From NCBI GenBank assembly GCA_020052935.1, contig JAGVOD010000108.1, positions 1 through 28,094 on the forward strand: a stretch of 28,094 bases of DNA. The letters run 5' to 3'. This document shows, one piece after another, positions 1-28,094 of this stretch. Position numbers and translations under genes: made by a program. The stretch's first letter is position 1. The number at the start of each line of letters is the position of its first letter. Origin of the DNA: an archaeon. Lineage in GTDB: Archaea; Nanobdellota; Nanobdellia; Woesearchaeales; UBA11576. The notes beneath the pieces were generated by a model. It ran no database searches and had not been told where the DNA came from. It saw nothing but the letters and a program-made list of their open reading frames with translations.

Positions 1-336
1 ACGACGATAGTGTATTACGTCGTCACAATCCTTGAGACGATAGCTGACGCATATAGAGACATATTCAAGAAAGCGCTAAAGAACGAAAAGAAGGCGCTCG
101 ACCCGAAGATAATCGAGCTCTACAAGACAGTCGACTCGCTGCTGTACAACTTCTACATCATGTTCTACGACTTCAAGCTTGACAAGCTGCTCGAGTTCGA
201 CAAGAAGTTCAAGGAGCTGCTCGCGAAAGAAGACATCATGTTCAAGACAGGAAAGTCGAGCGAGGAGGCATACATAGTGCACCAGCTGTACAGCATCGCG
301 AACAAGCTGCACCACCTGACAGAAACAGTATACTGA
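1..336 (+). CDS. C-terminal fragment of a helical hypothetical protein (5' end lies outside the window)
   Basis: The frame is already open at position 1 (acg acg ata GTG ...), so the Met at 10 in the ORF track is only an in-frame GTG. Stop TGA is at 334-336. The product is K/E/L/F/Y-rich and looks all-helical. No family motif recognised. Confidence 0.45.
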   Translation, partial: TTIVYYVVTILETIADAYRDIFKKALKNEKKALDPKIIELYKTVDSLLYNFYIMFYDFKLDKLLEFDKKFKELLAKEDIMFKTGKSSEEAYIVHQLYSIANKLHHLTETVY

Positions 337-3300
337 TCAGCGGTTGATGACCACAAGAGGGCCCTTCAATCCCGGCAGCATACCATAAAGCGAATCCAGG
401 CTTATCGGCACCCTGTCCACATCGTTATGGATATCGCTTGTACGACAGAATAAGACCCTCCTTTCTGCCTTCTCTGCAGCATTCCTCCTCTGGTAATACT
501 CAATGGCGTGCGACAGTATAGGGAGCGAGGCCTGGCAAGCACCATCGCCTACAAAAGAGAGCTCCTTGGCATTAAGCTCGAAAGGAAGCTCATCGTCATA
601 CATCACCCTGAAGAAAGGCTCAAGCTGTGCTGCAGAAGGATACGATATCCTCTCAGGACGGCCATCCTCCTGATTGAACTTGTTTATGTCATACGCGCAC
701 TTCCACTGATGCACATACAAGAGGAAAGCTGAAGGATTGCACTTTGACTTGAGCCCAGCAAGCACCTTCGCCGAGCTCTCCAATGCCCTAGCGTAATCTT
801 CTGCGCTCTTGATAGAGTAGCCCTGCTTGGACCTGAAAGTCCTGTAATGCAATCCGACGTGCAACGCATCCACAGAAGAGAGTATCTCATCAGCAGAAGA
901 CAACTCGACAGGGGATATGCCCTTCTTCCTGAATACCTCTTCCTGCGCACGCTCGTCCAACGCGGCAATGTCCAGCGCAAGCGCTTCCGGCAGGCCTACA
1001 AGGTCAAGCTCGAGGCCGAAAGAAAGCCTGGCGAAGTCTTTCCTGTGGCGCGCAAACACGTCCTCTATCATCTCCCTGTAACGCAGGAATGGCACGCCGT
1101 ATTCTATGAAACGCGTATGCTCGACTATGCAGACATGCTCAAGCCTCCCCTTTAACGTGTCAAGTTTTCCTTCAATCCTAGACCTTACCAATGCGAGGGA
1201 CTCGTCCACCGGCGTGGCGGGAGAAGGCGTGTCGTTGTAGTGCTTTGCGACACAGTGCGACAGCGAGCCATGCACATGTATGTCTGAAGAAAGACCATAC
1301 ACGCCAAGATGCCTGACAAGCGAAGCGAACGCCTGCCTGAGCTCACTTGCAGAGGCTTTTTCTTCAGCCCCAAGAACCGGCGAGCCAATCACATCATCTA
1401 AGCCCGAGACCACATTATCAAGACAGTCCAAGGCATGACGCTTCGCATCCCTCGCTGCTTCGGCATCACCCTGATCAGAGTACTTCCTCGACCAGTGGCT
1501 GAAGCTGCCGAAATGCCTCAACGCCTTCGAGAACCTGGCGACAGGGAAATCCCTGAGCCAAGAAGGCGCATCAGAATCTATGACTGCCTGGAGAGAGGCG
1601 TCTGCCACACCATAAAGACGCTGGAGGAAATCGCAGAAGAGCAAGTTCTTGCTGGAGACGACAGAACCGTCTTGGTAAAGGGTATTCTTACCGACCACGA
1701 CGTCCTCATCAAGCAGGACATCCTCTTCTTTTATGAATGCACCCATCTCAGTGAACCTGGCGAAGAACCTCGGCATGTCCAAGTCATTTATCCTGTCAAG
1801 GTCAACAAGGCGCTGGTCGCCTTCAGAGACATAGACCAGGTTCCTAGGAGTGAAGTCGAACGCAACGCCCGGCTTCTGGCTGTTCGCTATCTTCAGCAAA
1901 TGAGGAGCGTTCTTCCGCAGGCACGTCTCTAAATCAGACATCAAGCGATCATCGTCAGTGAAAACGTAGAGGCCTGCGGTGAGAGGCTCATCAGAGCCCT
2001 TTATGCCGACGCACTTGCGGAGGGTCTCGGAGAGGTCGGCGGCAGACGCCCTCGCACAATCACCGTCATAAGAACCCTCAACAAAATCTGCGTCTCCTCT
2101 CCGCTCCCAAAGGACATCATAATAGCGGGCAGCCACATCCAAAGCAGCCTTTATCACGCTTCCAGTCATCCTGCCCTCCTCATGCATCTCGAGCAACGCG
2201 GGCGCACGGACTCCAAGCCTGCCCCCCTTGTGGATCTCCTCAGTGACGACATAACCGCTATGGTCTGTATCATCCTCGAAAACAACCTTTATGTCTAACG
2301 CGCCGAGATTCCTCAGCAGATCCGAGTTATTCTTTGCCCTTCTCGCAGAGGCTATATCGGGGTACCTCTTGAAATAGAACCTGTTGACAAGGCCATCAAG
2401 ATGGTCAAGCCTCTCTCCCGGCGCAACAACCTTGATGTTCGCGCCAAGGACATCAAGCAGGAGCTGCCCTTCTGTCCTGAAGAACGCAAGACTGTAGCCC
2501 ATCAGACCCCTGCGATCGACCGTGTGCCTCAGATAATTACTGAACTCCTCAGCAGCGTCAGAATACCTCCTCATGTAAAGCAGGTTGGCAGCGTTGGTGA
2601 TAAGCCTGTCAGATAGCTTGGTGCGTAGCTCGAGCTCGACACGGTGGTAGTCTGCCTTTAGTAGTTCAATCTCATCTACTTGCGCAACAGTACCTTCATC
2701 TGCCTTCGCCAGCTTACCACGCATCTTGAGATTATTCGAGTATAGCTTCGCAATCAAAGGTGGAGACAGTGATAGAATAGAAGCCAGGACTTTAATAGGC
2801 ACAGCACCGTCCATATTCCATATAGAATAAAGGAGCGGAGGAACAACCGCCGCTGCCAAGATTGGTGAAACAAGAATCCTTCTCCAACCCGTAGCTTCTG
2901 GTACCCAAGAGTAAACGATTTCAAAATAGTCTTCCACACCCCCTTTAGAGAGCCGACTCTCAATCTCCCCGAATACTCTTCTGTCCAGAGATCTTGGGAC
3001 TCGTGTTATTACATCTCTAGGTACCTCTCTGACCATACTTGCAGTTTCAATCGGCTGGTGTGTATCTAGACCGTATACCTTGCTTGATACTGCAGCCATA
3101 GTCGCCGCACTTACATCCCTAGAATTCTCAACAAACCTAAGATAATACGGCCCCATGCGTTTCCTGTATTCAGGTCTCAGACCAATACGTATGACTGCGT
3201 GGTCCCGACCCACATCAACAGCCGAGTAATTAAACGCCTTGGTGAAACGTCCTGCATAGAAAGCCATCTTCTCATAAGTCGTCTCGACATCCCACAGCTT

Positions 3301-4074
3301 CCCAAGAGTAAATATGGCCGGACTTATATTCGACGCGCCCGCGAGTGAGAGCACATCCTCCCTTCCGCTGACTATCTTAGCCGCCTCATACATCAACTGC
3401 GACAGCTTATAACTAACCCAGTTCTCTTTTGTAGAAATAAAACTCTTATCTATTCTGTACTCCTGAGGCAGATATGCGTTAACAATTGCAAAGAACCTTC
3501 TTGAAGAATCCTCCACATCTCCTTCTCGTGATTTGACAATTTCCTCGAGTGTAGTGAATACAGCATTCACACTCTTTACGCTATTCTCCCGTATAGGAGC
3601 GCCTTCACGCTCCCCCCAAGGAACATCTTCAAATCCACCCAGACGCCAAATCAAGTCAGGTCCTGCTTCCCAGAGAGGATGCTCAATACTTAGGTTCTCT
3701 CCATTTTCAGGAACAACACAGAAAGCCGCATCAGACAGTATCTCTTTCATCAATAGGTGGGCTACAAAATAGAACTCGTGGCTACAATCAACCCCCCTTC
3801 TAAGAATATCTGAAGTGATACGCAAGGACTCATCACGGCCTTGAAAGAACACCCCTAGTTTTTTCTGGAGGGCATCCACCAAAACATCGAGCGTCCCACC
3901 CCTGTGCTCAAACAAACGAACAACTTCGGCAGTAGTTGCTGCAGACATATCCTTAACATAAGACCCATCTTTCCTCCTCCCAAAAGGTTGATGGATAAAA
4001 TCCCAATCACGCGCCAAAAGGAAAAAATCGTCCATGCCACCAAGTTTTAGCCGAGCATATATAAAATTTTCCAC
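337..4074 (-). CDS. Large orphan protein (1245 aa) of unknown function, with a central pair of hydrophobic segments followed by a coiled-coil-like stretch
   Basis: Uninterrupted 3.7-kb ORF. The start is GTG (reverse complement of cac at 4072-4074), and an in-frame ATG occurs 13 codons downstream. Hydrophobic segments RRILVSPILAAAVVPPLLYSIW and VPIKVLASILSLSPPLIAKLY are followed by the charged heptad-like stretch KADEGTVAQVDEIELLKADYHRVELELRTKL. I could not find a Walker A, HExxH or other named catalytic motif. All other ORFs in this interval are shorter shadows of this frame. Confidence 0.75.
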   Translation of the reverse strand: MENFIYARLKLGGMDDFFLLARDWDFIHQPFGRRKDGSYVKDMSAATTAEVVRLFEHRGGTLDVLVDALQKKLGVFFQGRDESLRITSDILRRGVDCSHEFYFVAHLLMKEILSDAAFCVVPENGENLSIEHPLWEAGPDLIWRLGGFEDVPWGEREGAPIRENSVKSVNAVFTTLEEIVKSREGDVEDSSRRFFAIVNAYLPQEYRIDKSFISTKENWVSYKLSQLMYEAAKIVSGREDVLSLAGASNISPAIFTLGKLWDVETTYEKMAFYAGRFTKAFNYSAVDVGRDHAVIRIGLRPEYRKRMGPYYLRFVENSRDVSAATMAAVSSKVYGLDTHQPIETASMVREVPRDVITRVPRSLDRRVFGEIESRLSKGGVEDYFEIVYSWVPEATGWRRILVSPILAAAVVPPLLYSIWNMDGAVPIKVLASILSLSPPLIAKLYSNNLKMRGKLAKADEGTVAQVDEIELLKADYHRVELELRTKLSDRLITNAANLLYMRRYSDAAEEFSNYLRHTVDRRGLMGYSLAFFRTEGQLLLDVLGANIKVVAPGERLDHLDGLVNRFYFKRYPDIASARRAKNNSDLLRNLGALDIKVVFEDDTDHSGYVVTEEIHKGGRLGVRAPALLEMHEEGRMTGSVIKAALDVAARYYDVLWERRGDADFVEGSYDGDCARASAADLSETLRKCVGIKGSDEPLTAGLYVFTDDDRLMSDLETCLRKNAPHLLKIANSQKPGVAFDFTPRNLVYVSEGDQRLVDLDRINDLDMPRFFARFTEMGAFIKEEDVLLDEDVVVGKNTLYQDGSVVSSKNLLFCDFLQRLYGVADASLQAVIDSDAPSWLRDFPVARFSKALRHFGSFSHWSRKYSDQGDAEAARDAKRHALDCLDNVVSGLDDVIGSPVLGAEEKASASELRQAFASLVRHLGVYGLSSDIHVHGSLSHCVAKHYNDTPSPATPVDESLALVRSRIEGKLDTLKGRLEHVCIVEHTRFIEYGVPFLRYREMIEDVFARHRKDFARLSFGLELDLVGLPEALALDIAALDERAQEEVFRKKGISPVELSSADEILSSVDALHVGLHYRTFRSKQGYSIKSAEDYARALESSAKVLAGLKSKCNPSAFLLYVHQWKCAYDINKFNQEDGRPERISYPSAAQLEPFFRVMYDDELPFELNAKELSFVGDGACQASLPILSHAIEYYQRRNAAEKAERRVLFCRTSDIHNDVDRVPISLDSLYGMLPGLKGPLVVINR

Positions 4075-4086
4075 TATGGAGGAGTC

Positions 4087-4099
4087 ATAAACTAATTTA
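4087..4099 (+). promoter_or_regulatory. Putative BRE/TATA-type promoter box (ATAAACTAATTTA) for the hydrolase gene
   Basis: The 13-mer ataaactaattta is followed by aaaac. Its TATA-like part lies about 27 nt upstream of ATG 4125. The identical 13-mer recurs at 4960-4972 upstream of the fabZ-like gene. Confidence 0.45.
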
Positions 4100-4124
4100 A
4101 AACGATATCTGCCTTTTTGTACTG

Positions 4125-4958
4125 ATGGTACACGAAGAAGAGCTTAAGATACCCTTACAAAACGCGGTAATAACCGGTGACTTATATACCCCTGATGAAC
4201 GCGGGAACCTGAATGGCATCGCGATAGTCAAGACAGGCCTGACTCTAAACAGGTTTGGCTTTGCCGAAAGAGTAGCTAAGATGCTGGCAGAAAGAGGGAT
4301 TCCCACCTTTGCGTATGACCGCAGGGCACATAATGACTCGACAGGCGAGTTCTCATTCAAATCCATCGAGGAGGACTTGCGGGGGATACTCGACTACTTC
4401 GAGAGAGACAGAGGAACAAGAAGATTCGGACTATTAGGCTTCAGTTTTGGAGGCATAACCGCAACAATTGCAGCAAGCAAGGACAAACGCATCAGATCCT
4501 TATGCCTGATAAACGCGTATCCAAACTTCTTCCGGATGGAACTAGAACGTACTCGGACAAAAAGACGTCTACGCTACATGACATACAGGATAATCTCCTT
4601 GCTAGACCGTATTGGCTTGCTTAAGTATATCCGAATAAGATTCAGCGATATACGCGTCCAGAGACTGGAAAAAGGAAGAGGTATGCGATGGAACTTCGGT
4701 CCAACATTCCACGAACTCATTAATGGACCCGACGCAACAGACTACATAAAAAAGCTAGACGTGCCCGTCCTTTTCGTCAGGTCAAATAGAGATAGAACCA
4801 CAAATCCGAAGAATACAGACCTTCTTTTTGAATCCTGCGGGTCAAAACAAAAAAAGTTGGTGGGGATAGATGAAGAGAGCCACTTTTTCGAGAATGATAT
4901 GACTCCCATGATTACGGCCTGCGCCAAGGATCTGGGGAAGCACTTACTACACAAATAA
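4125..4958 (+). CDS. Alpha/beta-fold serine hydrolase (possible thioesterase/esterase)
   Basis: Nucleophile elbow G-x-S-x-G is present as LLGFSFGG. Candidate acid and His residues lie late in the chain (SNRDRTT, DEESHFF), in the usual Ser-Asp-His order. The length of 277 aa is typical for the fold. Confidence 0.7.
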   Translation: MVHEEELKIPLQNAVITGDLYTPDERGNLNGIAIVKTGLTLNRFGFAERVAKMLAERGIPTFAYDRRAHNDSTGEFSFKSIEEDLRGILDYFERDRGTRRFGLLGFSFGGITATIAASKDKRIRSLCLINAYPNFFRMELERTRTKRRLRYMTYRIISLLDRIGLLKYIRIRFSDIRVQRLEKGRGMRWNFGPTFHELINGPDATDYIKKLDVPVLFVRSNRDRTTNPKNTDLLFESCGSKQKKLVGIDEESHFFENDMTPMITACAKDLGKHLLHK

Positions 4959-4959
4959 G

Positions 4960-4972
4960 TATAAACTAATTT
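4960..4972 (+). promoter_or_regulatory. Putative BRE/TATA-type promoter box (ATAAACTAATTTA), second copy
   Basis: Same 13-mer as at 4087-4099, here followed by tatg. It lies about 30 nt upstream of the GTG start at 5003. Confidence 0.4.
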
Positions 4973-5002
4973 ATATGTTTTGTAAAAAAGAGAGAGAAGA
5001 GA

Positions 5003-5512
5003 GTGAAGATAAAAGAGGTCTTGAAAATTCCCAGAAAAACACTCAGCGAGAAGTGTCTGCGAGAGATTCTTCCATACGGAAAAGGCTTTCTCTTTGTGGA
5101 CAGAATAAACAAGCTGTGCAAGAGAAGCGTAGAGAGCCAGAAGCATTTCCGCAAAGAAGAGCCCTACTTCCGTGAACACTTCAAGGACATACCCCTAACA
5201 CCCGGAGTATTCATAATCGAATCTGCCGCACAAACCTGCTCTGTCCTTGTCAGAAACAACATCAAAAACCAAGAGAATTATCATATACTTCTTTTCAAGA
5301 TAAAAGAAGCAACCTTCAAAAGACCGGTCTTTCCGGACACAGATATCAAGACGGCTGCCAAGATTAAAACGGTAAAAAACGGCGTTTTCACACTATCATC
5401 CGTAGTCAAATCAAAAAACGAAGAAGTGGCACGAATGACTTTCATAGTCGTTGCTGTCAAAAAAGAGGATTTCAAAAAAAGATGGGGACTCAAGACTTCT
5501 CAGCAGGAATAG
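5003..5512 (+). CDS. fabZ: FabZ/FabA-like hotdog-fold 3-hydroxyacyl thioester dehydratase
   Basis: ILPYGKGFLFVDRI matches the FabZ N-terminal ILPHRYPFLLVDR pattern. FREHFKDIPLTPGVFIIESAAQ matches the H-F-x-x-x-P-x-x-PGV-x-x-IE-x-x-AQ catalytic His/Glu block. The start is GTG. Confidence 0.8.
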   Translation: MKIKEVLKIPRKTLSEKCLREILPYGKGFLFVDRINKLCKRSVESQKHFRKEEPYFREHFKDIPLTPGVFIIESAAQTCSVLVRNNIKNQENYHILLFKIKEATFKRPVFPDTDIKTAAKIKTVKNGVFTLSSVVKSKNEEVARMTFIVVAVKKEDFKKRWGLKTSQQE

Positions 5513-6492
5513 CATCGACAGGCATGTACGTACCGCCAAAGATAGTCACTAATAAAGACATGGAGAGTATGGTCGAAACCAGCGATGCTTGGATAACTGA
5601 AAAGACAGGAATAAAAGCCCGGAGATTTGTCGAAGGTGACAAAGCCCTATCAGACATATGCATCCCTGCAGCCAGACAAGCGATAAGGATGGCAGGGATA
5701 CTAGGCAAGGATGTAGATACTATCATAGTCGGGGCGATGAGCCACGACTATCAGGGGATTCCCACTGCAAACATCCTAAAGAAAGCTCTGGGCGCCAAAG
5801 ATGCGTACACCCTGGACATCAACGTAATATGCTCAGGGTTTGTCCAGAGCCTTGACTTAGCCTGTAAACTAGTGAGAGAAGGCTCTCACAAGAATGTACT
5901 GGTCTTGAACGGCGAAGTGTTCTCCCGATACAAACACAGCAGGTTGACATCAGTCATATTCGGAGACGGCGCAGGGGCATTTATTGTCAGGAGGATGAAG
6001 AAAGGAAAAGGCCTACTATCAACATACCTAAAATCCGACGTGACGAACGCTACCAAGCTAGCGATGCTGGGCGGAGGATCAAGGTACCCCGCAACCACCC
6101 AGAACATAAACAAAGGGCTCTTCACCATACAAATGGATGGAAAGGCAATCTTCGATTTCGCGACAAAGGCATTTCCAGAAGCGATAATAGGCGCTGCGAA
6201 GAAGGCTGGAGTCGACGTTTCAGATATAGACATGGTCATATCGCACCAGGCAAACATAAGAATAATAAAAGAAGGCATGAAGCAAATAGGGCTCCCTATG
6301 TCAAAGACATATACCAACATACACAAATATGGTAACATCGGCGGCGGTTCAATTACTGTTGCACTACACGAAGCTTTAAAAAAAGGACTGATAAGACGCA
6401 ATGATCTTGTTGCCACAGTTGCTTTTGGTGCAGGCCTGTCATGGGGAGCAAATATCATGAGATGGTGCGACAAGAGGGATGTGATAAAATGA
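5482..6492 (+). CDS. fabH: KAS III-type (FabH-like) beta-ketoacyl synthase; substrate carrier (ACP or CoA) undetermined
   Basis: The N-terminus IASTGMYVPPKIVTNKDMESMVETSDAWITEKTGIKARR is FabH-like. The Cys-His-Asn triad sits in canonical contexts: DINVICSGF, VISHQANIRI and KYGNIGGGSI. The gene overlaps the fabZ-like gene by 31 nt. Confidence 0.85.
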   Translation: MGTQDFSAGIASTGMYVPPKIVTNKDMESMVETSDAWITEKTGIKARRFVEGDKALSDICIPAARQAIRMAGILGKDVDTIIVGAMSHDYQGIPTANILKKALGAKDAYTLDINVICSGFVQSLDLACKLVREGSHKNVLVLNGEVFSRYKHSRLTSVIFGDGAGAFIVRRMKKGKGLLSTYLKSDVTNATKLAMLGGGSRYPATTQNINKGLFTIQMDGKAIFDFATKAFPEAIIGAAKKAGVDVSDIDMVISHQANIRIIKEGMKQIGLPMSKTYTNIHKYGNIGGGSITVALHEALKKGLIRRNDLVATVAFGAGLSWGANIMRWCDKRDVIK

Positions 6493-7229
6493 AGCTTGTC
6501 ACGTCCGAAAACAGAAAAGACCATTTTCACATCACTCTCAACAGACCTGAAAAGCTCAATTCGCTCAACAAAGAAGTCATAGCAGACCTGCGGGACGCAT
6601 TGAAATCAGTGCCTGATGAGACAATGGTGGTCGTCCTATCCGCTGCGGGCAAATCTTTTTGCACAGGCGCGGACGTAAACAACTTCAAGATATACCCTCC
6701 GAGGGAACTGAGGTCGATCCTCAAGATGGTCTCTGGAGTATTCAACGAAATAGAGAAATCAGAAAAAATATTCATCGCAGCGATACGAGGATACTGCCTC
6801 GGAGGAGGGCTTGAACTGGCGCTCGCCTGTGACTTCATACTTGCGGGCAGAGACGCTAGATTCGGCTTTCCCGAGATAAAACTCGGGCTGATACCTGGTG
6901 TCGACGGGATAAAAAGGCTCACAAAACAGATAGGAAGAAGAAACTCGCTGCCTTTGCTTCTCACCGGAGACACAATTTCTGCAAGACAGGCAAAAGAGCT
7001 AGGACTAGTGAATGCTGTTGTAAGCAACTACAGACTGATGAGAGAAGCGGAGGCGCTTGCACAGAAAATCTCCTCGATGAATCCCGTCGCGATAAGGTCC
7101 ATAAAAAAACTCAGTTACGATGCCTCAGTCAAAGACATAAGCGAGGAAGAATTCAAAGCCGCCGAGAAGTGTCACTCTACTGAGTATGCCCAATCCAAGA
7201 TAAATGCATTCCTCAACAGGAAGCGCTGA
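6489..7229 (+). CDS. Crotonase-family enoyl-CoA hydratase/isomerase
   Basis: ITLNRPEKLNSLN, GGGLELALACDF and FPEIKLGLIPG are present, so both catalytic Glu positions are conserved. I place the start at ATG 6489, which forms an ATGA overlap with the fabH-like stop. The ORF-track Met at 6441 lies inside the fabH-like gene. Confidence 0.85.
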   Translation: MKLVTSENRKDHFHITLNRPEKLNSLNKEVIADLRDALKSVPDETMVVVLSAAGKSFCTGADVNNFKIYPPRELRSILKMVSGVFNEIEKSEKIFIAAIRGYCLGGGLELALACDFILAGRDARFGFPEIKLGLIPGVDGIKRLTKQIGRRNSLPLLLTGDTISARQAKELGLVNAVVSNYRLMREAEALAQKISSMNPVAIRSIKKLSYDASVKDISEEEFKAAEKCHSTEYAQSKINAFLNRKR

Positions 7230-7319
7230 TTATACTGATGACAAACACAGCAAGTTGAAGTAGGCATAATTTACAATTTAAATGATGATTATCTCCTGAT
7301 GGGAGAAAAGAGGTGAATC

Positions 7320-8060
7320 ATGAGGCTCCAGGGCAAGACTGCCATAATCACAGGATCTTCACGCGGGATAGGCCGGGCCATCGCCATCGAGTTCGCACGC
7401 GAAGGCTGCAACATACTCATAAACTACTCGAGCAACTACGAAGCTGCGAGACAGACAGAAGAGGAGCTCAAGAAATTTGGAGTAAGGACATACCTCTGCA
7501 AGGCAGACGTGTCAAAGTACGACGAAGCGAAAAGCATGGTCGAGCAGGCGATAGTATTCTTCGGCAAAGTAGACATACTGGTGAACAACGCGGGCATAAC
7601 GAACCCGGCACTTCTCGCCAAGATGAGCGTGGAGCAATGGCACAGCGTGCTGGATGTCGACCTCAACGGGACGTTCAACTGCACGCACGCATCGCTGAAC
7701 CACATGATATCCAACAACCAGGGGAGGATAATCAACATCTCATCCCTGTACGGCCAGACAGGCGCGTTCGGCCAGTGCAACTACGCAGCAGCAAAGTGGG
7801 GAGTGATAGGCTTCACGAAATCCCTCGCCCTGGAAGCGGCGAGAAACAACATCCTCGTCAATGCCATAGCACCGGGCGCAGTCGAGACAGACCTCATAAA
7901 ATCAGTCAGGGAAGATTTCCTCCAGAGATACATCGAGGCCAATCCCCTCAAGAGGCTGGCAAAACCAGAAGAGGTAGCCAAGGCAGCATTGTTCCTGGCG
8001 ACTGACGCGACGTACACCACAGGAGAGGTCATCTCAGTCAACGGAGGGCAACATGTTTAA
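7320..8060 (+). CDS. fabG: FabG-like short-chain dehydrogenase/reductase (3-oxoacyl thioester reductase)
   Basis: Motifs present: TGSSRGIGRAIA (cofactor-binding Gly motif), NNAGI, the catalytic Tyr and Lys in YAAAKWG, and IAPGAVETD. A Shine-Dalgarno-like GAGGTGA at 7310-7316 precedes the ATG. Confidence 0.85.
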   Translation: MRLQGKTAIITGSSRGIGRAIAIEFAREGCNILINYSSNYEAARQTEEELKKFGVRTYLCKADVSKYDEAKSMVEQAIVFFGKVDILVNNAGITNPALLAKMSVEQWHSVLDVDLNGTFNCTHASLNHMISNNQGRIINISSLYGQTGAFGQCNYAAAKWGVIGFTKSLALEAARNNILVNAIAPGAVETDLIKSVREDFLQRYIEANPLKRLAKPEEVAKAALFLATDATYTTGEVISVNGGQHV

Positions 8061-9570
8061 GATAGAACGCAAAGCGCTCCGGGAGAAGATAGCAGAATTC
8101 CTAAAGAAAGAGAGGGAACTCAAGACCATAGACAAGAGCAAGCAGCAGCCCAAGAAGCTCACAGCAAGAGAGAGGCTCGGACTTCTTCTAGACAAAGGCA
8201 CATTCACAGAGATAGACCTGTTCGCCAAGCCAAGGGATGCAGAGCTGCAACAGCTGAAGTGCGACGGAGTCGTAGCAGGATACGGCAAGATCGACGGAAG
8301 GCAGGTATGCGTCTATGCACAGGACTTCACGCAGAAAGGAGGCACACTGGGAGAGATGCATGCCAAGAAGATAGTGAAGGTCATGGACCTCGCGATAAAG
8401 ACCGGCTGCCCCATCATAGGGATAGATGACTCTGGCGGAGCAAGGATACAGGAAGGGGTCAAGGCGCTGGACGGCTACGCAAGGATATTCTACAAGAACA
8501 CAAATGCCTCGGGAGTGGTGCCGCAGATATCTATAATCCTAGGGCCATGCGCAGGAGGCGCAGTCTACTCGCCGGCGCTGACAGACTTCATATTCATGGT
8601 CAAGGGCCTAAGCAAGATGTTCATAACAGGGCCTGCAGTGATAAAGAGCACGATGTCTGAAGAGATAACACCTGAAATGCTGGGCGGGGCAGAAGTGCAC
8701 GCAGAGATGAGCGGGGTGGCGCACTTCGAAGATGAGTCAGAGCACGCAGCCATACTGAAGGTGAGAAGGCTGCTCAGCTACCTCCCATCAAACAACCTCT
8801 CAGACCCGCCGAAGTCGCAGGCCAGGGACAACCCAAACAGGCGGAATAAACGCCTGATCAAGTTGGTGCCCTCAGACCCGAAGAAGAGCTACGACGTGCG
8901 CGACGTCCTAAGAGAGGTGCTCGACAGGAACTCATTCATGGAAGTGCACGCAGGATTCGCAAAGAACATAATAGTAGGATTCGCAAGGCTGAACAGCACA
9001 ACAATAGGGGTCGTGGCGAACCAGCCCTGCGTACTGGCAGGCTGCCTAGACATAAACGCGTCAGACAAAGCAGCAAGATTCGTCAGGTTCTGCGACGCAT
9101 TCAACATACCGATAATCAACTTCGTCGACGTGCCAGGATACCTCCCTGGAAAAGAGCAGGAATACGGCGGGATAATAAGGCACGGCGCAGAGCTCCTCTA
9201 CGCATACGCAGAGGCGACAGTGCCGAAGATATCACTCATCATGCGCAAGGCATACGGCGGGGCGTACATCGTCCTCTGCTCGAGAGAGATGCGCTACGAC
9301 CAGGTCATAGCCTGGCCCACAGCAAGGATAGCAGTCATGGGCGCACGGCAGGCAGCAGAGATAATATTCAAGGACGCACCAGACAAAGAGGAAAAGACAC
9401 AGGAATATGAGGAGAAGTTCCTCAACCCCTATGTCGCAGCAGAACTCGGCAGCGTCGACATGATAATAAACCCTGCAGAGACAAGGGCGACGCTGATAAA
9501 ATCCCTGGAAGCGCTGCTGACAAAACGAGAGAGAAGATTGCCTAAGAAGCACGGCAACATACCGCTGTAG
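8053..9570 (+). CDS. pccB: Acyl-CoA carboxylase carboxyltransferase subunit (PccB / AccD-type; acetyl versus propionyl specificity undetermined)
   Basis: Motifs present: ARERLGLLLDKGTFTEID, GVVAGYGKIDGRQVCVYAQDFT..GGTLGE, DSGGARIQEG and GPCAGGAVYSPALTDF. The ATG overlaps the end of fabG by 8 nt, and GGAGGG at 8043-8048 precedes it. Confidence 0.85.
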   Translation: MFKIERKALREKIAEFLKKERELKTIDKSKQQPKKLTARERLGLLLDKGTFTEIDLFAKPRDAELQQLKCDGVVAGYGKIDGRQVCVYAQDFTQKGGTLGEMHAKKIVKVMDLAIKTGCPIIGIDDSGGARIQEGVKALDGYARIFYKNTNASGVVPQISIILGPCAGGAVYSPALTDFIFMVKGLSKMFITGPAVIKSTMSEEITPEMLGGAEVHAEMSGVAHFEDESEHAAILKVRRLLSYLPSNNLSDPPKSQARDNPNRRNKRLIKLVPSDPKKSYDVRDVLREVLDRNSFMEVHAGFAKNIIVGFARLNSTTIGVVANQPCVLAGCLDINASDKAARFVRFCDAFNIPIINFVDVPGYLPGKEQEYGGIIRHGAELLYAYAEATVPKISLIMRKAYGGAYIVLCSREMRYDQVIAWPTARIAVMGARQAAEIIFKDAPDKEEKTQEYEEKFLNPYVAAELGSVDMIINPAETRATLIKSLEALLTKRERRLPKKHGNIPL

Positions 9571-9575
9571 ATCAT

Positions 9576-9653
9576 AAAAATCCGCCGAAAGTGCCCTACT
9601 CCGCCCTAAAGGGCGGAGTTTGACTGGGCACTTTCTTTCGCTGGCGGATTTTT
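9576..9653. repeat. A5-stem-T5 nested hairpin A (possible bidirectional terminator directly after pccB)
   Basis: aaaaatccgcc-gaaagtgccc at 9576-9596 pairs with gggcactttc...ggcggattttt at 9626-9653. The inner hairpin is ctccgccc-taaa-gggcggag (9599-9618). The element ends in T5. Confidence 0.55.
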
Positions 9654-9660
9654 AGGATGC

Positions 9661-9721
9661 CAAAAATTTCGCCCTGAAGGACGGGGTTTCAAACCCGGCA
9701 CAAAATTTTGCGAAATTTTTG
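9661..9721. repeat. A5-stem-T5 hairpin B, same architecture as hairpin A with a different stem sequence
   Basis: caaaaatttcgc (9661-9672) pairs with gcgaaatttttg (9710-9721). The inner palindrome is gggtttcaaaccc (9684-9696). Confidence 0.55.
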
Positions 9722-9745
9722 TGCATGATATTGATAGACGGAATT

Positions 9746-9874
9746 GGCAGTGCCGCGCCAGGCTACGCTCGTCGTTGTTTTTCATGAAAGCAGGTCACCC
9801 CCGTAAGGGACATCCCCCCGACCTGCGTAAATAATGATGCGAAAATCGCTCCGCAAATTGGCGGCGGCACCGCC
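9746..9874 (+). repeat. Structured intergenic element, copy 1 (lacks the outermost stem)
   Basis: ggcagtgccgcgcc (9746-9759) pairs with ggcggcggcaccgcc (9860-9874). The central stem is caggtc (9791-9796) with gacctg (9820-9825), enclosing a C/G core (cccccgtaaggga cat cccccc). The blocks aggctacgctc and atgatgcgaaaatcgctccgcaaa are shared with copy 3. Confidence 0.65.
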
Positions 9875-9894
9875 TGATAACAGGATGATACTAA

Positions 9895-10347
9895 ATGAGG
9901 CTCAAGATAGACGGAAAAGAATTCTGCGTAAGCATACTGCCTGACAAGAAAGGCTACAAGGTAAGGGTAGGGAACAGGCAGATAGAGACATCGCACAGCA
10001 GCCCGCAATTCAGGGTGGGCAGGCAAAAGCACACAGCAGAAGTGAAGAAGAAGGCAGACAACACATTCAACGTAAGCATTGACCAGGACAACTACTCCGT
10101 CGAGATCCTGGACAAGGAGAAAGAGTCGTCACGGTCGATAAAAGCGCCGATGCAAGGCACAGTCATCGAGATAGACGTGAAAGAAGGCCAGGCAGTCCAG
10201 AAAGGCCAGACCATCATCAAGCTCATATCGATGAAGATGGAGAACGAGATAAAGGCAGAACGGGACTGCAGGATAAGAGAGATAAAAGTAAGGAACCGCC
10301 AGACAGTCGCGAAAGGGGAGGTGCTGATTGAGCTCGAAAAACCCTGA
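9895..10347 (+). CDS. accB: Biotin carboxyl carrier protein (biotinyl domain protein)
   Basis: The C-terminal domain is APMQGTVIEIDVKEGQAVQKGQTIIKLISMKMENEI...GEVLIELE, with the biotinyl-lysine in the MKM motif. Confidence 0.8.
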   Translation: MRLKIDGKEFCVSILPDKKGYKVRVGNRQIETSHSSPQFRVGRQKHTAEVKKKADNTFNVSIDQDNYSVEILDKEKESSRSIKAPMQGTVIEIDVKEGQAVQKGQTIIKLISMKMENEIKAERDCRIREIKVRNRQTVAKGEVLIELEKP

Positions 10348-11883
10348 AGGAAGCGTCGCGACAAGAAGATCCAGGAAGGTACTCATCGCAAACAGGGGAG
10401 AGATAGTCCTCAGGATAATAAGGGCCTGCAAAGCGCTCGGCATAAAGACAGTCGCGATATACGCCCCCGACGACAAGAACAGGCTCATAGAGAAGTCGGC
10501 AGACGAGTACGTCCGTATAGACGGAGAGAGCCTCGAATCCACATACCTAAACATAGGCAAGATAATCAAGATAGCCAAGCAAAAAAGGCAGATGCAATCC
10601 ACCCAGGATACGGCTTCCTGGCCGAGAACCCCCTCTTCGCCAGGGCGTGTGAGCAGAACAACATCACATTCATAGGACCGAGCTCGTCAGCGCTCGAAAG
10701 CACAGCAGACAAGATAGGCGCGAGAGGGATCGCACGCGGACTCGGCATGCAGATAATACCCGGCAGCGACGTGCTCAAGAGGAAAGAGGATGCGCTGCGC
10801 TTCGCAGAGAAGCAAGGCTACCCCATAATACTCAAGTCCTGCTATGGAGGAGGAGGGAAAGGCATAAGGACTGCACGCAACAAGAAAGAGCTGCTCGGCT
10901 GCTTCGACGCAGCGGCAAAAGAGGTCGAGACAAGCTTCGGCACACCCCTCATCTACGCAGAGAAATACATCAAGGCAAGACATATCGAGTTCCAGTTCAT
11001 CGCAGACAAGCATGGCAACTACGCCTGCCTCGGCGACAGGGAATGCTCTATCCAGAGACGCTTCCAGAAACTCATAGAGGAAACGCCTTCACCAGCGCTC
11101 ACCAGTAAAGAAAGGAAGAGGATATGCCATGATGTATGCGAGTTGGTAAAGAGCATAGACTATGCTGGCGTCGGCACAGCAGAATTCCTTCTCACACCAG
11201 ACAAGAAGATATACTTCCTGGAAGTCAACCCAAGGATACAGGTAGAGCACGGCATAACCGAGCTGATAACGGGGATAGACATAGCAAAAGAACAGCTGAG
11301 GATAGCGCAGGGACTGCCACTCTCATTCAACCAGGGACAAGTCAGGATAAAGGGTCACGCAATAGAGTGCCGGATCGTCGCAGAGTGCGCAAGAAGAGAC
11401 TTCGCGCCGGCAGGCGGAATCATCTCCAGACTCGAGCTCGGCCAGCCTGACAAAAACAAGCCCGACTACGTCAGGGTGGATGCTGCGCTGTATCCAGGCC
11501 TGAGGATAAACCCTTCATACGACTCGCTCCTGGCAAAGCTTATGGTGCACGGCAGGTCAAGGAAAGAAGCAGTCAAGAAACTTAGGCAGGCTCTTGCAGC
11601 CGCAAGGATAGAAGGCGTGCAGAACACCATAGACTTCTACAAGTTCCTCACCCGGCAGAAGAGATTCATCGACGGCAAGCTCAGCACAGAGTTCATCTCG
11701 GAAAACAGGCTGGTAGAGAAGTACAGCAAGGAAAGCCTCCTGCCAGAGATAGTTGCGTTGATCGCCTCAGCGATATACGAGCACGAAGCAAACCACTTGC
11801 TAAGCTTCCCAACACCAGACCGTTGGGTCGAGAGCTCCAGGAAAGAAGCTGTCGAAGCCGAGCCTGAAGAAAGATGGGGCTAG
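10328..11883 (+). pseudogene. accC: Biotin carboxylase (AccC-type) split into two frames by a 1-nt frameshift in an A6 run
   Basis: Frame 1 (10328-10675) gives KVLIANRGEIVLRIIRA...YLNIGKIIKIAKQK and then nonsense. The other frame reads (K)ADAIHPGYGFLAENPLFARACEQNNITFIGPS from 10588 and continues through GGGGKGIR, IEETPSP and EVNPRIQVEHGITE to the stop at 11883. One extra A in aaaaaa (10581-10586) would restore ...IAKQKKADAIHPGYGF.... The apparent start is TTG at 10328, overlapping the end of accB. Confidence 0.8.
10581..10587 (+). other. Frameshift site: AAAAAAG homopolymer at the accC frame junction
   Basis: Zero-frame codons are CAA AAA AGG. The homologous continuation is in the -1 frame (AAA AAG GCA GAT GCA ATC CAC CCA). 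Confidence 0.8.
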
Positions 11884-11885
11884 CA

Positions 11886-12608
11886 TCAGACGCCTTGCAC
11901 AAGGTCGCCCTCAACAACAATGATTTCACGGCCCTTGGCCCTCACTATCAACGAGCCATCTCCTGATATCCCTGCGGCAACACCCGAAACGACGCCACGC
12001 ACAGTAGTGACCCGCACCTTCTTGCCACCAGAATCCCAAAGCAGCTTCCAGTCACGCAGTATACTGCTGTAACTATCCTTTGTATAAGCATCACAGTATC
12101 TTGCGTAATACCTCAGCACATCTTTCAACAAGGATTCCTTATCTATCTCTATCCCTTTCTCTGACTTCAAGGTGGTGGCTGATGCCAAGCCGACATGATT
12201 ATTGACGTTTATGCCGATGCCGACCACGGTCGCCACACTCTTCCCAGCTACGACATTCTCAGTCAGTATGCCGCAGACCTTCCTGCCATGTATAAGGATA
12301 TCATTCGGCCACTTTATGACTGCTGGCAGGCCTTGCTCCCGGATGGCTTTCGCGACTGAAACCGCTGCAGCAAAAGTGAGCAGGAAAGTCTTTTCAGGCT
12401 TTTTGTGCTTCAGCAATACCGAGAACCACAAACCGCCACGGCCTGAGTGCCACTTCCTGTTGAACCTGCCACGCCCCTTTGTCTGGGTGTCGGCCACGAC
12501 AACCGTGCCGTGAGGCAGCTTCCTGTAGCTCCGCATAATGAACTCATTCGTAGATGCCAGAACGGCATACCGGATGGGATTGTGGAAGTTCATCATGGTG
12601 ACCTGCAA
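11886..12608 (-). CDS. birA: Biotin--protein ligase, class I (no N-terminal HTH domain)
   Basis: GRGRFNRKWHSGRGGLWFSVLL matches the GRGRxGRxWxSPxGxxL motif, and KWPNDIL is present. The ORF-track start is TTG at 12608; an ATG at 12596 (MMNFH...) is the more likely start. The stop lies 2 nt from the accC stop (convergent genes). Confidence 0.85.
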   Translation of the reverse strand: MQVTMMNFHNPIRYAVLASTNEFIMRSYRKLPHGTVVVADTQTKGRGRFNRKWHSGRGGLWFSVLLKHKKPEKTFLLTFAAAVSVAKAIREQGLPAVIKWPNDILIHGRKVCGILTENVVAGKSVATVVGIGINVNNHVGLASATTLKSEKGIEIDKESLLKDVLRYYARYCDAYTKDSYSSILRDWKLLWDSGGKKVRVTTVRGVVSGVAAGISGDGSLIVRAKGREIIVVEGDLVQGV

Positions 12609-12615
12609 TCATAAC

Positions 12616-12781
12616 GACTCTGTCCCAAGTCTCACTCCGTTCGGGCAGCGCCAGATTCGGCCAAGCGCCCATATCAGCGTGAACGCTGTAGCCCCGTAGG
12701 GGGCATCCCCCACTACGCGCCAGATAGTTTAGCGAAGTGGCCTCATAAAGGGCGCTGCCTTCACTTGGGACAGAGCCAGTC
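12616..12781 (+). repeat. Structured intergenic element, copy 2 (166 nt)
   Basis: Three nested stems. The outer 13-bp perfect stem is ctctgtcccaagt (12618-12630) with acttgggacagag (12763-12775). The second stem is ggcagcgcc (12644-12652) with ggcgctgcc (12751-12759). The central stem is cgc-t-gtag (12684-12691) with ctacgcg (12713-12719), enclosing ccccgtagggggcatccccc. Confidence 0.7.
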
Positions 12782-12786
12782 ATATC

Positions 12787-12801
12787 AAAAACTATTTAAA
12801 C
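12787..12801 (+). promoter_or_regulatory. Putative TATA-type box (aaaactatttaaact) for the membrane-protein gene
   Basis: The A/T box resembles the aaactaatttaaa boxes at 4087 and 4960. It lies about 27 nt upstream of ATG 12824, and no Shine-Dalgarno sequence lies between them (leaderless-like spacing). Confidence 0.4.
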
Positions 12802-12823
12802 TGAACTGAATTTTAGGCAGGGC

Positions 12824-13666
12824 ATGGTTCTTGAATCCTTGCTTAATCCGAGAAAGGCAGAGAAGAAGCCATGGGAACTGTTCTTCCTCGGCCTCATATA
12901 CGCGTCATTCTCATTCCTGCTCAGCTACTGGGTATTCAAGGACTACATCAGCATCGTCATGGTCGCCCTGACAGCCATGTGCGCGATGCCGCTCATATAC
13001 AACCTGTTCGCGCTGGAGGCGCAGAAAGACGACCTCCCTCAGAAAGAGTACTGGCTAATCAAGGAGCACACCAAAGCGCTCGAGGCATTCACGTTCATGT
13101 TCCTCGGCTTTGTCACAGCATACTTCCTCATATTCATACTACTGCCAAACGGCCTTTCACAGGAGGTCTTCAGCGCGCAGATCAGCACCATATCGAAGAT
13201 AAAATCAGCGACACCATCCGGAAATCTCATAGAGAGCGCAGCAGGATTCCTCCCCATACTGATGAACAACCTGAAGATACTCATATTCTGCTTCGTACTG
13301 TCATTCTTCTTCGGCGCGGGAGCCATATTCGTCCTTACCTGGAACGCATCGATAGTCGCGGTCGCAATAGGCATATTCGTAAAGAACAGCGTGCTCACGC
13401 ACATCGCACCATCACTATCGACATACTCCCAATTCGTGTCCCTCGGGCTGCTGAAGTACCTCACGCACGGCATATTCGAGATAGCCGCGTACTTTGTCGG
13501 CGCACTGGCTGGGGGGATACTTTCCATAGCAGTGATAAGGCACGAGTTCGGGACACAGGAATTCAAGAAGACAATCTTGGACTCGCTGGACATAATAGCA
13601 CTATCTATAATAATACTCTTCATCGCAGCGTTGATAGAGGTCTTTGTCACGCCAGCGATAGTCTGA
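12824..13666 (+). CDS. Polytopic membrane protein, SpoIIM/DUF95-like
   Basis: About six hydrophobic helices. NNLKILIFCFVLSFFFGAGAIFVLTWNASIV and LTHGIFEIAAYFVGALAGG resemble the conserved N...G..G and HG-x-x-E-x-x-A blocks of the SpoIIM family as I recall them. The long +/- ORFs overlapping this gene (12871..13722, 13039..13872) are shadows. Confidence 0.6.
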   Translation: MVLESLLNPRKAEKKPWELFFLGLIYASFSFLLSYWVFKDYISIVMVALTAMCAMPLIYNLFALEAQKDDLPQKEYWLIKEHTKALEAFTFMFLGFVTAYFLIFILLPNGLSQEVFSAQISTISKIKSATPSGNLIESAAGFLPILMNNLKILIFCFVLSFFFGAGAIFVLTWNASIVAVAIGIFVKNSVLTHIAPSLSTYSQFVSLGLLKYLTHGIFEIAAYFVGALAGGILSIAVIRHEFGTQEFKKTILDSLDIIALSIIILFIAALIEVFVTPAIV

Positions 13667-13695
13667 GGATACCAGTTCTGAGCAAAGGATTTGTT

Positions 13696-13922
13696 ACATA
13701 CATCGTAGGAAATAGTATATAAACACATTGACTTTTTTCTCAGTCTACACACACATTGTAAGAACAACACTATCTCTATAAAAACAAAAAAATAAACACA
13801 CATTGTAAGAAAAAGGCATTTATTCGTAACTAATGCATCGTAACACCCAGCGTAAGACGAAATAACACACATTGTAGGAATAAAAAGGAAATCTTTTTAT
13901 ATTAAAACACACAGGGTAGGAA
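13696..13922 (+). promoter_or_regulatory. Array of direct repeats, consensus AACACACATTGTA(A/G)GAA (putative operator sites)
   Basis: Copies: 13747-13764 acacacacattgtaagaa; 13795-13811 aacacacattgtaagaa; 13864-13880 aacacacattgtaggaa; 13906-13922 aacacacagggtaggaa. Degenerate copies: 13696-13711 acatacatcgtaggaa and the half-site 13721-13732 aaacacattgac. All are in the same orientation, with spacings of 47, 69 and 42 nt between the four good copies. Confidence 0.55.
13894..13907 (+). promoter_or_regulatory. Putative TATA box (tttttatattaaaa) for the HTH / giant-protein operon
   Basis: The TTTATATT core is at 13896-13903, about 35 nt upstream of GTG 13935. It is flanked upstream by repeat copy 13864-13880 and downstream by copy 13906-13922. 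Confidence 0.45.
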
Positions 13923-13934
13923 AATAGTCATTTA

Positions 13935-14411
13935 GTGCTAAAGAGGCCTCTAATATTGAGTAAGGAAGAGACAGCTGCAGCCAGCAGCACAGCGACAGCA
14001 GAGAATCCGTTCAAGCCAGACATAGTCATACCAACAACGATATTCTGCGACCGCTCACTCAGTTTTCTAGAAGCGCTTGTCGAGTACCTCAAGAGACAGC
14101 TCAACCTCTCATACCACGAGATCGCGATGCTGACCAACCGCGATGAGAGGAACATCTGGACACTGTACCACAGGGCTGAGAAGAAAAGGACAGAGCACGA
14201 GCCAGACACAAAGAAAGCGCCAGTGATGAACATACCACTAGCGGTCGTTACAGACCGTTCTGTATCGATACTTGAAGTCGTGGTAGAACACCTGCGCGAC
14301 AATACAAAACTCGCGAATCACCAGATAGCCACACTTCTGAACAGGTCAGACAAGACCATATCGACAGTATACATCCGAACAAAGAAGAAACGAACACAAA
14401 ATGCTGCGTGA
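13935..14411 (+). CDS. Small DNA-binding protein with two tandem sigma70-region-4/LuxR-like HTH repeats
   Basis: Internal duplication. Repeat 1 is DIVIPTTIFCDRSLSFLEALVEYLKRQLNLSYHEIAMLTNRDERNIWTLYHRAEKKRTE (nt 14019-14195). Repeat 2 is VMNIPLAVVTDRSVSILEVVVEHLRDNTKLANHQIATLLNRSDKTISTVYIRTKKKRTQ (nt 14223-14399). The LS-x-x-E...eIA-x-L-x-R-x-x-x-T(I/V)...(R/K)KK pattern fits region-4/GerE-type HTH. The start is GTG, and the stop TGA at 14409-14411 overlaps the ATG of the giant gene. Confidence 0.6.
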   Translation: MLKRPLILSKEETAAASSTATAENPFKPDIVIPTTIFCDRSLSFLEALVEYLKRQLNLSYHEIAMLTNRDERNIWTLYHRAEKKRTEHEPDTKKAPVMNIPLAVVTDRSVSILEVVVEHLRDNTKLANHQIATLLNRSDKTISTVYIRTKKKRTQNAA

Positions 14412-17400
14412 TGACACAATAAAGGAAAAGGAAGTAGCCATCGATAGCAGCAGCGCTGCCACGAGCACTCTCGACAGGCTGAACAAGGAAATCAGATCCG
14501 TGGCCAAGAAAGAAGAGAACAAGCTCATCGACATGCTCAAGATAACAGGACCTGCACTCGCAATAGCAGTAGTGCTACTGACAATAGGCCTGCTGGTCTT
14601 CAAGGCAGGTATAACCGGCCAGATCATAGGTGGAGGGGAATACACCACATACGTGCAGAGCATAAATGCGAACATAACAGAATCTCAGGAAAAAACCTGG
14701 GTACTGGATGCGCACCCAGAAGCATTCAACCTCAGGTCAGTAAAGATAAGCGGCCAGATGAAAGGAGAAGGCATCGCAAAAGCATACCTCATCGGCAGCA
14801 ACGGCCTCAAATACAAGATACTCGACGAGACAAAGATACAGGCAGAAGGGCTGGCGAAGATAACCGGCAGCGCAGTCAATGTGCCAGACACAGCAACACC
14901 ACCTGAAGACTCTGCTGGAAGATGGATAAAGACCTTGCTCAACTACCAGTCAGGCACCAGGTGGGACACAGACAACAACGGCATAGCCTACACCGAAGAC
15001 GGCGTCGTAGACCTGAGCGTCGCGCTGACAGAGTTCAACTGGCAGGCAGACGAAAGCAAGCTCTGCACCAAATGGGTAGTTTCATCGCAGGATAGCGGAA
15101 AAGACACCACTGTATGCAACGGCGCTGCGGACTGCTGCGGACTGGTCGGAGTTGCACCAGAGGAAGCTGCGTGGGACGAACCGCTCTATATATTCAACGG
15201 CAAATACTCTGCCACAGAGAACAACATAGTCAGGGCGCAGGTCATATTCCTCAACCAGAGCATCGGAGAAGAGACATACTTAGAGAGCACGACAGGCACT
15301 GCAGCAGAAAAGACAGTGAAGTTCATAGCGAAGCCAGTCATAGACTTCGAAGAAGTCTGCATAGACACATGCGCGCTGCCAGATGGATTAAGCAGCACAG
15401 AATACACGCTGGAGTTCGAGATAGGCGAAGGCGTGGAGATATACATAGAGAACATGACATACTCTTTAGAGGAGCTGGCAGCCCTACCTGAGAACACGAC
15501 CGCGACAGAAGAAGCCAACGTAACAGAAACAGCAAACATCACAACGAGCGATGCAGAGGGAGCCAACGTAAGCTACGAGAAGGTCAAGACAGACACCAAG
15601 TACGACGCGATAGTCGACGAGACGCTGTACGACAACTCCACAGACACCTTGATTGTGGTGTTCCACCACGACTCAGCGATACCGCTGCCCATATCAGTCA
15701 AAGGCAATGTTGAGTACACGCTCGACAGGCAGGAGAGCAGGGCAGGAGAGAACGTCACACTAACTGTCACGAACTGGAGCGATAATAGATTCAGGATAGT
15801 CGTAGGCGCGCACACAGAGGTGCTGGAGTTCGGAGAGGCCAGAAAAGTCAAGATACATCCTGAGATCAAGAACAGCAGAGGAGACAGCCAGAGGGCCAAG
15901 GTCAGGTTCGTAGACAACATACTTGATGAAACAGTTAAAGAGACCACAGAGAACGTCACCGAGACAACGATTGACGAAGGAGAATATGACCTAGAGATGA
16001 CGCTCGAGAACATGTCAGTCAAGACCATCAGGATAAATAGCGCCCAGATGTACGAAAACAGCACAGACTTCCTGAAAGTCGAGGACGTAGAGATAAACAA
16101 GATATCGGGAATCGACGCAGTCAAGTCATACGCCATAGACCCGACAGCGATAAACTTCACCAACGCGACAGTGACTGCGACTGCTACCGGAACTGCGCTG
16201 TACAAATGCAAGGAATGGAACTTCACGCTGCAGCAGTGCAACGGCACATGGACATTCCTGCAGAGCATAACGCCAGGGCAGGAGTATACGTTCACGCTGA
16301 CGCCTGAAGATCTGGGATTTGCAGAAGGAAGTCCATCAGCAGGAACACCTGATTACGGATGGATATATGATGTGAATGGCTATAATGAAGAATCCGGTAG
16401 TTATGCCAACACACAAGCAGACGACACAGCTTATTATGCAGCAGGAGAAATAAGTGCTGGTGAGTCGTTGGATTCATACATAAATCTAGAGTATAACATA
16501 ACCCAATTGAACATCTCTCCTTCACAGATAACCCGACTGCAATTCAACATAACTTATTGCCATGACGGTTCTAACTGGGCACCAGCAGCCTGCGACGGAG
16601 ATGCAGCAGAAGGAACTGTCAGCGGAGCCCAGAATGTAGAGATATACAATTGGACTTCCGGAGCCTGGACAGACATAGGAGACCTAAGGACAACTGACGG
16701 TGGCTTCACAATAACTGACAATTACAATGTAACATCAGGATTCAGCAATTATGTAAACTCAACCAACTGGATCAGAATAAGGTATGAAGCGGATTATGAT
16801 GATGGTGCTAGCCAGGATAGTTGGCTTGTTATTGACTATGCTCCTTTGACAGTTACGTACACAAATTCATCCAACTCTGTCCCGACACAAGGAACACCAA
16901 TACTCAACTCAACAACAGGAGCGAACACCACCAACGAGAACCTGACATGCTACAACCAGAGCACATACGACCCTAATGGCGACTCTGTCAAGAACATATT
17001 CAACTGGTACAAGAACTCAACAGCGATAGCCGTGCTGAACATGCCATTCGATGGCGGAAGCAACTCCACATACACGAAAGATTACTCAGGCAATAGCAAC
17101 AACGGAGCAGTCACTGGAGCCACATGGAGCAGTACCTCTGGCAGGGATGGAAAAGGAGCATACACATTCGATGGAGTCAACGACTATGTCAGCATCCCGA
17201 GCGCAGCATCCCTCAACCCGACCAGCATAACCGTGTCTGCCTGGGTAAAGACAAACAGCCTGCCCTCAACCTACCCGAGAATATTCTCGAAAGAGACGAC
17301 AACAACAGCCAACCCATACAGCATGTTCATAAGACAATCAGACAGTGTGCTGAGGTTCTGTATAGGTGACGGCTCGACAGAAGAGTGTGCAGGGACCTAC

Positions 17401-20400
17401 ATAACATCCACTGGAACCTGGCAGCATATAGTCGGCACATATGACGGCAGCACGATAAGGACATATGTCAATGGAAACCTGGATGACACCCGCGCATCCA
17501 CTATAGGCATACTCTCCAGGACAACCAACTTGCTCATAGGCAACAACCCGACCAATGCAAGGCAGTTCAACGGCACAATAGATGAGGTAAACATATACAA
17601 CAGGGCGTTGTCCGCAGCGCAGATACTCACACTATACCAGAACAGGACAGACAGGATAGTATCAAATGAGACCACTACAGGAGACGTCTGGAAGTGCGCA
17701 GTGACACCAAATGACGGGACTGTCGACGGGACGACGCTGGAATCTAACACGCTGACGATAGTGAATACGAGCAGCGGAGGCAATACCACGACAACAGCCA
17801 ACGTAACATCTACTGTCTCACAGAGCAGCGACGACGCAGAAGAGAAAACCGGAACCGGCGTCATGGACCTTGCAAGCACAGACCTCGAGCTGACTATGGA
17901 AGCGAGCGCCCAGGAAATAGGCATGAGATTCCAGAACATAAACCTCCCAAGAAGCGCAACAATAACCAACGCACATATAGAGTTCGAGATAGACGAATAC
18001 TACACAGACGCGACAAACCTCAACATATACGGCCAGGCATCAGACAATGCTGCGACCTTCTCCAGCACAGGATACGACATAACATCCAGGACGAAGACAG
18101 CAGCTTCAGTCGCGTGGAGCAGCGTATCCGCACCAGCAGTAGATGCCAAGCTGAGCACGCCGAACATCTCAGCCATAATCCAGGAGATAACCAGCAGGGC
18201 AGGATGGACTGCCAACAGCTCGCTCGTGATAATAATAAACGGAACAGGAAAGAGGACTGTGGAATCATACGATGGAGAGCCGACGGCAGCGCCGAAATTG
18301 AGGATAAACTACACAGCAGCGTCAAATACCGCACCCACGCAAGGAACGCCCTTGCTGATCTCCACGTACGGCACGAACTACACCACAGAGAACCTGACTT
18401 GCTACAACCAGTCGACATACGATGCGGATGGCGACCCTGTGAAGAGCATATTCAACTGGTACAAGAACTCAACAGCGATAGCCGTGCTGAACATGCCGTT
18501 CGAAGGAGGATCAAACGCGACTTACACCAAAGACTACAGCGGAAACAGCAATCATGGAACCGTGAGCGTAGCTACGTGGAGCAGCACCTCTGGCAGGGAT
18601 GGAAAAGGAGCATACACTTTCAACGGAAGCGCATACATAGACGCAGGAACCAGCAGCACGCTGCTGGTCGGAACACGGTTCACTCAGGAGGCTTGGATAT
18701 ACCTGACGATAACAGATGACGAGTATCACGGATTCCTAGGATATCAGCCCGCCAGCACAGAACAGAGGCCACCCTCCATCTGGGTATACCAGCGCACAAA
18801 GATACACGCAGGATTCGGCAACGGCACGACATGGGACGGATTCATAACAGGAGACATAATAACCAACAATGCATGGAACCACGTGGTCGTGACGTTCGAC
18901 GGAACCAATTATACCGTATATGTCAACGGCACTTCTAGATACAGCACAACATCCCACGCAGGAAGAGTGCCTTACGCGACGCACATCAGGAACATAGGAA
19001 GAGTTGATAACTACTTCAACGGCACCATAGATGAAGTTCGGGTGTACAACACCGCGCTCAACGCGTCACAAGTCTATTCACTGTACAGCTACGGCGCAGC
19101 AAGGATGACAAGCAGCCAGCTCACCACAGGAGATGTCTGGAAGTGCGCAGTCACGCCCAACGACGGGACTGTCGACGGGACGACGCTGGAATCTAACACG
19201 CTGACGATAAGGGCCGCGGCCGACACAACATCGCCAGGCACAATCAGCAGCCTTACTGAAAGAAGCACAGGAACGACGTGGGTATACTGGAACTGGACAA
19301 ACCCGACAGACAGCGACTTCGCGTCAGCGATAGTATACTTAAACGGGACTAACCTGGCAAACACGAGCAGTAACTACTACAACGCCACAGGACTCGCGTC
19401 ATCTACTACGTACCAGCTGACAGTCAGGACAAAAGACACAACAGGAAACGTCAACACGACAAACGTGTCCGACAACGCAGCGACACAAGACGGGACAGCA
19501 CCGCAGTACAGCAACATAAACGACCAGAACAACACCGCATACTCCACCTCGGGAAGCTACCAGTTCAACTGCACATGGACAGACAATGTCGCACTGAACC
19601 AGGTCAGGCTGGAGTTTGCCGGAACGAATTACACGCCGAGCAGCAGCGGAGACGAATATTATCACAGCATAAGCGGACTTGCAGCAGGCAACTACACATA
19701 CAAGTGGCACGCGAATGACTTTGTAGGCAATGCCAACCAGACCAGCACAAGGACGTTCACAATCAACAAGGCAGGCGTCGCGCTTACACTGACAGCAAGC
19801 CCTGCCTGGAACAATACATACGGAACACAGACATCAGTGAACTGCACTGCAAATACTTCAGTGACCACCCAGCTTTATAGGAACGGAACACAGACAAGCA
19901 AGCCAGACACGCAGACGTTGGCTGCAAGCGCCTATCTATACTTGTGCAACTTCACAGACACACAGAACCATACAGGAACAGCTCAGAACAGCACACTGAC
20001 AATAAATAAGGCAAGCTCATCGGTCACTTTGCTGCTGAACAGCACTGCTGGAAATATGAACACCACAATGCCTGCAACAATAAACATAACAGGCACCAAG
20101 ACAAGCGGCGACAGCGTTGCGATATACCTCTACAGGAACGGGACACCCATCAACTCAGGATTCTCGCCGCTGACCAATGTCTCGCTTTACAGCACAGCAG
20201 CATACTACAACATAACCGCGATATACCCTGAAAGCCAGAACTACACCTCATCAAGCGATACACACTGGCTGACCATAAGCGATACCACCTCCCCATCCAG
20301 CATATCCAACTTGGGAGAGAGCGGAGCAGGAGCCAACTGGATAAGATGGACCTGGACAAACCCGAGCGACGCAGACTTCAGCCAGGGAATAATATACCTG

Positions 20401-23400
20401 AACGGGACCAACATGGCGAATACCAGCAACAACAACTACAACGCAACAGGACTGAGCGGGTACACAAGCTACAGGCTCACAGTCCACACCAAGGACACCA
20501 CCGGCAACGTCAACAACACAGACGTGTCCGACAACGCAATGACGCTCGACACACTGCTACCGCAGTACAGCAACATACAAGACCAGAACAACACAGTATA
20601 CACATCCGGCGGGACGTACCAGTTCAACGCGACCTGGACAGACAACGTAGCAGTGAATGAAGTCAAGTTCGAGTTCAATGGCGTCAATTATACCAACCCG
20701 AGCGCAAACGGCAATGAATACTACATATCGATGAGCAACCTCGCTGCAGGAAGCTACACATACAGATGGCACGCGAACGACTTCCTCGGCAACTCGAACA
20801 GCACGCCAACGAGGACATTTGTCGTTGCGAAAGGGACTGCGACGCTCAGCCTATCAGCGACGCCAGGATGGAGCACGACCTACGGGATGCAGACAACGGT
20901 GAACTGCAGCGGAAACGCCGCGACGCAGCTCTACAGGAACGGCACGCTCGTATCGATACCGGACACCCAGACACTGGCGGCAGTCAGCCACCAGTACATA
21001 TGCAACGCCAGCGAGACGACCAACTACAGCGCGACATCAACAAACAACACGCTGACCATAAGCAAGGCAGCATCTTCACTCGAGCTGCTGTTGAACGGGA
21101 CAGACTCCGATATCATTATAGAAAAACTATCGAACGCAAACATCACCGGGACAAAGACAACCGGAGACAATGTCGCGATATACCTCTACAGGAACGGCAC
21201 GCTGATCAACTCAGGCATATCTCCACTGACAAACACGTCACAATACTCCTCTGTAGCGGCATACAACATCACAGTCACCTATACTGAGAGCCAGAACTAC
21301 ACAGCAAGCAGCCATACACACACCATATCCGTAAATGACACCACGCCGCCAGGCACTGTAAGCGGAATCGCAGAATCTAGCGCAGGAACAAGTTGGATCA
21401 CGTGGAACTGGACAAATCCTGCAGAAAGCGACTTCAGCCAGGTGATAATATACGTGAACGGGACCAATGTAGCCAATACAAGCAATAATTACTACAACGC
21501 CACAGGCCTCAACACGTATACGACATATGAGATAACGATCAACACCAAGGACACGTATGGCAATGTCAATACAAACAACGTCGCAGATACTGCAACGACA
21601 TTGGACAACACGCCTCCGACGTATTCTGGGCTCAATGACGAAAACGGCACAACATACGTGCCGATCAAGGATTACCAGTTCAACGCGACATGGACAGACA
21701 ACGTAGCAGTCGATGAAGTGAAGTTCGAATTCGACGGAGTCAACTATACCAACCCGAGCGTAACTGGCGATGAATACTACATCTCACTGAGCAACCTCGC
21801 AGCAGGAAGCCACACCTACAAGTGGCATGCGAGCGACACCGCAGGAAACTGGAACAACACTGGCACGATAAGCTTCACGATAGAGAAAGCAGCCACAGCA
21901 CTCAACATAACAGCAATACCTGGCTGGACAACAACATACGGAACACAGACGACAGTAGCCTGCTACGCAGACAACAATGAAGTGGTGGAACAGCTATACA
22001 GGAATGCAACGTCTGTAACAGCGCCAGACACCCAGACACTCGCAGGAGGAAGCTATAATTATACTTGCAGCGCGGCAGCGACGCAGAACTATTCATCGGC
22101 AGAGACCAGCGACACACTGACTGTCCAGAAGGCGACGCCAGAGATAACACTCGTGCTCAACGGAAGCGAAGAGAACATAACTATCGAGGTCGGCAGCTAC
22201 GTGAATGAGACCGGACTGCATGACCACACCTGCCTGCTCGAGATGTATGAATCAGCAATACTGGTGAAGTCAGGCAGCAGCCCGCTCACGCAACTGACGC
22301 AATACAACACCCTCGGAACATACAACGTCACATTGAGGCATCCGGAGACACAGAACTATACGAGCATCGAAGAGACACTGTGGGTGACTGTGCAGGACAC
22401 CACGGCGCCGACGGTCTCGCTCATCGCGCCAGCAGATAACGCGACAATAGGCGGCAGCACGCAGACATTCATGTTCAACTTCACAGACAACCATCACTCT
22501 ACTGCAGACTGCACGCTGTACATCAACGACACGCCCAGCGGGACGAACAGCAGCGCATCCGCGGGGACGACAATATCAATAACCAACAGCACCCTGGCTG
22601 AAGGAGAGAACAACTTGTATGTCAACTGCAGCGACGGATCCGGCAACACAGGACAGAGCGGGACAAGGACGCTGAATGTAGACAGGACGCCGCCAGACAT
22701 CGAGGAACTGATACCTGAGCAAGGAGATATCGTCGGCTATGTCACGCTGATAGACATACACTCCGCCGACTCCCTGGCAGGCGTGCACATAACCCGCTAC
22801 GAGATAAGGAACTCCTCGGGCAACGTGATAACGTCAGGGTCAAATACCACAGACGACCTGCATGAGAACTGGAACACCACAACATCCCCGGACGGGAACT
22901 ACACCATGACAGCGTACGTCAACGACACTGTCGGCAACACAGCCAATGCCTCAACAGAGTTCACGGTGAGCAACACCCTGCCGTACATACAGGTACTCGA
23001 GCCAGAGTATGACAACGAGAAGTTCAACTCGGACTTCAACCTCGACATCTGGTGCCAGGACAACAACATCGACACGTCGATGTACAACGTGACAGACAAC
23101 GTCGGAGGAGTGGTCCAGTCAGGCTTAGACGCATCCGCAAACATGACGAGCCACCACTTCACAGACCTCGTCAATGTATCATCAATCATTGACGGGAACT
23201 ACACGATAAACGTATACGCGAACGACACAACAGGCTACGTGACAACAAAGACCCGCACATTCATCATAGACAAGACCGCTCCTTCCTACTCTGCAATAGG
23301 CGAGCCTGCTGACCCAAGCACGTACTCTCCTTCGGCGAGCTACAACTTCAGCATAAACTGGACAGACAACAGGTCAGTAAGCTCGGTGGTGCTGGAATTC

Positions 23401-26400
23401 AACGGAACGAACTACACAAGCATAACGCAGTCAGGCAACAAGTATTCTAAAGCGTTGTCATCCCTTGCAGGAGGGATATATAACTACAGATGGCATGCGA
23501 GAGATGAAGTCGGAAACTGGAACAGCACTGCCCTGCTCAACTTCACCATAAATCCAGCAACAGCATCTTGCGTGCTAGCATTCGACAAGTCATCACCGCA
23601 GACCTACGGAACAGCGATAAAGGCGAACTGCAGCTGCTCAGGCGAGAGTGCATGGGCAACGCTATGGAGAGACCACACAAACGTGGATGGAACAGAGGAC
23701 AACCTGCTCGTGACATTGGCTGCAGGCAGCTATGCATACGAATGCAACAGGAGCACGAGCAACAACTACACAAGCGCGTCAGACTCTGGAACGTTTGTCA
23801 TCAACAAGGCTTTGACCTTGCTGAACATGACTGCAATACCTGGCTGGAGCGGCGCGACATACGGCACAGAGACCATAGTCAGCTGCAGCGCAAACAACAA
23901 CGAGGTCGTGGAACAAATATACAGACAAGGCACGGTCGTCTCGATACCAGACACGCAGACACTGGCCGCAGGAAACCACATATACACCTGCGAAGCAGCA
24001 GACACGCAGAACTACACCGGAGAGAGCTCTGGAGAGACACTGACGATAGGCAAGGCAAACTCTTCATTGACACTCACCCTCAACGGGACAGCCAACAACC
24101 TCACGATCGAAAGGATGACTGCAGCAGACATAACCGCGACAAGGATAATAGGAACTGGCTACGTAGAACTATACAGGAACGGCACCCTGCTAGGCAGCGG
24201 GACATCGGTCACGGACGTATCAACATACAACACCGCGACGATGTATAACATAACCGCAACATACAATGCGACGCAGAACCATTCATCCAGCAGGTCAACA
24301 CTGTGGCTCACGGTCAGCGATACCATACCGCCAGGCCCGATATCGAACCTGCTGCTGCTGAACAAGGGACAGAACTACCTCTACTGGGTATGGACCAACC
24401 CGACAGACGCAGACTTCCACCACACCAACGTCTACCTGGACGGAGTGTTCAAGACCAGCACATCAGCTGAATACTATTATGCGACAGGCCTGAACCACTC
24501 CACCAACTACACGCTGTCGCTCAGGACAGTCGACGCTTCAGGGACGCTGGGAAGCTGGGTGAATGACACACAGATGACCCAGTACAACTGCACAGAGAGC
24601 TGGGCTACACTATATACTACTTGCAGGAGCAACGACACTCGCACAAAATATTATAATGACACAACCGGCTGCGGAACGACACACTTCCTGCCTGCAGACA
24701 ACGGCACGATAACGACATGCGACTACATAATAAGTACAAAGTTCAACGGCAGCACGACGAATTTTACCAGGGACAGCCTCATAGACCTAAGTGGCGTAGT
24801 TCTAGATATAACATCTTATGGAAAGATAGAGTTCCTTGAGAGCATAACAATAGCAAGAAGCCTCGACCTCGACACATACGCAAACATAGGGCCCAACCAC
24901 GCGTCCATCAGCTCAACACCGCTTGGAGAGTTCAACAAGTCAGCAAGGATAACCATCTACAATGTGAATTTCACAGTGCTGAGAATAATGGCCGACGGAG
25001 AAGAGTGCAACAGCACAGTATGCACGCAGATGAACTACTCGAACGGCACATTCGTGTTCAACGTGACGCACTTCACCAACTACTCTGTAGAGGAAGGCCC
25101 GTACTGCGGCGATTCTTCCTGCAATGGAGGGGAGACATGCAACTCATGCACTGCTGACTGCGGAAGCTGCCCGCTCGGAGGCGGTGGAGGAGGCGGAGGC
25201 GGTGGAGGAGGCGGAGGCAGCGCCAGGGAAGAGAAGAAATGCGAGCCCAACTGGCTCTGCTACTCATGGAACCCTTGCGTGAATTACGTGCAGAACAGGA
25301 AATGCTTCGATACCAACGGCTGCGGCACAGAAGAAGGCATGCCTGAGCTCGAGAAGAGCTGCATACTCGGCTGCGCAGAAAGATGGGCCTGCGGAGACTG
25401 GGGCAAGTGCACAGAGGCAGGAGTCCAGACACGCACATGCAATGATTTGGCAAAGTGCGGTTCAGAATCAAGGAAACCGCTGACTGTCCAGCCATGCGAG
25501 TATGACTTCTGCAGCGACGACAAGCAGAACAACGGCGAACAAGGAATAGACTGCGGCGGAAGCTGCAGGGACTGCACAAGGGAAGAGCTGCAGGAGGCAG
25601 AGATGAAGAAGAACCTCCTCACAGGCGAAGCGATAACAGTCGCACCATACGAACAGCCCAACCCGTTCTACCTGATGCCGCTATTGCTGCTGCTCGTGGT
25701 CTTGATCGCAGTCATAGCGCTGCACAAAGCAGACATATCTGAAAAGATGAAGAAAGTGCTGACAGCACTGCACTTCCTGCTGATAATAGGCATACTTGTG
25801 ATGCTGCTGCTGACATTCAACATAGCTCAGCCCACAGGGGCAGCAGTGGTTGAATTCGTGGGTGAATCAGGTGCATCAGGCATCGCACTGACAGTCCTCG
25901 TCTCAGCACTGCTGCTAGGAGGCATGGCATACGTCGCGGTGAGCAGAGGCCTCGTCGACCTCGGAGATATGGAGCAGTACTACTCGAAGTCTAAATACTG
26001 GATAGGATACGCAGTCCAGAAGATAGAATGGTCAAAGAAGAAAAAGATCAGGACAAACATAGAGGTCGAGACGAGATACGAGACTCCGACGACGCAACCA
26101 CAGGCAGCTTTGAAGACACCAACCCTGCCATCAGAGAAGAAAACCGCAACAGCAGAGACTGCAGTAGCGACCGCAGTGACGACTGCGCGGCCGGATGGGA
26201 AGAGAATGACTGCTGCGGAGACAATAGCTCCGAAAGAGCAGATGATGTTCGGCAGCATAATGACAGAGATCAAAGACCTGAACTTGAAGATAGAGGAGCT
26301 GAAAAAGGAAGTCGTGAGTGTAGCACCGGCGAGGCCAGAAAGCGTCAAGGAAAAGAGACAGATAGAGGCCAAGAATGCAAAAGACCTCATGCCAAAGCCA

Positions 26401-26694
26401 GCCCTCGTGCCAAAGGCAGGAATCAAAGCGCCATTCCAAAAAATATCTCCGCTGAAAGTGCTGCGCGTCCAGCCAAGGACAATAATAACCGAAAGGAAAC
26501 CAGTCATCAAGCCTGTCACGAATCCAATCATGCCGAAAGCAGCGGCAAAGCCTGTGCAGCCTGCAGCAAGGCCCAAGATCGATGCGAAAATCGATGCTAA
26601 GAAAGATCCGCTCAAGGCAAGGTTCAGGACAGACGACCCGCTCAAGATAGCAGATATGATACTCAAGAGAAGCCAAAAGAGGCCGAGAAGATGA
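14401..26694 (+). CDS. Giant (4097 aa) doubly membrane-anchored, sequon-rich surface protein / putative adhesin
   Basis: Single 12.3-kb ORF. An N-terminal TM helix (PALAIAVVLLTIGLLVF, nt 14551-14607) follows a charged 50-aa N-terminus. Two LamG/ConA-like modules carry DYSGNSNxG..W....GRDGKGAYTF.G ... NGTIDEV.(I/V)YN.AL. FN3-like modules carry W.W.NP.D.DF....(I/V)Y(L/V)NGTN.ANTS.N.YNATGL...T.Y......D..GN. Ig-like modules carry WTDN...V..V.(L/F)EF.G.NYT. A run of Cys-rich modules, a Gly14 run, three C-terminal TM helices (about nt 25660-25945) and a 250-aa K/P/A/T-rich tail complete the protein. N-x-S/T sequons are extremely dense; for example, 6 occur in the roughly 70 residues WVYWNWT...NVSDNAATQ. 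Confidence 0.9.
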   Translation: MLRDDTIKEKEVAIDSSSAATSTLDRLNKEIRSVAKKEENKLIDMLKITGPALAIAVVLLTIGLLVFKAGITGQIIGGGEYTTYVQSINANITESQEKTWVLDAHPEAFNLRSVKISGQMKGEGIAKAYLIGSNGLKYKILDETKIQAEGLAKITGSAVNVPDTATPPEDSAGRWIKTLLNYQSGTRWDTDNNGIAYTEDGVVDLSVALTEFNWQADESKLCTKWVVSSQDSGKDTTVCNGAADCCGLVGVAPEEAAWDEPLYIFNGKYSATENNIVRAQVIFLNQSIGEETYLESTTGTAAEKTVKFIAKPVIDFEEVCIDTCALPDGLSSTEYTLEFEIGEGVEIYIENMTYSLEELAALPENTTATEEANVTETANITTSDAEGANVSYEKVKTDTKYDAIVDETLYDNSTDTLIVVFHHDSAIPLPISVKGNVEYTLDRQESRAGENVTLTVTNWSDNRFRIVVGAHTEVLEFGEARKVKIHPEIKNSRGDSQRAKVRFVDNILDETVKETTENVTETTIDEGEYDLEMTLENMSVKTIRINSAQMYENSTDFLKVEDVEINKISGIDAVKSYAIDPTAINFTNATVTATATGTALYKCKEWNFTLQQCNGTWTFLQSITPGQEYTFTLTPEDLGFAEGSPSAGTPDYGWIYDVNGYNEESGSYANTQADDTAYYAAGEISAGESLDSYINLEYNITQLNISPSQITRLQFNITYCHDGSNWAPAACDGDAAEGTVSGAQNVEIYNWTSGAWTDIGDLRTTDGGFTITDNYNVTSGFSNYVNSTNWIRIRYEADYDDGASQDSWLVIDYAPLTVTYTNSSNSVPTQGTPILNSTTGANTTNENLTCYNQSTYDPNGDSVKNIFNWYKNSTAIAVLNMPFDGGSNSTYTKDYSGNSNNGAVTGATWSSTSGRDGKGAYTFDGVNDYVSIPSAASLNPTSITVSAWVKTNSLPSTYPRIFSKETTTTANPYSMFIRQSDSVLRFCIGDGSTEECAGTYITSTGTWQHIVGTYDGSTIRTYVNGNLDDTRASTIGILSRTTNLLIGNNPTNARQFNGTIDEVNIYNRALSAAQILTLYQNRTDRIVSNETTTGDVWKCAVTPNDGTVDGTTLESNTLTIVNTSSGGNTTTTANVTSTVSQSSDDAEEKTGTGVMDLASTDLELTMEASAQEIGMRFQNINLPRSATITNAHIEFEIDEYYTDATNLNIYGQASDNAATFSSTGYDITSRTKTAASVAWSSVSAPAVDAKLSTPNISAIIQEITSRAGWTANSSLVIIINGTGKRTVESYDGEPTAAPKLRINYTAASNTAPTQGTPLLISTYGTNYTTENLTCYNQSTYDADGDPVKSIFNWYKNSTAIAVLNMPFEGGSNATYTKDYSGNSNHGTVSVATWSSTSGRDGKGAYTFNGSAYIDAGTSSTLLVGTRFTQEAWIYLTITDDEYHGFLGYQPASTEQRPPSIWVYQRTKIHAGFGNGTTWDGFITGDIITNNAWNHVVVTFDGTNYTVYVNGTSRYSTTSHAGRVPYATHIRNIGRVDNYFNGTIDEVRVYNTALNASQVYSLYSYGAARMTSSQLTTGDVWKCAVTPNDGTVDGTTLESNTLTIRAAADTTSPGTISSLTERSTGTTWVYWNWTNPTDSDFASAIVYLNGTNLANTSSNYYNATGLASSTTYQLTVRTKDTTGNVNTTNVSDNAATQDGTAPQYSNINDQNNTAYSTSGSYQFNCTWTDNVALNQVRLEFAGTNYTPSSSGDEYYHSISGLAAGNYTYKWHANDFVGNANQTSTRTFTINKAGVALTLTASPAWNNTYGTQTSVNCTANTSVTTQLYRNGTQTSKPDTQTLAASAYLYLCNFTDTQNHTGTAQNSTLTINKASSSVTLLLNSTAGNMNTTMPATINITGTKTSGDSVAIYLYRNGTPINSGFSPLTNVSLYSTAAYYNITAIYPESQNYTSSSDTHWLTISDTTSPSSISNLGESGAGANWIRWTWTNPSDADFSQGIIYLNGTNMANTSNNNYNATGLSGYTSYRLTVHTKDTTGNVNNTDVSDNAMTLDTLLPQYSNIQDQNNTVYTSGGTYQFNATWTDNVAVNEVKFEFNGVNYTNPSANGNEYYISMSNLAAGSYTYRWHANDFLGNSNSTPTRTFVVAKGTATLSLSATPGWSTTYGMQTTVNCSGNAATQLYRNGTLVSIPDTQTLAAVSHQYICNASETTNYSATSTNNTLTISKAASSLELLLNGTDSDIIIEKLSNANITGTKTTGDNVAIYLYRNGTLINSGISPLTNTSQYSSVAAYNITVTYTESQNYTASSHTHTISVNDTTPPGTVSGIAESSAGTSWITWNWTNPAESDFSQVIIYVNGTNVANTSNNYYNATGLNTYTTYEITINTKDTYGNVNTNNVADTATTLDNTPPTYSGLNDENGTTYVPIKDYQFNATWTDNVAVDEVKFEFDGVNYTNPSVTGDEYYISLSNLAAGSHTYKWHASDTAGNWNNTGTISFTIEKAATALNITAIPGWTTTYGTQTTVACYADNNEVVEQLYRNATSVTAPDTQTLAGGSYNYTCSAAATQNYSSAETSDTLTVQKATPEITLVLNGSEENITIEVGSYVNETGLHDHTCLLEMYESAILVKSGSSPLTQLTQYNTLGTYNVTLRHPETQNYTSIEETLWVTVQDTTAPTVSLIAPADNATIGGSTQTFMFNFTDNHHSTADCTLYINDTPSGTNSSASAGTTISITNSTLAEGENNLYVNCSDGSGNTGQSGTRTLNVDRTPPDIEELIPEQGDIVGYVTLIDIHSADSLAGVHITRYEIRNSSGNVITSGSNTTDDLHENWNTTTSPDGNYTMTAYVNDTVGNTANASTEFTVSNTLPYIQVLEPEYDNEKFNSDFNLDIWCQDNNIDTSMYNVTDNVGGVVQSGLDASANMTSHHFTDLVNVSSIIDGNYTINVYANDTTGYVTTKTRTFIIDKTAPSYSAIGEPADPSTYSPSASYNFSINWTDNRSVSSVVLEFNGTNYTSITQSGNKYSKALSSLAGGIYNYRWHARDEVGNWNSTALLNFTINPATASCVLAFDKSSPQTYGTAIKANCSCSGESAWATLWRDHTNVDGTEDNLLVTLAAGSYAYECNRSTSNNYTSASDSGTFVINKALTLLNMTAIPGWSGATYGTETIVSCSANNNEVVEQIYRQGTVVSIPDTQTLAAGNHIYTCEAADTQNYTGESSGETLTIGKANSSLTLTLNGTANNLTIERMTAADITATRIIGTGYVELYRNGTLLGSGTSVTDVSTYNTATMYNITATYNATQNHSSSRSTLWLTVSDTIPPGPISNLLLLNKGQNYLYWVWTNPTDADFHHTNVYLDGVFKTSTSAEYYYATGLNHSTNYTLSLRTVDASGTLGSWVNDTQMTQYNCTESWATLYTTCRSNDTRTKYYNDTTGCGTTHFLPADNGTITTCDYIISTKFNGSTTNFTRDSLIDLSGVVLDITSYGKIEFLESITIARSLDLDTYANIGPNHASISSTPLGEFNKSARITIYNVNFTVLRIMADGEECNSTVCTQMNYSNGTFVFNVTHFTNYSVEEGPYCGDSSCNGGETCNSCTADCGSCPLGGGGGGGGGGGGGGSAREEKKCEPNWLCYSWNPCVNYVQNRKCFDTNGCGTEEGMPELEKSCILGCAERWACGDWGKCTEAGVQTRTCNDLAKCGSESRKPLTVQPCEYDFCSDDKQNNGEQGIDCGGSCRDCTREELQEAEMKKNLLTGEAITVAPYEQPNPFYLMPLLLLLVVLIAVIALHKADISEKMKKVLTALHFLLIIGILVMLLLTFNIAQPTGAAVVEFVGESGASGIALTVLVSALLLGGMAYVAVSRGLVDLGDMEQYYSKSKYWIGYAVQKIEWSKKKKIRTNIEVETRYETPTTQPQAALKTPTLPSEKKTATAETAVATAVTTARPDGKRMTAAETIAPKEQMMFGSIMTEIKDLNLKIEELKKEVVSVAPARPESVKEKRQIEAKNAKDLMPKPALVPKAGIKAPFQKISPLKVLRVQPRTIITERKPVIKPVTNPIMPKAAAKPVQPAARPKIDAKIDAKKDPLKARFRTDDPLKIADMILKRSQKRPRR
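16873..17760 (+). repeat. LamG-containing segment, copy 1 (intragenic duplication)
   Basis: NSVPTQGTPILNST...NLTCYNQSTYDPNGDSVKNIFNWYKNSTAIAVLNMPFDGG...TTGDVWKCAVTPNDGTVDGTTLESNTLTI. The flanks are nearly identical at nucleotide level to copy 2, with a 50-nt stretch (atattcaactggtacaag...ctgaacatgcc) and a 48-nt stretch (gacgggactgtcgac...ctgacgata) both identical. Confidence 0.8.
18325..19209 (+). repeat. LamG-containing segment, copy 2 (intragenic duplication)
   Basis: NTAPTQGTPLLIST...NLTCYNQSTYDADGDPVKSIFNWYKNSTAIAVLNMPFEGG...TTGDVWKCAVTPNDGTVDGTTLESNTLTI. The central LamG core is strongly diverged from copy 1, while the flanks are conserved. Confidence 0.8.
19222..22395 (+). repeat. Three tandem modules of about 353 aa (FN3-like domain plus three Ig-like domains each)
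   Basis: Module starts are DTTSPGTISSL (19222), DTTSPSSISNL (20281) and DTTPPGTVSGI (21337), with the next boundary DTTAPTVSL at 22396. The periods are 1059, 1056 and 1059 nt. A degenerate fourth set follows at about 23269-24590. Confidence 0.8.
25177..25218 (+). repeat. Gly14 linker encoded by an imperfect GGN repeat
   Basis: gga ggc ggt gga gga ggc gga ggc ggt gga gga ggc gga ggc is in frame, lying between the CGDSSCNGGETCNSCTADCGSC module and the W.C..W..C modules. Confidence 0.85.
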
Positions 26695-26734
26695 GAATGG
26701 AAAATCATGCTCTTAAATGCCCTACAAAGAAACG

Positions 26735-26900
26735 GGCGTTGTTGAAAAGTTCGCTCTCCGAGCGGGTGCCGTCAGGCTACGCTCTCCGTGTTTCTCAACC
26801 ATATCGCGACATCCCCGTAGGGGGCAACCCCCTGTCGCGAGCGAAGATGATGCGAGAAATCGCTCCGCAAAAGGACGGCACCACCCTTTTCAACAACGCC
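26735..26900 (+). repeat. Structured intergenic element, copy 3 (166 nt, best-preserved)
   Basis: Three nested stems. The outer 15-bp perfect inverted repeat is ggcgttgttgaaaag (26735-26749) with cttttcaacaacgcc (26886-26900). The second stem is ggtgccgtc (26765-26773) with gacggcacc (26874-26882). The central stem is cgcgaca (26805-26811) with tgtcgcg (26833-26839), enclosing tccccgtagggggcaaccccc. Confidence 0.7.
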
Positions 26901-26948
26901 AAATGCACGAAAACATTTTTATACTATCACTCACTGGAGGTGTAGATA

Positions 26949-27623
26949 ATGATAGAACAGCAGACGAAGAACAGGTTCATGATGCTCGAAGCCATGCTGG
27001 CGATAGTCCTGCTGATATTCCTGGCGGCATTCGCGCTGGACAAATTCCTGCCGACGCCCACAGCAGCGATGATAGGAGGAGACACTCCGCAGATAGTCGG
27101 CTTCGTGCCGGTGGAGATAAAGAGCCAGCCCATAGACCTTGATGCGAAGACCTCGACAAGCTTCATAGTATTCTCAGAGAAAGAGGCAGAATTCGCCCTC
27201 ACATCGCTCAGGCTCAGCGGAGAAGTCATCGGCGAAGGAAGGGCAGAGATAGTGCTGGACAACGGCCTCGGCCAGGAACTCGCGATATACTCAAACATAA
27301 AGCAGAAAGAAGGCAACATGATAACAGGCATGTCAGTGTCTGACGAGCCCACGCAGCTGCCTGAGAACGCCAACATAGAGGATGTCCCGGCTGAGCAGGC
27401 CTGGTTCAAGATAACACCTTCAGAAAACCCGCTCGCAGAGACCCCGCGCAAAGAGGTCAGCGATGACAAGCGCACGATATCAGGCAAGTTCCAGTACGAA
27501 TGCGGAGAGGCCTGCTACATGAGCATGAAGATGAGGAAAGGGCTCTTCTACACGCTCAAGGTAAGGCTGGATGCAGGCACAGAAGTGAAGATAAACGAGC
27601 TCAAGTACACGCTCGAGGTGTAA
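26949..27623 (+). CDS. Membrane-anchored secreted protein with a domain paralogous to the N-terminal ectodomain of the giant protein
   Basis: An N-terminal hydrophobic anchor (FMMLEAMLAIVLLIFLAAFAL) is present. MIGG...LTSLRLSGEVIGEGRAEIVLDNGLG...EGNMITGMSV aligns with IIGG...LRSVKISGQMKGEGIAKAYLIGSNGL...EGLAKITGSAV of the giant protein. GGAGGTG at 26937-26943 precedes the ATG. Confidence 0.6.
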   Translation: MIEQQTKNRFMMLEAMLAIVLLIFLAAFALDKFLPTPTAAMIGGDTPQIVGFVPVEIKSQPIDLDAKTSTSFIVFSEKEAEFALTSLRLSGEVIGEGRAEIVLDNGLGQELAIYSNIKQKEGNMITGMSVSDEPTQLPENANIEDVPAEQAWFKITPSENPLAETPRKEVSDDKRTISGKFQYECGEACYMSMKMRKGLFYTLKVRLDAGTEVKINELKYTLEV

Positions 27624-27626
27624 AAC

Positions 27627-28094
27627 ATGAGGACAGAGAAGGAATACCTCGTAACTTTCATCGTCACGCTGGTAGCGGTGCTAGTGATAGTCGGCGGCTA
27701 CGCATCATTCAGCGGGCTCGCAACGTATGACGCGCCAATATCGATAGGACTCGCTAAAGACTCGTTCAGGCAGAGCGACGTGTTCGACGCAGACATCGTA
27801 TTGCGGCCAGTCACGTTCATGGCAGACGAGTCGCTGATGGTCTATGTGGACAACTCAGCAGTCGGAGTCGTCGCGATAAAGAAATACCTGGACGACAACA
27901 AGATAGAATACGGCACAGAGTACCAGAACGCCGGGCAGAACAACATAGAGGTGCTGAACCTCCGCGATCCGCTGCGGGTGAACCTGGCTGATTTCATAAA
28001 GCTGGAAGCTATGGTGCCTGGCACGACACACATCCTCAGAGTGGAATTCTCAAGAGGGGATGCGGTGGCTGAAGAAGTGTTCAAGATAGGATAG
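27627..28094 (+). CDS. Small membrane-anchored hypothetical protein
   Basis: An N-terminal TM helix (YLVTFIVTLVAVLVIVGGYASF) is present. GAGGTG precedes the ATG, which lies 3 nt after the upstream stop. The stop TAG is at 28092-28094. No recognisable family. Confidence 0.5.
   Translation: MRTEKEYLVTFIVTLVAVLVIVGGYASFSGLATYDAPISIGLAKDSFRQSDVFDADIVLRPVTFMADESLMVYVDNSAVGVVAIKKYLDDNKIEYGTEYQNAGQNNIEVLNLRDPLRVNLADFIKLEAMVPGTTHILRVEFSRGDAVAEEVFKIG

Follow-up and report, generated by a model that had tools for sequence, protein, structure and literature searches.

A conserved operon of a Woesearchaeota sub-lineage that joins an acyl-CoA carboxylase and BirA to a FabH-family condensing enzyme and may act on CoA thioesters

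Introduction

A fatty-acid-like route carried on CoA has long been proposed for archaea, and is not known to have been demonstrated in the form considered here. We know of no sequence rule that tells malonyl-CoA users from malonyl-ACP users among KAS III enzymes. Arg249 of FabH is presumably an ACP-docking arginine, a role reportedly described in Zhang 2001, and we take an isoleucine at the specificity site of PccB Asp422 to denote acetyl-CoA use, a meaning that is said to come from Diacovich 2004. In FabG, Arg129 and Arg172 are ACP-docking residues (PMC8007833). Other authors describe FabG, FabI and FabZ from bins of DPANN genomes and term them ACP-pathway genes (PMC10936187). The cluster described here, found in a window of 28,094 nucleotides (the whole stretch of DNA that was analysed; contig JAGVOD010000108.1), is a conserved operon of one Woesearchaeota (DPANN) sub-lineage. 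Its host is a small archaeon of the symbiont type, and its fatty-acid enzymes are bacterial in style.

Results

Nine genes lie within positions 4125-12608 of the window, eight on the plus strand and one, encoding BirA, convergent with them:

4125-4958, plus strand: alpha/beta hydrolase, 277 aa, with a GFSFG nucleophile elbow (Pfam Hydrolase_4, 6.9e-14; Abhydrolase_1)
5003-5512, plus strand: FabZ-type hotdog (3R)-hydroxyacyl dehydratase, 169 aa, GTG start (Pfam FabA, 5.8e-15)
5482-6492, plus strand: KAS III (FabH family) condensing enzyme, 336 aa (ACP_syn_III and ACP_syn_III_C); core gene
6489-7229, plus strand: crotonase-fold enoyl-CoA hydratase/dehydratase, 246 aa from the ATGA start (Pfam ECH_1, 9.2e-51); core gene
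7320-8060, plus strand: FabG-type NAD(P)H 3-ketoacyl reductase, 246 aa (adh_short, 8e-62); core gene
8053-9570, plus strand: PccB/YCC-type carboxyltransferase subunit of an acyl-CoA carboxylase, 505 aa (Carboxyl_trans, 2.4e-183); core gene
9571-9894, plus strand: non-coding structured insert between pccB and accB, 324 nt, absent in relatives
9895-10347, plus strand: biotin carboxyl carrier protein (BCCP), 150 aa, SMKME biotinylation motif (Biotin_lipoyl, 3.3e-16); core gene
10328-11883, plus strand: biotin carboxylase (ATP-grasp), frameshifted, in ORFs 10328-10675 (Biotin_carb_N) and 10747-11883 (CPSase_L_D2 and Biotin_carb_C)
10581-10586, plus strand: A6 homopolymer, the site of the accC frameshift (1-nt, -1 frame change)
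11886-12608, minus strand: biotin-protein ligase BirA, 240 aa, convergent, with a GRGR motif and no repressor domain; core gene

Same-strand neighbours overlap or abut, which is an operon structure. The overlaps given in the initial annotation were all recovered: 31 nt between fabZ and fabH, an ATGA between fabH and the crotonase gene (which starts at 6489), 8 nt between fabG and pccB, and 20 nt between accB and accC, the last counted from a TTG start. The gene order that it proposed, with eight genes followed by a convergent biotin ligase, also held, and every family assignment was upheld by Pfam and NCBIfam profiles, with matches to Hydrolase_4, FabA/FabZ, ACP_syn_III and ACP_syn_III_C, ECH_1 and adh_short, and, for the carboxylase set, to Carboxyl_trans, Biotin_lipoyl, Biotin_carb_N/CPSase_L_D2/Biotin_carb_C and BPL_LplA_LipB (BirA scores 187.8 bits against TIGR00121, cut-off 83). 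The biotin carboxylase was correctly placed in its family, but the gene is split by a frameshift and is not the single ORF described. The catalytic motifs are present throughout, namely the Cys/His/Asn of KAS III, the His/Glu of FabZ, the glutamate pair of the crotonase, the S/Y/K of FabG, the MKM of BCCP and the GRGR of BirA.

An archaeal, DPANN-like origin had been suspected from the outset. The relatives that carry the cluster are archaeal, since ribosomal protein S3Ae is encoded on their contigs (in one case on a 149,783-bp contig shared with a copy of the cluster) and its named homologues all belong to Woesearchaeota/Nanoarchaeota. The core order KAS III, crotonase, FabG, carboxyltransferase, BCCP, biotin carboxylase and convergent BirA recurs in L002, L084, L085/86, L087 and L101. 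As the core is syntenic in these five independent relatives (KAS III identity 49-63%), the gene arrangement is not due to chance. Conservation is highest for FabG, with 68-84% identity among the relatives; birA holds the same position in L002, L084, L086 and L087, and the relatives carry intact copies of the cluster. The hydrolase gene, which the window shares with L084, L087 and L101, is missing from L002 and L085/86, and fabZ is missing from L084 and L101; these two genes are therefore accessory members, and in one relative (L087; L087-L089) the hydrolase and hotdog domains are fused. A second Woesearchaeal architecture, L105, links a carboxyltransferase-BCCP-BirA-biotin carboxylase set to a FabZ-like hotdog protein, a 4HBT acyl-CoA thioesterase, thiolases and pyruvate:ferredoxin oxidoreductase, and the locus is without ACP. 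A solitary Bathyarchaeota homologue adjoins a CoA-transferase.

The condensing enzyme is by sequence a bona fide member of the FabH family, scoring 320 bits against NF006829 (cut-off 249) and finding its best PDB matches among canonical FabHs. The initial annotation had held that such a placement would speak against ACP independence; family membership alone does not settle the carrier used by KAS III. Its C117, H255 and N285, aligned to C112, H244 and N274 of the E. coli enzyme, are invariant in 13 clade members, as are the CoA-contacting W32 and R151 (13/13), and the clade carries the signature GNIGGGS in place of GNTSAAS. At the position of E. coli FabH R249 all 79 bacterial sequences have arginine, whereas 10 of the 13 clade proteins have asparagine; the KAS III of the window itself retains the arginine. 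The K214 position holds K/R in 78/79 bacterial sequences and 8/13 clade members, and the K257 position in 63/79 and 1/13, respectively. The reductase gives a similar picture. Clade FabGs retain the S/Y/K catalytic residues, but at the position of E. coli FabG R129, where 29 of 30 bacterial sequences have R/K, they have N, E, S or K (no Arg; Lys in 1/7), and at that of R172, invariably Arg in the bacterial set (30/30), all seven have H, N or Y, with a basic residue kept one position earlier. Since residues of the ACP-docking surface are not conserved, the chemistry is probably carried on CoA; the ACP-independent reading put forward in the initial annotation gains support from this loss of docking arginines in KAS III and FabG alongside the retention of catalytic and CoA-contact residues.

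Pfam scans of all plausible genes and tblastn with E. coli references found no ACP, FabD, FabF or FabI-like sequence in the window. The label ACP-less applies to the window and to the DNA that flanks the cluster in its relatives, and its scope is these loci rather than the genome. By tblastn, ACP was found in none of seven clade loci (118.5 kb covered), while among bacterial fabH loci the same query recovered it in 31 of 79 (21/46 among loci of at least 15 kb). FabD, FabF and FabI, which occur in 32/79, 33/79 and 6/79 bacterial fabH loci, were likewise not found by tblastn in the archaeal loci examined. The absence of ACP, FabD and FabF from every archaeal locus examined, when bacterial fabH loci carry them in about 45% of cases, provides evidence in cis for ACP independence.

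The carboxyltransferase finds its best PDB matches among PCC beta subunits, and its Ile407 (KAYGGAYIV) lies at the position of PccB Asp422, also Asp in human PCCB. Because this isoleucine occurs in all five clade carboxyltransferases, malonyl-CoA, rather than methylmalonyl-CoA only, is a plausible product, in line with the initial annotation, which had allowed for either.

Two dehydratase types are encoded. The hotdog protein scores 80.5 bits against the NCBIfam FabZ model, under its cut-off of 113; its best PDB matches are all FabZ, and its His (..EHF..) and Glu (..IIESAAQ) are aligned with theirs. The crotonase, the CoA-type partner in the core, best matches the 3-hydroxypropionyl-CoA dehydratase 5zai (165 bits), with both catalytic glutamates aligned. 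The reductase scores similarly with FabG and acetoacetyl-CoA reductase models (280 and 269 bits). The hydrolase matches no specific NCBIfam family above its cut-off and is a candidate thioesterase/esterase; the releasing thioesterase role first assigned to it was overstated, given that it is accessory and missing from some relatives.

The frameshift in accC lies in the A6 run. One added A restores a 518-codon gene that is collinear from end to end with intact relatives of 501-516 aa, and read-through would require either a run of A7 or ribosomal slippage by -1. Of 22 homopolymers of at least 6 nt in the window, only this one disrupts a gene; the remainder of accC shows no further lesion, and neighbouring ORFs of 12.3 kb and 3.7 kb are uninterrupted. 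In this genome the frameshifted biotin carboxylase may leave the module impaired, barring an assembly error or a bypass of the shift.

Discussion

We put at roughly one half the probability that these enzymes work with CoA thioesters instead of ACP, in an operon that couples a carboxylase and BirA to KAS III. Read from family membership at each step, BCCP would be biotinylated by BirA, and biotin carboxylase and the PccB-type carboxyltransferase would convert acetyl-CoA to malonyl-CoA at the expense of ATP. An acyl-CoA primer would be loaded on Cys117 of KAS III and undergo decarboxylative condensation with malonyl-CoA to a 3-ketoacyl-CoA, which the FabG-type enzyme would reduce to (3R)-hydroxyacyl-CoA. 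This would be interconverted with trans-2-enoyl-CoA by the hotdog protein, the crotonase or both, and the hydrolase, where present, would cleave a thioester or ester product. Since the operon contains no enoyl reductase, the route would either end at C4-C6 hydroxyacyl-/enoyl-CoA or form an elongation cycle closed by a reductase encoded elsewhere; the self-contained cycle of the initial annotation does not survive this absence. The stereochemistry is also a difficulty for this reading, in that an R-specific reductase and an S-specific crotonase are core while the R-specific hotdog protein is dispensable. The malonyl-CoA-driven, CoA-borne proposal as a whole is partly supported, being favoured by the docking residues, the loci without ACP and the isoleucine site, and weakened by the missing enoyl reductase and the frameshifted accC.

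An unlikely alternative is that the operon is a fragment of an ordinary ACP-dependent type II FAS from bacteria, with roles in malonyl-CoA supply, initiation and early steps, and with ACP, AcpS, FabD, FabF and FabI encoded elsewhere in the genome. The KAS III score above the FabH subfamily cut-off, its canonical nearest structures, the R249-equivalent arginine of the window's own enzyme and the FabG, FabI and FabZ of DPANN bins (PMC10936187) are in agreement with this, and ACP is also missing within 10 kb at about half of bacterial fabH loci. However, the docking arginines of FabH and FabG, (near-)invariant in the bacterial controls, are not conserved across the clade, ACP, FabD and FabF are found neither in the seven clade loci nor in other archaeal loci, the CoA-specific crotonase is a core gene, and the sister architecture L105 carries thiolases and an acyl-CoA thioesterase. 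Improbable too, in our view, is a module that stops at C4 rather than elongating fatty acids, itself a special case of CoA-borne chemistry: the carboxylase and an NphT7-like KAS III would make acetoacetyl-CoA irreversibly, for HMG-CoA/mevalonate or, as 3-hydroxybutyryl-CoA/crotonyl-CoA, for storage or fermentation. It would explain why both an enoyl reductase and an elongating KAS I/II are absent, and it suits the near-equal acetoacetyl-CoA reductase score and a crotonase that most resembles enzymes for short chains, namely 3-hydroxypropionyl-CoA dehydratase and short-chain enoyl-CoA hydratase. For mevalonate supply, though, the reductase, dehydratase and crotonase would be superfluous; HMG-CoA synthase and PHA synthase were not found in the window or in the relatives' loci, and the hydrolase nucleophile is Ser where PHA synthases use Cys.

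Two further explanations are both very improbable. A route to pimeloyl, the biotin precursor, or to another specialised metabolite would pair a BioH-like esterase with FabH/FabG/FabZ-type enzymes and place BirA nearby with biotin as the product; BioZ-type KAS III enzymes do exist (PDB 9j6e), BirA adjoins the operon and the hydrolase has a weak BioH match (E 8e-6). That match reaches 25.6 bits against a cut-off of 207, KAS III is far less like BioZ than FabH (110 and 218 bits), bioC, bioF, bioA, bioD and bioB were not found in the window or the relatives' loci, two relatives lack the hydrolase, and the carboxylase accounts for BirA. Also disfavoured is the reading of the carboxyltransferase as part of a (methyl)malonyl-CoA decarboxylase that translocates Na+, or of the carboxylase genes as merely juxtaposed with unrelated Fab-like genes. 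The top NCBIfam match of the carboxyltransferase is indeed the mmdA subfamily model, and JGI labels some homologues methylmalonyl-CoA decarboxylase alpha, but the score of 731 bits falls under the cut-off of 998.8. The set includes an ATP-grasp biotin carboxylase, and Pfam scans of all plausible genes in the window found no membrane subunit of the OadB/MmdB type, which agrees with the initial preference for a carboxylase over a sodium pump; against mere juxtaposition, fabG and the carboxyltransferase gene overlap by 8 nt, their order is kept in five relatives, and the carboxylase-hotdog link is seen again in L105. A doubtful but tangible possibility concerns this genome rather than the chemistry: if the accC frameshift is real, no malonyl-CoA would be made and the operon would be decaying toward loss. 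The shift itself, an assembly that otherwise appears indel-free (the other 21 long homopolymers are harmless and the 12.3-kb ORF is intact) and the insertion that splits the operon at pccB|accB point this way. On the other side stand the intactness of all other genes with their catalytic residues, the single lesion in accC and the intact copies in relatives, and a lone homopolymer indel can arise as a consensus or assembly artefact.

The insert itself, which the initial annotation had not noted, occupies a junction that spans 2-35 nt in the relatives. It matched no Rfam family, and is predicted to fold with an MFE of -126 kcal/mol (z = -5.7), its 5' half comprising a nested 88-nt hairpin and one further hairpin. 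A structured repeat of dispersed occurrence makes up the 3' half, at about 9731-9890, and other copies of this repeat were located with nhmmer and a covariance model.

Organization and conservation of the operon

Profile searches against Pfam and NCBIfam bore out the family claimed for every gene in the initial annotation, and the overlaps that it had listed (31 nt, ATGA, 8 nt and 20 nt) are all correct. The observation as a whole stands in that the cluster is real and conserved, but a frameshift in accC and the insertion of a structured element had both been overlooked. ORF listing and translation place eight genes on the plus strand between 4125 and 11883, followed by one convergent gene at 11886-12608.

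Genes of the operon: window coordinates, strand and assignment
4125-4958, +, alpha/beta hydrolase (Hydrolase_4)
5003-5512, +, FabZ-type hotdog dehydratase (FabA domain; PDB matches all FabZ, catalytic His and Glu aligned)
5482-6492, +, KAS III (NF006829, 320.1 bits, cut-off 249; canonical FabHs as closest solved structures)
6489-7229, +, crotonase (ECH_1, 9.2e-51; both catalytic Glu residues present)
7320-8060, +, FabG-type SDR (adh_short)
8053-9570, +, PccB-type carboxyltransferase, CT (Carboxyl_trans, 2.4e-183)
9895-10347, +, BCCP (MKM motif)
10328-11883, +, biotin carboxylase, BC (three BC domains; split gene)
11886-12608, -, BirA (TIGR00121, 188 bits, cut-off 83)

The similarity of the KAS III to solved structures falls from 218 bits for FabH to ~110 bits for BioZ and ~72 bits for OleA; it scores 287.4 bits on TIGR00747, slightly under the cut-off of 292.1, and no NphT7-type model is among its NCBIfam matches. 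An OleABCD or BioZ-type KAS III system was rejected, as FabH is clearly closest and no OleC or BioC/CaiB partner gene is present among the Pfam annotations of the window. The catalytic residues C117, H255 and N285 correspond to C112, H244 and N274 of the E. coli enzyme and are invariant across the Woesearchaeal KAS III clade (13/13 members). The active-site loop that follows the catalytic Asn (residues 284-290) reads GNIGGGS in all 13, GNTSAAS-like in bacterial FabHs and GNTAGAS in Marine Group II. Around the primer-pocket gatekeeper (E. coli F87) the alignment is ambiguous at a one-residue indel and says nothing about chain length.

The GGGLE and FPEIKLG motifs of the crotonase align with those of PDB 5zai and rat ECH. 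The best solved relative is 5zai itself, a 3-hydroxypropionyl-CoA dehydratase from an archaeon and a CoA-ester enzyme (165 bits; runner-up 139 bits). The match to 5zai raised the 3-hydroxypropionate cycle as a candidate pathway; this was rejected, since malonyl-CoA reductase, 3HP-CoA synthetase and acryloyl-CoA reductase were not found and the cycle makes no use of a KAS III. The hydrolase was likewise considered as a PHA synthase, an identity ruled out by its nucleophile, which is the Ser of GFSFG and not a Cys. Inspection by eye suggested possible archaeal TATA boxes, AATTTAAA(A/T), ~25-45 nt before the start codons of the hydrolase and fabG genes (4090-4124 and 7270-7319), which would imply an internal promoter, and a GAGGTGA Shine-Dalgarno-like motif ahead of fabG.

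An identical KAS III (P0121) is encoded on a 28,663-bp JGI/NCBI contig, and the contig L001 matches window positions 1-6667 at 99.985%. The KAS III clade comprises thirteen 90%-identity clusters and is tight, with 49-63% identity; its next relatives, among the matches listed, are from Bathyarchaeota (47%) and Marine Group II (~43-45%), followed by bacterial FabHs (36-43%). The order and orientation KAS III-crotonase-FabG-CT-BCCP-BC-BirA(-) are shared by five independent clade members (loci L002/3, L084, L085/86, L087-89 and L101), and where the contig is long enough the flanks recur as well: a 980-1245-aa orphan lies upstream, and downstream come SpoIIM, a small HTH protein and a LamG/Ig-domain giant. 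The presence of the hydrolase and hotdog genes varies: the window has both, L084 and L101 have the hydrolase alone, and L002 and L085/86 the hotdog alone. In L087 (8730-9938), and likewise in L088 and L089, the alpha/beta hydrolase and a FabZ/ApeI-like hotdog form one fused ORF of 402 aa, which suggests that these two accessory proteins act together. A metagenome scan with the clade-specific motif KYGNIGGGS returned 10 loci, of which a single one (L101) is a true relative. In Marine Group II and Bathyarchaeota the FabH homologues are solitary genes, and the full operon is therefore specific to this Woesearchaeal sub-lineage.

The window contains no universal marker and no tRNA. In L084 and L087 the archaeal/eukaryotic ribosomal protein S3Ae is encoded 8 kb from the cluster, and in the genome of L002 it lies 27 kb away on the same 149,783-bp contig; the named homologues of S3Ae are all Candidatus Woesearchaeota or Nanoarchaeota, and the nearest named homologue of the CT is from a 'Nanoarchaeota archaeon'. 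This linkage, together with the named homologues of both proteins, supports the DPANN-like archaeal host that had been proposed from the sequence of the window. The cluster was not found within 10 kb of S3Ae in two other S3Ae neighbourhoods (L102 and L103), which is uninformative alone because of the 27-kb distance seen in L002.

The carboxylase

The CT and BCCP (MKM) are intact, and the BC has all three of its domains, although its gene is split by a 1-nt frameshift in the window into ORFs at 10328-10675 and 10747-11883. The frame changes at an A6 run (10581-10586); with one A inserted, the BC becomes an ORF of 518 codons that can be aligned over its full length with the unbroken BCs of relatives (501-516 aa), and a -1 slip at CAA-AAA-AGG would likewise restore the full-length enzyme. 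The BC is intact in the four relatives that have the BC gene on their contig. The other 21 homopolymers of at least 6 nt in the window break no gene, and the neighbouring ORFs of 12.3 kb and 3.7 kb are uninterrupted, so the shift may be real and not an assembly error; it could represent a true lesion, a population variant or an error of assembly.

The CT is of the single-chain PccB type. Its Ile407 aligns with the Asp of 'GGAYDV' in human PCCB, equivalent to chain position 422 of Streptomyces coelicolor PccB, and Ile occupies this position in 5/5 clade CTs (the window and four relatives). Asp at this site reportedly excludes acetyl-CoA, and Ile, as in AccB, is said to admit it, which makes malonyl-CoA a plausible product of the carboxylase. 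The initial annotation had allowed that the CT might group with sodium-pump decarboxylases. A Na+-translocating methylmalonyl-CoA/oxaloacetate decarboxylase is ruled out by the presence of an ATP-grasp BC, by the absence of an OAD_beta-type or other membrane subunit among the Pfam domains of the window genes, and by the score of the CT on the mmdA model (TIGR01117), which at 731 falls below the cut-off of 998.8.

Local gene content and carrier protein docking residues

As a bacterial control we used 79 fabH loci from a scan in which the clade alignment was run against species-representative genomes; the matches listed were bacterial FabHs and a single Marine Group II genome. ACP sequences of E. 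coli and B. subtilis, used as tblastn queries, gave nothing credible in the window and six related loci (118.5 kb together), and no ACP was found in the other archaeal loci examined, while the same query finds ACP in 31/79 of the bacterial fabH loci and in 21/46 of those of at least 15 kb, among the matches listed. Queries with E. coli FabD, FabF and FabI hit no archaeal locus and, among the matches listed, 32/79, 33/79 and 6/79 of the bacterial loci, respectively. By Pfam annotation, AcpS is absent from the window and the archaeal loci examined, and the genes of the window include no FabB/F-type or enoyl reductase (FabI/K/L/V) domain. The lack of ACP, FabD, FabF and enoyl reductase is a statement in cis, covering the window and the loci of relatives.

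Conservation of catalytic, CoA-contact and docking residues (E. coli numbering; bacterial FabH counts are among the matches listed, and the FabG controls are 30 bacterial FabGs adjoining fabH)
FabH C112/H244/N274 (catalytic): conserved in 79/79 bacterial; invariant in 13/13 clade
FabH W32, R151 (CoA contact): 79/79 bacterial; 13/13 clade
FabH R249: Arg in 79/79 bacterial; Asn in 10/13 clade
FabH K214: K/R in 78/79 bacterial; K/R in 8/13 clade
FabH K257: K/R in 63/79 bacterial; K/R in 1/13 clade
FabG S138/Y151/K155 (catalytic): 30/30 bacterial; 7/7 clade
FabG R129: R/K in 29/30 bacterial; N/E/S/K in clade, with no Arg and Lys in 1/7
FabG R172: Arg in 30/30 bacterial; H/N/Y in 7/7 clade

FabH R249 is reported to dock ACP. 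Together with Arg36 and Arg151 it sits at the mouth of the active-site tunnel (PMC10054515), while in E. coli FabG docking of ACP is mediated by Arg129 and Arg172 (PMC8007833). Neither the basic ACP-docking patch of FabH (R249, K214 and K256/K257) nor the docking pair of FabG is conserved in the clade. The KAS III of the window itself retains Arg at the R249 position, and the clade FabGs carry a basic residue at position 171; Asn replaces R249 in 78/107 of the next-best homologues (P0014-P0120), which are largely of Marine Group II and Bathyarchaeota types. Even with these exceptions, the ACP-docking positions of two different enzymes are no longer under constraint and their catalytic residues are retained, as an ACP-free system would predict.

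Comparison with known systems

The operon shares with bacterial type II FAS its homologous KAS III, FabG and FabZ, with catalytic residues intact, and a linked biotin carboxylase set; crotonase-family FabM is also carried by some Firmicutes fab-acc clusters. It differs from type II FAS in lacking ACP, FabD, FabF/B and enoyl reductase in cis, in its unconserved FabH and FabG docking arginines, in a CT of single-chain PccB type in place of AccA/AccD, and in its DPANN host. Malonyl-CoA-dependent CoA pathways have been engineered from ACC, the acetoacetyl-CoA synthase NphT7, PhaB, PhaJ and Ter. The logic proposed for the operon is the same, with ATP-driven carboxylation making condensation irreversible, a KAS III-fold enzyme acting on CoA substrates, and an R-specific SDR and hotdog dehydratase coming next; the operon is, however, natural, its KAS III is closest to canonical FabH and it has no Ter/ECR-type reductase. 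The eukaryotic microsomal elongase (KCS or ELO, KCR, HCD and ECR) similarly condenses acyl-CoA with malonyl-CoA and continues with reduction and dehydration on CoA esters without ACP, but its enzymes are membrane-bound and non-homologous or distant, it includes an enoyl-CoA reductase, and it elongates pre-made long chains. By mode of working the operon resembles NphT7-based pathways and microsomal elongation; by family its enzymes are homologues of FabH, FabG and FabZ.

ACP-independent fatty-acid synthesis has been proposed for archaea before. In Sulfolobus acidocaldarius a carrier-free, CoA-ester-based FAS has been reconstituted with a thiolase/DUF35 complex (bioRxiv 10.1101/2024.07.05.601840). 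Its authors consider the use of malonyl-CoA unlikely because no decarboxylating condensing enzyme could be identified, and disproved it for the Saci_1114 ketothiolase (10.1101/2024.07.05.601840). The operon resembles this system as an archaeal CoA-ester route without a carrier in which the reductase is an SDR and the dehydratase of hotdog type, but would condense with a decarboxylating KAS III that is physically linked to a carboxylase; by Pfam and locus annotation, no thiolase, DUF35 or MDR enoyl reductase is present in the window or the clade loci. The solitary FabHs of Marine Group II and Bathyarchaeota are the nearest outside the clade (43-47% identity) and commonly share the change of R249 to Asn, but have no FabG, crotonase or carboxylase neighbours and carry GNTAGAS, not GNIGGGS. 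Homologues of FabG, FabZ and FabI with bacterial next-best matches have been described in Woesearchaeota-type DPANN bins (Zhang et al., 2024, mBio, PMC10936187); in the passages searched, that paper lists the genes as 'ACP pathway' and describes neither a KAS III nor a link to carboxylase and BirA genes, a missing ACP or altered docking residues. Our literature search found no account of the operon, its carboxylase/BirA link or its docking-residue changes, and a paper on Woesearchaeota metabolism leaves fatty acids and carboxylases unmentioned outside its reference list.

Proposed mechanism and alternatives

Taken together, these data best support a CoA-borne, malonyl-CoA-driven condensation followed by processing of the beta-carbon, a reading to which we assign a probability of about one half. 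Judging by the families of the enzymes, the carboxylase would supply malonyl-CoA, the KAS III would form a 3-ketoacyl-CoA and FabG would reduce this to the (3R)-hydroxyacyl-CoA; the hotdog protein, the crotonase or both would then yield the enoyl-CoA, and the hydrolase may release the product. The CoA-borne, malonyl-CoA-driven interpretation of the initial annotation gains from the archaeal host, the docking residues, the local absence of ACP and the carboxylase, but the self-contained cycle that it envisaged does not survive: no enoyl reductase is encoded, so the operon does not hold a full cycle. The mechanism also leaves unexplained why the core pairs an R-specific reductase with the S-specific crotonase while the R-specific hotdog is dispensable.

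Several other explanations were weighed. The operon may be a decaying relic in this genome, which we regard as possible though improbable; the split accC of the window has to be set beside the intact genes of its relatives and the preserved catalytic residues. An ACP-dependent FAS with its missing parts encoded elsewhere appears unlikely: the absences concern the loci surveyed, and the KAS III is FabH-like and in the window keeps the arginine at R249, but the docking residues of both FabH and FabG across the clade point the other way. A module that stops at C4 is given a similarly low standing; it would accord with the missing enoyl reductase. Pimelate synthesis or some other specialised-metabolite route is very improbable, the KAS III being much nearer to FabH than to BioZ. 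Least probable of all is a decarboxylase, or carboxylase genes merely juxtaposed to the Fab-like set, in view of the ATP-grasp BC and the gene order shared by five clade members.

The CoA-borne, malonyl-CoA-driven reading can be extended to a natural, self-sufficient and carrier-free synthesis of fatty acyl chains, in which one FabH-derived KAS III iteratively elongates acyl-CoAs and the reductase is encoded elsewhere; we put this forward as a speculative and rather doubtful proposal. If true, a DPANN archaeon would be able to build fatty acids for itself, perhaps for use in membrane lipids, by a third, previously unseen solution beside the thiolase/DUF35 complex of Sulfolobus and ACP-based FAS. 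The question of whether, and by what route, archaea synthesise fatty acids without ACP matters for the 'lipid divide' and for how eukaryotic membranes arose; with this operon it becomes testable. The small enzyme set (KAS III, FabG, FabZ, crotonase and carboxylase) is easily assayed. The only biochemically supported archaeal route, that of Sulfolobus, avoids malonyl-CoA, and the operon would be a second: natural, malonyl-CoA-driven, CoA-borne and built from bacterial-type Fab enzymes, in an unexpected host from a lineage usually assumed to scavenge lipids. Metabolic engineers, who have assembled ACP-free malonyl-CoA pathways by hand, would also gain a natural template from it.

A second Woesearchaeal architecture

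A different locus (L105, 10001-21536), on the Candidatus Woesearchaeota contig Ga0309836_1000531, encodes a CT 61% identical to that of the window. Its genes run in the order CT-BCCP, a 4HBT acyl-CoA thioesterase, BirA and BC (on the other strand), and continue with a FabZ-like hotdog (31% identical to the FabZ-type hotdog of the window), a thiolase, DUF362, ferredoxin, subunits of pyruvate:ferredoxin oxidoreductase and, at the end, a second thiolase. No ACP is encoded in this locus; a 76-aa ORF inside the cluster was considered as one and rejected, being a hydrophobic membrane peptide. From this gene content, the linkage of carboxylase and ligase, FabZ-like dehydratase, condensing enzyme and thioesterase recurs in Woesearchaeota beside unambiguously CoA-dependent enzymes, and the putative thioesterase role of the window's hydrolase finds an analogue. 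The proximity of a carboxylase to thiolases is odd, since thiolases are not known to use malonyl-CoA.

A structured insert, a dispersed repeat and the flanking genes

In the window pccB and accB are parted by a 324-nt non-coding insert (9571-9894) that none of the relatives has and whose predicted fold is much more stable than those of shuffled controls (MFE -126 kcal/mol, z = -5.7); Rfam contains no family matching the window or the pccB|accB spacer. The 5' half of the insert (9571-9730) forms a triply nested 88-nt hairpin with stems of 16, 10 and 10 bp, then a 12-bp hairpin, and is single-copy, with no others in the window or in 1.5 Mb of loci. The remainder harbours a copy of a dispersed structured repeat of ~130-160 nt, which has no Rfam match and a conserved core hairpin, CCCCCGTAGGGG.

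Copies of the dispersed repeat (all intergenic)
Window, 9731-9890, +
Window, 12623-12781, +
Window, 26755-26904, +
L087, 2995-3155, -
L087, 11698-11846, +
L087, 18260-18456, +

The copies at 12623-12781 in the window and 11698-11846 in L087 (the same match occurs in L089) came to light only with a covariance model for which the other four copies had served as input, at E ~1e-6. Compensatory substitutions between copies affect 9/29 and 6/18 predicted pairs of the long closing stem. Most copies lie directly upstream of a same-strand gene, and inside the operon the repeat occupies differing junctions, pccB|accB in the window and ECH|fabG in L087.

A 1245-aa protein (337-4074, -) is transcribed divergently from the operon, 50 nt away, and has no match in Pfam, NCBIfam or PDB; all relatives with the cluster have a homologue of 980-1234 aa at this place, and none is present in L102 or L103. 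Downstream, at 13935-26694, lies a pair of overlapping genes that is conserved in L002, L084, L087 and L103: a 158-aa protein, in which sigma-70 region-4-like HTH motifs are weakly matched twice, runs into the start of a 4097-aa LamG/Ig-domain giant.

Follow-up and report, generated by a model that had tools for sequence, protein, structure and literature searches.

The DNA considered here, hereafter called the window, is a stretch of 28,094 nucleotides from an archaeon (GCA_020052935.1, JAGVOD010000108.1:1-28094) that represents essentially an entire contig. The anatomy of the locus under study can be read from it directly. The stop codon of a SpoIIM-family gene (12824-13666) and a GTG codon at 13935 bound a spacer of 268 bp (13667-13934), with a GC content of 0.31 as against 0.506 for the window. 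This AT-rich control region is followed on the + strand by a small gene whose product contains two helix-turn-helix (HTH) units and then by a giant gene (14401-26694) encoding a protein of 4097 aa. The equivalent spacer in related genomes carries the same array of short repeats as that described here.

The repeats were first recognized as a 17-mer, AACACACATTGTARGAA. Searching the window with up to three mismatches allowed yielded five matches, starting at 13695, 13748, 13795, 13864 and 13906, all on the + strand and all confined to the spacer; shuffled sequences gave a mean of 0.13 matches, and none of 100 shuffles had five. Together with one degenerate copy, these matches make up six same-strand copies of the motif ACAYACAtwGTARGA. 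Copy 1 (ACATACATCGTAGGA, 13696-13710, 25.4 bits) and copy 2 (ACACACATTGTAAGA, 13749-13763, 24.3 bits) are distal, the former lacking a TATA box, while copy 3 (ACACACATTGTAAGA, 13796-13810, 27.4 bits) is a distal copy with a CTATAAA box 20 nt 5' of it. Copy 4 (ACACCCAGCGTAAGA, 13843-13857, repeat family D3) is the degenerate one, scoring 14.9 bits, and is followed by copy 5 (ACACACATTGTAGGA, 13865-13879, 27.4 bits) and by copy 6 (ACACACAGGGTAGGA, 13907-13921, 24.2 bits), the proximal copy and putative operator. Direct reading also uncovered a truncated + strand remnant of the motif, AAACACATTGAC (13721-13732, repeat family D5), which is preceded by a GTATATAA box. All told, the initial annotation was right in describing an AT-rich, 268-bp region with repeat copies in a single orientation. 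A search of the spacer against Rfam matched no family, so a known RNA element is excluded as an explanation.

The two copies closest to the genes bracket a TATA box, TTTATATT (13897-13904, + strand), which follows a purine-rich, BRE-like stretch. Copy 5 ends 17 nt 5' of this box and copy 6 starts 3 nt 3' of it, in keeping with the flanking arrangement originally pointed out. Archaeal TATA boxes are centered near -26/-27, and the proximal motif is therefore inferred, without start data, to occupy roughly -20 to -3, a region that RNA polymerase must occupy. The transcription start itself is inferred only from archaeal promoter geometry, which places it at about 13924-13928.

The small gene downstream had been assigned a 158-aa product made of two HTH-like units. 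The two units (approximately 14022-14195 and 14226-14405, + strand) are indeed present and share 44% of their residues across a 61-residue alignment (E = 5e-19), but the length probably needs revision. Translation could begin at GTG 13935, giving 158 aa, or at TTG 13956, giving 151 aa (13956-14411, + strand), and from the sequence the latter start appears more likely, because the closest homologs are about 151 aa long and a Shine-Dalgarno-like AAAGAGG (13940-13946) is located 9 nt 5' of the TTG. The same element is found in the same place in four related loci (L125, L145, L146 and L151). Neither the 151-aa nor the 158-aa form has a hydrophobic segment, and the protein does not qualify as membrane-tethered. 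Each HTH unit is preceded by an extra strand and short helix with the signature IP..IF.DR.LS.LE. The recognition helices differ between the units, RDERNIWTLY in one and RSDKT(I/V)STVY in the other, and are almost invariant within the clade that carries the canonical motif.

That these units adopt an HTH fold had been proposed by inspection, and the proposal is supported by both profile and structural comparisons. The Pfam model Sigma70_r4_2 (PF08281) aligns with unit 1 only and, at 24.8 bits, does not meet its gathering threshold of 25.7 bits; precomputed PF08281 matches are on record for many homologs and are flagged as faint in gene contexts. Among NCBIfam models, only the C-terminal ends of ECF sigma models (the last 30-50 positions) align, along with a partial 15-bit match to NarP, for which the cut-off is 343. 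Two profile families, Sigma70_r4 and GerE, had initially been put forward as candidates, and only the first of these survives, just under its cut-off; the Pfam GerE profile gave no match to the HTH protein at E <= 0.1. The label "NarL/FixJ response regulator" attached to homologs by JGI was also rejected, there being neither a GerE match nor a receiver domain.

An AlphaFold2 model of the protein, built with 22 homologs (pLDDT 85.7, pTM 0.75), predicts that residues 1-23 are disordered and that two units follow, each consisting of a strand, a short helix and three further helices. The best local Foldseek matches to this model are to sigma region 4, namely that of SigR, SigC and SigD and of SigE and SigW on -35 DNA, with superpositions of 0.6-2.1 A rmsd over 46-54 residues for the best of them and, more widely, target TM-scores of 0.65-0.82 at 0.6-2.6 A rmsd; probabilities are 0.98-1.0 for SigR, SigE, SigW and SigC. 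The E-values are weak because the domain is short: all exceed 0.03, and those for region 4 of SigR, SigE, SigW and SigC lie between 0.2 and 1.1 when the whole query is used. Modeling thus supports a three-helix HTH fold for the window protein. Membership in the sigma-factor family is not supported, since region 2 is absent (no match to Sigma70_r2 in Pfam or NCBIfam) and the host is an archaeon. A profile search found no sequence relative of the family in the PDB, returning only marginal HTH matches (3op9, E = 0.028; Rna15). The archaeal factor EnfR (8hnp) was considered as a relative and discarded, its Foldseek match amounting to a local HTH resemblance only.

As noted from the start, the end of the HTH gene overlaps the beginning of the giant gene. 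The ATG of the giant gene is at 14401 and the TGA of the HTH gene at 14409-14411, an overlap of 11 nt (14401-14411, + strand) within ATGCTGCGTGA. The 4097-aa product has an N-terminal transmembrane helix and contains Laminin_G_3 and Ig-like domains, and its C-terminal part consists of three hydrophobic segments and then a Lys/Pro-rich tail of 250 aa. Its role as an adhesin is inferred from this domain content. The proteins encoded further downstream (84, 224 and 155 aa) have no family matches in Pfam or NCBIfam.

The HTH protein belongs to a large family that has no Pfam or NCBIfam model of its own. A word-indexed search returned 59 homologs, mostly of about 150 aa, and the few of these with an organism name belong to Candidatus Woesearchaeota. 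An exhaustive profile search extended the family to 2176 clusters (at 50% identity) with E <= 0.001, 1955 of them with E <= 1e-10. All of the organism-named homologs come from DPANN archaea, the Woesearchaeota and, for a class of fused proteins described below, the Pacearchaeota and Nanoarchaeota.

Fifteen further distinct loci with a separate HTH gene, all on Woesearchaeota-like contigs, were compared with the window (L083, L120, L121, L123, L125, L126, L133, L140, L144, L145, L146, L151, L164, L165 and L166). Wherever the contig is long enough, a large gene lies directly 3' of the HTH gene, with complete products of up to 2725 aa, and an overlap of 4-41 nt between the two is seen in each of the nine loci for which genes have been called; translational coupling of the HTH and giant genes is inferred from these conserved overlaps. 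The large proteins are homologous to that of the window, being 38-53% identical over the N-terminal 355 residues, and have repeat modules in common with it while differing greatly in length. The upstream SpoIIM gene is kept in eight further distinct loci (nine were read, L123 and L124 carrying one and the same gene), making the order SpoIIM gene, array, HTH gene, giant gene a stable synteny. The chromosomal housekeeping context is retained as well, with biotin ligase and acetyl-CoA carboxylase genes accompanying SpoIIM.

The same motif is found upstream of the HTH gene in every one of these 15 loci, with no conservation of the intervening spacer sequence, and it persists at protein identities as low as 39-45% (L126, L140, L164-L166). 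The consensus from 53 strict copies is (T/A)ACAYACAT(A/T)GTARGA(A/T), in which two information-rich blocks, ACAYACAT and GTARGA, flank a free position. A matrix derived from the motif (threshold 12 bits, weakest seed site 18.5 bits) was used to scan both strands of 181.5 kb of related archaeal loci, and it identified 58 sites in 13 loci, all on the + strand and none more than 450 nt upstream of an HTH gene; the only other match is on the opposite strand, inside the array of L126. A metagenome-wide search for two copies spaced 15-45 nt apart recovered 36 loci, six of them immediately upstream of an HTH homolog and the other 30 consisting of ACAC-type mini- or microsatellites in non-coding, eukaryote-like DNA. 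When an exact 16-mer was searched against a genome collection, the matches listed were mostly single chance ones in unrelated bacteria; L083, the sole promoter-context match among them, precedes an HTH homolog, and the other archaeal matches inspected among those listed are single copies within or at the end of coding DNA. These scans did not include the whole genome of the source organism, since attempts to extend the window led, through the 224-aa protein, only to a 2.5-kb duplicate contig. Dispersal of the 17-mer as a generic repeat would have refuted the initial annotation, and that refutation fails because motif matches cluster upstream of HTH genes, as do all 58 matrix sites and all six of the non-satellite arrays. 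In the DNA scanned, at least, the motif patterns support confinement to the promoter of the HTH and giant genes.

The motif lies in the orientation of transcription in 15 of the 16 free-type loci. The exception is the distant locus L164, whose motif is reversed and located 5' of the TATA box, which shows that placement with respect to the promoter is not fixed in all loci. Two classes of copy can be distinguished. Those of the distal class lack a TATA box and are spaced at 21-67 nt, and proximal copies come after a near-consensus TATA box (TTTATAT or TTTAAAT) that is itself preceded by a purine-rich stretch. The distance from the first T of the TATA box to the start of the motif is 11-14 nt in nearly all of the 22 TATA-linked copies, which come from 11 loci. 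Most close relatives contain two such TATA-plus-motif modules, 55-61 nt apart, and there are four in L125; in L121 a 43-bp module is repeated in tandem, the product of a recent duplication. The window has only one, and its second module seems to have been lost, judging from the flank 3' of the remaining module, GTAGGAaaatagtc, which matches promoter module 1 of L123. No clear 10.5-nt periodicity was found in the copy spacings (21-100 nt), and a comparison of recognition helices with motif variants revealed no clean pattern of co-variation, with too few divergent loci available.

Another class of relatives carries the HTH units within the giant protein itself. Matches to the family profile include proteins of 1000-5900 aa in which the units are found at the extreme C-terminus. 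In the examples read, the residues just N-terminal of the units form a short hydrophobic segment and a polybasic stretch (for instance, ...GSWTIRIFTIALTLRRKRKKKQQKQLNIPLSIF...). A search with one such protein, P0061, recovered 201 relatives, the organism-named ones belonging to metagenome-assembled genomes (MAGs) of Pace-, Nano- and Woesearchaeota. Among 129 large homologs (>=900 aa), 76 have two or four HTH units, with the last unit ending no more than 16 residues from the C-terminus. The fused units should be cytoplasmic, given the N-terminal transmembrane helix and the C-terminal hydrophobic segment. In the four-unit proteins compared, P0061 and P0096, a pair has been duplicated, unit a resembling c and unit b resembling d. 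Several "proteins" of 300-370 aa are also four-unit forms, at least one of which (P0065) is a C-terminal fragment of a fusion. The separate, soluble protein of the window is not itself membrane-tethered; the fused forms of its relatives are.

The surroundings of fused genes were read at two loci only, L167 and L168, the latter from a Pacearchaeota MAG and encoding P0213. Each has precisely two copies of the motif upstream, ATACACACATAGTAAGT and a close variant of it, separated by 33-34 nt; one is just 5' and the other just 3' of a TTTATAAG box, and no further copies occur within 13-16 kb. This layout, in which the TATA box is flanked by a copy at either end, is that of the window. The ATG comes 1 nt after the end of the second copy, suggesting that the fused genes are transcribed as leaderless mRNA. 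Rhomboid genes are present in the vicinity of two of the loci. Because fused loci and the window share the TATA-bracketing layout, HTH module, motif and giant gene can be regarded, as far as sequence comparison goes, as a triad conserved across DPANN lineages and two gene architectures. The link between protein, motif and giant gene drawn by the initial annotation is thus strengthened by 15 further loci as well as by fused forms, though binding itself remains an inference.

What might this arrangement do? The reading that we favor, and consider probable, is that a single-chain factor reads a bipartite site and represses its own operon, with binding, the sign of regulation and the transcription start all being inferred. 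The small protein would be a dedicated, "pseudo-dimeric" transcription factor whose paired HTH units, sigma-region-4-like but not identical, most likely each read one half of a single asymmetric site of 15-16 bp (ACAYACAT and GTARGA, with centers about 9-10 bp apart), such sites being arranged head-to-tail upstream of the factor's own operon. Occupancy of the proximal site, between the TATA box and the predicted start, would block recruitment of RNA polymerase, so that the factor would autorepress the operon encoding both itself and the giant surface protein. Distal copies may add cooperative loading, and the overlapping stop and start codons would tie the output of the regulator to that of the giant protein.

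Parts of this scheme rest on different footings. The co-occurrence of HTH module, motif and giant gene is strict and deep; that the adjacent HTH protein is what binds the motif is inferred. The initial annotation reasoned that two HTH units per chain would suit directly repeated sites, and the two units stand, but they probably engage one site as a pair and not neighboring repeats. This inference of one pair per site is drawn because the recognition helices differ, the half-sites differ, and the latter are about one helical turn apart. Four fused units facing two sites, as in P0061, P0096 and P0213 (L168), would fit the same stoichiometry. Repression is the favored sign because of the position of the proximal site relative to a strong TATA box, and autoregulation is implied by the presence of the regulator gene within the regulated operon.

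A broader proposal, which we offer only tentatively, is that the HTH module and the giant surface protein constitute one signaling device. In many DPANN lineages, sigma4-like HTH pairs make up the cytoplasmic end of the giant protein, and in the Woesearchaeota clade the module would have become a separate, co-translated protein. This separate HTH protein might still dock on, or be sequestered by, the 250-aa cytoplasmic tail of the giant protein, much as sigma is held by an anti-sigma factor, and the state of the ectodomain (its amount in the membrane, contact with a host, or cleavage) could thereby be relayed to the giant gene's own promoter. If true, episymbiotic archaea would possess a one-component transmembrane switch that senses contact or load.

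The same protein and the same sites could also act with the opposite sign, the HTH protein serving as an activator or as a promoter-specific initiation co-factor that binds beside TBP/TFB at a set distance and orientation and is needed for the promoter to fire; positive autoregulation of this kind could give on/off expression of a surface protein from a very long operon. Uniform orientation and a fixed TATA offset would fit a positive co-factor too: all copies point in the direction of transcription in every free-type locus but one, the offset is held at 11-14 nt despite a variable spacer sequence, and the fold is that of sigma region 4, a promoter-recognition domain. We regard activation as a serious alternative, though the less likely one. 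Archaea are not known to have sigma factors, and Pfam and NCBIfam searches of the protein revealed neither sigma region 2 nor any part that would bind RNA polymerase. According to a published account, repression is the usual outcome when an archaeal factor binds at the promoter or downstream of it, and activators are associated with weak TATA/BRE elements (PMC5512572). The TATA boxes of the present loci are instead close to consensus and come after BRE-like stretches, and a 15-bp site filling the gap between TATA box and start is the classic position for a repressor.

Since HTH module and giant gene occur only in each other's company, co-occurrence by itself cannot tell a site for the HTH protein from one for a different factor that acts on giant genes. 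The motif might then be read by some other factor or a TBP/TFB paralog, or be a core-promoter or initiator element of giant-gene promoters, with the HTH protein binding the cytoplasmic tail of the giant protein or other DNA instead. Since HTH module and giant gene are never apart in the data, the motif could be a property of the giant gene; complete TATA-plus-motif modules account for many of the copies, and co-variation of protein and motif is not clearly seen. We regard this reading as improbable all the same. Distal copies stand without a TATA box, the motif is absent from all other promoters in the 181 kb of flanking genes, and the HTH protein is the sole recognizable DNA-binding protein of the conserved gene set; four fused units opposite two sites in the four-unit proteins examined also fit direct reading by the HTH module.

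That the repeats have no regulatory role, being just neutral remnants of tandem duplication in an AT-rich spacer, or else something akin to iterons or part of a mobile element, can scarcely be entertained: L121 did recently duplicate a 43-bp TATA-plus-motif unit and one JGI record labels a homolog "IS30 family transposase", but the motif is kept while spacers diverge, at 39-70% protein identity and in both gene architectures, the synteny of SpoIIM gene, array, HTH gene and giant gene is stable, and there is neither a transposase or Rep domain (Pfam, NCBIfam) nor an Rfam match. Plasmid or viral iterons were rejected on similar grounds (no Rep, transposase or integrase domain, a conserved chromosomal housekeeping context, irregular spacing, and a conserved position before one operon), as was a CRISPR-like array, the spacing being irregular, cas genes absent and the position before one operon conserved.

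Autorepression by a single-chain factor thus remains our preferred reading, and it bears on a poorly charted area. DPANN archaea are believed to require physical contact with host cells, for which their giant surface proteins are the prime candidates. To our knowledge, nothing is known of how DPANN giant surface-protein genes are controlled, and hardly any DPANN transcription factor has a known site. The locus offers a protein family of about 2,000 clusters together with a probable 16-bp recognition site and a probable target, the site being conserved in both architectures and on contigs assigned to Woese- and Pacearchaeota. The pairing of protein and site can be tested with recombinant protein and short oligonucleotides, without cultivation. 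In the fused versions a giant extracellular protein has a DNA-binding module attached to it, a combination rarely seen, and the separate version, if binding is as inferred, is a natural example of a single-chain tandem HTH protein on asymmetric direct repeats. The co-occurrence of these three elements in tiny symbiotic archaea points to an uncharacterized, self-regulating switch for a giant surface protein. The literature searched contains no description of this HTH family or of DPANN giant-protein-HTH fusions.

Several known systems resemble this one in part. Region 4 of sigma-70 (PF08281) shares the three-helix HTH units and is the source of the only sigma profile matches, which are all to that region. 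We know of no sigma factors in archaea, and the window protein differs from the bacterial domain in being archaeal, in lacking region 2 and in having two tandem units (four in some relatives). Archaeal repressors with promoter-overlapping operators form a class covered in reviews cited by PMC5512572 (Bell 2005, Peeters 2013, Karr 2014). As in that class, a putative operator in the window fills the gap between the TATA box and a start that is only predicted, and the regulator gene lies within its own operon. These repressors act as homodimers on palindromes, whereas the window encodes a single-chain pair of unlike HTH units whose fold is not the one usual in archaeal families, and its sites form a long direct-repeat array within a system that has duplicated promoter modules.

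EarA, the euryarchaeal archaellum regulator, is likewise dedicated to the operon of a surface structure and reads several short repeats in the same orientation. Its published sites, TACATA and A(C/G)(C/G)TACA(T/C), are next to BRE and TATA elements (PMC5512572), and their cores look similar to the motif of the window (TACA as against ACAYACA). EarA sites differ, however, in being only 6-8 bp long, upstream of BRE and activating, and in most species EarA is not encoded in the operon that it controls.

For the fused forms, the closest comparison is with membrane-tethered factors, of which ToxR and CadC are bacterial one-component examples. The Sulfolobus proteins ArnR and ArnR1 (PMC6396743) are membrane-tethered and control a surface structure, and in this they are like the fused forms of Pace- and Nanoarchaeota. 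The fused relatives differ from all of these in that their units sit at the C-terminus of a surface protein of 1000-5900 aa and appear to target its own promoter, which they would have to reach from the membrane. In none of the systems compared are a single-chain tandem pair of sigma4-like units and an array of direct repeats with duplications of the promoter module linked to giant surface proteins; the closest relative is, by fold, sigma region 4 and, by logic, the archaeal promoter-overlapping repressors together with EarA.

The C-terminal end of the giant protein (residues 3757-4097, encoded at 25669-26694 of the window) contains three hydrophobic segments, at residues 3757-3774, 3786-3806 and 3826-3846 or thereabouts, and the third is followed by a tail of 250 aa that is rich in Lys, Pro and Ala and should be cytoplasmic. 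No HTH unit is present in this tail; in the relatives whose HTH and giant proteins are fused, the HTH units occupy the corresponding position. Such membrane-tethered HTH tails lend some interest to another feature of the related loci, namely that genes for rhomboid-family intramembrane proteases are found at 7468-8088 of L121 and at 3612-4394 of L126. The two loci are unrelated and in each the rhomboid gene is no more than 2-6 kb away from the operon of HTH and giant genes, though this proximity may be coincidence.

Three small genes, encoding proteins of 84, 224 and 155 aa, directly follow the giant gene (26691-28094), the last of them reaching the end of the window. None of the three products could be assigned to a family in Pfam or NCBIfam. 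The 224-aa and 155-aa proteins have counterparts at the equivalent place in the related locus L120 (45% and 58% identity, respectively), and the 155-aa protein is found again in L121. All three may have an accessory role in the system built around the giant protein.

The arrangement of the repeat motif varies among the related loci. Positions 9790-9950 of L121 carry 3-4 tandem copies of a 43-bp unit, each consisting of a TATA box and the motif, with flanks that are almost identical, which indicates that the copy number of this promoter module changed recently. Copy number might itself serve as a tuner or switch of expression. The motif array of L125 lies in a divergent spacer that also borders the gene for an 854-aa protein with an S_layer_C domain (features of this locus map to 1159-3723 on the minus strand and 13078-14676 on the plus strand). 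L125 also encodes a second giant paralog of 3111 aa with the same N-terminal domain; its gene is on the same strand, 8 kb further downstream, and lacks a motif array of its own.

The most distant homologue of the free type, in which the HTH protein is not fused to the giant protein, is that of L164 (39% identity). It is accompanied at 560-800 by a repeated element, TACGTAGATAGTARGA, that preserves nothing of the canonical motif beyond its 3' half. This element lies upstream of the TATA box serving the HTH gene, in the opposite orientation, and faces a divergent gene. A further homologue, 50% identical, occurs in L083 (contig CAYQPU010000014.1) with one perfect copy of the motif after a TATA-like box. 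This contig is binned in a MAG labelled Methanosarcinales, and either the binning is in error or the HTH-motif module exists outside DPANN.

At the other end of the window, a 1245-aa ORF (337-4074, minus strand) has no Pfam match, and its exact sequence is absent from the assembly collection. Positions 4125-12608 are taken up by a run of genes of fatty-acid and acetyl-CoA-carboxylase type: an alpha/beta hydrolase, a FabH-like KAS III, an enoyl-CoA hydratase, a FabG-like short-chain dehydrogenase, a carboxyltransferase, a biotin carboxyl carrier, a biotin carboxylase and, on the minus strand, a biotin protein ligase. The contig appears to be DPANN (Woesearchaeota-like), and such a run is unexpected there because these organisms are usually described as being without lipid and fatty-acid biosynthesis.

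What the first reader, a model, noticed from the sequence alone, without database searches (positions are those of the whole stretch)
14401..26694. 4097-aa doubly anchored, sequon-saturated modular surface protein (candidate host-attachment adhesin)
Seen in sequence: one 12.3-kb ORF takes up 44% of the window.
- Topology inferred from hydrophobic segments: a charged N-terminus is followed by one TM helix, an ectodomain of about 3700 aa, three closely spaced TM helices and a 250-aa K/P/A/T-rich tail. The odd number of C-terminal helices places both termini on the same (cytoplasmic) side, so the ectodomain is a loop tethered at both ends.
- The ectodomain combines LamG/ConA-like lectin modules, FN3-like and Ig-like modules, Cys-rich W.C..W..C......R.C.D...CG modules and a C.D..QN.GE.G.DCGG.C module.
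- N-x-S/T sequons occur every few residues.

Established knowledge: archaeal surface proteins are heavily N-glycosylated, and giant surface proteins are a hallmark of episymbiotic DPANN and CPR lineages.

Inference: this is a glycosylated adhesin or cell-cell contact protein whose cytoplasmic tail could couple to intracellular partners.
Basis: partly seen in the sequence, partly recalled or inferred. Interest (0 to 1): 0.7.

Follow-up and report, generated by a model that had tools for sequence, protein, structure and literature searches.

The report
Giant archaeal adhesin with self-cleavage module

Summary
The ORF (14401-26694, +, 4,097 aa) is real. By hydropathy it has one N-terminal and three C-terminal TM helices. 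It contains two LamG domains, Ig-like and weak FN3-like repeats, and the Cys-rich modules described. It has 165 N-x-S/T sequons, twice the compositional expectation (z = 11) and about 10 times the density in neighbouring proteins, but the median spacing is 14 residues, not "every few".

Homologues are all from DPANN MAGs (Woesearchaeota, Nanoarchaeota and others). They share a fixed chassis: an N-terminal TM plus a beta-sandwich N-module, a variable middle, and a membrane-proximal cassette with a 3-TM anchor. The closest orthologues also share a gene cluster: SpoIIM-like, double-HTH, giant, a 224-aa paralogue of the N-module, and a 155-aa TM protein.

New here: aa 3441-3566 is homologous to the Nup98/Nup145 autoproteolytic domain (peptidase S59, ZU5 superfamily).
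- Foldseek: the top 9 PDB hits are all nucleoporin autoproteolytic domains.
- hhalign: 94% probability, E = 9e-8.
- Pfam: 27 of 40 family members hit PF04096.
- The HF|T motif aligns on Nup98's HF|S cleavage site.

The adhesin role is plausible but only inferred. Self-cleavage at F3558|T3559 is a testable hypothesis (about 0.4). I rate it a new variant of a known kind, of moderate-to-good interest.

The parts
12824..13666 (+). SpoIIM-like multi-pass membrane protein (280 aa), the conserved upstream neighbour
   Evidence: Pfam PF01944, E = 9.8e-15. It is 62% and 44% identical to the syntenic genes in L003 and L001. A homologue lies near giant homologues in 12 loci.
13935..14411 (+). 158-aa protein with two HTH repeats; its end overlaps the giant's start by 11 nt
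   Evidence: Sigma70_r4_2, sub-threshold, E = 1.8e-5. It is 72% identical to the L003 gene in the same position, and an internal repeat is visible. Homologues sit next to giant homologues in 20 loci.
14401..26694 (+). Giant surface-protein gene, 4,097 aa
   Evidence: Orthologues appear.
14401..14556 (+). N-terminal charged segment (aa 1-52), predicted cytoplasmic
   Evidence: 10 K+R and 10 D+E, no sequon. A segment of similar length is conserved in P0011-P0013. AF2 models it as one helix continuous with TM1, but at low confidence.
14557..14619 (+). TM1 (aa 53-73), a signal anchor or an uncleaved signal sequence
   Evidence: Hydropathy 2.52. Nearly all family members have an N-terminal hydrophobic helix.
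14620..16335 (+). Family-defining N-module (aa 74-645): beta-sandwich domains, including a 4-Cys insert and the 'YAIDP...YKCxxWxF' sub-domain
   Evidence: Alignment A3. AF2 gives pLDDT 75-90 in the beta domains. There is no specific PDB match. The sub-domain finds 174 relatives in genome contigs; the 79 loci kept are DPANN-type MAGs by title or, for those titled 'Methanosarcinales', apparently mislabelled.
17170..17625 (+). LamG / ConA-like domain 1 (aa 924-1075)
   Evidence: PF13385, E = 2.5e-54, two stretches.
18622..19077 (+). LamG / ConA-like domain 2 (about aa 1408-1559)
   Evidence: This is the second PF13385 stretch. It was placed using the internal repeat 814-1120 ~ 1297-1603.
19216..22395 (+). 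Three super-repeats of about 353 aa (aa 1606-2665), each an FN3-like domain followed by Ig-like domains
   Evidence: The repeats are 45-67% identical to each other. Big_7 reaches 26.3 bits, Big_13 is weak and fn3 is sub-threshold.
22396..23280 (+). Ig-like block (aa 2666-2960)
   Evidence: Big_13 46.4 bits, Big_7 34.2 bits and Big_3_3 33 bits, all above their Pfam cut-offs.
23281..24549 (+). Partial fourth super-repeat plus a final FN3-like domain (aa 2961-3383)
   Evidence: Internal repeat matches and weak Big_7 and Big_13 hits.
24721..25098 (+). Nup98-type (peptidase S59 / ZU5-superfamily) autoproteolytic-like domain (aa 3441-3566)
   Evidence: - Pfam PF04096: E = 1.9e-4, 22 bits, below the cut-off of 28.4.
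- Family level: 27 of 40 members hit PF04096, best E = 1.8e-10.
- AF2 pLDDT is 85-93 over this domain.
- The top 9 Foldseek PDB hits are all Nup116, Nup98 or Nup145N autoproteolytic domains.
- Profile A5 against PDB returns only nucleoporin autoproteolytic domains, best E = 5.6e-5.
- hhalign gives probability 94.4% and E = 9.3e-8.
25069..25077 (+). H3557-F3558-T3559, the predicted scissile bond F|T
   Evidence: It aligns on Nup98 H862-F863-S864. Across 450 family copies F/W is 97% conserved and T/S 96%.
25105..25170 (+). CGDxxCxGxExCxxCxxDCGxC module (aa 3569-3590)
   Evidence: Regex match. It is conserved in P0001 and P0003-P0006.
25177..25218 (+). Gly14 linker (aa 3593-3606)
   Evidence: Orthologues also carry a Gly run here. 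AF2 confidence is low.
25252..25461 (+). Two W.C..W..C...R.C.D...CG modules (aa 3618-3642 and 3662-3687)
   Evidence: Regex match. Neither Pfam nor PDB gives a hit.
25510..25566 (+). CxDxxQNxGExGxDCGGxC module (aa 3704-3722)
   Evidence: Regex match. It recurs next to the TM anchor in many DPANN proteins.
25666..25944 (+). Three-helix membrane anchor (aa 3756-3848), preceded by NLLTGEAITVxPYExPNP and carrying a conserved His in TM3
   Evidence: Hydropathy, charge distribution and an alignment of about 12 homologues.
25945..26691 (+). K/A/P/T-rich tail (aa 3849-4097), predicted cytoplasmic
   Evidence: 54 K+R against 28 D+E and no sequon. It is similar only in P0002 and P0150 and differs in P0001 and P0004.
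26949..27623 (+). 224-aa TM protein, a stand-alone paralogue of the first domain of the giant's N-module
   Evidence: 51% and 29% identical to the syntenic genes in L003 and L001, and it matches giant-type N-modules. Alignment A3. Found in 12 loci.
27627..28094 (+). 155-aa TM protein, the conserved downstream partner
   Evidence: 59% identical to the syntenic L003 gene. Also present in L039 and L010.

Best explanation
The gene encodes a membrane-anchored, heavily N-glycosylatable cell-surface protein of a Woesearchaeota-type DPANN archaeon. It belongs to a DPANN-specific family built on a fixed chassis with an exchangeable middle.

Shown:
- The chassis has (i) an N-terminal cytoplasmic segment, one TM helix and a conserved beta-sandwich N-module, and (ii) a conserved membrane-proximal cassette. 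The cassette runs: Nup98-type autoproteolytic-like domain, small Cys-rich modules, a poly-Gly hinge, then a three-helix anchor with a conserved His.
- The middle differs between relatives. Here it holds two LamG lectin-like domains and about 2,000 residues of FN3/Ig-like rod.
- The gene sits in a conserved cluster: a SpoIIM-like membrane protein, a double-HTH protein, a small paralogue of the N-module and a 155-aa TM protein.

Inferred:
- The rod projects the LamG and jelly-roll modules away from the cell, where they bind glycans or proteins on another cell (host or neighbour). That would make it an adhesin.
- The Nup98-type domain self-cleaves by an N-O acyl shift between F3558 and T3559. The large outer fragment and the 539-residue membrane stub would then be held together only non-covalently, as in Nup98/Nup96, GAIN-domain receptors and SEA-domain mucins. 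This would give a joint that can part under load.
- I put the adhesin role at about 0.6 and actual self-cleavage at about 0.4.
For: Reality and architecture.

DPANN family with conserved ends and a variable middle:
- P0004 is a 1,180-aa mini version with the same N-TM, N-module, FN3, autoproteolytic-like domain, Cys modules and 3 TMs.
- P0011-P0015 share the N-module but carry LamG, FN3 or beta-helix cargo.
- There are 174 relatives of the N-module sub-domain; the 79 loci kept are DPANN-type MAGs, with several paralogues per genome.
- The 1 + 3 TM layout is seen in at least 8 homologues.

Synteny. The full five-gene cluster is present in L003 and L039, and a partial one in L010, L079 and L082.

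Extracellular location: sequons are enriched 2-fold over shuffles (z = 11.3) and about 10-fold over neighbouring proteins, and are absent from both predicted cytoplasmic ends. Charges follow the positive-inside rule.

Nup98-type domain:
- Pfam PF04096: E = 1.9e-4 for this copy. At family level 27 of 40 members match, best E = 1.8e-10.
- AF2 pLDDT is 85-93 over the domain.
- The top 9 Foldseek PDB hits are all Nup116, Nup98 or Nup145N autoproteolytic domains, probability 1.00, TM-score about 0.5.
- A 40-sequence profile against PDB returns 19 hits, all nucleoporin autoproteolytic domains, best E = 5.6e-5.
- hhalign gives 94.4% probability and E = 9.3e-8, with HFT aligned on HFS.

The conservation pattern matches what cleavage needs:
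- In 450 domain copies F/W is 97%, T/S 96% and Y/F 98% conserved, whereas the -2 His is only 35% conserved.
- In Nup98, H862A and H862Q barely affect cleavage, while the Phe and the Ser are essential. FIIND domains cleave at SF|S (PMC3210808).
- The PDB entry title for C. thermophilum Nup145N ('APD T994A mutant', 5hb6) shows that a Thr is the residue mutated to block cleavage there.

Literature:
- The ZU5/GPS/Nup98 superfamily occurs in large bacterial surface proteins (PMC3482391).
- LamG and giant Ig-rich surface proteins of DPANN are proposed to be host-attachment factors (PMC10266531).
Against: - There is no binding, expression or proteomic evidence. The adhesin function rests on domain content and analogy.
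- The window's own autoproteolytic-like domain scores below Pfam's gathering cut-off (22 against 28.4 bits).
- Structural similarity is moderate (TM-score about 0.5, rmsd 6-7 A).
- The same domain occurs up to 11 times in one protein. That fits a plain structural spacer at least as well as serial self-cleavage.
- Conserved F, T/S and Y could simply be core residues of the last beta-strand.
- If TM1 is retained, cleavage would not release anything.
- The N-module has no recognisable fold relatives, so its role is unknown.
Confidence: 0.55

Rival explanations
1. It is the same surface protein, but the Nup98-like domain is a non-cleaving beta-sandwich spacer. The polypeptide stays covalently continuous from TM1 to the 3-TM anchor, and the HFT motif is only a structural strand.
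For: - The domain is used as a repeated module, up to 11 copies per protein, alternating with beta-helix modules.
- The -2 His is replaced in 65% of copies.
- The window copy is sub-threshold for PF04096.
- From my own knowledge, not checked here: yeast Nup116 has this fold without a downstream partner.
Against: - The two residues that cleavage strictly needs (F/W at -1, T/S at +1) are 96-97% conserved across 450 copies, although the sequences are only 30-50% identical overall.
- The dispensable His is the variable position, exactly as in Nup98 and FIIND mutagenesis.
Confidence: 0.35
2. The N-terminal helix is a cleaved Sec signal peptide. The mature protein would then be anchored only by the C-terminal 3-TM module, a flagpole rather than a loop, with the conserved N-module at the distal tip as the binding head.
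For: - P0004 and many family members have a short basic N-terminus followed by one hydrophobic helix, which looks like a signal peptide.
- Small residues (A-G, T-G) follow TM1.
- A conserved distal head with a variable stalk is common in adhesins.
Against: - The closest relatives (P0011-P0013) conserve a pre-TM segment of 50-70 aa, far longer than normal signal-peptide n-regions.
- The 224-aa paralogue is itself a TM protein with the same domain, which suggests that this domain works at the membrane.
Confidence: 0.3
3. It is an envelope-building or spacing protein, such as an S-layer-associated or canopy protein, rather than an adhesin for another cell.
For: - It is heavily sequon-rich, like archaeal S-layer glycoproteins.
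- It is membrane-anchored.
- It lies in a conserved cluster with other small membrane proteins.
Against: - Length ranges from 1,180 to more than 4,000 aa, and cargo is swapped between close relatives.
- There are several paralogues per genome. That is typical of variable adhesins, not lattice proteins.
- LamG lectin-like domains are present.
Confidence: 0.15
4. It is a mechanosensory or contact receptor analogous to adhesion GPCRs or Notch. Ligand pull would separate the cleaved halves, and the exposed stub, 3-TM module and tail would signal, possibly to the adjacent HTH protein.
For: - The order is adhesion modules, then an autoproteolytic-type domain, then a multi-pass anchor with a conserved intramembrane His, then a cytoplasmic tail.
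- A dedicated HTH gene overlaps the start codon and is conserved in 20 loci.
Against: - The tail is not conserved, and is only about 20 aa in P0004.
- No signalling domain was found.
- GAIN domains are much weaker structural matches than nucleoporin autoproteolytic domains (E about 0.2).
- The HTH protein may simply regulate transcription.
Confidence: 0.1
5. The ORF is an assembly chimera of collapsed repeats, or a pseudogene.
For: It is a long repetitive gene from what is presumably a metagenome. Another gene in the window (biotin carboxylase) carries a frameshift.
Against: - The frame stays open for 12.3 kb.
- Repeats are only 67-78% identical at DNA level.
- Both ends and the gene order are matched collinearly by independent MAGs (L003, L039, P0011, P0150).
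Confidence: 0.03

Closest known systems
Giant and LamG/Ig-rich surface proteins of DPANN archaea (for example nanohaloarchaeal SVXNc LamG proteins and the 'SPEARE' giants; PMC10266531)
   Same: - Host lineage is DPANN.
- The protein is very large and membrane-anchored.
- The ectodomain has LamG and tandem Ig/FN-like domains.
- A proposed role in attachment to a host cell.
   Different: - There is no VirB4/TraG-like ATPase or any other enzymatic domain.
- It has a different conserved chassis: the N-module, a Nup98-like domain, Cys modules and a 3-TM anchor.
- It sits in a different gene neighbourhood (SpoIIM-like, HTH, 224-aa and 155-aa genes).
Nup98/Nup145N/Nup116 autoproteolytic domain (Pfam PF04096, MEROPS S59)
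   Same: - The fold matches (Foldseek top 9).
- Profile homology is significant.
- The C-terminal strand motif HF|(S/T)xY aligns residue for residue.
- A Thr at the cleavage position also occurs in C. thermophilum Nup145N, judging from the title of PDB entry 5hb6 ('T994A mutant').
   Different: - It is extracellular and sits inside an archaeal glycoprotein.
- It contains a conserved Cys pair and sequons.
- Nup98's insertion around K814 is missing.
- It is often repeated many times per protein.
- Cleavage has not been demonstrated.
ZU5-superfamily autopeptidase domains in bacterial polymorphic toxins and large surface proteins (Zhang et al. 2012, PMC3482391)
   Same: An autoproteolytic-type domain of the ZU5/GPS/Nup98 superfamily sits at the base of a long prokaryotic surface filament. 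That paper proposes it cleaves the filament at the cell surface.
   Different: - There are no RHS repeats, SpvB domain, toxin domain or immunity genes.
- The host is archaeal.
- The domain is closest to the nucleoporin branch rather than to ZU5 proper.
GAIN-domain adhesion GPCRs and polycystin-1, and SEA-domain mucins
   Same: The logic of the layout is the same: adhesion repeats, then a juxtamembrane self-cleaving domain, then a multi-pass or single-pass anchor. In those proteins the fragments stay non-covalently bound and can be separated by force.
   Different: - It has three TM helices, not 7 or 11.
- GAIN is only a weak structural match (E about 0.2).
- There is no G-protein machinery in archaea.
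- The resemblance is in working principle, not family membership.
Archaeal PGF-CTERM / archaeosortase-processed surface glycoproteins
   Same: An archaeal N-glycosylated surface protein with a Pro-containing motif (PYEQPNPFY) immediately before a hydrophobic helix.
   Different: The helix is not C-terminal. Two more TM helices and a 249-aa tail follow it, and there is no PGF tripeptide. It is not a member.

Membership tests
Laminin_G_3 / ConA-like lectin superfamily (PF13385) | Profile match above the Pfam gathering score | tested here: met
   184 bits against a cut-off of 27.6, E = 2.5e-54, two copies.
Bacterial Ig-like domains (Big_7 PF17957, Big_13 PF19077, Big_3_3 PF13750) | Profile match above the gathering score | tested here: met
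   In aa 2666-2960, Big_13 scores 46.4 (cut-off 27), Big_7 34.2 (cut-off 24.1) and Big_3_3 33 (cut-off 27).
Fibronectin type III (PF00041) | Profile match above the gathering score | tested here: inconclusive
   Best scores are 11-17.5 bits against a cut-off of 25. The repeated W.W.NP.D.DF...Y.ATGL pattern looks FN3-like by eye only.
Peptidase S59 / Nup98 autoproteolytic domain (PF04096) | Sequence-profile match | tested here: inconclusive
   The window copy scores 22 bits, E = 1.9e-4, below the gathering score of 28.4. At family level 27 of 40 members match, best E = 1.8e-10. Profile against PDB gives E = 5.6e-5, with nucleoporins only. hhalign gives 94.4% probability, E = 9.3e-8.
Peptidase S59 / Nup98 autoproteolytic domain (PF04096) | Autoproteolytic-domain fold | tested here: met
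   The AF2 domain has pLDDT 85-93. The top 9 Foldseek PDB hits are all Nup116, Nup98 or Nup145N autoproteolytic domains, probability 1.00, target-normalised TM-score 0.46-0.57.
Peptidase S59 / Nup98 autoproteolytic domain (PF04096) | H-F-(S/T) at the end of the domain, with a buried Phe, a hydroxyl nucleophile and a following aromatic residue | tested here: met
   H3557-F3558-T3559-N-Y3561 aligns on Nup98 H862-F863-S864-K-Y866. Family conservation is F/W 97%, T/S 96%, Y/F 98%.
Peptidase S59 / Nup98 autoproteolytic domain (PF04096) | Actual autoproteolysis at the F|S/T bond | not testable with these tools
   This needs protein chemistry or proteomics.
Nanohaloarchaeal SPEARE-type giant proteins | VirB4/TraG-like ATPase domain and an adjacent secretion ATPase gene (PMC10266531) | tested here: not met
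   No ATPase family appears in the Pfam or NCBIfam scans of the giant or its neighbours.
Adhesion GPCR / GAIN | GAIN fold followed by a 7-TM domain | tested here: not met
   There are three TM helices. GAIN structures rank far below nucleoporin autoproteolytic domains (E about 0.2).
PGF-CTERM archaeosortase substrates | PGF motif, one TM helix and a short basic tail at the extreme C-terminus | tested here: not met
   PNPFY precedes TM2, but two more TM helices and 249 residues follow.
TafC fimbrial protein (NCBIfam NF052521) | Equivalog score of at least 410 bits | tested here: not met
   89.6 bits, a partial match over the LamG region only.
Thrombospondin type-1-like repeats (considered for the W.C..W..C modules) | Profile match to TSP_1 or a related family | tested here: not met
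   No Pfam hit except DUF7107 at E = 0.17. The PDB sequence search found only Gly-linker artefacts. The AF2 confidence for these modules is low.

The most novel reading that the evidence does not exclude
DPANN giant surface proteins are self-processing. The Nup98-type module cuts the chain at HF|T. In this protein that gives a break-away or force-sensing joint between a 3,500-residue glycosylated adhesive arm and a 3-TM stub. In relatives with 8-11 copies it would give a string of non-covalently linked segments.

This large extracellular archaeal family has about 4,000 clusters at 50% identity. It would be a prokaryotic reservoir from which the eukaryotic Nup98/Nup145 autoproteolytic domain could have been recruited.
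Probability: 0.3. Interest if true: 0.85.

Novelty: new variant of a known kind. Interest (0 to 1): 0.6.

Why it matters
- DPANN archaea depend on physical contact with hosts, yet the molecules that make the contact are largely unknown. This locus defines a recurrent, recognisable chassis (N-module, swappable cargo, Nup98-like domain, 3-TM anchor, four partner genes). It can be searched for and compared across DPANN genomes.
- It gives one sharply testable biochemical prediction: cleavage at F3558|T3559.
- If these modules do self-cleave, archaeal adhesins would use the same 'cut but stay attached' principle as animal adhesion GPCRs, Notch-like receptors and mucins.
- The nuclear-pore autoproteolytic domain would then gain a large archaeal extracellular sister group, which bears on where nuclear-pore parts came from.
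- If they do not cleave, this is an ordinary, if very large, member of the known class of DPANN surface glycoproteins.

Tried and rejected
Searches that gave little or failed:
- The exact-sequence look-up of the giant found nothing on record.
- The full-length homologue search timed out, so the ends were searched separately.
- Whole-protein self-BLAST reported only the diagonal. Chunked BLAST was needed.
- AF2 of the N-module followed by Foldseek against PDB gave only generic multi-beta-sandwich hits with rmsd above 20 A, so no functional lead.
- The Cys-rich modules gave no Pfam family (DUF7107, E = 0.17), only poly-Gly linker artefacts against PDB, and low AF2 confidence. A TSP1-like reading, recalled from memory, is not supported.
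- The third word-indexed protein search, with the domain profile, returned only 2 hits. The exhaustive representative search was informative instead.
- The search for related loci with the gappy alignment A3 failed. It was redone with a compact sub-domain alignment.

Readings considered and rejected:
- SPEARE or a T4SS-linked giant: no ATPase domain.
- Polymorphic toxin: no toxin, RHS or immunity genes.
- PGF-CTERM substrate: the motif is not C-terminal.
- TafC fimbrial protein: 89.6 bits against a cut-off of 410.
- Class III (pilin-like) signal peptide: no K/R-G | hydrophobic cleavage motif before TM1.
- Assembly collapse: the repeats are too divergent.

Two stretches of it (64 and 18 residues) are confirmed by HMMER's printout of PDB 2q5x.
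Full report
**1. The observation**

The window contains one uninterrupted ORF at 14401..26694 on the + strand: ATG start, 4,097 codons, 43.8% of the window.

Hydropathy. A 19-residue Kyte-Doolittle scan finds exactly four strongly hydrophobic segments:

| Segment | Residues | Mean hydropathy |
|---|---|---|
| TM1 | 53-71 | 2.52 |
| TM2 | 3756-3774 | 3.02 |
| TM3 | 3786-3804 | 2.87 |
| TM4 | 3828-3846 | 2.19 |

Charges. The flanking charges follow the positive-inside rule for an N-in/C-in topology:
- The nine-residue TM2-TM3 loop is ADISEKMKK.
- The TM3-TM4 loop has no K or R.
- The 249-residue tail has 54 K+R against 28 D+E. Its composition is K 14.9, A 11.2, P 9.6 and T 8.0%.

Domains. Pfam confirms two Laminin_G_3 domains (E = 2.5e-54). 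Big_7, Big_13 and Big_3_3 Ig-like domains are above their cut-offs in aa 2666-2960. fn3 is only sub-threshold.

Sequons. N-x(not P)-S/T occurs 165 times in the 3,684-residue ectodomain.
- 2,000 composition-preserving shuffles give 81.5 +/- 7.4 (z = 11.3).
- The reversed motif occurs 85 times.
- Fifteen other proteins of the window average 0.42 per 100 aa, against 4.5 here.
- There are none in aa 1-52 or in aa 3601-4097.

The enrichment is real and sits on the predicted outside. However, median spacing is 14 residues, so 'every few residues' is an overstatement.

Repeats. The internal repeats are 45-77% identical at protein level and 67-78% at DNA level. They comprise one duplicated LamG block of about 310 aa, and 3.5 copies of a super-repeat of about 353 aa (FN3-like plus Ig-like domains). 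A collapsed-repeat artefact is therefore unlikely, although read mapping could not be done.

**2. Whose gene it is, and its family**

The exact protein is not on record. Searches with the C-terminal 708 aa and the N-terminal 810 aa returned only a handful of proteins. All those that carry an organism name are from DPANN MAGs: Woesearchaeota, Nanoarchaeota and Aenigmarchaeota.

Conserved and variable parts:
- P0004 (Nanoarchaeota/Woesearchaeota MAG, 1,180 aa) is a miniature of the window protein. It has a short basic N-terminus, a TM helix, the same N-terminal module, one FN3-like domain, the same membrane-proximal cassette, three TM helices and a tail of about 20 residues.
- P0011-P0015 share the N-terminal ~640 residues but continue with different cargo: LamG, FN3 arrays or a parallel beta-helix.
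- So the two ends are the conserved chassis and the middle is exchangeable.

Distribution. A scan of one genome per species with the most conserved sub-domain of the N-module (YAIDP...YKCxxWxF) found 174 relatives. The 79 loci kept are DPANN-type MAGs (some titled 'Methanosarcinales', apparently mislabelled), often with three or four paralogues per genome. Almost every such protein starts with a hydrophobic helix. At least eight complete homologues also end in a multi-helix anchor.

**3. Gene neighbourhood**

Upstream lies a metabolic operon that looks unrelated. It encodes acyl-CoA carboxylase subunits, KAS III, a dehydratase, a reductase and an enoyl-CoA hydratase.

The immediate neighbours are conserved with the gene:

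| Position | Gene | Evidence |
|---|---|---|
| 12824-13666 | SpoIIM-like membrane protein | |
| 13935-14411 | 158-aa protein with two HTH repeats; its stop overlaps the giant's start by 11 nt | |
| 14401-26694 | the giant | |
| 26949-27623 | 224-aa TM protein | |
| 27627-28094 | 155-aa TM protein | |

- The same order is found in the Woesearchaeota loci L003 and L039, and in part in L010, L079, L082 and L001.
- Across the fetched loci, homologues of these neighbours lie in the same locus as a giant homologue as follows: HTH protein 20 loci, SpoIIM-like protein 12, 224-aa protein 12, 155-aa protein 3.
- The 224-aa protein is a stand-alone paralogue of the first beta domain of the giant's N-module, without the Cys-containing insert.
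- This points to a small membrane-associated system rather than an isolated adhesin gene.

**4.

Scanning aa 3390-3600 alone gave a sub-threshold but nearly full-length match to Pfam PF04096, the Nup98-96 autopeptidase S59 (E = 6.4e-4). By eye, GTFVFNVTHFTNYSV resembles human Nup98 GSWVFKVSHFSKYGL, where autoproteolysis occurs at HF|S. I tested this in four ways.

(a) Structure.
- AF2 of aa 3385-3750, with an alignment of ten homologues, models aa ~3444-3574 at pLDDT 85-93.
- Foldseek against the PDB ranks nine nucleoporin autoproteolytic domains first (Nup116, Nup98, Nup145N). Probability is 1.00, E is 1e-4 to 6e-3, and target-normalised TM-score is 0.46-0.57.
- Everything else, including GAIN domains, has E of 0.09 or worse.

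(b) Exhaustive profile search.
- The domain family has 3,999 representative clusters at E <= 1e-3 and 2,636 at E <= 1e-10. It is often present 3-11 times in proteins of 2,000-7,600 aa.
- The few that carry names are 'parallel beta-helix repeat' proteins, one of them assigned to Pacearchaeota.

(c) A 40-sequence profile of diverse copies.
- Against all PDB sequences it returns 19 hits at E <= 10. Every one is a Nup98, Nup116 or Nup145 autoproteolytic domain, best E = 5.6e-5.
- 27 of the 40 members individually hit PF04096 and nothing else, best E = 1.8e-10.

(d) hhalign.
- That profile against the human Nup98 autoproteolytic domain gives 94.4% probability, E = 9.3e-8, over 101 columns. H-F-T is placed on H862-F863-S864 and Y on Y866.
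Two stretches of it (64 and 18 residues) are verified by HMMER's printout of 2q5x.

I regard homology to the Nup98-type domain as established. It is a branch of what Zhang et al. call the ZU5 superfamily (ZU5, GPS, Nup96/98), which they also saw in large bacterial surface proteins (PMC3482391).

**5. Does it cleave?**

This cannot be tested here, so I looked at what is conserved. In 450 domain copies from the 150 best representatives:

| Position | Residues | Conservation |
|---|---|---|
| -2 | H / S / G / Q / R | 35 / 24 / 19 / 9 / 6% |
| -1 | F or W | 97% |
| +1 | T or S | 96% |
| +3 | Y or F | 98% |

For cleavage. This is the pattern expected from mutagenesis in the superfamily (PMC3210808):
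- Nup98 H862A and H862Q barely affect cleavage.
- The buried Phe and the hydroxyl nucleophile are essential.
- CARD8 and NLRP1 cleave at SF|S.
- A Thr at the cleavage position has precedent, judging from the title of the C. thermophilum Nup145N entry 5hb6 ('APD T994A mutant').

Against cleavage:
- The same residues could be conserved for packing of the last strand.
- The domain's use as a many-times-repeated module would mean serial fragmentation of those giants (eight HFT copies in P0017, P0018 has seven).
- The Nup98 insertion around K814 is absent.

I put self-cleavage of the window protein at about 0.4.

**6. How it most likely works**

Shown:
- A DPANN membrane protein whose ~3,700-residue ectodomain is sequon-rich.
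- The ectodomain contains two LamG domains, jelly-roll-like modules (a weak GH114_assoc hit) and about 2,000 residues of Ig/FN3-type rod.
- It ends in a conserved cassette: a Nup98-like domain, CGDxxCxGxExC..DCGxC, Gly14, two W.C..W..C modules and CxDxxQNxGExGxDCGGxC.
- Then come NLLTGEAITVxPYExPNP and three TM helices with a near-invariant His in TM3.

Inferred:
- The rod displays lectin-like modules for binding to another cell's surface. This is the role already proposed for LamG and giant Ig-rich proteins of DPANN (PMC10266531).
- The variable length and cargo, and the several paralogues per genome, fit adhesins better than lattice proteins.
- If TM1 is retained, the ectodomain is a loop anchored at both ends. 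The conserved pre-TM segment of 50-70 aa in the closest relatives favours retention. Cleavage at F3558|T3559 would then turn the loop into an arm latched non-covalently to a 539-residue stub.
- If TM1 is removed, the arm would be held on the cell only through that latch, as in SEA-domain mucins and GAIN-domain receptors, and could be left behind under load.
- The cytoplasmic tail is not conserved between orthologues, so I see no basis for a specific intracellular coupling.

**7. Comparison with what is known; novelty**

- As a class, a giant, glycosylated, LamG/Ig-rich surface protein of a DPANN archaeon with a presumed adhesin role is known.
- It is not a SPEARE-type protein (no ATPase), not a polymorphic toxin, not a PGF-CTERM substrate and not TafC.
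- In the literature I could search I did not find this chassis described: the 1 + 3 TM layout, the conserved five-gene cluster, or the presence and abundance of a Nup98-type domain in DPANN surface proteins. My searches cover only open-access text.
- I therefore call it a new variant of a known kind.

**8. What led nowhere**

- The N-module has no informative fold match.
- The Cys modules have no family or structural match.

**Unexplained**

- A motif (I/L/P)TGx(A/I/S)(I/V) occurs five times against 0.18 expected (the pattern was defined after seeing it). Four of the five lie at predicted outer membrane interfaces or in the N-module. It recurs in the 224-aa paralogue and in small TM proteins of related loci.
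- The conserved His in TM3 is also unexplained.

Noticed in passing
window 4125-12608: An operon encodes an alpha/beta hydrolase, a FabA/MaoC-like dehydratase, KAS III, an enoyl-CoA hydratase, an SDR reductase, a carboxyltransferase, BCCP and biotin carboxylase. BirA is convergent at 11886-12608 (-). This is an ACP-less fatty-acid / acyl-CoA carboxylase gene set in a DPANN-type genome. From my own knowledge, DPANN lineages usually have few lipid and biosynthetic genes.
   Followed up: no
window about 10560-10600 (ORFs 10328-10675 and 10747-11883): The biotin carboxylase gene is split by a frameshift. The Biotin_carb_N domain is in frame 2. The sequence continues ('DAIHPGYGFLAEN...') in frame 1 into the ATP-grasp ORF. 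This is a sequencing error, a pseudogene or recoding.
   Followed up: partly
window 337-4074 (-): A 1,245-aa ORF has no Pfam match at E <= 0.01 and no hydrophobic N-terminus noticed. Its function is unknown.
   Followed up: no
giant aa 71, 154, 3740 and 3811 (nt about 14611, 14860, 25618 and 25831); also window 26949-27623: A motif (I/L/P)TGx(A/I/S)(I/V) occurs five times in the giant against 0.18 expected from shuffles; the pattern was defined post hoc. Four copies lie just outside TM1, inside the N-module, 15 aa before TM2 and just after TM3. It is also present in the 224-aa paralogue and in small TM proteins of L001 and L003. It could be a strand zipper or a sorting/processing signal.
   Followed up: partly
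giant aa about 3791 (TM3), nt about 25771: A near-invariant His sits in the middle of TM3 (LTxxHxLLI) across about 12 homologues. An 'ALHK' motif at the end of TM2 is also conserved.
   Followed up: no
L003 2319-10004 and 10001-12625: The closest syntenic orthologue (Woesearchaeota GCA_043819495.1) is called as two genes of 2,561 and 874 aa. They overlap by 4 nt, at the point matching window aa ~3136-3141. This is a frameshift or stop, or a genuine split.
   Followed up: no
P0016-P0039 (representative proteins, not in the window): Proteins of 2,000-7,600 aa carry 3-11 Nup98-like domains. The -2 residue tends to be shared by the copies within one protein: all HFT in P0017, five of six YWT in P0019, five of six SWS in P0039. 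The few named ones are annotated as parallel beta-helix repeat proteins, one from Pacearchaeota.
   Followed up: partly
giant aa 3553-3556 (FNVT) and 3509-3512 (NKSA): Two sequons inside the Nup98-like domain are themselves highly conserved. In N-V-T/S directly before HF|T, N is 79% and T/S 92% conserved. The N, S and A of N-K-S-A are invariant in the seven-sequence alignment A1. Glycans may sit next to the putative scissile bond.
   Followed up: no
L032 5320-7473 and L066 259-2400: Neighbouring proteins carry six tandem copies of the 'DCGGxC' Cys module before a single TM helix.
   Followed up: no
L012, L016, L018, L020 and L081 (OZ246410.1, a 774-kb 'chromosome'), among others: Many MAGs titled 'uncultured Methanosarcinales archaeon' carry this DPANN-type family. 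Given the small genome size, these titles look like taxonomic mislabels.
   Followed up: no
L003 14955-17319: A LAGLIDADG homing-endonuclease-like gene and an rve integrase lie just downstream of the orthologous cluster, hinting at local mobility.
   Followed up: no

Follow-up and report, generated by a model that had tools for sequence, protein, structure and literature searches.

The hairpin-forming repeats of the window, the whole 28,094-nt stretch of archaeal DNA analysed here, are very probably small non-coding MITEs common in Woesearchaeota-type archaea and not a new structured RNA. Their identification as MITEs follows from the combination of terminal inverted repeats with target-site duplications of fixed length; the inverted repeats have sharp ends, and the elements are small, non-coding and present in multiple near-identical copies. 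The full element is about 165 bp long, carries 15-bp terminal inverted repeats of the form GGCYnnnnnnnRAAn and is flanked by a 9-bp target-site duplication. Its body is a long imperfect palindrome, in which stem P1, formed by the inverted repeats, encloses a small side hairpin, stem P2, a variable middle part and the apical stem P5, capped by C4-GNA-G4-N3-4-C5.

The window contains exactly three copies, all on the + strand, at positions 9746-9874 (copy 1), 12616-12777 (copy 2) and 26735-26900 (copy 3). The preliminary description of this DNA had located the same three, placing the end of copy 2 at 12781 instead of 12777, and each of the stems and blocks it quoted can be read in the sequence. 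The copies have a 20-nt core in common, and their stem sequences differ from copy to copy with complementarity kept; the differences consist of indels and paired substitutions. With up to 3 mismatches allowed, the core CCCCGTAGGGGGCANCCCCC is matched exactly three times in the window, at 9799, 12692 and 26813, and in none of 100 dinucleotide-preserving shuffles. Two further blocks, AAATCGCTCCGCAAA and CAGGCTACGCTC, are both exact in copies 1 and 3. A covariance model yields the same set: the model R1, built from 20 relatives and used to scan the window with filters off, recovers precisely these three elements, scoring 131.8 bits for copy 3 (E = 1e-30, model positions 1-166), 110.3 bits for copy 2 (E = 2e-25) and 44.6 bits for copy 1 (E = 1e-9). 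No overlapping ORF is common between the copies. Another hairpin, at 9662-9735, was considered as a family member and rejected, being without relatives.

Copy 3 is a complete class-A MITE of 166 bp. Its left terminal inverted repeat, the 5' arm of P1 (GGCGTTGTTGAAAAG, 26735-26749), pairs perfectly with the right one, the 3' arm (CTTTTCAACAACGCC, 26886-26900), as seen in the sequence, in R1 and in the pairing of alignment columns. The side hairpin P1a, CGCTC-TCC-GAGCG (26752-26764), is the counterpart of the CTCGCTYCGCTCGG box of the relatives. P2 is formed by GGTGCCGTC (26765-26773) and GACGGCACC (26874-26882), and P5 by TCGCGACA (26804-26811) and TGTCGCGA (26833-26840); both stems are found in the fold and in R1, with additional evidence from column pairing for P2 and from the comparison of same-copy and cross-copy arms for P5. 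The apex core, CCCC-GTA-GGGGG-CAA-CCCCC (26813-26832), was found by the core search of the window and of the relatives, and its first part could form, as DNA, the putative mini-hairpin d(CCCCGTAGGGGGCAACCCCC) with the loop GTA. Copy 2, a complete class-A MITE of 162 bp, repeats this arrangement, with P1 at 12616-12630 and 12763-12777, P2 at 12644-12652 and 12751-12759, and the core at 12692-12711. Copy 1 is a derivative of 129 bp that retains the inner unit only, without the outer inverted repeat and without a duplication. The lack of an outer stem in copy 1, noted in the preliminary description, thus stands, with the amendment that the stem at its ends is the homologue of stem 2 in copy 3. 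Its core allele, CCCCGTAAGGGACATCCCCC (9799-9818), was seen again in L085, L068, L102, L014 and L017.

The ends of the elements are best seen in near-identical relatives, in which similarity breaks off sharply at terminal inverted repeats of the form GGCY...RGCC. Among the near-identical copies of the metagenome-assembled genome (MAG) A_NAN_12, similarity stops exactly at GGCTCTTAGGCAAAT...ATTTGCCTAAGAGCC, with perfect 9-bp repeats outside. Exact 9-bp duplications abut inverted repeats matching at 9 or more of 10 positions in at least 12 independent copies from different MAGs, and 9 is the modal duplication length. A genome with the elements also carries a MITE of 134-136 bp with the same GGCCGCGATGAAA ends, 9-bp duplications and an unrelated interior, so that the core appears to be dispensable for GGC-type transposition and to travel as cargo. 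In the window, the terminal ends are complementary at 14 of 15 positions in copy 2 and 15 of 15 in copy 3, and the flanking duplications have decayed: AATCATAAC (12607-12615) and AGTCATATC (12778-12786) at copy 2 match at 7 of 9 positions, and AAAGAAACG (26726-26734) and AAATGCACG (26901-26909) at copy 3 at 6 of 9. By binomial calculation, matches at least as good are expected by chance with probabilities of about 0.0013 and 0.01, respectively. Taken by themselves, the window copies speak only weakly for mobility, with decayed duplications in copies 2 and 3 and none in copy 1. A metagenome search with the protein encoded downstream of copy 3, aimed at an empty orthologous site, recovered no relatives. 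Traces of genome change are visible both here and elsewhere: copy 1 sits inside an operon, in the spacer separating carboxyltransferase and biotin-carrier genes, and at L071 the flanks of two copies are swapped, the mark of inversion by recombination between repeats. At L071, too, a second MITE is inserted at the same 9-bp target. The preliminary description had set the repeats apart from classic MITEs, a distinction contradicted by the sharp terminal inverted repeats, the conserved GGC...GCC ends, the exact 9-bp duplications and the near-identical multiple copies per genome among the relatives. It had also named conserved termini and duplications, together with a match to a known MITE or transposase, as observations that would overturn its reading; the termini and the duplications are present, and no described MITE or transposase was matched.

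Similarity of the ends and the length of the duplication indicate that the ends are most likely of the IS903-group type (IS5 family). IS903 has an 18-bp inverted repeat, GGCTTTGTTGAATAAATC, which we verified for IS903B on plasmid Rts1, and a 9-bp duplication. Class-A ends, which include GGCTTTGTTGAAAAC, GGCTTTGGTGAAAAT and the GGCGTTGTTGAAAAG of copy 3, likewise start with GGC, resemble GGCTTTGTTGAATAAATC and are flanked by 9-bp duplications; several sub-families, such as the one ending in GGCTTTGTTGAAAAC, agree with the IS903 repeat over its first 12 nt, and from one sub-family to another the inverted repeat is free to vary at positions 5-11. Given this end type and duplication length, the elements would most likely be mobilised in trans by an IS903-type DDE transposase encoded elsewhere in the genome. 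Like IS903-group MITEs, the present elements are small, non-coding, multi-copy and intergenic; they differ in their host, a DPANN archaeon, in an interior that is a conserved modular hairpin instead of a simple deletion remnant, and in that neither the window nor about 0.65 Mb of flanking DNA yielded a cognate insertion sequence or transposase. In that flanking DNA, a search for an autonomous element, with GGC-type inverted repeats 250-3000 bp apart and duplications, found none. All-against-all clustering of 1330 flanking ORFs revealed no recurrent transposase, and no IS903-like transposase was detected when the IS903B transposase was compared by tblastn with the window and all the retrieved loci.

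Exact matches to the core were found in at least 102 genome contigs, almost all of them from MAGs of Woesearchaeota/Nanoarchaeota, and in none of the viral contigs of IMG/VR. About 25 of the core-bearing contigs belong to A_NAN_12, whose many near-identical copies fall into several sub-families, and several MAGs carry many copies. The elements, 129-168 bp in size, are non-coding, multi-copy and intergenic. They appear to make up a MITE superfamily that had not been characterised before and that is specific to Woesearchaeota/Nanoarchaeota, whose tiny genomes would not be expected to hold dense repeats, and one woesearchaeal genome has been listed among the most MITE-dense archaeal genomes (PMC11602168). 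The covariance model, with the rules for ends and duplications, can serve repeat annotation and guard against calling such elements novel RNAs.

All relatives were taken from MAG contigs and were retrieved with the exact core, which inflates the apparent conservation of the core itself. Conservation among 31 non-redundant relatives is limited to this 20-nt core, the CTYCG loop of the small side hairpin and a gcTCgcc..agG block. The claim of conserved loops in the preliminary description holds for these parts, and the rest of the unpaired interior is as variable as the stems. The stem of the side hairpin varies as well (CTTGC/GCAAG, CGCC/GGCG, CAC/GTG) around a TTC or TCC loop. The same core is carried by at least three scaffolds, namely class A, with GGC ends and 9-bp duplications; class K, with GTAT ends and exact 8-bp duplications; and class B, Y-shaped hairpins without such ends. 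At 131-134 bp, class K is shorter and is the counterpart of the full element's inner part, an inner-only architecture that copy 1 shares.

Pairing of the stems far exceeds chance, so that co-variation around a fixed core, as first described for the window copies, is borne out. Stem cells are paired in 87.6% of cases, against 61.5% after shuffling (none of 500 shuffles reached the observed value) and 39-48% after sliding. The columns of P1 are 95% paired (131 matches), with double-sided changes at all 15 pairs; those of P2 are 98% paired, with double-sided changes at all 9. Arms of the same copy pair better than arms of different copies (p = 3e-22 to 2e-9), the values for P5 being -9.3 kcal/mol within and -5.0 kcal/mol across copies (p = 3e-22). 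Folded as RNA, copies 3, 2 and 1 have z-scores of -7.0, -5.3 and -2.85; folded as DNA, copy 3 has a z-score of -8.4. The arms stay complementary after the duplications have decayed, which goes beyond a plain MITE: in copies with 1-4 duplication mismatches, 26 of 108 duplication sites differ, against 9 of 288 stem pairs that are non-Watson-Crick (Fisher p = 1.5e-9), in a test that required full P1 and P2 columns and is therefore biased towards intact copies. The earlier suggestion of selection on a folded nucleic acid survives to the extent that something acts on intra-strand complementarity; its RNA form is disfavoured, as discussed below.

We infer that the co-variation belongs to the level of DNA and that strict Watson-Crick complementarity of the arms is maintained also after insertion. 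This might be brought about by selection on a single-stranded DNA fold-back or cruciform, by template-switching during replication, or by both. Template-switching is known to make quasi-palindromes more perfect (PMC7202029). MITEs classically form long hairpins, and those of bcr1 carry compensatory changes (PMC3184786). The plain MITE model does not account for arms that outlast the duplications, for a P2 that differs between sub-families with the same inverted repeat in one genome, or for a 20-nt apex pattern recurring across backbones with different ends and duplication lengths.

The apex of variant copies follows the pattern C4-GNA(N)-G4-N3-4-C5, with the loops GTA, GAA, GCA, GGA, GTAA and GTGA. 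The preliminary description had drawn two alternative hairpins in the core; both can be folded on paper, and the changes GCCC..GGGC and TCCC..GGGA, which are compensatory for the first hairpin, favour CCCC-GNA-GGGG. Strand polarity speaks against an intramolecular triplex of the C4, G5 and C5 runs, which was rejected since each of the two C runs lies antiparallel to the G run. The pattern resembles a DNA mini-hairpin, a feature beyond a plain MITE: the GCGNAGC and GCGNNAGC mini-hairpins are far more stable as DNA than their RNA equivalents, and single-strand priming sites, like the hairpin promoters of phage N4, are marked by DNA mini-hairpins with a GNA cap (PMC13037366). The phage G4 origin, ssiA, the N4 virion-RNAP promoters and the single-strand origins of rolling-circle plasmids are alike in having a C:G-closed GNA or GNNA loop on a GC stem (PMC13037366), and they share with the present elements a rod-like fold-back with variable stems and a conserved loop motif. 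They are, however, single-copy functional sites, whereas the present motif is dispersed in chromosomes by transposition; its extra 3' C5 run is without counterpart in the phage and plasmid signals. Tentatively, CCCC-GNA-GGGG may act as a DNA mini-hairpin that nucleates the fold-back or binds a protein, in line with the protein-recognised hairpin that the preliminary description had offered as an alternative to a structured RNA, and the apex may be cargo that transposition does not require.

A further reading is that the apical stem and its motif form an independent module, a signal of single-stranded DNA or a cruciform that a factor of priming, transcription or recombination, for example, of archaeal or mobile-element origin would read, carried as cargo by at least two unrelated MITE backbones and kept folded at each locus by selection after insertion. 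We regard this as rather unlikely. It is unlikely, too, that the apical stem with C4-GNA-G4-N3-4-C5 is a domesticated or selfish functional unit, bound as single-stranded DNA or a cruciform by a protein of the host or of a mobile element (such as a primase, polymerase, recombinase or nucleoid protein), for which MITE backbones are mere carriers. The recurrence of one core in the three scaffolds, its dispensability for GGC-type transposition, the preservation of the arms in place after duplication decay and the known roles of GNA mini-hairpins (PMC13037366) are what such a module would lead one to expect. The flanking ORFs, however, include no associated protein gene, and neighbouring copies show no clustering of orientation (18 pairs in the same and 14 in opposed orientation, by hand count). 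Some copies, such as L151, have a degenerate core or none, and in others insertions interrupt it; part of the core's apparent conservation is an artefact of retrieval, and interlocus gene conversion or template-switching would explain the upkeep of the arms without any function. Were the module real, DPANN genomes would carry, dispersed at many places, a structure-specific DNA signal that has no described equivalent in archaea. The outlasting arms and the GNA apex across backbones could reveal such a DNA-hairpin signal or archaeal template-switching at quasi-palindromes.

The main reading of the preliminary description, in which the repeats are structured non-coding RNAs or RNA hairpins that regulate in cis and the stems co-vary since the transcript must fold, now seems improbable. 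It would fit the strong co-variation and the very stable folds, the arrangement of several helices, which includes a side hairpin with UUC/UCC loops and has a conserved motif at its apex, the position of copy 1 in an operon, where it would be co-transcribed, and the precedent of bacterial MITEs such as bcr1, which are transcribed and show compensatory changes at the RNA level (PMC3184786). Terminal inverted repeats and fixed-length duplications are, however, foreign to this reading, and the GNA triloop of the apex is a motif of DNA stability that is much weaker when made of RNA (PMC13037366). Of the cells of P1 and P2, 0.6-2.3% are G:U pairs; these account for about a third of non-Watson-Crick cells, a share expected from random decay, and are no commoner than other mismatches. 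Orientation relative to genes is unbiased: 33 upstream genes are co-oriented and 46 opposed, against 45 and 40 downstream. The minus strand folds slightly better (64 copies, against 29 for the plus strand), so that the + strand has no advantage; neither strand-specific folding nor an excess of G:U was seen. No Rfam family explains the elements, the window having no match at gathering score, the elements yielding only noise at E up to 10, and 8 related loci matching tRNAs only. A partial match of 13.7 bits to the C/D-box RNA sR39 was set aside as noise. Inspection by hand of ATGATG/CTGA and internal loops for K-turn, C/D-box and BHB motifs found neither the tandem G·A geometry nor the 3-4-3 bulges that these would need, and the motif is not kept from copy to copy. 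Neither a TATA-like element nor an internal promoter is present in the consensus. The scarcity of G:U pairs, the random orientation and the lack of Rfam matches and of an internal promoter together argue for a DNA fold-back over an RNA.

The DNA fold-back reading also separates these MITEs from structured bacterial ones. The bcr1 elements of Bacillus, ERIC, Correia/nemis and Chunjie are alike in their size of about 130-170 bp, terminal inverted repeats, duplications and very stable long hairpins, and Chunjie also has 9-bp repeats; bcr1 shares compensatory base changes with the present stems (PMC3184786). In the bacterial elements, the structure has been argued to serve RNA, and transcripts are documented, whereas G:U avoidance and orientation neutrality point to DNA in the present case. 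We know of no structured bacterial MITE with a 20-nt apical motif common to backbones of different ends and duplication lengths. The family illustrates well how strong base-pair co-variation can arise in DNA palindromes, and RNA discovery based on co-variation needs a control for G:U pairs and strand asymmetry.

Palindromes of the REP/RAYT kind or derived from IS200/IS605, moved as single-stranded hairpins by an HUH tyrosine transposase that recognises GTAG beside a GC-rich hairpin, are a highly improbable origin. The core has GTAG immediately 5' of a GC hairpin (GTA-GGGGG-CAN-CCCCC), an arrangement we take to be REP-like, and the elements share with RAYT-mobilised REPs, REPINs and BIMEs their GC-rich hairpins, mosaic structure, intergenic location and high copy number. 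REPs, however, lack the terminal inverted repeats and duplications found here, and long inverted repeats with fixed 9- or 8-bp duplications are foreign to HUH single-strand transposition; GTAG is not conserved, the loop being GNA with any middle base, and neither a Y1 transposase nor a recurrent neighbouring protein lies nearby. Integron attC sites, in which structure is conserved and sequence is not, can be dismissed: integrons have been reported in archaeal MAGs, and an imperfect palindrome of 130-166 nt whose stems vary would suit an attC site, but the elements lack R''/R' boxes (with GTT on the 5' arm and AAC on the 3' arm, the polarity is reversed relative to RYYYAAC...GTTRRRY), conservation lies in the centre, which in attC is variable, target-site duplications are present, and the neighbours are housekeeping genes with no cassette array or integrase.

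Links to particular neighbouring genes were also considered. A tie of class-B hairpins to tRNAs proved not to be general. Copy 2 lies between divergently oriented BirA-like and SpoIIM-like genes, and a SpoIIM-like gene is likewise associated with L092 and L070, but only 1 of 80 unbiased homologous loci bears an element. The elements are not a general cis-element of SpoIIM-like genes. The single element among the 80 loci is again located directly upstream of the gene.

The three hairpin elements of the window, all on the + strand, were confirmed at 9746-9874 (copy 1), 12616-12777 (copy 2) and 26735-26900 (copy 3); copy 2 starts where the preliminary description placed it, and its end is corrected from 12781 to 12777. 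The 20-nt C/G motif at the hairpin tip (the core or apex, CCCCGTAGGGGGCANCCCCC) has three matches in the window with up to three mismatches, against none in any of 100 shuffles, and the two blocks reported to be common to copies 1 and 3 are identical in both. The RNA folds of the three copies are far more stable than those of shuffled sequences (z = -7.0, -5.3 and -2.85), and the DNA fold of copy 3 reaches z = -8.4. A covariance model built from 20 relatives recovers the three elements at 131.8, 110.3 and 44.6 bits, with no further significant match in the window when the filters are off. A second hairpin, unrelated to copy 1, lies between it and the carboxyltransferase gene (9662-9735), with a 12-bp inverted repeat free of mismatches, CAAAAATTTCGC...GCGAAATTTTTG; neither a relative among the fetched loci nor a covariance-model match was found for it.

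Core-bearing hairpin elements of the window type bear the marks of mobile DNA. In an alignment of near-identical copies from one MAG, the similarity starts and stops sharply at GGCTCTTAGGCAAAT...ATTTGCCTAAGAGCC, with perfect 9-bp direct repeats on both sides. A census across loci revealed at least 12 independent copies of the ~165 bp window type (class A), from different MAGs, with exact 9-bp target-site duplications adjoining GGCY...RGCC ends, 9 being the modal duplication length. Decayed duplications remain beside window copies 2 and 3, with 7 and 6 of 9 positions matching (chance of ~0.0013 and ~0.01, respectively, by binomial calculation). Two copies of one small non-autonomous transposon (MITE) at L071:2562-2901 and L071:7638-7811 have exchanged flanking 9-mers, TATTGATGG and TCTTGGGTT, which indicates that a 5-kb stretch was inverted when inverted copies recombined. 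The identical TATTGATGG 9-bp target in this locus also holds an insertion of another, different MITE. The structured RNA distinct from MITEs that was initially proposed is largely refuted by conserved ends and target-site duplications, the test named in that very proposal. The attC, REP/RAYT and IS200/IS605 models fail on their defining features.

At least 102 contigs of the species-representative genome collection contain the exact core, several genomes holding many copies; the core is absent from IMG/VR. Among the matches listed, core-bearing contigs are nearly all Woesearchaeota/Nanoarchaeota MAGs or SAGs, the exceptions being about 15 MAG contigs labelled Methanosarcinales, one Euryarchaeota and one Bacilli; one cyanobacterial and two Streptomyces matches look like chance. 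Three architectures have the core in common. Besides class A, there are class K elements of 131-134 bp, with GTATTTGTTTAGCAYC ends and exact 8-bp duplications, the latter also seen in class-K relatives with GTAT(T/G)TG... ends (L039:6365-6522, L041:1552-1704, L095:3860-3980 and L005:3741-3851). The terminal region of class K is homologous to the second stem (P2) of class A, and class K aligns to model positions ~30-150; class A therefore amounts to a K-like inner unit to which an outer inverted repeat (the outer stem, P1) and a small side hairpin are added. Window copy 1 is built like the inner unit alone. Class B elements (L010, L018, L020, L053, L073, L083, L087, L092, L101 and L102) are hairpins in the shape of a Y, in which a variable outer stem is joined by GGCGGCAG/CTGCGCC, by a side hairpin that ACGG..CCTA flanks, and by an apical stem bearing the identical core. 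They lack GGC ends, are often preceded by an A-run and followed by a T-run, and form inverted dimers at L014, L016, L042 and L062.

No transposase was found near the copies, either in the window or in the flanking DNA of the relatives. Several class-A ends are identical across the first 12 nt to the IS903 inverted repeat, verified on plasmid Rts1, where GGCTTTGTTGAATAAATC bounds a 1057-bp IS5-family element on either side; IS903 generates 9-bp duplications. By these likenesses, the class-A ends and staggered cut resemble those of the IS903 group. The GTA... ends and 8-bp duplication of class K resemble the IS66 family; this lead points to a second type of transposase, perhaps IS66-like, acting on a homologous interior. 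A separate MITE family of 134-136 bp (L017:719-854, L071:1218-1351 and L055:3977-4110) shares the GGCCGCGATGAAA ends and is flanked by exact 9-bp duplications, but its interior, GCACCCCG...GGGGGTGC, is unrelated to the core elements, so the core is dispensable for GGC-type transposition.

The preliminary description attributed the co-varying stems to selection on a folded nucleic acid. Across 131 model matches, 87.6% of stem cells are in standard pairs, against 61.5% in shuffled data (0 of 500 shuffles as high), and pairing drops to 39-48% with partners slid by 1-3 columns; P1 is 95% and P2 98% paired, and double-sided changes occur in all 24 P1 and P2 pairs. In an alignment-free comparison, too, arms pair better within a copy than between copies (p = 3e-22 for the apical, 5e-15 for the middle and 2e-9 for the outer stem). 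This co-variation is genuine but has the look of a DNA-level effect. G:U pairs are rare in these 131 matches, at 0.6% of cells in P2 and 2.3% in P1; they account for about one in three non-Watson-Crick cells, as random decay would predict. The elements show no orientation bias with respect to neighbouring genes, folding is slightly better on the minus strand than on the plus (64 copies against 29), the recommended Rfam search returned nothing for the elements, and the consensus holds no promoter-like element. Selection at the RNA level is disfavoured by these observations. P2 differs between sub-families having an identical inverted repeat within one genome; a shared transposase binding site therefore cannot explain P2 complementarity, which reflects pairing itself.

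MITEs folding into long hairpins are classical, and bcr1 has compensatory changes (PMC3184786). A bulk census placed a woesearchaeal genome among the most MITE-dense of archaea (PMC11602168), and our literature search found no description of this core-bearing family. What is left of interest is the DNA-level upkeep of the fold-back, and a GNA-capped apex common to different transposon backbones.

Among copies with decayed duplications (1-4 mismatches), 26 of 108 duplication sites differ, against 9 of 288 P1 and P2 pairs that depart from Watson-Crick pairing (Fisher p = 1.5e-9); the counts for window copies 2 and 3 are 5 of 18 sites against 1 of 48 pairs (p = 0.005). Since the test is biased towards intact copies, the result that arms outlast decayed duplications, a feature beyond a plain MITE, is only suggestive. 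Such upkeep might come from selection acting on the fold-back, from conversion by other copies, or from quasi-palindrome template-switching that would correct one arm from the other, a known mechanism by which imperfect inverted repeats become more perfect (PMC7202029).

The apex pattern C4-loop-G4-spacer-C5, another feature beyond a plain MITE, recurs in copies found without an exact-core search, with GTA, GAA, GCA, GGA, GTAA, GTGA and GNAT loops and a spacer of 3-4 nt of free sequence. Both alternative core hairpins proposed earlier are possible: GCCC..GGGC and TCCC..GGGA changes are compensatory for the first, C4/G4, whereas nearest-neighbour folding favours G5:C5. The 3' C5 run is likewise conserved. 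C:G-closed GNA and GNNA loops are the hallmark of DNA mini-hairpins, which melt near 76 °C (39 °C for the RNA counterpart) and occur in single-strand priming sites and in the hairpin promoters of N4 (PMC13037366). A genuine structure-specific DNA signal at the apex seems improbable. The apex may be an insertion hot-spot: a ~38-nt mini-hairpin (GGTCACTCCGTTCCCAGGTTCCTCGGAGCCTCGGAACC) sits inside the core between GGGGGCA and ACCCCC in the copies at L071:848-1051, L076:5292-5473 and L097:4653-4855, and the copies at L068:6010-6217, L089:4597-4770, L014:2069-2322 and from L059:3308 carry larger apical insertions. An alternative core allele, CCCCGTAAGGGAC(A/C)NCCCCC, with a GTAA loop (GNNA type) and a 3-bp stem, is found in window copy 1 (9799-9818) and in several unrelated MAGs (L085, L068, L102, L014, L017 and L020), and looks old rather than the product of independent decay.

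The window carries a cluster of acyl-CoA carboxylase and fatty-acid-type genes. Copy 1 occupies an operon spacer in this region, where the carboxyltransferase gene (8053-9570) and the biotin carrier gene (9895-10347) are found together with a BirA-like gene on the minus strand. Biotin carboxylase is encoded in two ORFs, 10328-10675 (Biotin_carb_N) and 10747-11883 (ATP-grasp and C-terminal domains), separated by ~70 nt, which could represent a frameshift, a pseudogene, a sequencing error or a genuine split gene. After the cluster come a SpoIIM-like gene and the gene of a 4097-aa protein (14401-26694, + strand) with Laminin_G_3 and bacterial Ig-like domains, as is typical of giant surface proteins in DPANN; a 1245-aa protein at 337-4074 on the minus strand has no Pfam match. 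Copy 2 lies between divergent genes, and copy 3 past the giant gene. Given where the core occurs, the window probably derives from a DPANN archaeon; the best local matches of its SpoIIM-like and HTH proteins likewise fall in contigs of core-bearing relatives. In four genomes an element, core-bearing or of related type, immediately precedes a SpoIIM-family membrane-protein gene and shares its strand (window 12616-12824, L092:175-330, L070:1698-1892 and L151:2292-2501). A general association was rejected, as 1 of 80 homologous loci chosen irrespective of the element carries one (L151); a local insertion preference upstream of this gene is possible.
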